Under the pieces are notes generated by a model that was not told the origin of the DNA, did not search any database, and worked only from the letters and a program-made list of their open reading frames with translations. Both the position numbers and the translations under genes were made by a program. From Verrucomicrobiota bacterium (GTDB lineage: Bacteria; Verrucomicrobiota; Verrucomicrobiia; Chthoniobacterales; SZAS-18): a stretch of 32,000 nt of DNA. The stretch lies in NCBI GenBank assembly GCA_018240025.1, contig JAFEGM010000074.1, forward strand, positions 11,811 through 43,810. The letters run 5' to 3'. Of this stretch, positions 1 through 32,000 are shown piece after piece. The first letter of the stretch is position 1, and every line of letters begins with the position of its first letter.

Positions 1-2773
1 CGATCGGCCCGCTGGCGATGGTCACGCCGGGCGTCGAGCTCGTCAGCGTGGCGCTGACCGCGGTGGCCGCGCCGGTGCCCGGATTGTTCAGCGTCACGTT
101 GAGCGAATTGCACTCCGACGGCTCCAGCCGGGCATTGCCGGTGGTGATGCTGACCGCCCCGCGCTGCAGATCGGGCGCGGTGACCTGGATGCTGTAGGCG
201 CGGGCGCCGAGGCAGCCATTGGCGTCGAGAGCCGAGATGCTGAAGTTGTACGTGCCGGCCGTGTTCGGCGTGCCCGAAAGCGTGCCGTTGCTGTACGTCA
301 TGCCGGGCGGGACCGAGCCGACCAGACTCAGGACCACCGGCGCGGCGCCGCCCGTGGACGCGAAGGTCTGGGTGGGATAGGTCGAGCCACGGGCGATGCT
401 GCTCGGGATCGCGTTCGGGGTGATGTCGATGGCCGGGCAGCCCGAGGCGTTGGTGTTCTGGACCACCAGCGCGAAGTGCTGGTTGTTGCCCGGCGTGCCG
501 AGCACGCCGTTGCCGTTCAGCGCGGCGGGCACCACCTGGACGGAGAAGTTGGTCCCGGGGGCGAGATTGGGAATGACGACGCGCTCGACGTTGTTGCGAC
601 GGTCGGCCGTGCCGCCGGTGGTCGAGACGCCGCCGGCGAAGACATTGCCCCGATAGGTATTGGCCCCGACCGTGACGATCAGGTCGAGGTCGTTGACCCC
701 GGCCGGATTGGCGCCCGCGGCGCCGGGGACGTCGGTCCAGACGAGCGTGATGCGCAGCGGCGAGGCGGAGGACGTGATGGAGCCGGCGTAGGTGTAGCTG
801 TCGGTCAGCTGGGTGAAGACAACCGACTCGTCGATGTAGTGCGTCGGGATGGGCGAGTTGACCGAATTGCGCAGGTTGATGCGGCCCCAGCCTTCCGTGC
901 TGTTCGGGACGACCGCCGTGGTGCTGCTGCCGGCCACGCCCGCAAATTCCGCGTTCATGTCGACCGCGCCGTTGATCAGCGCGGCCTTGACCAGCGCCGG
1001 CGAAGGCTGCAGCGCGCGGGTCGCTTTCCACCAGCCCGTGAAGATGGCCGCGCCGCCCGAGGCGTGGGGGGCGGCGAACGAGGTGCCGCTGCCGTAGATG
1101 TGCACCGTGTCGCCGCTGACGGCCGAGAAGCCGTCCGAGTTCGAGCTCGTGCGCGGTCCGGTGATCTGCTGGCCGGGCGCCGACACGTCGGGCTTGGTGC
1201 GTCCGTCCTGCGTGGGGCCGCGGCTGGAGTAGTTCGACATGAAGTCGAGGTTGGAATTCGGCACGCCCTGGAAGCTGGGCAGTTCGGGCCGCAGACCGAC
1301 CGACGAGCCGACGGTGAGGACGTTCTTGGCCGATTTCGGGCGCGTCATGGTCTGCGCCCCGGGGCCGGCATTGCCGGAGGAAAAGACGAGCAGGAGGGAA
1401 TCGACGCTGGCGGCGCTGGAGGCGTCGCGCACGAAGCCGTCGAACATCGCCTCCAGGGCGGTGTAGTTCACGCCCGAGCCATTGCCCCAGCTGTTGTTGG
1501 AAATGGTGGCGCGAATGCCGTTGGGCGGCAGGGTCGAGACGGTGTCGTTGACCGCATCGGTGTCGGACCCGGTGTAGGTGCTCGTGATCTGCGGTACGCT
1601 GACGAGATTCACGCCCGGGGCGACGCCGCGGCCGTAGTTGTAGCCGAGGCCGTCGAGCACCGAGAACGGCGGCGCGCCGCCGATGATGGTCGAGCAGAGA
1701 TGTCCGTGACCGCTGAGGTAGCTGCTGCCCGAGGCGCCGCGGAGCGGAGCGGAGACCGCGCGATCGGCCGTGATGTAGAACCCGGACGGTCCCGGGATTT
1801 GAATGCCGCTGTCCACCACCGCCACGGAGACGTTGGTGCCGTCGGTGCCGAACGTGCCGACCGGGTCGTAAGGCGGCGCGTTCAGATTGGCGATGGCCGT
1901 GCCGGAGTAGTTGCCGGCCAGGACCTGCGCGCCGCGCTCGTCTTCCAGCGACTTCTTCACGTAGGGCTCGATGGCGTAGACGTCGCGCATGGCCGCCACC
2001 CGGCTGAGCGCTTCGGGCGTGAGGCTCAGGCGATAGAGATTGAAGACCGCGCCGTCAGGCAGGCGATCGGCCTTGAGCAGCTTGCCTTGGCGGACGAGCG
2101 CGTCCTCGACCGGCCGGGCCTCGGCGCGCTTGAAGACGGCCACGAGGTAGGTGCCGTCCTCGGAGACTTTTTCGGTGCGCTGTCCGGCCGGCTGGAAGAT
2201 CCAGGTCAGCTCGGTGGCGACTCGATAGATCGGCTCGAAGGCGCCCGTCCAGCGCACTTTCTCGTGCCGGGCGATCGCCTCCAACGCGGCCGGCTTGGCA
2301 TAGATCAGGTAGGCCTGATTCGGCACGTATTGCACCGTCTCGGCGCCGAGCGCCCGCAGTTCCTTCAGCCAGGCCTCGCGGATCGGCGCGTGGAATTGCA
2401 CCAAATAGTAGTCGCCTTCCGCCGAGGCCGCCTCGCGGGCCGCGCCCTGCAGGCCGCGGGCCCGGGCGGGATTGGCGCTGCGTGGGTCGAACTTGAAGTC
2501 GCGCAGGCCGATGGAGACGTCGAGCGCCTCAATGGCGAGTCCGGAAGCCGCGCCGTCCCGCTGGAGCGCCTCGGCCCGGGCGCCGCTGGCGGAGACGATG
2601 ACGAAATTGCCGTAGTCTTCGACCACGGTGCCGAGTTGGCGGGCGGCGGATTTCTCACCGGCCTGAACGGTGGTGATCCGGAACAACTGAGGCTCGGCGG
2701 CGAGACCGGAGCCGGCGAGGAGGAACGCAGCCGAAATGGCCAGCGCTCCCGTGAGGAGTCGGGAGGCGAACAT
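1..2773 (-). CDS. Secreted subtilisin-like (S8) serine protease with C-terminal putative-Ig (He_PIG-like) repeats; the 3' end lies beyond the window start
   Basis: The gene is absent from the ORF track because it has no stop codon inside the window. My own reverse-complement translation from the ATG at 2773..2771 gives a signal peptide, MFASRLLTGALAISAAFLLAGSGLAAEP. It then shows VAVVDSG (Asp), SGHGHLCST (His) and GSGTSFAAPHASG (Ser) in subtilase D-H-S order. Later it shows PPGMTYSNGTLSGTPNTAGTYNFSISALDANG. I checked codon by codon that the frame stays open to position 1 (...TLTSSTPGVTIASGPI). Confidence 0.85.
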   Translation of the reverse strand, partial: MFASRLLTGALAISAAFLLAGSGLAAEPQLFRITTVQAGEKSAARQLGTVVEDYGNFVIVSASGARAEALQRDGAASGLAIEALDVSIGLRDFKFDPRSANPARARGLQGAAREAASAEGDYYLVQFHAPIREAWLKELRALGAETVQYVPNQAYLIYAKPAALEAIARHEKVRWTGAFEPIYRVATELTWIFQPAGQRTEKVSEDGTYLVAVFKRAEARPVEDALVRQGKLLKADRLPDGAVFNLYRLSLTPEALSRVAAMRDVYAIEPYVKKSLEDERGAQVLAGNYSGTAIANLNAPPYDPVGTFGTDGTNVSVAVVDSGIQIPGPSGFYITADRAVSAPLRGASGSSYLSGHGHLCSTIIGGAPPFSVLDGLGYNYGRGVAPGVNLVSVPQITSTYTGSDTDAVNDTVSTLPPNGIRATISNNSWGNGSGVNYTALEAMFDGFVRDASSAASVDSLLLVFSSGNAGPGAQTMTRPKSAKNVLTVGSSVGLRPELPSFQGVPNSNLDFMSNYSSRGPTQDGRTKPDVSAPGQQITGPRTSSNSDGFSAVSGDTVHIYGSGTSFAAPHASGGAAIFTGWWKATRALQPSPALVKAALINGAVDMNAEFAGVAGSSTTAVVPNSTEGWGRINLRNSVNSPIPTHYIDESVVFTQLTDSYTYAGSITSSASPLRITLVWTDVPGAAGANPAGVNDLDLIVTVGANTYRGNVFAGGVSTTGGTADRRNNVERVVIPNLAPGTNFSVQVVPAALNGNGVLGTPGNNQHFALVVQNTNASGCPAIDITPNAIPSSIARGSTYPTQTFASTGGAAPVVLSLVGSVPPGMTYSNGTLSGTPNTAGTYNFSISALDANGCLGARAYSIQVTAPDLQRGAVSITTGNARLEPSECNSLNVTLNNPGTGAATAVSATLTSSTPGVTIASGPI

Positions 2774-2835
2774 GCCCGCAGCAAGCCCGCTGTCGCACGG
2801 CGGGCAAGTGGAAAGCGCCGGCTCGCGACAGATTC

Positions 2836-3672
2836 TCAACGTCCGCTGACCCGGAAGACGTAGGAACTCCAAAAACTCTCCCATTCCGGCTGCGTGAAAT
2901 CGGTCGGATCGGCGGCCACCCGCCGGATGTGCACGAGGCGCAGCGCATGCCAGCCGGGGCCTTCGACCCGCAGCTTCACCCGGCCGTCGGCATCGGTCCG
3001 CTCGGTCTGGCGCTGCGGCTCCCCCTCGCGCGGCCGACGCACCAGGGTCACGAAAACGCCCGGCAGGGGCGCGGACTCGAACCGCACCCGCACGGGCAGT
3101 TCCTGCCCGCGGCGGAGCGATTCCAGCGGGACCTCCGGCACGACCTCGAGCGTGTGGCCGACCGCCCGCAGCGAGAGCGGAGCCACGGGCCGAACGTCGC
3201 GCGCCGCGGGCAGGAGCAGCTTGAGGAAACGCGTGTAGCGCTCGCGCCCGGCCCGGCCCATCTCGCGGGCGCGGGTGCGGTCGAGAATGGCCTGCACCAG
3301 GCTCTCCTGCCGGAGATAAGCGTTGAACTTCACGTGATCGAGCGTGATCCGGGCAGGCGTTCGCTCCAGCGAGATCAGGGCGCCTGCCCCGCAGCGCTTG
3401 GTCTCGAGCGAAAGAAGCGGGCGCGCGGCCTCCGTGAGTTCCGGCAGGAGATCGGACTGGCCGTGTGGCGTCAGCAGGGAGGCGGAGGCAAACCGGCGCT
3501 TCTGCGTCCGCTTCTCCTCGCCCTGCCCAAATCCTGCTCCAAGCATGAGGCGTATCCCCACTTTCCCGCCACGGGCTCGTTCGGGCTCCAGCCAGTATTC
3601 GTGGGCCGTGCCGCGGGTCGTCAGGCAAGCCGCCAGCAGGAGGCCACACAGGAATCCAGCGTATGAATACAT
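2836..3672 (-). CDS. DUF4198-like periplasmic protein (family linked to Ni/Co uptake; function unproven)
   Basis: This is a 278-aa ORF. An N-terminal hydrophobic signal (MYSYAGFLCGLLLAACL) is followed directly by AHEYWLEP, the hallmark start of DUF4198-type proteins. The rest of the composition looks beta-rich. Confidence 0.65.
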   Translation of the reverse strand: MYSYAGFLCGLLLAACLTTRGTAHEYWLEPERARGGKVGIRLMLGAGFGQGEEKRTQKRRFASASLLTPHGQSDLLPELTEAARPLLSLETKRCGAGALISLERTPARITLDHVKFNAYLRQESLVQAILDRTRAREMGRAGRERYTRFLKLLLPAARDVRPVAPLSLRAVGHTLEVVPEVPLESLRRGQELPVRVRFESAPLPGVFVTLVRRPREGEPQRQTERTDADGRVKLRVEGPGWHALRLVHIRRVAADPTDFTQPEWESFWSSYVFRVSGR

Positions 3673-3716
3673 GCTGACATCTTTTCCGACATCTCCTGGT
3701 TGTAAATAAGAATTTG

Positions 3717-5663
3717 CTATTTGATTACTTTGAAACCTGAGCGCGCCTTCTCCAGCAGCGCCCTTTCCTCCGGCAGCAGGACCCGCTGTTCCGCCAGCAC
3801 GAAAAACTCCTCGGCTTCAGCGGCCTGGTTGGCGGCCAGAGCGAGCCCCATGTACAGCGCAACTCCCGGTTGCCGCGGCGCCGGCTCCGGCAGCCGGCGC
3901 AGCACCGCCAGCGCTTCGGTCGCGCGACCGCGGAGCAGGAGCGAAAGGGCGCGCGTCGATTGCACCATCGGATCGTCCGGCCGTTCCTGGGCCAGGCGGT
4001 CCGCCGCCGCGTGGGCCTCGGGCAGGCGTTCGCCCAGCAGCAGCCAGAGCGCGGTCTGGTCGTTGCGCGCCCGTACCGATTCCGGTTCGCGGGCCAGTCG
4101 ATCCTGCGTGACCTGCAGGAGCTCGCGGGTCTGTCCGGAGGCCGCGTACAGCTGCGCCAGGGCCTCGAGCGGCGCGGGATCCCCGGGATCGGCCAGGCGC
4201 ATCTGCGCGAGCAACTCTTCGGCCTCCCGCCGCCAGCCCCAGGAGTTGACCAGACGCAGCAGCGCCGCCCGCTGGGCCGCCTCCGGAGCGAGTTCGAGCG
4301 CCCGCTTCCACCAGGCCTGCGAGGCTTCCGCGCGCTGCTGTTCGCGGGCTGCCCGCGCGAGATAGACGAGACGCAGATACTCGCTGGTGCCCCACTCCTG
4401 CGGGCGCAGACTGCGGTCGAGCCCGTTCCAATCGCGGATGGACATGGTCGCATCGGCCAGCGTGATGGCCACCGGGGGCCGCAGGCGCAGAGAGTCCGGC
4501 AGGGTCTTCAACCAGCCGAAGGCCTCGGAGAAGCGCTTCTGCACGAACAGCCAGCGCGCCAGGCTGACGATGCGCACCGGGTCCTCGCCGGCGGCCTCCT
4601 GGGCCTTCTTCACTCTCACGCCGGAGAAGGGGTCGCCCGACCGTACCAGGGCATCCAGTTCCAAGAGCCGATCCTCGAAGGCTCCATCGGCCGAATCCGC
4701 CAGGCCGCGCGCCAGCGCCACCGCGGGGGCGAATTCGCCCCGGGCCAGAGCATCGCGCACCAGAGCGCGCGTTGCGGCCCGACCGACCGCGGCGCTCTTG
4801 CTCAGCTCCTGCAGCGTTTCGCGGGCATACTGCACCTCCGGCGCGGTGGTGGCCGACAGCTGCGCGATGGCAGAATTCAGACGGGCAAATTCGCTCGTCG
4901 GATCGAGCCGACGCCACCTTTGCAGCGCCTCAGCCGCGGCCGGCAGGTTGCCCCGCGCCAGCTCCAGAGCCGTCACCACCTCACAGTAGGCGGCGGTCTC
5001 CCGGGCCGCGGCAGGCAGCCCGGCCAGCGCCCGCTCAGCCGTCTCGAACTCCTGCTCGCGGATCGCTGCGTGGGCCAGGCGGAGTCGGTGGCTTTGCACG
5101 TGAGGCTCCAACTCGCGCACGCGCGTCCACCAGGCCAGGGCCTCGGGGGTGCCCGCTCGGGATTGGAATTCCGCCATCACACGGGTCACGAACGGGTCGT
5201 TGAAGGACAGGCTGACGGCGTCGCGGACCAACGGATAGGCACGTGCCCAGTCCCGTCCTGACAACAGCGTCTCGGCCTCCCGGGCGAGACGCCGCGCCTG
5301 CCAGCCTTTCACGGTGCGTCCCAGGGGCCGCGCGAACCAAAGGCCGAGGAGCAGGAGCAAGCCGATCGACCCGAGGAAGAGATAGCGACGCCGGCGCAGC
5401 GCCCGGCGCATTTCGCGCTCCTCCGGGGTCAGGTCCTCGTCGCTCAGCCACGCGCTGGGCCTCGCTGCAGCCGACTCCCCTTCTTCGCCGGCGGCTTGGA
5501 GTTCGCCCGGCACTTCGACCCGCTGGTAGGGAGAAACGTCCTCCGGTTTGCGATCCAGCACCGACCGGATGGGAATGTGCAGTTTGGCCGAACGCTGCAG
5601 CGGAACCGAGGGCGCATCGCGCCCCGGCTCGGGCTCGGATCGGTAGGGAGAAGGAGAGGCCAA
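3717..5663 (-). CDS. Membrane-anchored TPR/helical-repeat protein
   Basis: This is a 648-aa ORF. It has one TM helix (YLFLGSIGLLLLLGLWF) after an Arg-rich stretch, followed by about 500 aa of Ala/Leu/Arg-rich helical repeats typical of TPR-like proteins. The start is uncertain: TTG at 5663, or ATG at 5411 (MRRALRRRRYLF). The region 5412..5663 still shows G/C-rich third positions, so it is probably coding. Confidence 0.6.
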   Translation of the reverse strand: MASPSPYRSEPEPGRDAPSVPLQRSAKLHIPIRSVLDRKPEDVSPYQRVEVPGELQAAGEEGESAAARPSAWLSDEDLTPEEREMRRALRRRRYLFLGSIGLLLLLGLWFARPLGRTVKGWQARRLAREAETLLSGRDWARAYPLVRDAVSLSFNDPFVTRVMAEFQSRAGTPEALAWWTRVRELEPHVQSHRLRLAHAAIREQEFETAERALAGLPAAARETAAYCEVVTALELARGNLPAAAEALQRWRRLDPTSEFARLNSAIAQLSATTAPEVQYARETLQELSKSAAVGRAATRALVRDALARGEFAPAVALARGLADSADGAFEDRLLELDALVRSGDPFSGVRVKKAQEAAGEDPVRIVSLARWLFVQKRFSEAFGWLKTLPDSLRLRPPVAITLADATMSIRDWNGLDRSLRPQEWGTSEYLRLVYLARAAREQQRAEASQAWWKRALELAPEAAQRAALLRLVNSWGWRREAEELLAQMRLADPGDPAPLEALAQLYAASGQTRELLQVTQDRLAREPESVRARNDQTALWLLLGERLPEAHAAADRLAQERPDDPMVQSTRALSLLLRGRATEALAVLRRLPEPAPRQPGVALYMGLALAANQAAEAEEFFVLAEQRVLLPEERALLEKARSGFKVIK

Positions 5664-5737
5664 GGAAGTGTGCAGAGAAGGATGCCGAACCGCGCCGGGC
5701 TTGTCATGCCGAGATCGGCGCCCGCTCGCACCAAGGC

Positions 5738-5769
5738 AAAAAAAGAGCCCCGCATCGCTGCGGGGCTCT
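5738..5769 (-). terminator. Rho-independent terminator downstream of the porin gene
   Basis: The minus strand reads AGAGCCCCGCA-GCGA-TGCGGGGCTCT, a perfect 11-bp stem with a 4-nt loop, followed by T7. It lies 21 nt after the porin stop codon at 5790..5792. Confidence 0.75.
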
Positions 5770-5789
5770 GAAGTCTGTCTCGAGGTCGA

Positions 5790-7247
5790 TCAGAAGCTCG
5801 CGTTCAGCTCGAGCTGGAAGACGCGGTTCTCGGTGTCGCGGGCGAACGAGGTCTGCACGCGGCGGCGGAGCGGTCCGGTCTCGAAGAGATCCTTCTCGAT
5901 ATTCCAAGCCTGGTAGAAGGTGGCCACACCGGTCAGCCAGTTGGTGAAGCGGTAGCCCGCGCTCACCTTGAATCCGTGGGTGTTCAGCTGCGACTGGCCC
6001 CAGTTCGGATCGTTCAGGTTCGGATCATGCGAACCGAGACCCATGCGGCGGTAGTCCACCGAGACCGTCCAGTCGCCCTTCTTGGCCAGCGAGCCGAGGC
6101 GAACGCCCGCGACCATGGCGAACTTGTCGCTGAAGTCGTCGGCCCGGATGCCGTAGGTGCGATACGCACGCGCACCGCCCTGGAAGTTGTAGGCGAACTC
6201 CGCATACGGCTTCACCGCGAGGCCGCCGATCTTGAAGTTCAGTTCCATCGGGACGCTCAGCACCAGGAGATTCCGGGCGGAATCCTTGCCGGTGTAGGTG
6301 GCGTTCGTGGTGGTGCCGTTGGCGTTCAGGAAGGTGATCGTCGAGGTCGAGTTGAAGCCCGCCGAGTTGGTCAGGATGCCGTCGACGCCCGCCGTGGCCG
6401 GGCCGGTCGCCGTCGCCGGCGTGCCGCCGCCGGAGCTGGCGTAGAACATGATCGTCGGACCGATCTTGAAGCTCAGCGCGTTGCTCGGCTTGATGTCGAA
6501 CACGGCCTGCGCCATGAACAGAACGACGTCGTTGTTGCCGGCCGCAGCCGTGCGGTTCTCGACATTGTCGGCGAAGATGTACTGACCGGCGATGAGGTCG
6601 AGCTTGGTGGTCGAGCTCAGATCGGTCTTGTAAATCTCCGTGAAGCCGGTCGGACGCAGGTCGGTCTTGTCGTAGATGAAGTCATCCACGATGTAGAACG
6701 GGAAGTCCTGCTTGCCCATCACGAGCGTGAAGTTGGGCGTGACCTTCCAGCCGAGGTAGGCCTTGTCGATGAAGACGTCGTTCTTGCCGAAGCCGTCGGC
6801 CAGCGTGGCCGTCGTGCCGTCATTCGAGCGGTTGTCGCCGGAGGCGATCGACCAGCCGATGAACATGTTGTCCGTCATCTGGTACTCGAAATTGATGCGC
6901 AGGCGATAGCGCGTGGGGCGCGAGCTCTGCTGGTACCCGTCGAAGCCGGCCGTGGGCGGGCGCAGCTGCTGGCGGAAGTCCTGATACTGATAGCGGAGGC
7001 GGAAGTCGCCGCTGATCGTCAGCTCCTTCACTTCCTTGCTCTTGGCCCGCAGGAAGGTGGGCACGTCGGTGGCCTTGATGCCTTTGCCCTTGCTGTCTCC
7101 CTGCATCACATTCAGCTCGCGCTCCAGCGCGGCGACACGGGCCTCGAGGGCCTTGTCATAGGGGTCCGCGGCGGTCGCCGTGAAACCGGCAGCGACCACG
7201 CCGGCAGCGGCGAGGACGCTCACCTTGGTAAGGGGGTTGTGTTTCAT
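5790..7247 (-). CDS. Outer-membrane beta-barrel porin with an N-terminal coiled-coil segment
   Basis: This is a 485-aa ORF. It has a signal peptide (MKHNPLTKVSVLAAAGVVAAGFTATA) and a short coiled coil (ALEARVAALERELNVMQ). It then shows alternating amphipathic beta-strand patterning rich in G/Y/N/T/F, and a C-terminal aromatic residue (...QLELNASF) typical of OMP barrels. Confidence 0.75.
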   Translation of the reverse strand: MKHNPLTKVSVLAAAGVVAAGFTATAADPYDKALEARVAALERELNVMQGDSKGKGIKATDVPTFLRAKSKEVKELTISGDFRLRYQYQDFRQQLRPPTAGFDGYQQSSRPTRYRLRINFEYQMTDNMFIGWSIASGDNRSNDGTTATLADGFGKNDVFIDKAYLGWKVTPNFTLVMGKQDFPFYIVDDFIYDKTDLRPTGFTEIYKTDLSSTTKLDLIAGQYIFADNVENRTAAAGNNDVVLFMAQAVFDIKPSNALSFKIGPTIMFYASSGGGTPATATGPATAGVDGILTNSAGFNSTSTITFLNANGTTTNATYTGKDSARNLLVLSVPMELNFKIGGLAVKPYAEFAYNFQGGARAYRTYGIRADDFSDKFAMVAGVRLGSLAKKGDWTVSVDYRRMGLGSHDPNLNDPNWGQSQLNTHGFKVSAGYRFTNWLTGVATFYQAWNIEKDLFETGPLRRRVQTSFARDTENRVFQLELNASF

Positions 7248-7547
7248 CCTGATTCCTAAGGAGGTTTGGGGTGTGGTTGGTTAAGTGGTGCGACCGAAAA
7301 GGAGTAGCCGTTTTCCCGGTTTCCCGAGTGAATACAAGCACAGAATCGCCGAAGGCCAAAATTTTTGGACTTTTTTTGAACGTTTTTTCACGATTCGCCG
7401 CGAGCGTAGCCGCAAGGTGCCCCTGTATAGGGTCGAATTACTCTGATTTTCGCTGGATGGAAAACCGGAATTGAATGTCGTGTGACTACTGAATGCGCGC
7501 CGTCTTTCCGATTTCGAATTCACGGTGGGTGGTGCTAGGACTGCGGG
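7248..7547. promoter_or_regulatory. Divergent, comparatively AT-rich 300-bp intergenic region between the porin gene (-) and the kinase-like gene (+)
   Basis: No credible coding sequence is present. The region is visibly less GC-rich than its flanks. It contains the palindrome CCAAAA-T-TTTTGG (7356..7368) followed by T-runs. I could not assign convincing -35/-10 boxes. Confidence 0.4.
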
Positions 7548-9575
7548 GTGAAGATCCTCCTTGCTGCCCCAGAGGCGGAGTTTGGCTCGCAGTTTGCCCA
7601 ATTACTCCGCAGCCAACTGCCCGGCCACATTGTTCAGTTGGCGGTGGGCTACGCTCGCGCCCTGGAGGTGGCACGCAGTTCGGGTGCGCCCGACGTGCTG
7701 GTGACGGAGGCCTATTTCGAGGAGGGCGATGGCTTTGTCTTGCGACACGAGCTCCGCGCTCTGCGGCCGGACCTGCGGACCGTGTTCCTCTCCGACCACG
7801 ATCTGAGCACCTGCGCCGACTACCTGGAGGGCGCTCCCACCTTTCGGCACCCGGTCGATCTCACCGGCCTGGTCCAAGCGATCCTGGAGCAATCCGCCCC
7901 AGCTCCAGCCACCGCTCTCGAGTCTCCAGTCTCCAGTCTCCAGTCTCCAGTCTCCAATCTCCCGTCTCCCTCTCCCGCCCCACCTGCCCCGCCCTCGACG
8001 CCGCCCGACGACGCGCCGGGGTACGAGATCCGCGGGGCCCTCGGCCGCGGGCGCTGGGGCGAGGTGCTGGAAGCCATCCAGACGTCGGTGAATCGGCGGG
8101 TCGCGCTCAAACTCCTCGATCCCGCCCTGGCCGCCGACCCCGCCCAGTTCCAGGCCTTTCGCGCCGCAGCCCAGGCCAAGGCCTCGCTCCAGCACGCCGC
8201 GGTGCTGCCGGTCTACGAAGCCGACACGGAGGGCGAGCAACCGTTCTTCGCCACCGAATTCGTAGACGGTCAGCGCCTGTCCGAACTCGCCGCTGCGGGC
8301 GCGACGCTGGAGGCCGCCACCGTGCAGCACATTCTGCGGCTGACTTCGGAGGCCCTCACGCAACTGGGGGCGCGGCAGATCTCGCGCGAACCGCTCGACG
8401 CTGGATCGATCTTCCTCGGTCGCGACGGCCGGCCGCGCCTGGAGAATCTGGGCGCTCCGGCCGATGCACCTCCGCCCGACGTAGCCGCAGAAATCCGCCT
8501 GCTCGGCGCCATGCTCTCGAACCTGGCCGAGCCCGACAGCCTCGCCGCCCGGCCCGCGCTCGGCACCCTCCTCGGCGAGATGGTGCAGGGTCGCTATCCC
8601 AGTTGGGGCGCGGTCGCGGCCGCCGCGAAGGCCGCGGAGCCCAAGGCCACCGTCAAGGACGCGCACGTCCTGGGAGCGAGCGAGCGGGCCGCCATCGCCG
8701 CGGTCGAGGCCGCCCGGCAGCGCCAGAAGCGCGGACTCATCTGGACGACCGTCGGGCTTTTCGCCCTGCTCTGGGTGGCCGGCCTGGCGATCTACTTTCG
8801 TTTCTTCACCGGGCCGAAGATGCGGAACTTCGACCGACTGATCGAGGTTCCCGCCGGGGAATTCATTTATCAGGACGGCAAGAAGGTCACCCTGCCCGCC
8901 TTCCGCATCGACGAATACGAAGTCACCATCGGCCAGTACCAGCAATTCCTGGCGGCCCTGGAAAAGGATCCCAGCCTGCTCGCGCAGGTCGAGCATCCCG
9001 AGCAGCCCAAGGGGAAATCCCACGTGCCCGACCGCTGGGAGAATCTCTACAAGTCGGCCGTACACGGGAAGACCTTCCTCGGCGCACCGGTCGACCTGAA
9101 TTGCCCCATCATCCTGATCGACTGGTTCGACGCCTACGCCTATGCGAAGTGGAAAGGCCGGCGGCTCCCAACGGAGGAAGAATGGGAGAAGGCCGCGCGC
9201 GGCACCGACGGGCGCAAGTACCCGTGGGGCAACGACGCCTCCGCGAAGAAGGTCAACACCGCGCAGGATTTCAGCGCGGATCCGCGCGCCGAGGGAACCA
9301 TCGACGGCTACAATCGCTGGGCGCCGGTCGATGCCATGACGGACGATCGCAGCCCGACCGGCGTCATGGGGATGGCTGGCAACGTCAGCGAGTGGACCGC
9401 CACCGTCGAGGGCGGCGACCGCCCGGTCATCCGCGGCGGCAACTTCGGCTCGCTCAAGGACAAGAAGCCCGATTTCGAGATCACCCGGCGGGCCACGCCG
9501 CTGCTCCGACTCGACCGCAACGACCGGGTCGGCTTCCGCACCGTGGCCGACGGCGCCGCCCCCGCGGCACGCTGA
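7548..9575 (+). CDS. Multidomain signalling-like protein: degenerate receiver domain, Pro/Ser linker, degenerate Ser/Thr-kinase-like domain, one TM helix, periplasmic FGE-sulfatase (SUMF1-type) domain
   Basis: The start is GTG at 7548 (MKILLAAPEAEF). The receiver-like fold has E at the phospho-acceptor position (PDVLVTEAYF), the acidic pair replaced (LLAAPE), and the KP motif replaced by HP. The kinase-like part keeps GRGRWG and VALK, but HRDLKPxN is replaced by SREPLDAG and DFG by NLG. The TM helix is GLIWTTVGLFALLWVAGLAIYF. The FGE domain shows WFDAYAYAKWKGRRLPTEEEWEKAARG, GMAGNVSEWT, IRGGNF and RVGFRTV. Confidence 0.8.
   Translation: MKILLAAPEAEFGSQFAQLLRSQLPGHIVQLAVGYARALEVARSSGAPDVLVTEAYFEEGDGFVLRHELRALRPDLRTVFLSDHDLSTCADYLEGAPTFRHPVDLTGLVQAILEQSAPAPATALESPVSSLQSPVSNLPSPSPAPPAPPSTPPDDAPGYEIRGALGRGRWGEVLEAIQTSVNRRVALKLLDPALAADPAQFQAFRAAAQAKASLQHAAVLPVYEADTEGEQPFFATEFVDGQRLSELAAAGATLEAATVQHILRLTSEALTQLGARQISREPLDAGSIFLGRDGRPRLENLGAPADAPPPDVAAEIRLLGAMLSNLAEPDSLAARPALGTLLGEMVQGRYPSWGAVAAAAKAAEPKATVKDAHVLGASERAAIAAVEAARQRQKRGLIWTTVGLFALLWVAGLAIYFRFFTGPKMRNFDRLIEVPAGEFIYQDGKKVTLPAFRIDEYEVTIGQYQQFLAALEKDPSLLAQVEHPEQPKGKSHVPDRWENLYKSAVHGKTFLGAPVDLNCPIILIDWFDAYAYAKWKGRRLPTEEEWEKAARGTDGRKYPWGNDASAKKVNTAQDFSADPRAEGTIDGYNRWAPVDAMTDDRSPTGVMGMAGNVSEWTATVEGGDRPVIRGGNFGSLKDKKPDFEITRRATPLLRLDRNDRVGFRTVADGAAPAAR
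7921..7969 (+). repeat. Heptanucleotide tandem repeat (AGTCTCC)x5 perfect, plus two degenerate units (AATCTCC, CGTCTCC), inside the kinase-like CDS
   Basis: I read this directly: the perfect copies span 7921..7955 and the degenerate copies span 7956..7969. It encodes SPVSSLQSPVSNLPS in the annotated frame. Confidence 0.9.
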
Positions 9576-9616
9576 CTCCCACATGACAAGGCGGGCAGTC
9601 GGTGCGATGCGGTTGC

Positions 9617-10087
9617 ATGTCCAATCGCGGCACCATCACCGGCATTTTCGTCTCCGCCCAGGCCGGCGGAGAGCCGCGTGGCGTGGCCGAAATCGAGGCT
9701 GCGGCCGGTCACGGGCTGGTCGGTGATCGCTACGCCGAAGGACGCGGCACATTCTCCGAAGTGCCAGGCAACGGGCGCCACCTGACGCTCATCGAGCAGG
9801 AGGCGGTCGAGGCCTTCAATGCGGAGTTCGGCCAGTCGCTTCGCCCCGAGCAGCTCGGCCGCAATCTGATCACGAGCGGCGTGCGGCTGAACGATCTCGT
9901 CGGCCAGCGGGTGCGCGTCGGCGACGCCCTCATTCTCGTGCAGCGCCTCTGCGAGCCGTGCACCACGCTGCAGCGCCGCCTCGGCGAGGACACCTTGCGC
10001 GGCTTCGTGCATCGCGGCGGCGTGCGGACCGATGTCCTCGAAAGCGGAACCATCCGCGTCGGCGACCCGATCCGCCTCGAAAGCTGA
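9617..10087 (+). CDS. MOSC domain-containing protein
   Basis: The ORF spans 9602..10087. The likely start is ATG at 9617 (MSNRGTITGIFVS). It shows GDRYA, HLTLIEQE, and the conserved-Cys region LVQRLCEPCTTL typical of MOSC (molybdenum cofactor sulfurase C-terminal) domains. Confidence 0.7.
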   Translation: MSNRGTITGIFVSAQAGGEPRGVAEIEAAAGHGLVGDRYAEGRGTFSEVPGNGRHLTLIEQEAVEAFNAEFGQSLRPEQLGRNLITSGVRLNDLVGQRVRVGDALILVQRLCEPCTTLQRRLGEDTLRGFVHRGGVRTDVLESGTIRVGDPIRLES

Positions 10088-10182
10088 GCGCCGCGCGGCG
10101 CTTCGGCCCGGTCGAGTCACGCCGCGCGCGGCGCCGTCCCCCACCCCGTCTTTCCGCTTCCATCCCTTCAACCGTCAGAGCC

Positions 10183-11709
10183 ATGAGCAACAAACCCCAA
10201 ACCGCCATCACCCCCACGCGCTCGGAGGATTTCCCCGAGTGGTATCAGCAGGTCGTTCGCGCCGGCGAGCTGGCCGAAAACAGCGAAGTCCGCGGCTGCA
10301 TGGTGATCAAGCCGTGGGGCTACGGCGTTTGGGAGCGCATGCAGGCGGCGCTCGATGCGATGTTCAAGGCCACCGGCCATCAGAACGCCTACTTCCCGCT
10401 CTTCATCCCGGTCTCCTATCTCGCCAAGGAAGCCGAGCACGTCGACGGCTTCGCCAAGGAATGCGCCGTGGTCACGCACCATCGGCTCGAGCTCGGACCC
10501 GACGGCAAGATGCGGCCTGCGCCCTCGGCCGAGCTGGCCGAGCCGCTGGTCATTCGTCCGACCTCCGAAACGATCATCGGTGCGACCTACGCCCGCTGGG
10601 TGCAGAGCTATCGCGACCTGCCCATCCTCATCAATCAGTGGGCCAATGTGGTGCGCTGGGAAATGCGTCCCCGCCTGCTCCTGCGCACGGCCGAATTCCT
10701 CTGGCAGGAAGGCCACACGGTGCACGAGACGGAGAAGGAGGCGCGGGAGGAGACCGAGCAGATGCTGCGGGTCTACGAGACCTTTGCCCGCGAGTTCTGC
10801 GCGGTCCCCGTTTTCACCGGCGAAAAGAGCGCCAACGAGCGCTTCCCCGGCGCGGTGCAGACGCTCTGCATCGAGGCCATGGTGCAGGACCGCAAGGCCA
10901 TCCAGGCCGGCACCTCGCATTACCTCGGGCAAAACTTCGCCAAGGCCAGCGGGATCAAGTTCCAGTCGCGCGAAGGCCGCGAGGAACTGGCCCACACCAC
11001 CAGTTGGGGCGTGAGCACGCGCCTCGTCGGCACGGTCGTCATGGCCCACGCCGATGACGACGGCCTCGTCATCCCGCCCCGTCTCGCTCCCACGCAGGTC
11101 GTCATCCTGCCCATCGCGCCGAAGGAAGACCAGCGCGCGGCCGTCTTCGCCGCGGCGGATCAGCTCGCGGCCGACCTGCGCCAGCAGACCTTCCACGGCC
11201 AGCCGGTGGCGGTGCATGTGGACAAGCGCGAACTCGGCGGCGGCGTGAAGAACTGGGAGTGGATCAAGAAGGGCTGCCCCGTGCGGCTCGAACTCGGCCC
11301 GCGCGACCTCGAGAAGGGCAGCGTGGCGTTCTGCCGACGCGACCTCGGCGCGAAGTCGAAGGAATTCGTCCCCATGTCCGAGGTGGTCGCCACCATCGGC
11401 CAGCGGCTGCAGACAATTCAGGACAATCTCTACGCCAAGGCCCTGGCCTTCCGCGAGGAGCACACCCGGCGCATCGACACGAAGGAGGAGTTCTACGCCT
11501 TCTTCACGCCCCAGAACGCCGAGCGGCCGGAGATCCACGGCGGCTTCGCGCTGACGCATTGGAACGGCTCGCCGGAGGTCGAGGAGCAGATCAAGAACGA
11601 CCTCAAGGTAACCATCCGCTGTCTGCCCTTCGACGCGAGCGAGCCCGGCACGTGCCCCTTCACCGGCCAGCCGAGCAAGCAGCGCGCGGTCTGGGCGAAA
11701 TCGTATTGA
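10183..11709 (+). CDS. proS: Prolyl-tRNA synthetase (archaeal/eukaryote-like class II type)
   Basis: Translation from ATG 10183 gives MSNKPQTAITPTRSEDFPEWYQQVVRAGELAENSEVRGCMVIKPWGYGVWERMQ..., which is characteristic of ProRS. It also shows FRTAEFLWQEGHT and a C-terminal ...RAVWAKSY. The track ORF starts at 9958, but that Arg/Pro-rich extension overlaps the MOSC gene and is not credible. Confidence 0.9.
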   Translation: MSNKPQTAITPTRSEDFPEWYQQVVRAGELAENSEVRGCMVIKPWGYGVWERMQAALDAMFKATGHQNAYFPLFIPVSYLAKEAEHVDGFAKECAVVTHHRLELGPDGKMRPAPSAELAEPLVIRPTSETIIGATYARWVQSYRDLPILINQWANVVRWEMRPRLLLRTAEFLWQEGHTVHETEKEAREETEQMLRVYETFAREFCAVPVFTGEKSANERFPGAVQTLCIEAMVQDRKAIQAGTSHYLGQNFAKASGIKFQSREGREELAHTTSWGVSTRLVGTVVMAHADDDGLVIPPRLAPTQVVILPIAPKEDQRAAVFAAADQLAADLRQQTFHGQPVAVHVDKRELGGGVKNWEWIKKGCPVRLELGPRDLEKGSVAFCRRDLGAKSKEFVPMSEVVATIGQRLQTIQDNLYAKALAFREEHTRRIDTKEEFYAFFTPQNAERPEIHGGFALTHWNGSPEVEEQIKNDLKVTIRCLPFDASEPGTCPFTGQPSKQRAVWAKSY

Positions 11710-11730
11710 AAAAAACGCGGCACGGCCGCG
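11709..11730 (-). terminator. Possible intrinsic terminator for the acylase gene
   Basis: The minus strand reads CGCGGC-CGT-GCCGCG, a 6-bp GC stem, followed by T7. It lies 23 nt after the acylase stop at 11754..11756. The stem is short, so the call is only moderately convincing. Confidence 0.45.
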
Positions 11731-11753
11731 GAGCATCAGCCGGGCTGCCTGCC

Positions 11754-14015
11754 TCAGCGCAGCTCGAGCCGATGCTGCGGCGGCCCTGGCAGAAAGGGAG
11801 TCGCCTTGCCGCGGGCCCAGTCGGCATAGCCGGCGAGATAGTAGGGCGAGAGCGGGTGGCCGCTGCTGCCGCCGGGGAGGTGGAAAATGCCCTCGGCTTC
11901 GCGGCCGGGTGCGACCACCATCCGCTGCGAGGCGCCGAAGGTCGGCGTCTGCACGCGGGGCATCCAGCCGTCGCCGGGCAGCGGCTGGGCGGGCGCATTC
12001 AGCCAGCGGCCGAAGAAGTCGGGCAGCGCGCGAGCGATGGGATGCCGGATGCGCACGACGTTGCGCCGGCCCCAGGTCATCTCACGCAGCGGTACACCGG
12101 CAGTGACGGCGTCGGAGAGGAAGTCGTCGGCCGCAGCGAGCAGGAGCGAGTCCCAGGTGGGAAAGTTCTTCGGCAGCCAATGTTCCGGCCGCGCCTGCAA
12201 CACGCTCCAGAGCGCGGTCTCGACGCGCAGTTGGCGCGGATCGTATTCGTTGTCGGCCATCTTCAGCCGCGCGTGGATCGACTGCAGCAGGCGCCGATCG
12301 ACCCCGGCCCGAAACGTGCGCACAGCGAGGTAGCCGACGGAGTCGACCGACGCGCGGCCGCCCCACTGCTCCACGAACTTCCGCAGCTCGGCGCGGGCCG
12401 GCTTCTCCGCGCAGGCCGCGGGGGTGAGCGTCGCCAGCATCAACTGGTGCCAGCGCTCGAGGAAGAGCGCGCGATCGTCCAGCGCCACACCGAGGAGATC
12501 GGCCGGCCGCACCGGATTCGGCAGGGCCTGCAACGCATCGCGGATCTGCGCCGCGCGATACGGCATCGCCTGCCCGCCGTCGCCCAGCGCGACGAAGCCG
12601 TCGCCGCCGACCACGCGATTGTTGCCGGTCCAGAGCGAGTCGCGGCGAATGACCGGGGGCGAGATGTCGGTCCGGCCGATGATCGTCCAGGCGGCGTCGC
12701 CCGCGGCGTCGACCACGAGCAGATTCTGGGGCGGCACGCCCGCGCGGTGGGCGATCGGCAGCGCCTCGGCGACGCTCGCCGCCGCGCCGAGTTGGAGCAG
12801 CGCGAGATTCATCTGCGCCGGTCGATGCGCCAGCCAGTCGCGCGCGAAGGTCCGTCCGCCGCGCGTCCCGACGACCGGGCCGAATTCCGTCTCCTGCACC
12901 CGCAGGGTCTCGGTCGGCGCGCCCTGCACGAGGATCTGCTCGTTCGCCTCGCGCATGGCGACGAAGTTGCCGTCGGCGCCGCGGTAGCGCTGAGCCGAAG
13001 CGGGATCGATTTCCAGCGGCACTTCGCGGCTGGTCAGCGTGTGCGAATTCGTGAAGGCCCAGGCAATGCGGCCATTGCTGCCGGCAATGAGCACATTCAC
13101 CCCGGGCAGCGTCACGCCGGTCAGCGTGCGGTCCGGCAGCGCGAGCGAGGCGCGGTACCAGATGCACGGCAGCCCGAGGCTGAGGTGCATGTCGCCCGCC
13201 ACCATGCCGCCGCCGTGCGCCGTGCGTTTGCCGCTGACGGCGAAGTTGTTCGAGCCCGGCAGATCGGGCGGCTCCAGCGGCCCGAGCGCCGCGGTGGCGT
13301 TGGAGAGCGTGCGCAGATCCACGACCTGCGGGCCGGGGATCGGGCGGAGCGGCTGGGTGGAATCGTCGAGGGCGGCATCGTCCGGCGTGAAGTTCGGATC
13401 GAGGAACTCCGCCAAGTCCGCGCCGAAGGTCGTCCGCACCAGTTCCTTCGAGCGGACCTTCGTGAGATCGCCGTGCAGGTCGAAATGCATCGCGTAGCCG
13501 ACCAGCAGCGTGTCCTCCGCCGTCCACGGCCGCGGCGCGGTGCGCAGGAGGAGATACTCCCACGGCCGCACCCGCAGAGCCGCCAGCCCCGCGTTGACGC
13601 CCTCGGTGTAGGCGCGGACGAGATCGCGCTCCACCGACTCCAAGGTGCTGCCGAGAATGGCGGCCGCCCGAGCGCGGAAGCGATGCAGCCGATTCGCCCG
13701 GTCACGCGGTAGCGCCGCGGGGCCGAAGAGCTCGGCCAACTCGCCGGCCGCATTCCGCCGCAGCAGGTCCATTTGGAAGAACCGGTCCTGCGCGTGGACG
13801 AAGCCCAGCGTCCGCGAGAGATCGAGCTCGTTCTGCGCCCGGATGGTCGGCACGCCCTGGGCGTCGCGCTCGATCTGCACGGGCGCGGTCAGCCCCGGCA
13901 GCATCGCCTGACCATCCAGCTGCGCCAGCGACCCGCGCAGCGTCCACCGCAGCCCGAGGAACACCAGCACCAGGAGCAGCACGAGAGCGGCCAGCAGCCT
14001 TCGCAAAATGCGCAT
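11754..14015 (-). CDS. Penicillin acylase / acyl-homoserine-lactone acylase family (S45 Ntn hydrolase)
   Basis: The likely start is ATG at 14015 (MRILRRLLAALVLLLVLVFLGL, a signal/anchor). The track start at 14123 adds an implausible leader. The ORF shows the family motifs GVPTIRAQNELDLSRTLGFVHAQDRFFQMDLLRR, the beta-subunit N-terminal nucleophile context LPGSNNFAVSG, and GDMHL. Confidence 0.85.
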   Translation of the reverse strand: MRILRRLLAALVLLLVLVFLGLRWTLRGSLAQLDGQAMLPGLTAPVQIERDAQGVPTIRAQNELDLSRTLGFVHAQDRFFQMDLLRRNAAGELAELFGPAALPRDRANRLHRFRARAAAILGSTLESVERDLVRAYTEGVNAGLAALRVRPWEYLLLRTAPRPWTAEDTLLVGYAMHFDLHGDLTKVRSKELVRTTFGADLAEFLDPNFTPDDAALDDSTQPLRPIPGPQVVDLRTLSNATAALGPLEPPDLPGSNNFAVSGKRTAHGGGMVAGDMHLSLGLPCIWYRASLALPDRTLTGVTLPGVNVLIAGSNGRIAWAFTNSHTLTSREVPLEIDPASAQRYRGADGNFVAMREANEQILVQGAPTETLRVQETEFGPVVGTRGGRTFARDWLAHRPAQMNLALLQLGAAASVAEALPIAHRAGVPPQNLLVVDAAGDAAWTIIGRTDISPPVIRRDSLWTGNNRVVGGDGFVALGDGGQAMPYRAAQIRDALQALPNPVRPADLLGVALDDRALFLERWHQLMLATLTPAACAEKPARAELRKFVEQWGGRASVDSVGYLAVRTFRAGVDRRLLQSIHARLKMADNEYDPRQLRVETALWSVLQARPEHWLPKNFPTWDSLLLAAADDFLSDAVTAGVPLREMTWGRRNVVRIRHPIARALPDFFGRWLNAPAQPLPGDGWMPRVQTPTFGASQRMVVAPGREAEGIFHLPGGSSGHPLSPYYLAGYADWARGKATPFLPGPPQHRLELR

Positions 14016-14188
14016 GACCCGCACATAGCCGGTTCTGCGGCGGAGACCAAGCGTGCGCTGGGAATGCGCAAGAAGGAACGATGGCCCGCCCGAGCCGGCG
14101 GCGGTGCGCGGTGGGGGTTGCACAGCCGGGGCGTAACCGGCGCAGATCTTTCCTCGACAATAGTCTGCCCTTCCGCTTTGACCGCTCC

Positions 14189-15166
14189 ATGCCCGCCGAC
14201 CCAGCCGTGTCGACTCTCGATCAATTCGTGCGGGCGCTGGACCTCAAGGGCAGGCGCGACCACCTGCTCTGGGGTGTCTGGCGCGGTTTCCCGCTCGGGC
14301 TGACGCTGACCGATGGCTCGGCGCAGTCCGACGCGCTCTTTCACCTGCGCTATGCGGAGCACGCCTTCGCGCGGGGCGAGGAGCCGAAGCTCGAATTCGC
14401 CGAGCCGCTGCCGCGCCTGATGGACGAGGGCTGGGCCGAGGTCGAAATCCGGGACGACCTCGCCTGGCTCACGCTCAAGCGCTTCGGCGACCGGCTGCAG
14501 CGGGACGAGGTGGTGCCCGCGCTCGATTCGCTCATCGGGTGCCTGCGGAGCCTCGGGATCGAGGCGGTCGCAACCTGCCATTACTGCGGCGGCGCAGAGC
14601 AGGTCACCACCGTGGCCAGCAAGGGCCGCGTCGGCCAGATCTGCGCGAAGTGCATCGAGGAACAGATCGGCCCCGACGTGAACCGCCTCGGCTTCCGCGC
14701 GCGTTCGCTGGCTCCGCTGGCCCTGCTCGCGCCCCTCGTGCTGCTCTTGCAGAGTGGGCTCTGGGGCGGCATCTGGATCGGCGTGGACTGGGTCTTCGAG
14801 AAGCTCGGCGGCAGCATCCACATTCACAGCCTCGCCGCCGGCTTCGTGGTCCTGGTGCTCGCCTACCTCGCCGCCTCGCCCGCCTTTCTCTTCCGCCTCG
14901 TCGCCAACCGCGGCAATCGCCGCGCCGGCCTGCTGGGCGCCGCCTGCGCGCTCCTCGCCGTGCCGCTAGGCGAACTCTTCCACGTCGTGCAGCAGTTCGG
15001 CACCTATTCGGTCATCGGCCCCGTGCTGAAGCATCCCACGCTCATCTTCACGGTCCTCAATCCCGGCGACGGCCTCTTCGGCATCCTCAAGCTGCTGACC
15101 ATCGCCGGCTTCATCGGCATGTCGGTCTCGTGGGCGAAGCCGAAGAAGATCGAGCTGGAGTTGTGA
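14189..15166 (+). CDS. Hypothetical integral membrane protein with an N-terminal soluble domain and a CxxC...CxxC zinc-ribbon-like motif
   Basis: The likely start is ATG at 14189 (MPADPAVSTLDQF). It shows CHYCGGAEQVTTVASKGRVGQICAKC followed by about 4 hydrophobic helices (LAPLALLAPLVLLL, AAGFVVLVLAYLAA, LLGAACALLAVPL, LLTIAGFIGMSV). I did not recognise a family. Confidence 0.55.
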   Translation: MPADPAVSTLDQFVRALDLKGRRDHLLWGVWRGFPLGLTLTDGSAQSDALFHLRYAEHAFARGEEPKLEFAEPLPRLMDEGWAEVEIRDDLAWLTLKRFGDRLQRDEVVPALDSLIGCLRSLGIEAVATCHYCGGAEQVTTVASKGRVGQICAKCIEEQIGPDVNRLGFRARSLAPLALLAPLVLLLQSGLWGGIWIGVDWVFEKLGGSIHIHSLAAGFVVLVLAYLAASPAFLFRLVANRGNRRAGLLGAACALLAVPLGELFHVVQQFGTYSVIGPVLKHPTLIFTVLNPGDGLFGILKLLTIAGFIGMSVSWAKPKKIELEL

Positions 15167-15242
15167 GGCGTTCTAGCGTCGCCCAGACGGATTCGCGCAC
15201 GCGCGGGAGCGCTTCGTGACCAACGTGCCCCTGCGGCCCCGC

Positions 15243-16484
15243 TCAAATCGCCTTCACGACGAGCGTCGCATTGTGGCCGCCGAAGCCGAAGCTGTTGCTC
15301 ATGCAAACCTTCAGCTGCTTCTCGCGCGCCACCTTCGGTACGTAGTCGAGATCGCACTCGGGATCGGGCTCCTCGAGGTTGATGGTCGGCGGGATGACGC
15401 CGTGCTGCATGCCGAGCAGGCAGGCGATCAACTCCACGCCGCCGGCGGCGCCGAGGGTGTGGCCGGTCATCGACTTGGTCGAGCTCACGGCCAGCTTCTT
15501 CACGTCCTCGCCGAAGGCCAGCTTGATGGCCTTGGTCTCGGCGATGTCGCCCAGGCCGGTCGAGGTGGCGTGGGCGTTGAGATAATCGACCTCGGCCGGC
15601 GTGATGCCGGCGTGCTTCATGGCCATGCGCATGGCCGCGGCCGCGCCGGAGCCGTCGGGCGTGGGCGAGGTCATGTGGAAGGCGTCGCAGCTGACGCCGT
15701 AGCCAGCCAGCTCGGCGTAGATCTTGGCGCCGCGCCTCCTGGCGTGCTCGTATTCCTCCAGCACCACCACGCCGGCGCCCTCGCTGAGGACGAATCCGTC
15801 GCGGTCCTTGTCCCACGGACGCGAGGCGCGCTGCGGATCGTCGTTGCGCATGGAGAGCGCCTTCATGTTGCCGAAGCCGGAGAGTCCGAGCGGGGCGATG
15901 GCCGCCTCGGCGCCGCCGGCCAGGAACATGTCGGCATCGCCGAACTTAATCGTGCGCCAGGCCTCGCCGATGGTGTTGTTGGCGGTCGCGCAGGCGGTCA
16001 CGATGCTCATGTTCGGTCCGCGCAGGCCCCATTCCATCGCCACCAGGCCGCTGCCCATGTTGGCGATCATCATGGGGATCATGAATGGCGAGACGCGGCC
16101 GGGACCCTTTTGGATGAGATTGGTGTGCTGATCCTCGATGCTCTTGAGGCCGCCGATGCCGCTGCCGAGGAAGCAGCCGATGCGATCCTTGTCGAGCCCC
16201 TCGAATTCGCCCAGACCGGCGTCGGCCGCGGCCAGCTTGGAGGCAGCCATGAGCAGCTGGCTGTAGCGGTCCGCCCGGCGGGTGTCCTTGGCGACCTTGA
16301 AATACTTCGACGGCTCGAAGTTCTTCACCTCGCCGCCGATCTTGCAGTCGTAGCCGGTCGTGTCGAAGAGCGTGATGCGGTCGATGCCGCTCTGGCCCGT
16401 GCTGATGGCCTGCCAGAAAGTCTGCGGGTCACTGCCCACGGGTGAGAGGATGCCGATGCCAGTGATGACGACGCGACGATTCAT
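15243..16484 (-). CDS. fabF: 3-oxoacyl-ACP synthase II
   Basis: This is a 413-aa ORF beginning MNRRVVITGIGILSPVGS. It shows the active-site Cys context IVTACATANN, HMTSP and NAHATST for the His-His pair, and a C-terminal SNSFGFGGHNATLV. All are typical of KAS II. Confidence 0.92.
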   Translation of the reverse strand: MNRRVVITGIGILSPVGSDPQTFWQAISTGQSGIDRITLFDTTGYDCKIGGEVKNFEPSKYFKVAKDTRRADRYSQLLMAASKLAAADAGLGEFEGLDKDRIGCFLGSGIGGLKSIEDQHTNLIQKGPGRVSPFMIPMMIANMGSGLVAMEWGLRGPNMSIVTACATANNTIGEAWRTIKFGDADMFLAGGAEAAIAPLGLSGFGNMKALSMRNDDPQRASRPWDKDRDGFVLSEGAGVVVLEEYEHARRRGAKIYAELAGYGVSCDAFHMTSPTPDGSGAAAAMRMAMKHAGITPAEVDYLNAHATSTGLGDIAETKAIKLAFGEDVKKLAVSSTKSMTGHTLGAAGGVELIACLLGMQHGVIPPTINLEEPDPECDLDYVPKVAREKQLKVCMSNSFGFGGHNATLVVKAI

Positions 16485-16539
16485 GAGGGATCGTGAATGA
16501 GGTTGGTTGGCCGCGACCGGGGGGAGGTGCGGGGCGGGA

Positions 16540-17379
16540 TCATGGGCCGGAACCGGCCTCCCGTCCAGACGCTGACGCAGCTTCGTGGCCGGGCATCACT
16601 GTGAGCGAAAGCTCGTATTTACTGGCTCCGAGCGGCGCGAGCTCCGGGCCGAAGCGCTGCTCGACCATGGTGGCGTGACCCTCCCGGGAGAGCAGCAGCA
16701 CCGTGCTGGCCCGGGTGCCGTAGCGCTCGCCGCGGATCGCGACGGGCGAGAGGAACCGCTCGAGTTCGAGTCCCACGCCGGTCTGGGGCAGGTCCGCGTC
16801 GGCGGCGCGGGCTTCGTCGGCCAGGAGCGCGAAAGGCGGCTCGAGCGGTGGGGAACCTGCCGCGGGGTCGTCGGCCGCGAGCCAGGCGCCGAGCGCGCTG
16901 CGGGCGCGCCGGACTTTGGGCCAGTCGGCGGTGAGCGCGCCGTTGGACAGCGCGTGCAGGCCCGGCTCGAGTCGCTGCCAAGCGGGCGCGGGATGGTTGG
17001 TAACGTAAACGGCTTCGCGTCCCGCGCAGAGCACGAGATTGAAAGGTCGATAGTCCGCGGCACGCCGCAGCAGCGCCTCGGCGTGAACGACCGGAGACTG
17101 GTCGCCGCGGAGGAAATCGCGCGTCAGCCAGCCGCGCGACAGCTGCCCACGCTCGGCCCCGGACGGCAGCCGGACGTTCGTCACCGCCGCCATTCGGCCG
17201 CTGCGCGTGAACCCGAGCCAGGTACCGCCGCCCTCCAGATCGCGGCCCGCCAGCACTTCGGGCGCGTCCTCCCACCAGCCGAGCGGCGCGGAGGGTCGGG
17301 CGTGGAATTCGTCGCGATTGGCCGCCAGCACGAGGGGCCAGGCCGGATGCTGCTGCCAGGCCAGGACGATGAGACACAT
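16540..17379 (-). CDS. NRDE-family (TANGO2-like) protein
   Basis: This is a 279-aa ORF. MCLIVLAW...LVLAANRDEF...GGTWLG is the signature N-terminus of the NRDE/TANGO2 family. The gene starts 12 nt after the stop of the upstream nuclease-FtsK gene. Confidence 0.8.
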   Translation of the reverse strand: MCLIVLAWQQHPAWPLVLAANRDEFHARPSAPLGWWEDAPEVLAGRDLEGGGTWLGFTRSGRMAAVTNVRLPSGAERGQLSRGWLTRDFLRGDQSPVVHAEALLRRAADYRPFNLVLCAGREAVYVTNHPAPAWQRLEPGLHALSNGALTADWPKVRRARSALGAWLAADDPAAGSPPLEPPFALLADEARAADADLPQTGVGLELERFLSPVAIRGERYGTRASTVLLLSREGHATMVEQRFGPELAPLGASKYELSLTVMPGHEAASASGREAGSGP

Positions 17380-17391
17380 GCGGCGCAGGGA

Positions 17392-19599
17392 CTAGAACGG
17401 CAGACCGCGGTACGCTGTGCCTCCGCCCTGCCACAGCTGCAGAAATTCCTCCTGCTCGAGGAACGGTGCCTGCACGCGCTCGGTGCCGAAGCCGCGCTGG
17501 CAGAAAAGGTCGCCGCGGCCGAGCAGCGCCTCCGCGCCGGACTCGTCGAGCACGATCTGCGAATTCACCTGATTGGTCACGCGCAGGCAGAAACGCAGCG
17601 GCAGATTCGCCTTCAGGCCGCCGGTGACCACGTTGCGGTCGGGCCGCTGGGTGGCGAGGAGCACGTGCACGCCGGCGGCGCGGCCCTTGGCGGCGATGCG
17701 GCGGGCGAGACGCTCGAAATCGGCCCGCGCGGTGCGGTCCTCGTCCGCCATGAGATCGGCAAACTCGTCCACCACGATGAGGTGGTGCGGGATGTCGCGC
17801 CGCCCTTCCAGCCACCGATCGGAGAGTTTGACCAAATTCTCCGCCAGGAGCTGATCGTAGCGCTGGTCCATGTCGTCGGCCGCCGCGGCGAGACGCTCGC
17901 GCGCCTCGGCCACGTCGAAGACCACCGGCCCGCTCAGGAACGCGCTGTCGCGGATGTTGCCAAAGGTCACGCGCTTGGGATCGATGAGCGTGATGCGCAG
18001 CGACTCGGGCGTATTGCGGGCCAGCAGCGAGGCCAGCACCGCCTTGAGGAACTCGCTCTTGCCGCTGCCGGCCACGCCTGCCACGAGGCCCTGCGCCTGG
18101 TTCGAGTCGCCGAAATCGCAGATGATCGTTTCGCCGTTCACGCCCACGCCCGCCGCGAAGGCCAGCGGGCTGGGATGCCGCTGCAGCGCCTCGCTGTCGC
18201 GCACGCGGCTCCACGGCACGAGTTCGGGACGGTCACGCAGGACGTCGACGAAGACGCAGCCCGGTCCCGCCGAGATGAGCGGCTCCTGCGCGAGCGAGAG
18301 TTGGATGCGCAGATTGACCGCATTCGACTGGATGCGCCGAAACGTCGTGCCCGGGCCGAGCTTGATGCGGTAGCGGACCAACTGCGGCGCCGACTGCTGC
18401 CCGAGCACCGAAGAACGCACGCCATAGCTCGCCAGCGCCTCGACGATGCGCAGCCCGAGGTCCTTCGCGAACGAGGGCGTGACCGGCGCGCGCGGCGGGT
18501 CAGCGGGCCCTCCCATTCCGCCAGCGGGTCCGCCCATTCCCATTCCCATTCCTCCTCCCACTCGAGGCGTGGAGGCGGGTGATGGGGTGACTGGTGACGG
18601 GGTGACTGGTGACGGGGTGACTGGTGACGGGGTGACGGCGGGAGTGAGAGTGGGAGTGGGAGTGGGGCTCACCAGCGCGACGGCGGCGATGGCGGTGGCG
18701 GCCACGGGGGCCGGCGGCTCGGTCCGGGCGGGCAGCACGGCTGGCTCGGACGCGGCAGGTTCCAGCGTCGTCAGCCCCGGCAGTTCGGGCTGCGCGGGCG
18801 GCGCGACGAGTTTCGGGGGCGTGGGTGGAGTCGGCTTGCGCGGAGCGGGCGCGAGGCGCGTTTTCCGGGGCCGGATCGGCGGCGCGGTAGCCAGGGCGAT
18901 GCGCTCGAGCACGGGCTGCACGACAAACTGGAAGAGGACGTGCGATTCCTCGGCCGAGCGATCGAGCGAGCGCAGCGCGGGCTCGTAATACTCGAGTCGC
19001 GCGCCGAACTCGAGACCCGGGCGCGCGAGACGCAGCATTTCGGAATAGATCGCGATCTGCAGCAGATCGTGCTGAAGGCTGGCGCCCTGGGTCGTTTTGT
19101 AATCGACCACCACCAGGCCGCCCTCGCGCGTGCGCCGCACGAGATCGGGCCGGCCGCTCAGTTGGACCGGGCCACAATCGGTCGGCACGGTGACCGACTG
19201 CAGCTGATATTCCGCCGTCAGCAGCAGTCCGCTCCAAGGCACCGCCACCGCGCTCCGCTCCTCGGCCAGCGAGTGGCACCAATGGCGCACGCAGGTGGCC
19301 AGCGCATGGGCGGCGGCGGGGGACTGCGTGCGGCCAACCTCCGCCACGCGCGCGTAGGCCACGCGTTCCCAGCACATCTGCCAGAGCGGGAGCGGACCGT
19401 CGAGCGCCTCGGCCTCGCCGGCATTGGCGGGCTGGGTCAGCCAGCCGGCGAAGTCCTGCGCGATGCGGTGGAACGGCGCACCGATGGCCGCGCCAGCGCC
19501 CGACCGCGTCGGCGGCGGGGGCGTGAGCTTCGGGTCTTCCACCCAGCGCTGGAGCCATTCGGCATCCACGCAGGCGTGACGCAGTTGGGTGACGGTCAT
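17392..19599 (-). CDS. RecB/Cas4-like PD-(D/E)XK nuclease domain fused, via a long Pro/Thr/Ser-rich linker, to an FtsK/SpoIIIE-type DNA translocase ATPase (no TM segments, no gamma domain)
   Basis: The track ORF is 17392..19692. The likely start is ATG at 19599 (MTVTQLRHA), which forms an ATGA overlap with the upstream stop; an alternative ATG lies at 19608. The N-terminal region shows SGRPDLV, LVVVDYKT and LQIAIY, corresponding to nuclease motifs II, III and QxxxY (19045..19155). The C-terminal region shows the FtsK alpha/beta-like LVRYRIKLGPGTTFRRI, Walker A GLVAGVAGSGKSEF (18055..18078), LIDPKRV, Walker B HHLIVVDEFADLM (17755..17781) and LLATQRPD. Confidence 0.8.
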   Translation of the reverse strand: MTVTQLRHACVDAEWLQRWVEDPKLTPPPPTRSGAGAAIGAPFHRIAQDFAGWLTQPANAGEAEALDGPLPLWQMCWERVAYARVAEVGRTQSPAAAHALATCVRHWCHSLAEERSAVAVPWSGLLLTAEYQLQSVTVPTDCGPVQLSGRPDLVRRTREGGLVVVDYKTTQGASLQHDLLQIAIYSEMLRLARPGLEFGARLEYYEPALRSLDRSAEESHVLFQFVVQPVLERIALATAPPIRPRKTRLAPAPRKPTPPTPPKLVAPPAQPELPGLTTLEPAASEPAVLPARTEPPAPVAATAIAAVALVSPTPTPTLTPAVTPSPVTPSPVTPSPVTPSPASTPRVGGGMGMGMGGPAGGMGGPADPPRAPVTPSFAKDLGLRIVEALASYGVRSSVLGQQSAPQLVRYRIKLGPGTTFRRIQSNAVNLRIQLSLAQEPLISAGPGCVFVDVLRDRPELVPWSRVRDSEALQRHPSPLAFAAGVGVNGETIICDFGDSNQAQGLVAGVAGSGKSEFLKAVLASLLARNTPESLRITLIDPKRVTFGNIRDSAFLSGPVVFDVAEARERLAAAADDMDQRYDQLLAENLVKLSDRWLEGRRDIPHHLIVVDEFADLMADEDRTARADFERLARRIAAKGRAAGVHVLLATQRPDRNVVTGGLKANLPLRFCLRVTNQVNSQIVLDESGAEALLGRGDLFCQRGFGTERVQAPFLEQEEFLQLWQGGGTAYRGLPF
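18584..18636 (-). repeat. In-frame 15-bp tandem repeat (GGGGTGACTGGTGAC x3 plus a partial copy on the + strand) encoding (VTPSP)n in the linker of the nuclease-FtsK gene
   Basis: I read this directly. The adjacent short repeats GAGTGG x3 and CCATTC x3 encode PTPTPT and GMGMGMG. Confidence 0.85.
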
Positions 19600-21617
19600 C
19601 CGCGCCATAGGAGAACGGTCATGGCGGGACTCGCAATGACCTCGAGACTGGTGAGTTCGCCCGCCGCATGGACCACCGCGGCCGGATCCCACGGCGCGCC
19701 GAGGCGCTGGGCGGCGTCACTCGCGGAGAGGAATTTCTCCGCCCGCAGCAATTCCTCCAGGCGACCCGCGTGGAGCGAAGCCTGCGCTCCGGGCGGGCCG
19801 GATGGGCGGGCCTCGACGGGGCCGAGAATGCGCTCGCGCCACGGCGTGAGCCGGACGCGCAGGAACTCGAGCACCGCAGCGCTGTCGTGGCCATCGATGT
19901 TGCCGGCCTCCGACTCGAGGAACATCTGCCGCGCGGCGTAAAGCTCGGCCGTCTCCGTCGGAGTCAATTGCAGCAGATGCAGGCCGTGATGCTGGGCGGC
20001 GCGAACCTTGGGGCCATTGATCTGCCAGGTGGCGCGCGGCACATCGTCGAGCTCGGGCGTGCGGAAGACCACGATCTTGGCCGGTCGGCGCGGGCCCGAG
20101 GCGGGCGGAAGCACGCGGCGCGCGAGGCGCCCCCATTTTACGTGCGACCAGCCGAAGCCGAAGGTGAAATCGATCGGCCCGCGCGCCGCCTTCGGCCAGC
20201 GCAGTTCGACGAGGCCCTCGACGTCGTCGGCGTCGACGCACGCATCCGCCGTGGGCGCGAGCGGCCCGCGCAGCAGCCAGCGGAACGGATCGGGCGCGAA
20301 GGCCAGCTGCTTCGGACTCGCCTCCATGCGGGCGCGGAACTCGGCGAAGACCTCCTCCAGGCTGGGCGGTGGCGGCAGTTCGGCGCCATCGGCCCAACGC
20401 ACCTGGCAGAGCTTGAGGAACTCGCGCGGACCGAGCGTGGCGCGCTGGGAAGGAAACAGCTTCTCGAGCCAGCGCGGATCGGCGAATTTCTCCGCCACCG
20501 CCGGCTCCACCGACCAGGGCGCCAAGCGCAGGCTGATCAGCTCCCCCGCCTGCTCGCGCTGCAGACCTTCGAGCAGGAGCCCGCGACCGAAGCGATCGTG
20601 ATGCGCGGCATCGACCTCCGGCCAGACGCGGCGATCCCAGACGTCCTTGTTCGCGGTCACCACCGTCATCTGGTTGCGGTGTTCGTTGACCAGTCGCGCC
20701 ACCACGAAGCCGAACATGGCGGCCAGCCGCGGCGAGGTGCCGTAGTCTTCGGTCTGGTCGAAGCAGAAGAACCAGGGTCGATGAAAGCGTGCGAGGGCGC
20801 AGAGATCGTGAATGCGGTGGTGCGCCAGGCTGTTGAGCGCCTCCTCGCTTTCCGGCTGCATCGTGTCGATGACGCTCAGCCCGAGCGCCTCGCGCTCGTC
20901 GTCCTCCAGCGCCTCGCCGCGCATCCACGCCAGACACGCCGAGGCCGCGGCGGTGCCGGGTGCGTGCGTCAGCCAGGTGGTCAGCACCCGCAGCCAGGCC
21001 GTGCTGCGCAGCCGCGCCTGTCCCGGCTGGCGGTCGAGCTCAGCCGTCAAAATGCGGTGGTCGTGATACGCGACGTCGAGCAGCCATTCCTCCACCTGCC
21101 GCCAGGGCCGGCGCAGGTCCCACCAGTCGTGCGCGATGAGCGCGTCCCCGATCGCCTCCCAATTCTCCGGCCGCTCCAGCTCGCCATGGGCCAATGCGCT
21201 GGCGGTGACGGCGCGCAGCACGCGCTGGGCGAGGAGATCGAGCTGCGTGACCGCCTCGTTCGTCGCTTCCGGCTGGCGCAGTTCATTGACCGCCTGCAGG
21301 AGCAGCGAGTGCCAGCACAGCGAGGGGGCCTGGAACGGCTGCACCCAGACGAGCGTGGCCCGGCCCGCCAGCGCGGCGAAAAGACGCGTGATGAGATGGC
21401 TCTTGCCGTAGCCCGGCGCCGAGGAGAGCACGAGCGTGGCCGGGGCGGCGACCTGGTCGCGATCGCCCGGCAGCGCCTGGGCCAGCGGTTCGAAGGCGGC
21501 CAGCACCCGCTCGAAGACGTCGCGGTTGAGCGAATCGACCGAGGGCGGGCGCTCGCGCGGACCGGCCACGATGTGGTGGGCGAAGGGGTTGACCGGAAGA
21601 TCGACGGGCGGCGGCAT
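19596..21617 (-). CDS. Large P-loop NTPase (AAA_16 / Arch_ATPase / ORC-Cdc6-like or STAND-like), 673 aa, with a C-terminal winged-helix-like tail
   Basis: The true start is ATG at 21617 (MPPPVDLPVNPFAHHIVAGP). The track ORF starts at 22205, but that part is an Arg/Ser-rich out-of-frame overlap of the upstream gene. Walker A is LVLSSAPGYGKSHLITRL (21396..21422). A distal Walker B-like motif is PWFFCFDQTED. LLLEGLQREQAGELI resembles the L.L.pL..eea segment of AAA_16 ATPases. The stop TGA at 19598..19596 overlaps the next gene's ATG. Confidence 0.7.
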   Translation of the reverse strand: MPPPVDLPVNPFAHHIVAGPRERPPSVDSLNRDVFERVLAAFEPLAQALPGDRDQVAAPATLVLSSAPGYGKSHLITRLFAALAGRATLVWVQPFQAPSLCWHSLLLQAVNELRQPEATNEAVTQLDLLAQRVLRAVTASALAHGELERPENWEAIGDALIAHDWWDLRRPWRQVEEWLLDVAYHDHRILTAELDRQPGQARLRSTAWLRVLTTWLTHAPGTAAASACLAWMRGEALEDDEREALGLSVIDTMQPESEEALNSLAHHRIHDLCALARFHRPWFFCFDQTEDYGTSPRLAAMFGFVVARLVNEHRNQMTVVTANKDVWDRRVWPEVDAAHHDRFGRGLLLEGLQREQAGELISLRLAPWSVEPAVAEKFADPRWLEKLFPSQRATLGPREFLKLCQVRWADGAELPPPPSLEEVFAEFRARMEASPKQLAFAPDPFRWLLRGPLAPTADACVDADDVEGLVELRWPKAARGPIDFTFGFGWSHVKWGRLARRVLPPASGPRRPAKIVVFRTPELDDVPRATWQINGPKVRAAQHHGLHLLQLTPTETAELYAARQMFLESEAGNIDGHDSAAVLEFLRVRLTPWRERILGPVEARPSGPPGAQASLHAGRLEELLRAEKFLSASDAAQRLGAPWDPAAVVHAAGELTSLEVIASPAMTVLLWRG

Positions 21618-21621
21618 GGCG

Positions 21622-22302
21622 TCAGCTTCCGGGGGGTGGCGCGAGGCGGACGTAGAGCCGCGGGACGCCGAGATGTTCGATGGCTGCGGCCCGTTCCTCC
21701 GCGGTCGCGTCGGGCCAGTTGCCGGTCTCGAGCGAACCCCAGCCTTCAGCCACGACCCGGCGTCGGATCCACGCCTGCACTTCGGCCAGCGGGTGCCCGC
21801 ATTCGGCCACCAGCGCGGCGAGGCGGACCGCGGCGAGTCCGTCGCGGGCCTGCAGGCGCCGATACGCCGAGAGCAGGTCGGTCTCCAGCGCGCCACTCGC
21901 GGCGGCCGGCACCGGTGCCGCCGGGGCGCGCCCGATGTGGCGGGCGTGCAGATAGAGAAATTCCAATTTCGCATCGGACTGCACCTCGAAGCGCAGCACG
22001 CGCCGGGCGGCCCACAGATCCTCGAGGGCCGCGTCGAAGGCCGGATGCGCCACGCGCCCGCCCTTGAGCGTCTGGCGCTTGAACAGCTTGGGCGTGGCCG
22101 CGAGGACCGCTTCGAGACGCTGCGCGAGGGCCGCGCGGCTTTCGAAAATCTGGGTGCCGCGCTGCACCACCAGGCCCTCAGCCAGCAGCTCGGCCAGCGC
22201 GGCACGACGTGGCTGACTGCGGCATTCCGTCAACGGGCAGCGCCCGCGCGGCTCGAGGAGTTCGAGCAGGCGGGCCCGCGGAGACGGCGTTGGCTTGGCC
22301 AT
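21622..22302 (-). CDS. Small hypothetical protein (226 aa) with two winged-helix-like segments; first gene of the three-gene module
   Basis: The likely start is ATG at 22302 (MAKPTPSPRARLLELLEPRG); the track start at 22344 is TTG. Helix-rich segments RARLLELLE...AALAELLAEGLVVQRG and LAAVRLAALVAECGHPLAEVQAWIRRRVVAEGWG look wHTH-like by eye only. I recognised no catalytic motif. The stop codon is 4 nt before the next ATG. Confidence 0.5.
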   Translation of the reverse strand: MAKPTPSPRARLLELLEPRGRCPLTECRSQPRRAALAELLAEGLVVQRGTQIFESRAALAQRLEAVLAATPKLFKRQTLKGGRVAHPAFDAALEDLWAARRVLRFEVQSDAKLEFLYLHARHIGRAPAAPVPAAASGALETDLLSAYRRLQARDGLAAVRLAALVAECGHPLAEVQAWIRRRVVAEGWGSLETGNWPDATAEERAAAIEHLGVPRLYVRLAPPPGS

Positions 22303-22371
22303 GGAGATGAGTGCGTTCCTGTCCGAAGCGGCACACCCGATCAAGGAGGATTTCTTGCGTGTCCGTCACGA

Positions 22372-25311
22372 TCACTCGCCCGAGAGCGCCTGCTCCATGA
22401 CTGCGGCGAGTTCGTTGCGTTGATAGGGTTTGGCCAGGAGCGCGCAAAATCCGAGACGGAGGTAATCGGAGCGCACCTCGTCGACCATGTAGCCGCTGCT
22501 CACGATGCAGCGCAGCGACGGATCCTCCGAACGCGCCTCCTGCATGACTTCGATGCCGCCGGGGCCGCCGGGCAGGGTGAGGTCGAGCAGTCCAACCTCG
22601 AACGGCTTCCCGGCGGTGCGGGCGTTGCGGAACAGCTCCATCGCCTCGGCCGCGCTGGCCGCCTCCGTGACCTGATGTCCCAATCCCTCGAGCATGCGGC
22701 GCGCGACCACGCGGACGCCCGGCTCGTCATCGAGCACCAATACCTTCGCGCCCGTGCGCACCGCCCGTGGGGGCTGGGCGCGTTCGGCATCGGCCGGGCT
22801 GCGGCGGCCGGCGGAGGGCCACCAGATGCGCACGAGCGTGCCGGCACCCGGCGCATTTTCGCAGACGATGCGGCCATCGTGCTTCTTCACGATGGCATGG
22901 GCCGCGGCCAGCCCGAGCCCGCTGCCGCCGGGCTTGGTGCTGAAGAACGGCTCGAAGACGCGCGGCAGGACGTCGGCCGGGATGCCGGGGCCCGTGTCCT
23001 CCGCCTCGATGCGTACATGGGGCCGCTGACAATCGTCGCTGCCGTGATCCTCCGCCCGGGCGCGTACGCGCAGCCGGCCGCCGCCGGGCATGGCCTGGAC
23101 GGCGTTGAGTACGATGTTGTGCAGCACGCGATGCAGCTGCGCGGGATCGGCTTCGAGATCGGGCAGATCGTCCTCGATCTCCCAATCGGCGCGCACATTG
23201 GAGCCGTGGAGCGCGAAGTTGACGCAATCGCGCAGGATCTCACGCAGGCTCGCGGCCTGCCGCAGCGGATGCCCGCCGCGCGTGAAGGTCATCAGCTGCC
23301 CGGTCAGTTCCCGCGCCCGGCGGCCCGCGAGTTCCGCGTCGTCGAGACGCGCGATGGCGTCCTCCGTCTGTCCCTCCGACAGCGAGGCGAGGGCGAACGA
23401 GACGTTCCCGTTGAGCGCGGTCAGGATGTTGTTGAAATCGTGCGCGATACCGGCCGCAATGACCGCCAGACCGTCGAGCTTGCCCGCGCGGATGAGCTCG
23501 GCCTGCCGCTGGTCCTCCGCGGTCAGGTCGTGGAACACCCGCAGCACCCCCGCCAGGCGGCCGGAGGCGTCGCGCAACGGCAGGGTGCTGCAGGACACGT
23601 GCAAAGCCGGGCCTTCGCGCGGGATTGTCCAGACGTGCCGCGGCGTGTGCAGCGGCTCGCCCGTGCGCAGGACGAGCTCGACGGCATCCGTGCCGACGCC
23701 CTGCGGATAGGGCGGGGAGGGGTCGCCCGGCACGGGATCCCGCACCTCGAAATAGGAGCCGAGCGGCTTCCCGCTCAGGTTCTCGGGCGAGGCGCCGAGC
23801 AGACGCGAGGCGGCCGGATTGGCCAGCACGATGCGGCCGGCGCGATCAGCCGTCAGCACGGCATCCGAGAGCGACTCGAGCACCACGCGCAGCTGCTCTT
23901 TTTCTGCGTCGAGCGCGAGCATCGACTCCTCGCGATCCAGCGCCACCGCGAGGGCGCCGCCCATGGCGCGGAGGTGATCGCGCTCCGCCTCGCTCCAGCG
24001 TCGGACCGCGGTGGTGCATTGATAGGCCAAAGCCCAGCGCAGTTGCCCGCGCACCCGCAACGGTGCCTGCATCGACGAGACGATCCCGGCCGCGCGCATG
24101 ACTTCCTGTTCCTGCCCCCGCACCTGGCTGCGCTGCAGTTCGAGAATCTCGCCCCGTCGGAGCGTCTCGCGCCAGGCCGGCAGGCTGAAGGCCTGCACCG
24201 ACTCCTCGCCGCGGGGGATGCGGGGCTCGACGCCCGGGGCGGCCCATTCCGCCACGATGCGCGGCGGGTGAGTGTGGTCGGGCGGATACTCCAGGAGCAG
24301 CGCGCGCGAGACCCCGGCCGAGCGACCGAGCAGACCGAGGATCTCCGGCAAATGCTCCCGCACGCGCGGTCGGGCCAGCAAGATGCGCTGCACCGCGGCC
24401 TCGGTGGCGAGCAGGCGGTCACGCACCGCCAAGCCGACCTCGAAGGCGCGGCGCGCCGAGACATCGCGCGCGTTGAGCACGATGCCGGCGACGTGTGGGT
24501 CGTCGAGCCGGTTGACCGCCGAGATCTCGATCCAGCGGAGATGCCCTTCGGAGTCGCGGATACGGCATTCCTCCGTGATGACGCCGCCGAACTCCGCCAA
24601 GCCCTCGAGCAGGTCGGCCATGGCCTTACGGTCCTCGCGATGCACCAGCTTGAGCGCATTGCGCCCGACCACCGTTTCGGCCGGCAGCCCGAACTCGTGG
24701 CTCGGCCAGCCGAAGACGTGGCTCGTGCTCTCGCTGGCATAGGTCACGATCCCGGCGCGAGTGATGATGAGAATCGCATCCGACGAATGCTCGACCAGGC
24801 TGCGCAGACGGTGCTCCCCGGCGCGGGCTCGCTCCTCGGCCAGCACGCGGTCGGTCACGTTGACGCCGATCAGGATGACCCCGCCGACGGAAGGATCGTG
24901 CAGCAGGTTCGTACCGTCTGCGTGCATCCACGACCACTCGTCGGTGGCCGCGCGTGCCCAGCGGAAAACGGCGATCTCCGTGCCGCCCGGGGTGGCTGCG
25001 AGCCGTTCGAAGCGTCGCTGCGCCTCGGCCCGGTCCTCCGGATGCACCAGCCCCAGCCAGTGCTCGCCCACGCGCGACCCTGGGTCGTAGCCGAAGATCT
25101 CGGCCGCCCCGCGGCTTTCGGATTTGATGACGAAGTCGGCATCGAGGACGAAAACTGCCGCGACCGACGAGTGCAGCCCGGGCTGCAGCGCAGGCAGAGG
25201 CTCGGCCTGACGCGAAACACTGCCGTCGTAGACGCTGTGCGACATGGGGGGATAGAAGGAAGCGCGATGCGCCAGAACGGGCAAACGGCTCATTGACTGC
25301 AATTTCGACAT
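22372..25311 (-). CDS. Cytoplasmic hybrid sensor histidine kinase (PAS-PAS-GAF-like-PAS-HisKA-HATPase_c-receiver)
   Basis: The H-box is AAGIAHDFNNILTAL. The HATPase motifs are HRVLHNIVLNAVQAM, EDTGPGIP and GGSGLGLAAAHAIV. The C-terminal receiver shows KVLVLDDEPGVR, GLLDLTLPG and LAKPY. Several PAS-like blocks are present (for example LRSLVEHSSDAILIITRAGIVTYASES and LRVVLESLSDAVLTADRAGRIVLANPAA). I saw no TM helix. The start is ambiguous (ATG at 25311, 25293 or 25245; the track uses TTG at 25320). Confidence 0.85.
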   Translation of the reverse strand: MSKLQSMSRLPVLAHRASFYPPMSHSVYDGSVSRQAEPLPALQPGLHSSVAAVFVLDADFVIKSESRGAAEIFGYDPGSRVGEHWLGLVHPEDRAEAQRRFERLAATPGGTEIAVFRWARAATDEWSWMHADGTNLLHDPSVGGVILIGVNVTDRVLAEERARAGEHRLRSLVEHSSDAILIITRAGIVTYASESTSHVFGWPSHEFGLPAETVVGRNALKLVHREDRKAMADLLEGLAEFGGVITEECRIRDSEGHLRWIEISAVNRLDDPHVAGIVLNARDVSARRAFEVGLAVRDRLLATEAAVQRILLARPRVREHLPEILGLLGRSAGVSRALLLEYPPDHTHPPRIVAEWAAPGVEPRIPRGEESVQAFSLPAWRETLRRGEILELQRSQVRGQEQEVMRAAGIVSSMQAPLRVRGQLRWALAYQCTTAVRRWSEAERDHLRAMGGALAVALDREESMLALDAEKEQLRVVLESLSDAVLTADRAGRIVLANPAASRLLGASPENLSGKPLGSYFEVRDPVPGDPSPPYPQGVGTDAVELVLRTGEPLHTPRHVWTIPREGPALHVSCSTLPLRDASGRLAGVLRVFHDLTAEDQRQAELIRAGKLDGLAVIAAGIAHDFNNILTALNGNVSFALASLSEGQTEDAIARLDDAELAGRRARELTGQLMTFTRGGHPLRQAASLREILRDCVNFALHGSNVRADWEIEDDLPDLEADPAQLHRVLHNIVLNAVQAMPGGGRLRVRARAEDHGSDDCQRPHVRIEAEDTGPGIPADVLPRVFEPFFSTKPGGSGLGLAAAHAIVKKHDGRIVCENAPGAGTLVRIWWPSAGRRSPADAERAQPPRAVRTGAKVLVLDDEPGVRVVARRMLEGLGHQVTEAASAAEAMELFRNARTAGKPFEVGLLDLTLPGGPGGIEVMQEARSEDPSLRCIVSSGYMVDEVRSDYLRLGFCALLAKPYQRNELAAVMEQALSGE

Positions 25312-25452
25312 GTCACGCAACCACGGAAATTATGGTGGCTATGAATGCACGAAGTGTGCCAGTCCTTCTGTCGTGCGGCGAGAGCGCCGGCCGGCGGCGG
25401 ATTGAGCGCGATTCCCGCTTGCCTTGAAGCCGATCCTCCGCCAATCGGCCCC

Positions 25453-25848
25453 ATGGCCCGGACGCGTCGTTCCAGCGAAACGGATGAGGAAGAAGACGAA
25501 GCGCAGATCCTGCGCGTCGAGTCGTCCCTGCGTCGGCGCGCATTCCTGAACAGCTTCATCGGGCTGATCGTCTTGATCGCCGCTGCCGCGACCGGCTTCG
25601 CCATCGTGCGTCCGGCCTGGAAAGAGCGTGAGGCCGCCGAGGCGCAACTGGCGGCAGCCAAGGAACTGCTCGCGGCCAAGAAGGCCGAGGCTGCGAGGCT
25701 CGGACGGCAGGTCACGCTGCTCGAAACCGATCCCGAATATCTCGGTCTCTATGCCCGGGAGAAATTCGAAGTGGCCAAAGAAGGCGAGACGGTGATGAAG
25801 CCCGAAGCTACGCCGCCGCCGAATCGCAACGGCGGCAGCGACAAGTAG
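25453..25848 (+). CDS. FtsB/DivIC-like septum formation initiator family protein
   Basis: The likely start is ATG at 25453 (MARTRRSSETDE). It has a single TM helix (FLNSFIGLIVLIAAAATGFAIV) and a coiled coil (EREAAEAQLAAAKELLAAKKAEAARLGRQV). It then shows LETDPEYLGLYAREKFEVAKEGETV, which resembles the conserved C-terminal motif of this family. Confidence 0.6.
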   Translation: MARTRRSSETDEEEDEAQILRVESSLRRRAFLNSFIGLIVLIAAAATGFAIVRPAWKEREAAEAQLAAAKELLAAKKAEAARLGRQVTLLETDPEYLGLYAREKFEVAKEGETVMKPEATPPPNRNGGSDK

Positions 25849-25909
25849 TTCGCGTCCGCGCTTTTTCGGCGGACCCGTCGCCTCGCCCGGCGGCATCTTT
25901 CCCTTTCCC

Positions 25910-27313
<1,404 letters not shown>

Positions 27314-27384
27314 CCGCGCCCCGCGGGTCGGGCGGGAAAACCCGCTTTCCGCGGCTCCATCCCCCGGCATAGTGGGATTTCGCG

Positions 27385-27912
27385 ATGACGCAGGACTGGA
27401 GCATTCAGAGCCGCGGCGACCGCTGCGCGCGGACGCAGAAGCCGTTCGCCGAGGGCGAGGTCTTTTACACGTTGCTGCATCGCGACCGCGGCGAGTTGCG
27501 GCGCGAAGACCTTTGCGTCGAGGCGTTTCAGGCCTTCGCGGCCAGTGCCGAAGCGCAGCCGGATCTGTTTTCGTTCTGGCGGTCCCGCTACGACCCGCCC
27601 GCGCCGGCGCCGGTGGAGACGGTGACGAAGGCCGACGCGGAAACGAGCCTGCGCCGCGTGCTGGCCGAAGGGCCGCCGCCGGAACGCGCTCCGCTGGCAT
27701 ATCTTCTGGCCGCGCTGCTGGAGCGCAAACGCCTCATCAAGCCCGTGGCGGTGCCGCCGGGAGGCGAGTCAGGCGTGCGGGTGCTCGCTTACGAGCACAC
27801 CAAAAGCGGCGAGATCTTCCTGGTTCCCGATGCCGCCCCGAGTTTCGAGGAAATCGGGCGGCTACAGGATGAGCTGGCCGCCATGCTGGGAGGCGGCGCC
27901 GCCGGCACCTAA
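27385..27912 (+). CDS. Hypothetical protein (175 aa)
   Basis: This is an ATG-initiated ORF with G/C-rich third positions and a protein-like composition (MTQDWSIQSRGDRCARTQKPFAEGEVFYTLL...). I did not recognise a family. Confidence 0.5.
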   Translation: MTQDWSIQSRGDRCARTQKPFAEGEVFYTLLHRDRGELRREDLCVEAFQAFAASAEAQPDLFSFWRSRYDPPAPAPVETVTKADAETSLRRVLAEGPPPERAPLAYLLAALLERKRLIKPVAVPPGGESGVRVLAYEHTKSGEIFLVPDAAPSFEEIGRLQDELAAMLGGGAAGT

Positions 27913-27940
27913 CTCCGGCGCTCTGCCCGCCGACGGCCAC

Positions 27941-28687
27941 TCAGCGACGACGGCGGCTCCAAACCAGCGCCCCGAGACCGAGCGAGCTCAGCAGCACGAC
28001 GGTGGACGGCTCGGGAATGGCATCGAACCGGGCCACGGGGCGGAAGAAGAAGCCCAGATCCGCGAAGGTGGCCCGCTCGAAATTGCCGGTGAGAAAGTCG
28101 GTCTCGATGAAAATCGCATTCGGATCCCCGTAGCCGCCGGTGCTGGGGCTGGCGGGCGCAGCGTCGGCGACCACGGCGTTGAGCGAGGCGGCCGAACCGC
28201 TGGAGGCATCGTAGGCGACCGACCAGATGAAGGAATTCGGCAGGGTGATGTTCAGTCCGACCGCCGAGAAGTCGACGTTGAAATAGACGCGGTTGCCGTT
28301 GCCCGCGGGCACGCCGGGGATGTTGACCGGCTGGGTGATGCTGTTGAGGAGAACCCCGGCCGCGGGCGTGCCGCTGCTGGTGTCGACCGCGTAGATGTTC
28401 AGCGTGATCGGCAGGACGAACGGGTTGACCGCCACGCTGCCCCCGGCTCCGCCGGCGAAGATCGCCATCGGCAGGCTCACATTGGTCAGGGTGCGATCCG
28501 TCCCTCCCAGCACCACGTAGTCGCCCAGTTGCTGAGTCGCCACCGCGTTGAAGCTCAGCGAGCCGGGGCCCGACGCCACCACGCCCGAAGGAAGCGCGCC
28601 CACCGCTCCCGTGTTGTCGAAAACCGCTTGGGCGTAGGCCGAAGCAGCGCAGGCACCGAGAGCGAGGAGACAAAGGAACGAGCGCAT
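27941..28687 (-). CDS. PEP-CTERM sorting-domain secreted protein
   Basis: The likely start is ATG at 28687, with the signal peptide MRSFLCLLALGACAASAYAQA. The C-terminus IPEPSTVVLLSSLGLGALVWSRRRR combines a PEP motif, a TM helix and a basic tail, which is the PEP-CTERM exosortase sorting signal. Confidence 0.75.
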   Translation of the reverse strand: MRSFLCLLALGACAASAYAQAVFDNTGAVGALPSGVVASGPGSLSFNAVATQQLGDYVVLGGTDRTLTNVSLPMAIFAGGAGGSVAVNPFVLPITLNIYAVDTSSGTPAAGVLLNSITQPVNIPGVPAGNGNRVYFNVDFSAVGLNITLPNSFIWSVAYDASSGSAASLNAVVADAAPASPSTGGYGDPNAIFIETDFLTGNFERATFADLGFFFRPVARFDAIPEPSTVVLLSSLGLGALVWSRRRR

Positions 28688-28752
28688 GGGCGGGAAAATT
28701 GTGGGAATTCTAGCGGGCCGGCTCAATTGTCAGCAAGAAGAAACACTGCAAA

Positions 28753-29772
28753 TTAGCGAAACTGCCCGAGAAAACGGACGTCGTTCTCGATCAACAGGCG
28801 AATGTCGGGCAATTCGAGGAGAATCATTGCGAGCCGCTCGAGGCCGAAGCCGAAGGCGTAGCCGGTGTACTTCTCCGCGTCGTAGGCCTGATCTCCCCGG
28901 CTGCCGTTGACCCGCTGGAAAACGGCCGGATCGACCATGCCGCAACCGCAGATCTCCAGCCAACGCTCGCCACCGCGGAGCGCGGGCGACTTCAGATCGA
29001 CCTCGAAACTCGGCTCGGTGAAAGGGAAAAAGTGCGGGCGGAAGCGGACGGCCGTCTTCGCCCCGAACAACTCGCGGAAGAAGAACTCCAGCGTGCCCTT
29101 GAGATCGGCCACCGTCACGCCTTCGTCGACCACCAACCCCTCCATCTGATTGAACTGGGCCAGGTGCGTGGCGTCGACTTCGTCGCGCCGATAGGCCGCG
29201 CCGGGGGAAATGACCCGCACGGGCGGCGGCTGCGTCTCCATCGTCCGGATCTGCACGGTGCTGGTGTGCGTGCGCAGCAGGCGGCCGTCCGGCAAGTAGA
29301 AGGTGTCCTGCTCGTTGCGCGCGGGGTGATCCGGCGGCGTGTTGAGGGCGTCGAAGCAGTGGAATTCGTCGTCGACGTCAGGCCCGTCGGCCAGGGCGAA
29401 GCCCATCCGCCGGAAAATCTGCACCGCCCGATCCTGCAGCTGCGTCAGGGGATGCAGCGCGCCCGCCGGCAGCACCGGCGTGCCGGGCAGGGTCACATCG
29501 ACCCCCGCCAAGGCGCCGGCCTCGGCGCGGGCGGCAAACCGTTGCGCCGCGCTCTCGAAGGCCGCCGTGACGGCCGTGCGGACCTCGTTCAGCTTCTTGC
29601 CGGCCGCGGGACGTTCCTCCTTGGCCAGGGACTTCATGCGTTCGCCCAGCTGGGCGAGGGCGCCCTGACGACCGAGGAAACGCACCCGGGCGGTGTCGAG
29701 TTCGAGCGCGGACTGGACGCCGGCGAGGTCGGTCTCGGCTTGGGCGCGGAGTTGATCGAGTTCAGCGAGCAT
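28753..29772 (-). CDS. pheS: Phenylalanyl-tRNA synthetase alpha subunit
   Basis: This is a 339-aa ORF. It shows HPLTQ, DHPARNEQDTFY, LLRTHTSTVQIR, FRPHFFPFTEPS and YAFGFGLERLAM, all classic PheS motifs. Confidence 0.92.
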   Translation of the reverse strand: MLAELDQLRAQAETDLAGVQSALELDTARVRFLGRQGALAQLGERMKSLAKEERPAAGKKLNEVRTAVTAAFESAAQRFAARAEAGALAGVDVTLPGTPVLPAGALHPLTQLQDRAVQIFRRMGFALADGPDVDDEFHCFDALNTPPDHPARNEQDTFYLPDGRLLRTHTSTVQIRTMETQPPPVRVISPGAAYRRDEVDATHLAQFNQMEGLVVDEGVTVADLKGTLEFFFRELFGAKTAVRFRPHFFPFTEPSFEVDLKSPALRGGERWLEICGCGMVDPAVFQRVNGSRGDQAYDAEKYTGYAFGFGLERLAMILLELPDIRLLIENDVRFLGQFR

Positions 29773-29790
29773 GGCGGGGCAACGGGCAGC

Positions 29791-29829
29791 AAAAAAAACG
29801 GGGCGCTGCGATGTGCTCGCCGCGCCCCG
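29791..29829 (-). terminator. Strong intrinsic terminator or attenuator between rplT and pheS
   Basis: The minus strand reads CGGGGCGC-G-GCGA-GCACA-TCGC-A-GCGCCCCG, an 8+4 bp stem, followed by T8. It begins 23 nt after the rplT stop, and its T-tract ends 18 nt before the pheS ATG at 29772. Confidence 0.65.
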
Positions 29830-29852
29830 GGGAAAATCAGTCGGGAAAAACC

Positions 29853-30239
29853 TCAGGCCGCCTTCAGCGTGGCGCCCTGCTTGTTCTTCACCGCGTCGAG
29901 CGCCGTCTGGAAGAGCGCGCTGAACGTGGCCTCGTCCTCGACCGCGAGGGCGGAGAGCATCTTGCGATCCAGCTCCAGGCCGGTCGCCTTCAGACCTTCC
30001 ATGAAGCGGGAATAGGTCAGACCGTGGGTGCGGCAGGCCGCATTGATGCGCGCGATCCAGAGCATGCGGAAGCTGCGCTTGCGATTCTTGCGGTCGCGGT
30101 ACGCCCAGTAGCGGGCCTTGTAGATGGCGTCCTTCGCGTAGCGGAAGAGCTTGGAGCGACGACCGCGGAAGCCACTGGCTTCGTTGATGATCTTCTTGCG
30201 GCGCTTGCGGCTCGCAACGGCGTTGGTGGCGCGGGGCAT
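29853..30239 (-). CDS. rplT: 50S ribosomal protein L20
   Basis: This is a 128-aa ORF. MPRATNAVASRKRRKKIINEASGFRGRRSKLFRYAKDAIYKARYWAYRDRKNRKRSFRMLWIARINAA is unmistakably L20. Confidence 0.93.
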   Translation of the reverse strand: MPRATNAVASRKRRKKIINEASGFRGRRSKLFRYAKDAIYKARYWAYRDRKNRKRSFRMLWIARINAACRTHGLTYSRFMEGLKATGLELDRKMLSALAVEDEATFSALFQTALDAVKNKQGATLKAA

Positions 30240-30273
30240 GGGTAAAAGCGGGTTGGAGTGAAAAGGGGGCCGA

Positions 30274-30486
30274 TCAGCCGAAAGGCAGGCACTCCTTGAT
30301 CTTCTTGATCTCCGTCTTGTCCACGAGGGCCGGGACGGCGAGCTGACGCTTGCGCTTCGAGCTCTTCTTCTGAAGGATGTGACGGCGCATCGCCTGGGTG
30401 CGCTTCACCTTGTTACCGGAACCGGTAATCTTGAAGCGTTTGGCAACGCCCTTCTTCGTCTTGCGGCGGGCTACGGGTTTCGGCAT
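30274..30486 (-). CDS. rpmI: 50S ribosomal protein L35
   Basis: The likely start is ATG at 30486 (MPKPVARRKTKKGVAKRFKITGSGNKVKRTQAMRRHIL), which is L35-like. The track start at 30498 is a GTG 4 codons upstream. Confidence 0.88.
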   Translation of the reverse strand: MPKPVARRKTKKGVAKRFKITGSGNKVKRTQAMRRHILQKKSSKRKRQLAVPALVDKTEIKKIKECLPFG

Positions 30487-30557
30487 AGGGGCGGGCACGA
30501 AAGCACTTTCTCCGCGATGCTCAACTGAATTCGCAGGGAAAAGCGAGGCGTACAGAG

Positions 30558-30843
30558 GGAAGATCGAAACTCGAAACCCGAAACTCGAAGGAAGTTCGAA
30601 GTTCGAAGCTCGAAGAGCCCGCTCGGGCAGGATCCGGGATTTGAGGTCAGAACGGCGCGCAGCTTATGCGTCTCGCAGTCGTCTGGTCCTTGAACTCGCA
30701 GCTCCGATGGGAATGAGGCTTCAGATTTCTTGCTCTCCAAGAACTGGAGACCGCCGTTGCCTCTGGCTGTAATCTCGAGCCAGATCTTCGAGCTTCGAAC
30801 TTCGAACTTCCTTCGAGTGTCGAGCTTCGAGTTTCGAGCTTCC
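30558..30843. repeat. 286-bp inverted-repeat element: 59-bp arms (30558..30616 and 30785..30843) flanking a 168-bp unique core; MITE/REP-like or a long structured RNA
   Basis: I aligned the arms by hand and found 55/59 complementary positions, including a perfect 33-bp core (30584..30616 versus 30785..30817, CTCGAAGGAAGTTCGAAGTTCGAAGCTCGAAGA). Each arm is itself about 7 tandem heptamers of the form GAAnnTC. The right arm starts 1 nt after the TAA stop (30844..30846) of the upstream gene. Confidence 0.85.
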
Positions 30844-31635
30844 TTACGTTTCGAACTCCCGCTTCAGCCGCGCCACGGCCACAGCCTTCCCGTTGGTCGG
30901 GTCGACATCCACCACGGCCCCGCAGAGCCGGATCGGGCCCTGCCGGGCGACCGGCGTCATGGCCGGCATCGAGGTTAGGAAACGCTGCACGATGGGATCG
31001 ATCTCCGACCCGATGATCGACTGCGCGCCGCCGCACATGCCCGCATCGCAGAGAAATGCGGTCCCGCCGGGGAAAATCTGTTCGTCGGCGGTCTGCACGT
31101 GCGTGTGGGTGCCGACCACCGCCGAGACCCGCCCGTCGAGAAAGCGGCCGAGCGCGACCTTCTCGCTGGTGGCCTCGGCGTGCACGTCGACGAAGATGAC
31201 CGGAGTTTGTGCGCGCAGGCGCTCGACCTCGGCTTCGGCGGCGAGAAACGGATTCTCCAGCGCCAGCTTCATGAAGGTGCGGCCCTGGACGTTCAGCACG
31301 CCGACGGGGCCCTTGGCCGTGTCGAGCACGATCGAGCCGCAGCCGGGGGTGCCCGGAGGATAGTTGATCGGCCGGAGCAGGCGCGGCTCGGTCGGGAGGT
31401 AGTTGATGATTTCGCGCTGGTCCCAGATGTGGTCGCCCGTGGTCACGACGGCCACGCCAGCCCGAAGGAGGTCGATGCTCAGCTTCGGCGTGATACCGCG
31501 CCCGTTGGCGGCGTTCTCGCCGTTGGCGATGACGAAATCGGCCCCGAGTTCCTCGCGGAGGGCCGGCAGGTGATCGATGACCGCGCGTCGGCCGGGTTCG
31601 CCCACGATGTCGCCGAGGAAAAGAATGCGGAGCAC
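30844..31635 (-). CDS. YmdB-like metallophosphoesterase (2',3'-cyclic-nucleotide 2'-phosphodiesterase family)
   Basis: The likely start is GTG at 31635 (VLRILFLGDIVGEPGR), matching the family's MRILFIGDVVG-type N-terminus. It also shows ANGENAANGRGIT, TTGDHIWD, DVHAEATSEK and GTHTHVQTADE. The track ORFs starting at 31890 and 31942 extend across the divergent promoter and into the opposite-strand gene. Confidence 0.8.
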   Translation of the reverse strand: MLRILFLGDIVGEPGRRAVIDHLPALREELGADFVIANGENAANGRGITPKLSIDLLRAGVAVVTTGDHIWDQREIINYLPTEPRLLRPINYPPGTPGCGSIVLDTAKGPVGVLNVQGRTFMKLALENPFLAAEAEVERLRAQTPVIFVDVHAEATSEKVALGRFLDGRVSAVVGTHTHVQTADEQIFPGGTAFLCDAGMCGGAQSIIGSEIDPIVQRFLTSMPAMTPVARQGPIRLCGAVVDVDPTNGKAVAVARLKREFET

Positions 31636-31723
31636 GGAAGAATCGGGTGAAGGAGGATCGAAGAAGGCGAAAAGTGATCTCCAGAGCGCATACTCTGCAA
31701 TTCGACTTTGTCGAAAACCGCCC

Positions 31724-32000
31724 ATGAAATCCTGCCGGCCGCTCCTCGCCAGCCTCCTTCTGTTCGCCCTCGGGCCGAGCCTCCTCCCCGCCCAGAGGCT
31801 CTCCGGCCTCGGCGAGCGGCCCGATTGGACCTCTCTCAAGGCCTTCCAGGAGACGATGTCGCGCGACGAGTTCGAGCGGCTCCTGCGCACGCTCTACGCT
31901 CCGGGCGGCGGCTGGGAGCCGTTCATCCGACTGCGCGAGCACGAGGCGCTGCTGGTGACCGATTCCAACACCAGCGCCCCGCCCTTCGTCCTGCGCTTCG
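31724..32000 (+). CDS. Secreted hypothetical protein, N-terminal fragment (continues beyond the window end)
   Basis: The gene is not in the ORF track because it has no stop inside the window. My translation from ATG 31724 gives MKSCRPLLASLLLFALGPSLLPAQ (a signal peptide), then RLSGLGERPDWTSLKAFQETMSRDEFERLLRTLYAPGGGWEPFIRLREHEALLVTDSNTSAPPFVLRF. Third positions are G/C-rich. I could not assign a family confidently. Confidence 0.5.
   Translation, partial: MKSCRPLLASLLLFALGPSLLPAQRLSGLGERPDWTSLKAFQETMSRDEFERLLRTLYAPGGGWEPFIRLREHEALLVTDSNTSAPPFVLRF

What the first reader, a model, noticed from the sequence alone, without database searches (positions are those of the whole stretch)
17392..19599. 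Atypical FtsK: no membrane anchor, no gamma (KOPS-reading) domain, and a RecB/Cas4-like nuclease head instead
Seen: the C-terminal 330 aa or so align by eye to the FtsK alpha/beta motor. The protein then ends about 30 aa after the motor (…LEQEEFLQLWQGGGTAYRGLPF), so there is no room for a gamma winged helix. The N-terminal 230 aa or so have no hydrophobic helices and carry the ordered motifs GRPD-x13-DYK-x12-QIAIY typical of RecB/AddB/Cas4 nuclease domains. The C-terminal Cys cluster of Fe-S Cas4 proteins is absent. Established knowledge: housekeeping FtsK needs its TM domain for septal targeting and its gamma domain for KOPS-guided dimer resolution. Inference: this is not the divisome FtsK. 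It looks like a processive DNA pump that delivers DNA to its own nuclease, a single-polypeptide analogue of HerA-NurA.
Basis: partly seen in the sequence, partly recalled or inferred. Interest (0 to 1): 0.7.

Follow-up and report, generated by a model that had tools for sequence, protein, structure and literature searches.

The report
Nuclease-tipped FtsK pump in defence cassette
This gene encodes a soluble FtsK-type DNA pump fused to a RecB-like nuclease; it is the third gene of a conserved three-gene cassette (DNA-binding protein, Orc/Cdc6-like ATPase, nuclease-pump) that looks like an untested anti-invader system already predicted from genomes in 2024, not the cell-division FtsK.

Summary
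The minus-strand ORF 17392-19599 (735 aa) has three parts:
- a PD-(D/E)XK nuclease head with every catalytic motif conserved;
- a disordered Pro-rich linker;
- an FtsK alpha/beta motor. There is no membrane anchor and no gamma domain.

It is not a lone oddity. It is gene C of a tightly packed A-B-C cassette.
- A is a fast-evolving protein with tandem winged-helix-like domains.
- B is a 673-aa AAA+ ATPase whose predicted fold best matches Cdc6/Orc1.

A sits directly upstream of B in essentially all 80 related loci. C follows B in about 55 of them. Some lineages fuse B and C into one protein. Two loci replace the FtsK motor with HerA.

B relatives occur in only 172 of 185,579 species genomes. 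They were not found in phage or viral collections. The cassette often lies beside known defence genes.

The domain set matches the "Orc/CDC6-coupled HerA/FtsK capture systems" predicted computationally by Aravind's group (NAR 2024). I found no experimental work on them.

"Single-polypeptide HerA-NurA analogue" is incomplete. The closer analogue is the REase-FtsK end of DndH/SspH, working with partner proteins. Verdict: new member of a predicted kind, moderate interest.

The parts
21622..22302 (-). Gene A: 226-aa fast-evolving protein with tandem winged-helix-like domains (predicted DNA-recognition subunit)
   Evidence: An ORF of this family ends at the start of B in essentially all related loci (jackhmmer). 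It equals NCBI hypothetical protein P0249. It evolves fastest of the cassette parts, with a median pairwise identity of 25%. Its first two ~60-aa segments are homologous to each other (hhalign probability 93%, E 2.8e-7). Only weak hits exist to winged-helix domains: PscE, RPA32 WH, ZBP1 Z-alpha, MCM4_WHD, DprA_WH and AbiEi. None is significant alone. No Pfam, NCBIfam or PADLOC family matches.
19596..21617 (-). Gene B: 673-aa AAA+ ATPase of Orc/Cdc6 type. It has a ~190-aa helical insertion between Walker A and B, a C-terminal alpha/beta domain (aa ~440-600) and a terminal winged-helix-like unit (aa ~610-673).
   Evidence: Walker A (G69, G71-K72-S73), Walker B region (F286-D287-Q288-T289-E290) and T321/N323 are invariant in 43 homologues. 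The AF2 model has pLDDT 85.8 and pTM 0.83. The Foldseek PDB top hit is Cdc6 1fnn (E 9.1e-4, prob 1.00), followed by Orc1/Cdc6 2qby, HslU and ORC subunits. There is no Pfam, NCBIfam or PADLOC family and no PDB sequence match. The start at 21617 lies 4 nt after the stop of A. The stop TGA (19598-19596) overlaps the ATG of C as ATGA.
17392..19599 (-). Gene C (the finding): 735-aa nuclease-linker-FtsK motor protein
   Evidence: See the sub-parts below.
18880..19599 (-). C, aa 1-240: RecB/AddAB/AdnAB-class PD-(D/E)XK nuclease domain
   Evidence: PDDEXK_1 scores E 1.6e-12. The AF2 pLDDT is about 93, with the element order helical bundle, beta 133-138, 145-149, 153-156, 162-168, alpha 175-192, beta 198-204, 210-214, alpha 216-238. 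The family profile hits the AdnA/AdnB nuclease domains (6ppu, 7sjr) and Cas4 4ic1 with the catalytic motifs aligned. E130, D152, D166-K168, Q181 and Y185 are conserved.
19045..19146 (-). Codons of the catalytic motifs D152 (19144-19146), D166-Y-K168 (19096-19104) and Q181-Y185 (19045-19059)
   Evidence: The positions are computed from the translation. Conservation is shown.
18466..18879 (-). C, aa 241-378: disordered Pro/Thr/Ser/Gly-rich linker, expanded by short tandem DNA repeats
   Evidence: The pLDDT is below 50 over most of 245-378. Linker length varies widely among homologues, and P0004 almost lacks one. Tandem repeats include a 15-bp unit x3.9 at 18578-18636 and a 6-bp unit x3.3 at 18533-18552.
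17425..18465 (-). C, aa 379-725: FtsK alpha + beta motor. Walker A GSGKS 511-515 = 18055-18069; Walker B DE 611-612 = 17764-17769.
   Evidence: The Foldseek PDB top hits are E. coli and P. aeruginosa FtsK motor domains 2ius, 2iut and 6t8b (E about 1e-33 to 1e-30, target TM 0.72-0.83, 29-32% identity). TcpA, EccC/EssC and HerA follow far behind. The best PADLOC hit is the C-terminus of SspH, E 3.9e-52.

Best explanation
Gene C is the effector of a three-gene, chromosomally encoded anti-invader system of the "HerA/FtsK capture" type.

Proposed mechanism:
1. The hypervariable tandem winged-helix protein A and the Orc/Cdc6-like AAA+ ATPase B recognise a target DNA or DNA structure.
2. A and B recruit, load or activate C.
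3. C assembles, like FtsK, into a ring on double-stranded DNA and translocates using ATP.
4. Its RecB-like nucleases, tethered by flexible linkers, cut the DNA being pumped.

The gamma domain is absent, so KOPS cannot guide the pump. The membrane anchor is absent, so the septum cannot position it. Targeting must therefore come from A and B. No modification enzyme belongs to the cassette.

**Shown here:** the domain anatomy; conservation of the catalytic residues in both the nuclease and the motor; the conserved A-B-C order with start/stop overlap; co-divergence of the parts; B-C gene fusions; sporadic phylogenetic spread; frequent defence-gene neighbours.

**Inferred:** ring formation; DNA translocation; nuclease activity; the loader or sensor role of A and B; the defence function itself.
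For: - **Anatomy and active sites:**
- **Cassette order.** B is followed directly by the nuclease-motor gene in about 55 of 80 species loci, from Verrucomicrobiota, Desulfobacterota, Nitrospirota, Alpha- and Gammaproteobacteria and other phyla. A lies directly upstream of B in essentially all of them. JGI and NCBI contigs show the same order.
- **Physical coupling.** The best 149 cluster representatives include 10 B+nuclease+motor fusions and 22 B+motor fusions.
- **Inherited as a unit.** Pairwise divergences of A, B, nuclease and motor correlate at r = 0.85-0.91. A evolves fastest (25% median identity, against 33%, 39% and 53%).
- **Accessory, not housekeeping.** B relatives occur in 172 of 185,579 species genomes. 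Some MAGs (metagenome-assembled genomes) hold two divergent cassettes (L041+L065, L013+L078).
- **Defence neighbourhood.** Roughly 13-15 of 120 nearest-neighbour ORFs hit PADLOC models at E < 1e-10. These include mad3 x2, HEC-05, NsnA, SoFic, type I-U Cas5/6, RT_UG29, PD-T4-2_A, DolB and IetA. GmrSD_N and AbiEii-type AAA_21 appear in Pfam.
- **Motor swapping.** The same nuclease head is fused to HerA instead of FtsK in L061 and L075.
- **Fold of B:** best match Cdc6/Orc1.
- **Literature.** PMC10853773, section 22, describes operons with an Orc/CDC6 ATPase carrying an inserted inactive REase and a C-terminal wHTH. These operons also hold an active REase, a HerA/FtsK that in one set carries the FtsK-alpha domain, and optionally a rapidly evolving 2-4 wHTH protein. 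The authors propose invader interception.
Against:
- The window's own flanks are housekeeping genes: a histidine kinase, TANGO2, FabF and an M17 peptidase.
- The defence-neighbour enrichment has no formal background control. It rests on crude ORF calls and on half of the nearest-two neighbours.
- A and B match no PADLOC model.
- RecB-family nucleases normally cut single strands fed by a helicase. FtsK does not unwind DNA, so how a duplex pump feeds this nuclease is unclear.
- The inactive-REase domain expected in B could not be confirmed. hhalign against the nuclease head gave a probability of 1%.
- About 15 of 80 loci have A-B without C. A-B may therefore have a function of its own.
Confidence: 0.6

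Rival explanations
1. C is a DNA end-processing or repair machine working like HerA-NurA or RecBCD/AddAB/AdnAB. It resects or degrades broken chromosomal DNA for the cell's own maintenance. A and B serve as damage or end sensors.
For: The nuclease head is closest to the AdnAB and Cas4/RecB nucleases. These act with motors in end resection. FtsK motors bind and stall at dsDNA ends (PDB 6t8o is among the top hits). Many flanking genes are housekeeping.
Against: Distribution is very sporadic, at 0.09% of species. Partner A is hypervariable. Some MAGs carry several divergent copies. Defence genes are frequent neighbours. A repair pathway would be expected to be more vertically inherited and its DNA-binding subunit more conserved.
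Confidence: 0.15
2. The cassette belongs to a mobile element and serves that element's own DNA transfer, partition or transposition. It would resemble TraB/TcpA-type FtsK-like conjugation motors, or Tn7-like sets that combine an Orc/Cdc6-clade ATPase with a REase-fold nuclease.
For: The structural hits after FtsK are the TcpA conjugation coupling proteins. There is a weak NCBIfam hit to plasmid TraB. PMC10853773 calls these neighbourhoods mobile and notes Orc/CDC6-clade ATPases in Tn7/Mu. The phyletic pattern is patchy.
Against: No integrase, transposase or relaxase family appears among the 25 commonest families of 120 nearest neighbours. C has no membrane anchor for a transfer pore. Plasmids hold only a fragment, in Methylosinus pOB3b1. 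No match was found in 50,697 phage records. No relatives were found in 2.9 million IMG/VR contigs.
Confidence: 0.1
3. C is a divergent replacement for the cell-division or chromosome-segregation FtsK in this lineage.
For: The motor, including the alpha domain, is a genuine FtsK-clade motor with about 30% identity to E. coli FtsK. One A-B locus (L006) lies next to ftsQ-ftsA-ftsZ.
Against: C has no TM domain and no gamma domain. It scores far below the NCBI FtsK equivalog cutoff. The family occurs sporadically, including in Bradyrhizobium, Rhodoplanes and Rhodovulum. By general knowledge, not tested here, those genera have ordinary FtsK. L006 lacks C altogether.
Confidence: 0.03

Closest known systems
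Orc/CDC6-coupled HerA/FtsK capture systems (computational prediction; Nucleic Acids Res 2024, PMC10853773, section 22; recapitulated in PMC12839542)
   Same: The domain inventory is the same:
- an Orc/Cdc6-type AAA+ ending in a wHTH-like unit (B);
- an active REase-fold nuclease plus an FtsK motor with the FtsK-alpha domain (C);
- a rapidly evolving multi-winged-helix protein (A).

The domains are split or fused in various ways, the motor can be swapped for HerA, and the systems spread sporadically.
   Different: - I could not confirm the inactive REase said to be inserted in the Orc/CDC6 protein.
- I could not check whether this particular triad is in that paper's dataset, because the supplement is not held.
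- The paper relates the multi-wHTH protein to DndG/SspB/FokI. A gave no PADLOC hit to those.
DndH / SspH of the DndFGH and SspFGH restriction systems
   Same: Both have a REase-fold nuclease immediately upstream of a C-terminal FtsK-clade motor. The motor of C matches the SspH C-terminus at E 3.9e-52. Both lack a TM domain and a gamma domain.
   Different: - DndH/SspH are proteins of ~1,700 aa with further domains: an inactive SWI2/SNF2 half, TRDs and an inactive methylase. They work with DndF/G or SspF/G.
- None of those domains or partners is present here.
- Per PMC10853773 their nuclease is type II REase-like (BpuSI-like). Here it is RecB/AdnAB-like.
Cellular FtsK/SpoIIIE
   Same: The alpha/beta motor is shared, with ~30% identity, a target TM-score of ~0.8, and Walker A/B and the TQRP motif intact.
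   Different: C has no 4TM anchor and no gamma (KOPS-reading) winged helix, and it carries a nuclease head. It belongs to a sporadic accessory operon rather than being a universal gene.
HerA-NurA, and the HerA-based defence systems Sir2-HerA and DUF4297-HerA
   Same: The logic is the same: a ring ATPase of the HerA/FtsK superfamily coupled to a nuclease or other effector. Two related loci really do carry HerA on this nuclease head.
   Different: - In the window the motor is FtsK-clade. HerA structures match only at E ~1e-7, against 1e-33 for FtsK.
- The nuclease is PD-(D/E)XK, not NurA, Sir2 or DUF4297.
- Nuclease and motor are one polypeptide joined by a flexible linker.
RecB / AddAB / AdnAB nuclease domains and Cas4
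   Same: The catalytic motif set is the same, E...GRxD...(D/E)xK...QxxxY, with the upstream GxxFH motif. The best PDB sequence matches are AdnA/AdnB and Cas4.
   Different: C is attached to a duplex translocase instead of an SF1 helicase. It has no 4-Cys Fe-S cluster, and it scores 18.6 bits against the Cas4 TIGR00372 cutoff of 65.

Membership tests
Canonical divisome FtsK/SpoIIIE | N-terminal 4-TM membrane anchor (PF13491) | tested here: not met
   Pfam gives no hit. The highest 19-residue hydropathy mean is 1.39. Ten of the 11 canonical FtsK hits (P0005-P0015) carry PF13491.
Canonical divisome FtsK/SpoIIIE | Alpha/beta RecA-like hexameric motor | tested here: met
   FtsK_alpha and FtsK_SpoIIIE are found. 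Foldseek matches 2ius, 2iut and 6t8b at E ~1e-33 with target TM ~0.8.
Canonical divisome FtsK/SpoIIIE | C-terminal gamma winged helix (PF09397) reading KOPS and activating XerCD | tested here: not met
   Pfam gives no hit. The protein ends ~10 residues after the last motor helix. All 11 canonical FtsK hits carry PF09397.
Canonical divisome FtsK/SpoIIIE | Reaches NCBI's FtsK equivalog score and is present in nearly all bacteria | tested here: not met
   NF007615 scores 138.8 bits against a cutoff of 1566. Partner B relatives occur in 172 of 185,579 species genomes.
RecB/AddAB/AdnAB-type PD-(D/E)XK nuclease (Pfam PDDEXK_1) | Profile match above the curated threshold | tested here: met
   It scores 48.4 bits against a cutoff of 22, E 1.6e-12, over aa 35-207.
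RecB/AddAB/AdnAB-type PD-(D/E)XK nuclease (Pfam PDDEXK_1) | Catalytic motifs E / GxxD / (D/E)xK / QxxxY present and conserved | tested here: met
   E130, D152, D166-K168, Q181 and Y185 are invariant or nearly invariant in 32 and 53 homologues. They align to the AdnA/AdnB motifs.
RecB/AddAB/AdnAB-type PD-(D/E)XK nuclease (Pfam PDDEXK_1) | Alpha-beta-beta-beta-alpha-beta core fold, superposable on a solved RecB-family nuclease | tested here: inconclusive
   The confident model (pLDDT ~93) has the expected order of strands and helices. The whole-protein Foldseek list was filled by motor hits, so no superposition of the head alone was obtained.
Cas4 | Four-cysteine Fe-S cluster (one N-terminal, three C-terminal Cys) and the Cas4 family score | tested here: not met
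   No Cys occurs after Y185. TIGR00372 scores 18.6 bits against a cutoff of 65. There is no CRISPR context in the window.
HerA-NurA | HerA-clade ATPase paired with a NurA nuclease | tested here: not met
   The motor is FtsK-clade. The nuclease is PD-(D/E)XK. There is no NurA gene in the cassette.
Orc/CDC6-coupled HerA/FtsK capture system (PMC10853773) | Orc/CDC6-family AAA+ ATPase encoded with the motor | tested here: met
   The B model has pLDDT 85.8. The best PDB fold matches are Cdc6 1fnn (E 9.1e-4, prob 1.00), Orc1/Cdc6 2qby and ORC subunits. The match is modest (TM 0.24/0.40) because of large insertions. B is adjacent to, or fused with, the motor.
Orc/CDC6-coupled HerA/FtsK capture system (PMC10853773) | Inactive REase domain inserted between the AAA+ core and a C-terminal wHTH | tested here: inconclusive
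   B has an alpha/beta domain at ~440-600 whose element order is compatible with REase. It has no invariant or nearly invariant acidic or lysine residue. It is followed by an H-E-H-H-E-E unit at 610-671. hhalign against the active nuclease head shows no similarity (prob 1%). No domain-level fold search was possible.
Orc/CDC6-coupled HerA/FtsK capture system (PMC10853773) | Active REase-fold nuclease plus a HerA/FtsK ATPase, one subset with the FtsK-alpha domain | tested here: met
Orc/CDC6-coupled HerA/FtsK capture system (PMC10853773) | [quoted passage not shown] | tested here: inconclusive
   A is the fastest-evolving part. It holds an internal duplication of a ~60-aa unit (hhalign prob 93%). 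Its matches to winged helices are only sub-threshold. No structure was predicted.
Orc/CDC6-coupled HerA/FtsK capture system (PMC10853773) | Protects against phages, plasmids or other invaders | not testable with these tools
   The only support is by association: defence-gene neighbours and sporadic distribution.
DndFGH / SspFGH | DndH/SspH multidomain body (inactive SWI2/SNF2 half, TRDs, inactive methylase) with DndF/G or SspF/G partners | tested here: not met
   The PADLOC SspH match covers only the motor, aa 384-722. A and B hit no Dnd or Ssp model.

The most novel reading that the evidence does not exclude
The Orc/Cdc6-like ATPase B is a dedicated ring loader or activator. By analogy with ORC/Cdc6 loading MCM, it places the nuclease-bearing FtsK hexamer onto DNA chosen by the hypervariable winged-helix subunit A.

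This would create a modification-independent, loader-gated DNA shredder. It would be a defence mechanism with no experimentally characterised precedent. It would also show how a gamma-less FtsK motor is targeted and how a duplex pump feeds a RecB-type nuclease.
Probability: 0.3. Interest if true: 0.7.

Novelty: new member of a known kind. Interest (0 to 1): 0.5.

Why it matters
If the cassette is a working defence system, it would be the first experimentally tractable minimal form of the predicted HerA/FtsK capture systems. It has three genes, no modification module and a 735-aa effector.

It would address three questions:
- how one of the fastest known DNA motors is re-targeted without its KOPS reader;
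- whether an Orc/Cdc6-type AAA+ can load or gate a non-MCM ring;
- how tethered RecB-like nucleases act on translocating duplex DNA.

Cultured carriers exist as starting material: Rhodoplanes elegans DSM 11907, Rhodoplanes azumiensis, Bradyrhizobium sp. HKCCYLS20291 and Rhodovulum sp. PH10.

Current annotation hides the system. C is named only "PD-(D/E)XK nuclease family protein" and A and B are "hypothetical". None of the three has a dedicated model in Pfam, NCBIfam or PADLOC.

Tried and rejected
1. **Word-indexed search with full-length C.** It gave only 4 same-architecture hits, because the Pro-rich linker and the abundance of FtsK saturated the candidate list. The exhaustive profile search and a search through partner B solved this.
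2. **Histidine kinase as a fourth component.** A kinase lies next to the cassette in the window, L002 and L004. I rejected the link, since only 6 of 120 nearest neighbours carry HATPase_c/Response_reg and 154 different families occur.
3. **TANGO2 gene 12 nt downstream of C as part of the operon.** Rejected, because it is absent downstream in the other loci.
4. **Link to cell division suggested by L006.** There A-B lies beside ftsQ-ftsA-ftsZ. Rejected as coincidence: C is absent there and no other locus shows it.
5. **Sequence match of B to solved structures.** None was found.
6. **Homology between B's C-terminal alpha/beta domain and the active nuclease head.** None is detectable.
8. **Phage, viral or plasmid carriage.** There was no match in phage records, no relatives in viral contigs, and only a truncated fragment between IS6 copies on a Methylosinus megaplasmid.
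9. **Supplement of PMC10853773, to see whether this triad is listed.** It is not held in usable form.
10. **Iyer et al. 2004 FtsK-HerA paper.** It is not held.
11. **T7SS EccC-like protein translocase.** Rejected. C has a single ATPase domain, an FtsK-alpha domain and no TM, and EccC/EssC matches are 15-20 orders of magnitude weaker than FtsK.


Full report
**1. The observation**

The window is about 70% G+C. On the minus strand an ORF runs 17392..19692. This is identical to an NCBI protein from a Verrucomicrobia MAG, annotated only as "PD-(D/E)XK nuclease family protein", on a 104,791-bp contig.

- Pfam finds PDDEXK_1 at aa 35-207 (E 1.6e-12, above threshold), FtsK_alpha at 383-447 and FtsK_SpoIIIE from 466 (E 1e-31).
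- Pfam finds no Ftsk_gamma and no FtsK 4TM domain. Every canonical FtsK recovered has the gamma domain, and 10 of 11 have the 4TM domain.
- No 19-residue window exceeds a hydropathy mean of 1.39.
- No Cys follows Y185, so there is no Cas4-type cluster.
- The score against NCBI's FtsK equivalog is 138.8 bits, against a cutoff of 1566.

An AlphaFold model built on 32 homologues gives three regions:
- a confident nuclease head, aa 1-240, pLDDT about 93;
- a disordered linker, aa 245-378, pLDDT below 50;
- a confident motor, aa 380-725.

The motor superposes on E. coli and P. aeruginosa FtsK motor structures (E about 1e-33, target TM about 0.8, about 30% identity). TcpA, EccC/EssC and HerA follow far behind.

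A profile of 53 nuclease heads finds the AdnA/AdnB nuclease domains and Cas4 as the best solved relatives, with the catalytic motifs aligned. The E-values are weak, 0.003-0.13.

Across members down to 26% identity, H44, D152, K168, Q181, Y185, the Walker A residues, D611-E612 and T650-Q651 are invariant. E130, D166, D178 and R652 are invariant or nearly so.

**2. The gene is part of a three-gene cassette**

| Gene | Coordinates (minus strand) | Product | Junction |
|---|---|---|---|
| A | 21622-22302 | 226 aa | 4 nt before the start of B |
| B | 19596-21617 | 673 aa | stop overlaps the ATG of C as ATGA |
| C | 17392-19599 | 735 aa | the finding |

The gene-like ORFs come from a GC3 filter.

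- **B family.** B has at least 83 clusters of homologues, all "hypothetical" and almost all without Pfam domains.
- **Same order elsewhere.** Contigs carrying B homologues from a Spartobacteria MAG and two Nitrospirae genomes (including Ca. Magnetobacterium casense) show the same order. So does the JGI contig carrying C homologue P0004. In each, a ~230-260-aa gene is followed by a ~680-aa gene, then a ~590-615-aa PDDEXK_1/FtsK_alpha/FtsK_SpoIIIE gene.
- **Distribution.** A scan of one genome per GTDB species found B relatives in 172 of 185,579 species. These include Verrucomicrobiota, Desulfobacterota, Nitrospirota, Alpha- and Gammaproteobacteria, Acidobacteria, Bacteroidales, Myxococcales, Nitrospinota and Mariprofundaceae.
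- **C follows B.** I searched the 80 best loci with HMMs made from the nuclease head, the motor and B. The nuclease-motor gene begins within 0-90 nt of B's end in about 55 loci.
- **A precedes B.** An A-family ORF ends at B's start in essentially all loci.
- **No fourth gene.** The 120 nearest-neighbour ORFs fall into 154 Pfam families. Histidine-kinase domains appear in only 6, so the kinase next to the window's cassette is coincidence.

**3. Evidence that A, B and C work together**

An exhaustive HMMER search of 1.84 billion cluster representatives with a C profile returned 39,713 hits, mostly ordinary FtsK. I dissected the best 149:

| Architecture | Count |
|---|---|
| Nuclease + motor | 49 |
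| B + nuclease + motor in one chain (~1,200-1,400 aa) | 10 |
| B + motor without the head (~960-1,030 aa) | 22 |
| Motor only by my HMM | 49 |
| Two or more motor domains | 19 |

- Six of ten "motor only" proteins of 600-700 aa also carry PDDEXK_1 by Pfam. They form a second, more divergent nuclease-FtsK subfamily.
- Gene fusion of B with C is strong evidence of physical cooperation.
- Over 44 loci, pairwise divergences of A, B, head and motor correlate at r = 0.85-0.91. Median identities are 25%, 33%, 39% and 53%. The cassette moves as a unit and A evolves fastest.
- In L061 and L075 the same nuclease head is fused to a HerA-type ATPase instead of FtsK. In L019 an SMC/AAA_27-like protein follows B.

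**4. What A and B are**

*B*
- B has no sequence match in the PDB and no match in Pfam, NCBIfam or PADLOC.
- Its AlphaFold model is good (pLDDT 85.8, pTM 0.83).
- Its best PDB fold matches are Cdc6 (1fnn, E 9.1e-4, prob 1.00), Orc1/Cdc6 (2qby), HslU and ORC subunits. The match is modest.
- Walker A, a DQTE Walker B region and a T-x-N sensor-1-like motif are invariant.
- A helical insertion of about 190 aa lies between Walker A and B. This probably explains the HslU matches, since by my knowledge (not tested here) HslU has an inserted I domain.
- Residues ~440-600 form an alpha/beta domain with no conserved acidic or lysine residue.
- Residues 610-671 have a helix-strand-helix-helix-strand-strand order typical of a winged helix.

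*A*
- A is very divergent, 20-34% identical to the window copy.
- Its first two ~60-aa segments are homologous to each other (hhalign prob 93%).
- All its weak database matches are winged-helix or HTH domains.

**5. Comparison with the literature**

A comparative-genomics paper (PMC10853773, section 22) reports that DndH carries a C-terminal HerA/FtsK ATPase. It describes a broader set of "HerA/FtsK capture" systems. One class couples the motor to a specific Orc/CDC6 AAA+ ATPase with:
- an inactive REase inserted before the ATPase's C-terminal wHTH;
- an active REase;
- a HerA/FtsK that in one set carries the FtsK-alpha domain "captured from the cellular versions";
[quoted passage not shown] My independent findings match this description feature for feature:
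- the Cdc6-like fold of B;
- the fusions of B with C;
- the motor swap from FtsK to HerA;
- the FtsK-alpha domain in C;
- the hypervariable tandem-domain protein A.

The inactive REase in B is the exception, because I could not verify it. The same group restates the concept in 2026 (PMC12839542). Four literature searches found no experimental study of this architecture. PADLOC v2 has no models for A or B, and only the motor of C hits SspH and mad8.

**6. Defence or something else**

*For defence*
- The distribution is sporadic.
- Two divergent cassettes occur in single MAGs: L041+L065, L013+L078 and L037+L079.
- Subunit A is hypervariable.
- Roughly 13-15 of 120 nearest-neighbour ORFs hit PADLOC models at E < 1e-10. 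These include MADS mad3 and mad8, HEC-05, Menshen NsnA, SoFic, type I-U Cas5/6, DRT RT_UG29, PD-T4-2_A, Dodola DolB and IetA.

*Caveats*
- There is no formal background for that enrichment.
- ORF calling was crude.
- The window's own flanks are housekeeping genes.

*Against a mobile-element function*
- No recombinase or relaxase families recur among the neighbours.
- There is no match in phage records and no relatives in IMG/VR contigs, and essentially none on plasmids.

*Against a housekeeping repair or division role*
- The family is rare and its phyletic pattern is patchy.

**7. Mechanism (inferred)**

1. A and B bind a feature of target DNA.
2. B, an initiator-type AAA+, recruits, loads or switches on C.
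3. C forms an FtsK-like ring on duplex DNA and translocates.
4. The nuclease heads cut the DNA. Each is on a flexible tether of roughly 15 to 40 aa in most relatives and about 135 aa in the window protein.

Three questions remain open:
- A RecB-type, normally single-strand-directed nuclease must deal with duplex DNA from a non-unwinding pump.
- Self DNA must be spared without any modification gene.
- A-B pairs lacking C (about 15 of 80 loci, with B ~70 aa shorter) must have some role. One of them, L083, is followed by a GmrSD-type nuclease gene.

**8. Verdict**

The protein is one subunit of a three-gene system that has already been predicted, but not tested, as an anti-invader "capture" system. 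I rate it a new member of a known (predicted) kind. Interest is moderate, because the mechanism is attractive and tractable and no experiment exists.

Noticed in passing
window 18501-18666 (inside the linker of C): The Pro/Thr/Ser/Gly-rich linker is built from short tandem DNA repeats: a 15-bp unit x3.9 encoding (TPSPV)n, a 6-bp unit x3.3 encoding GMGMGM and a 21-bp unit x1.9. The three closest homologues have linkers of quite different length (735, 739 and 662 aa), and P0004 nearly lacks one. The linker looks like a microsatellite-type length-variable tether.
   Followed up: partly
L061:5918-7906 and L075:3947-6073: The same family of nuclease head, directly after a B gene, is fused to a HerA-type ATPase (HerA_C, DUF87) instead of the FtsK motor. 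This is a natural motor swap within one cassette family.
   Followed up: partly
L006:7349-10073 (also L013, L016, L018, L021-L025, L029, L046, L047, L064, L083): These loci hold A-B pairs without any nuclease-motor gene, and most have a B about 70 aa shorter at the C-terminus. In L006 the pair lies just downstream of ftsQ-ftsA-ftsZ and an AAA gene. In L083 (Desulfocicer vacuolatum DSM 3385) a GmrSD_N gene follows ~420 nt downstream. Whether A-B alone is functional or uses other effectors is unknown.
   Followed up: partly
window 16540-17379 (-): A bacterial TANGO2-family gene (PF05742, E 2e-65) starts only 12 nt after the stop of C, followed by fabF (15243-16484). It does not accompany the cassette in other loci.
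   Followed up: partly
window 7548-9575 (+): A 675-aa protein combines a Ser/Thr protein kinase domain with a C-terminal FGE-sulfatase (formylglycine-generating enzyme-like) domain.
   Followed up: no
window 22372-25320 (-): A large hybrid histidine kinase (PAS x several, GAF, HisKA, HATPase_c, receiver) ends 70 nt upstream of gene A on the same strand. Kinases also flank the cassette in L002 and L004, but across 120 neighbours the association is only 6/120.
   Followed up: yes
window 14081-15166 (+): A 361-aa ORF with good codon bias and no Pfam match. It has two CxxC pairs (CHYC...CAKC) followed by a hydrophobic, probably membrane-spanning C-terminal half.
   Followed up: no
L087 (Methylosinus trichosporium OB3b plasmid pOB3b1, 279098-279778): The only plasmid match to B is a ~226-aa fragment corresponding to B residues 378-593. 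It is annotated as hypothetical and lies next to two IS6 transposase copies. It is probably a remnant of a disrupted cassette.
   Followed up: partly
P0145, P0148, P0149, P0162, P0170, P0172, P0174, P0189: Giant proteins of 2,300-2,900 aa hold six or seven FtsK-like ATPase domains in tandem. They appear among the best motor hits and are unrelated to this cassette.
   Followed up: no

Follow-up and report, generated by a model that had tools for sequence, protein, structure and literature searches.

The locus considered here lies in a window of 32,000 nucleotides, which is the whole stretch of DNA that was analysed and corresponds to C93:11811-43810 of the genome referred to below as G000. This genome comprises 6.3 Mb in 121 contigs with a GC content of 67.7%, and its assembly is 92.5% complete. 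On the minus strand, a YmdB-like metallophosphoesterase gene (30844..31635; Pfam PF13277, E 3.8e-100) is followed by rpmI, the gene for ribosomal protein L35 (30274..30486, minus strand), and downstream of rpmI lie rplT, encoding L20 (29853-30239), and then pheS, encoding PheS (28753-29772); the last three genes were also assigned by Pfam. The ATG at 30486 was taken as the rpmI start after alignment with relatives. The list of open reading frames begins the gene at a GTG at 30498, and the alignment with eight relatives favours the ATG, which gives an L35 of 70 residues. A 286-bp inverted-repeat element (30558-30843) is positioned between the YmdB-like gene and rpmI. Between this element and rpmI there is a -35-like box, TTGAGC (30519..30524, minus strand), which was recognised by comparing the regions upstream of rpmI in nine genomes.

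The element is composed of two arms and a centre. The left, rpmI-proximal arm (30558..30615) is a canonical 58-nt unit that matches positions 2-59 of an nhmmer arm profile with 63.7 bits. The right, YmdB-proximal arm (30786..30843) is an inverted 58-nt copy, which matches the same profile positions with 64.3 bits. The 170-nt centre (30616..30785) is unique: BLAST found no copy elsewhere in the genome, and Rfam gave no match. When 30558-30616 is compared with 30785-30843, 55 of 59 positions are complementary, and the longest perfect run is 34 nt. The left arm pairs with its partner beyond its own end, as far as 30625, and a repeat finder stretches the arms to 68 nt with 90% complementarity (30558-30625 and 30776-30843, with 150 nt between them). 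The right arm stops at 30843 and directly adjoins the TAA of the YmdB gene (30844-30846, minus strand), and the distance from the left arm to the rpmI ATG is 71 nt. The GC content of this copy is 0.59 in the centre and 0.48-0.51 in the arms, while that of the window is 0.69. No target-site duplication is present at the element. The initial annotation, made from the letters of the sequence, had given the complementarity of the arms, their construction from GAAnnTC heptamers, the distances to both neighbouring genes and the lack of a target-site duplication correctly. Its perfect core exists but measures 34 nt instead of 33, and the uniqueness that it assigned to the centre does not extend to the arms, which are a genome-wide repeat.

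The minus-strand RNA of the element is predicted to fold with -188 kcal/mol (z = -8.3), a value that none of 100 shuffled sequences equalled. An Rfam scan of 29700-31300 at E<=10 returned a single chance snoRNA match and no L20 leader model. A consensus scan of the region for promoters and terminators revealed no canonical example of either in or at the element. A canonical intrinsic (Rho-independent) terminator, which has a short GC-rich stem, a small loop and a U tract, was considered and rejected, as the stem of 58-68 bp and the loop of 150-170 nt do not have this form and the consensus scan was empty. Annotators might take this copy for a small-RNA gene or for the leader of rpmI.

When the element was compared with its own genome by BLAST, it matched through the arms only, in dozens of places. 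An arm profile was built from 94 arms aligned on the motif TCGAAGGAA, and a search with this profile found arms at 139 non-overlapping places across the 6.3 Mb. They form 43 inverted pairs, and 53 are unpaired; these counts are lower bounds because several arms sit at contig ends. Approximately 16 of the unpaired arms are strong and have no partner remnant within 450 nt. The arm is a 58-nt module consisting of a G, four GAARYTC heptamers, GAAG, three more heptamers and a final GAAG. The fourth heptamer is GAAACTC in nearly every case, and variation inside the heptamers of the 94 aligned arms is almost confined to the R and Y positions. The borders of the module are sharp, with column conservation falling from more than 90% to background at both ends, and the outer block of the arm gave 73 matches at up to two mismatches and none with a reversed-pattern control. 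The paired elements are mostly 156-356 bp long (range 85-637 bp), and the centres of the 43 pairs measure 18-523 nt, with a median of 110 nt. There is no asymmetry between left and right arm types in this genome. All reading frames of the arms are free of stop codons, which follows from their composition because T always precedes C or T on either strand. The arms also fragment the assembly, and several contigs end in them.

Additional repeats were seen in and beside the arms. A module of 47-53 nt (CCGAGCGAAGCGAGATGGCCTCTCA...AGAGGC, with a small hairpin) is inserted into arms at about 12 places, where it separates the outer heptamers from the core, and the arms carrying it match the arm profile only from position 25 onwards. 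Its sites include G000:C69:66510-66562, one on C38, and C72:27238, C108:20172, C32:732, C45:6151, C25:10883, C101:28478 and C102:34563. Runs of GAGAGGT heptamers, or of their complement, adjoin the inner end of two arms (G000:C4:25324-25363 and G000:C17:4637-4676), both of them near contig ends. Six contigs (C7:8037, C90:50774, C29, C45, C76 and C107) end in an unassembled multi-copy insertion sequence with the terminus ACAGTCATCCCATRGC; four of the six junctions come after TTTC or GAAAC, and two interrupt TCGA-type arms.

The centres of the elements behave very differently from the arms. An all-against-all BLAST of the centres produced one cross match, which arose from a nested second repeat, and showed no shared interior. 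Their GC content is 0.636, compared with 0.64 in intergenic DNA and 0.46 in the arms, and with a fold z of -0.35, they show no more structure than pieces taken at random from intergenic DNA. Stem covariation, which had been proposed as a check on an RNA function, was not apparent: partner arms are 83.8% identical and non-partner arms 81.8% (24 of 2000 permutations reached the partner value), and transitions between partner arms show no G·U bias in the sense transcript, with 43 against 44. Partner identity is thus barely above that of non-partners and, in the absence of a G·U bias, the arms are seen to be held to a consensus and not to each other. At the 27 pairs with exact ends, flanking direct repeats were no longer than those in shuffled pairings, which indicates that there is no target-site duplication.

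In the orthologous element upstream of rpmI in the relatives G001 and G004, the arms are 97% and 85% identical, the centre 52% and the promoter spacer 85%. A 42-kb metagenome contig (JADMIO011560680.1, L049:7978-11025) is 88% identical to G000:C72:128890-131920; it is also 86% identical to part of C43. No closer relative was seen in any collection, and the contig can help to date individual arms. Two arms lying just after orthologous stop codons are common to C72 and this contig. Where one species has such an arm intact, the other has it decayed, and the sequence beyond is unalignable. Since arms are shared at orthologous sites and are kept while centres decay, the family can be regarded as old and vertically inherited. 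The uniqueness of the centres is likewise explained by their drift, while the arms stay under constraint or conversion.

The position of the arms relative to genes was studied with a codon-usage gene caller made for this analysis, which gave 4,695 genes covering 86% of the genome. The caller is crude; its stop positions are exact and its starts are not. By these calls, the pairs are intergenic, as only 2 of 43 extend more than 20 nt into a called gene. Spacers between convergent genes hold 14 of the 41 pairs that have a called gene on both sides, as compared with a genome-wide share of 16% of intergenic spaces. Of the 38 evaluable elements, 19 have an arm no more than 6 nt from a stop codon, against 6.1 ± 1.9 under uniform placement in the same spacers, an excess whose size depends on the gene caller and on the uniform null and which would shrink under a null of a "safe harbour before terminator" kind. 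The sides of elements that face gene starts are a median of about 57 nt away. Unpaired arms have the same polarity, with the outer end towards the stop. At C62:66122-66366, the element makes up almost the whole spacer of a convergent gene pair, at distances of 9 and -1 nt. Counting stop triplets in relatives that lack gene calls did not discriminate.

Two other repeat families occur in the same genome. The second heptamer-built family consists of CCTTCNN units (e.g., CCTTCCTCCTTCCTCCTTTTCTTCCC) at about 92 places, one of which is beside fabD (G000:C30:26240-26406), and includes eight inverted pairs around unique centres. In about 15 cases, the end of its pyrimidine strand falls at -1 to +1 of a called ATG; in others, it overlaps the stop codons of genes on the opposite strand. 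The third repeat has a unit of 56-57 nt (TTGGCCTGCGGCTTTGGTCGATTCGAGGACGAGGACGACG...; for example, G000:C113:22119-22176) and is found at about 156 places on 41 contigs. Its units are often clustered at intervals of about 60-190 nt (G000:C104:6478-7187 and G000:C101:27994-28462), and a TCGA-arm element contains one inverted pair of them. The lineage seems to be prone to repeats with a 7-nt period.

The distribution of the arms across genomes is narrow. They are present in five of the six genomes of the genus and in one of three genomes of the neighbouring genus, and there are none in 12 other families of the order. G000, G001, G004, G005 and G006 are rich in the repeat, and G002 and G003 are poor in it. 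Among 400 further genomes of the phylum, a single one gave a match, which was a simple GAAACTC run. Public matches comprise four contigs of uncultured Verrucomicrobiota MAGs and four metagenome contigs, and a search of viral contigs and plasmids gave no match in either. The elements of relatives are shorter; their outer four heptamers match those of G000 almost exactly, and their inner block is looser and species-specific. The presence of individual elements varies. At the site of the C69:66316-66588 element, the flanking genes are about 200 nt closer together in G001, G002, G004 and G005, which lack the element; occupied and empty sites were judged here at the level of the locus, with boundaries not resolved to the base, between deeply diverged congeners (~75-87% amino-acid identity in three flanking proteins). 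The loci on C62, C49 and C96 are uninformative because their flanking genes are on different contigs in all congeners, where synteny is scrambled. With 139 arm places and a presence that varies among congeners, the picture is opposite to the single-copy, universally conserved site that the initial annotation had set against a MITE.

The gene order rpmI-rplT-pheS is conserved in the nine genomes compared. The gene upstream of rpmI in every relative is a divergent fabD-like gene, and it is neither infC nor ymdB; the suggestion that the element sits where infC usually lies can be discarded. Family-level relatives have a 70-nt spacer upstream of rpmI without the element. In G002, the spacer is 95 nt and lacks the element, and arms could not be recognised in that of G003. 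An orthologous element is found in G001 and G004 at a distance of about 70 nt from the rpmI ATG, and G005 has a decayed one. All five congeners have ymdB at another location, where no arm follows it, and therefore the order ymdB-element-rpmI is specific to this genome. A comparison of C-termini with the five congeners places the YmdB stop at its native position. The rpmI-proximal arm may descend from the arm of G001 and G004, or it may derive from a second insertion. An origin of the ymdB-rpmI junction from reciprocal recombination between two elements is not supported, as fabD (C30) is flanked by a non-TCGA repeat and no relative has an arm after ymdB. A box (TTGAGC, TTGAGA, TTGTGC or TTGTCA) situated about 38-44 nt upstream of the rpmI ATG is common to all relatives. 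A consensus sigma-70 scan found nothing at this box, and its conservation and position suggest a promoter role. Because the box is downstream of the element, the rpmI leader would be short and would exclude the element, which is probably outside the rpmI transcript.

The explanation that we consider likely is that the 286-bp element is a copy of an old, lineage-restricted, non-coding palindromic repeat that spread in trans without target duplication, that its arms are kept at the level of their sequence, and that it occupies the 3' region of ymdB, upstream of the rpmI promoter. Past spread would have been driven by a trans-acting enzyme of the type that leaves no duplication. Mobility may be inferred solely from presence and absence between deeply diverged species; the searches found no transposase, parent element or recent whole-element duplicate. 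What keeps the arms would be selection on their sequence or gene conversion among the copies, not selection for arm-arm pairing, and copies would persist preferentially directly after stop codons, where they may be tolerated or favoured. At the present locus, the element would be located in the ymdB 3' untranslated region and upstream of the rpmI promoter. A transcript reading through from ymdB would fold it into a stem of 58-68 bp, and this stem could form a 3'-end barrier or an insulator between ymdB and rpmI. Such a barrier is plausible as a consequence of the element and not as a demonstrated purpose.

Other explanations give the arms or the hairpin a function of their own. The transcribed arm pair might be a long hairpin that acts as a bidirectional terminator, a 3'-end stabiliser or an RNase III site, separating ymdB from rpmI-rplT-pheS. 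The long stem-loop RNA of the initial annotation is indeed physically possible for the 286-bp copy, since the stem is very stable (z = -8.3). The arm 0-6 nt after a stop in half of the elements, the enrichment between convergent genes, where an element sometimes takes up nearly the entire spacer, and the outermost GAAAAC...GTTTTC, which could serve as A and U tracts, would all suit this function. However, the near equality of partner and non-partner arms and of the G·U transitions gives no sign of evolution that preserves pairing, and approximately 16 strong arms, several of which also abut stops, have no partner. No terminator-like site was called, and a stem interrupted by a long centre terminates poorly during transcription, which applies here to stems split by 50-250 nt. 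A hairpin function is thus thought unlikely, though it is the alternative to be taken most seriously. Far less can be said for an L20-responsive leader controlling rpmI-rplT translation. The location upstream of rpmI and the strong structure favour it, and nothing else does, whereas Rfam gave no match at E<=10 with the L20 leader models included, the same arms recur at about 140 unrelated places, and the conserved -35-like box is downstream of the element. As relatives have fabD upstream of rpmI with or without the element (it is missing in G002, G003 and the family-level relatives, and the others carry a different centre), the leader can be regarded as ruled out. Another possibility is an invertible switch, in which recombination at the inverted arms flips the centre. 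Bacteroides invertible promoters likewise have inverted arms around different centres at many loci, and this genome has many loci with common inverted arms and different centres. Yet the centres share no promoter or motif and look like neutral DNA, unpaired arms exist, and no recombinase is linked to them, which makes a switch very improbable.

The conservation of the arms to a consensus rather than to the partner would also be expected if each arm were an array of binding sites for a protein that recognises TCGA-centred heptads in DNA or RNA, with the arms marking gene boundaries and the inverted pairing being incidental. The confinement of variation to R and Y of each heptad and the common polarity of unpaired arms towards stop codons are consistent with this, as is the fact that the CCTTCNN family, at its ~92 places, likewise ends at start or stop codons. 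But no candidate protein was identified, and gene conversion among more than 100 copies could hold the consensus without a binding factor, and so a binding array is viewed as improbable, below the hairpin in standing. A broader speculation, and one of similarly low probability, treats the TCGAARY and CCTTCNN repeats as sister families of "heptad boundary elements" that are kept by a heptad-reading factor and have a role in translation termination or re-initiation, or in defining transcript boundaries, instead of being selfish DNA. It is based on the TCGAARY arms after stops, the CCTTCNN arms exactly at starts or stops and the fixed number of 7-nt units in each. If true, such elements would represent a new class of cis-elements, distinct from REPs, MITEs and simple heptamer arrays. 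The placement after stops, echoed by the second heptamer family, links repeats of this kind to a gene-boundary function in a way that can be tested.

The old palindromic repeat preferred here can be compared with several known systems. REP and REPIN elements are mobilised by RAYT transposases and are known from Pseudomonas and Enterobacteria (PMC3116915, PMC3337134). The likeness to them includes a high-copy extragenic unit that occurs singly or as an inverted doublet and forms a hairpin around a less conserved spacer, and the 43 pairs are inverted, extragenic, multi-copy hairpin doublets of this sort. No target duplication, vertical inheritance, long persistence and the frequent location of copies just after stop codons are further common features. 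A REP unit, however, is a GC-rich imperfect palindrome of 20-40 nt with a GTAG/CGTC head (PMC3733652). The unit here is a 58-nt heptamer array beginning with G-GAAAC, the spacer is not fixed (18-523 nt), and the GTAG/CGTC head is absent from the column profile of the 94 arms. The genome contains nine matches to PF01797 (Y1 transposase), none of them next to an arm. The best RAYT-like gene, an IS200/RAYT-like Y1 transposase (G000:C104:38320-38754), has inverted copies of an unrelated REP (GGCCGAAGGCCCGACCTAAGGTAGCCCAGGCC...) on its flanks. Membership in the REPIN/RAYT system was rejected, as the unit is not a REP and the RAYT candidate examined carries a different one. The REP at this gene (GGCCGAAGGCCCGACCTAAGGTAGCCCAGGCCGCAGGCCTGGG) is classical-looking and occurs at 11 places, and around the gene there are an N gap and several different kinds of short tandem repeat.

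Bacterial MITEs of the Correia, ERIC or RUP type (reviews PMC10969869, PMC2229807) are similar in their length of 150-300 bp, their terminal inverted repeats, their non-coding and intergenic nature, the hairpin that forms if they are co-transcribed and a presence that varies between species. The elements described here are small, have no coding capacity and end in inverted 58-nt arms, and at the rpmI and C69:66316 loci, occupied and empty sites are found among congeners. They differ in that their arms are unusually long and internally periodic. A strict MITE was rejected: there is no target-site duplication in 27 pairs and no shared interior by BLAST. As for an autonomous IS with the same ends, a search of this genome, whose assembly is fragmented and has arms at contig ends, gave no inverted arm pair with a separation of 0.7-8 kb, and plasmids and viral contigs gave no match. 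The description of the element as MITE/REP-like is therefore apt in kind, as the family is multi-copy, intergenic and present or absent between species, but it does not extend to a target-site duplication, a shared interior or a link to the RAYT candidate examined, and no parent IS was found. In Drosophila, Foldback (FB) transposons have long inverted arms of short tandem repeats around a variable centre. They are eukaryotic and much larger, and their arms vary in repeat number, whereas the heptads here are fixed at 4 + 3, and no relationship is implied.

Heptamers in intergenic DNA are known from the direct-repeat arrays of TAACTGA in Beggiatoaceae, Cyanobacteria and Bacteroidetes, which have been proposed, though not demonstrated, to bind a regulator (PMC4679880). 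These arrays and the cyanobacterial STRR heptamers share with the present family units of 7 nt, many intergenic sites and positions a few nucleotides from gene boundaries. They are simple direct arrays of variable copy number upstream of start codons; in contrast, the arms here are composite and of fixed length, usually form inverted pairs and lie after stop codons. The repeat family is previously undescribed; it resembles REPs and MITEs and fits neither, and its architecture is new. With it, an uncultured Verrucomicrobiota lineage joins the few bacterial groups known to have large and old populations of palindromic intergenic repeats, here with an architecture that lies outside both mechanistic classes, RAYT-REPIN and IS-derived MITE.
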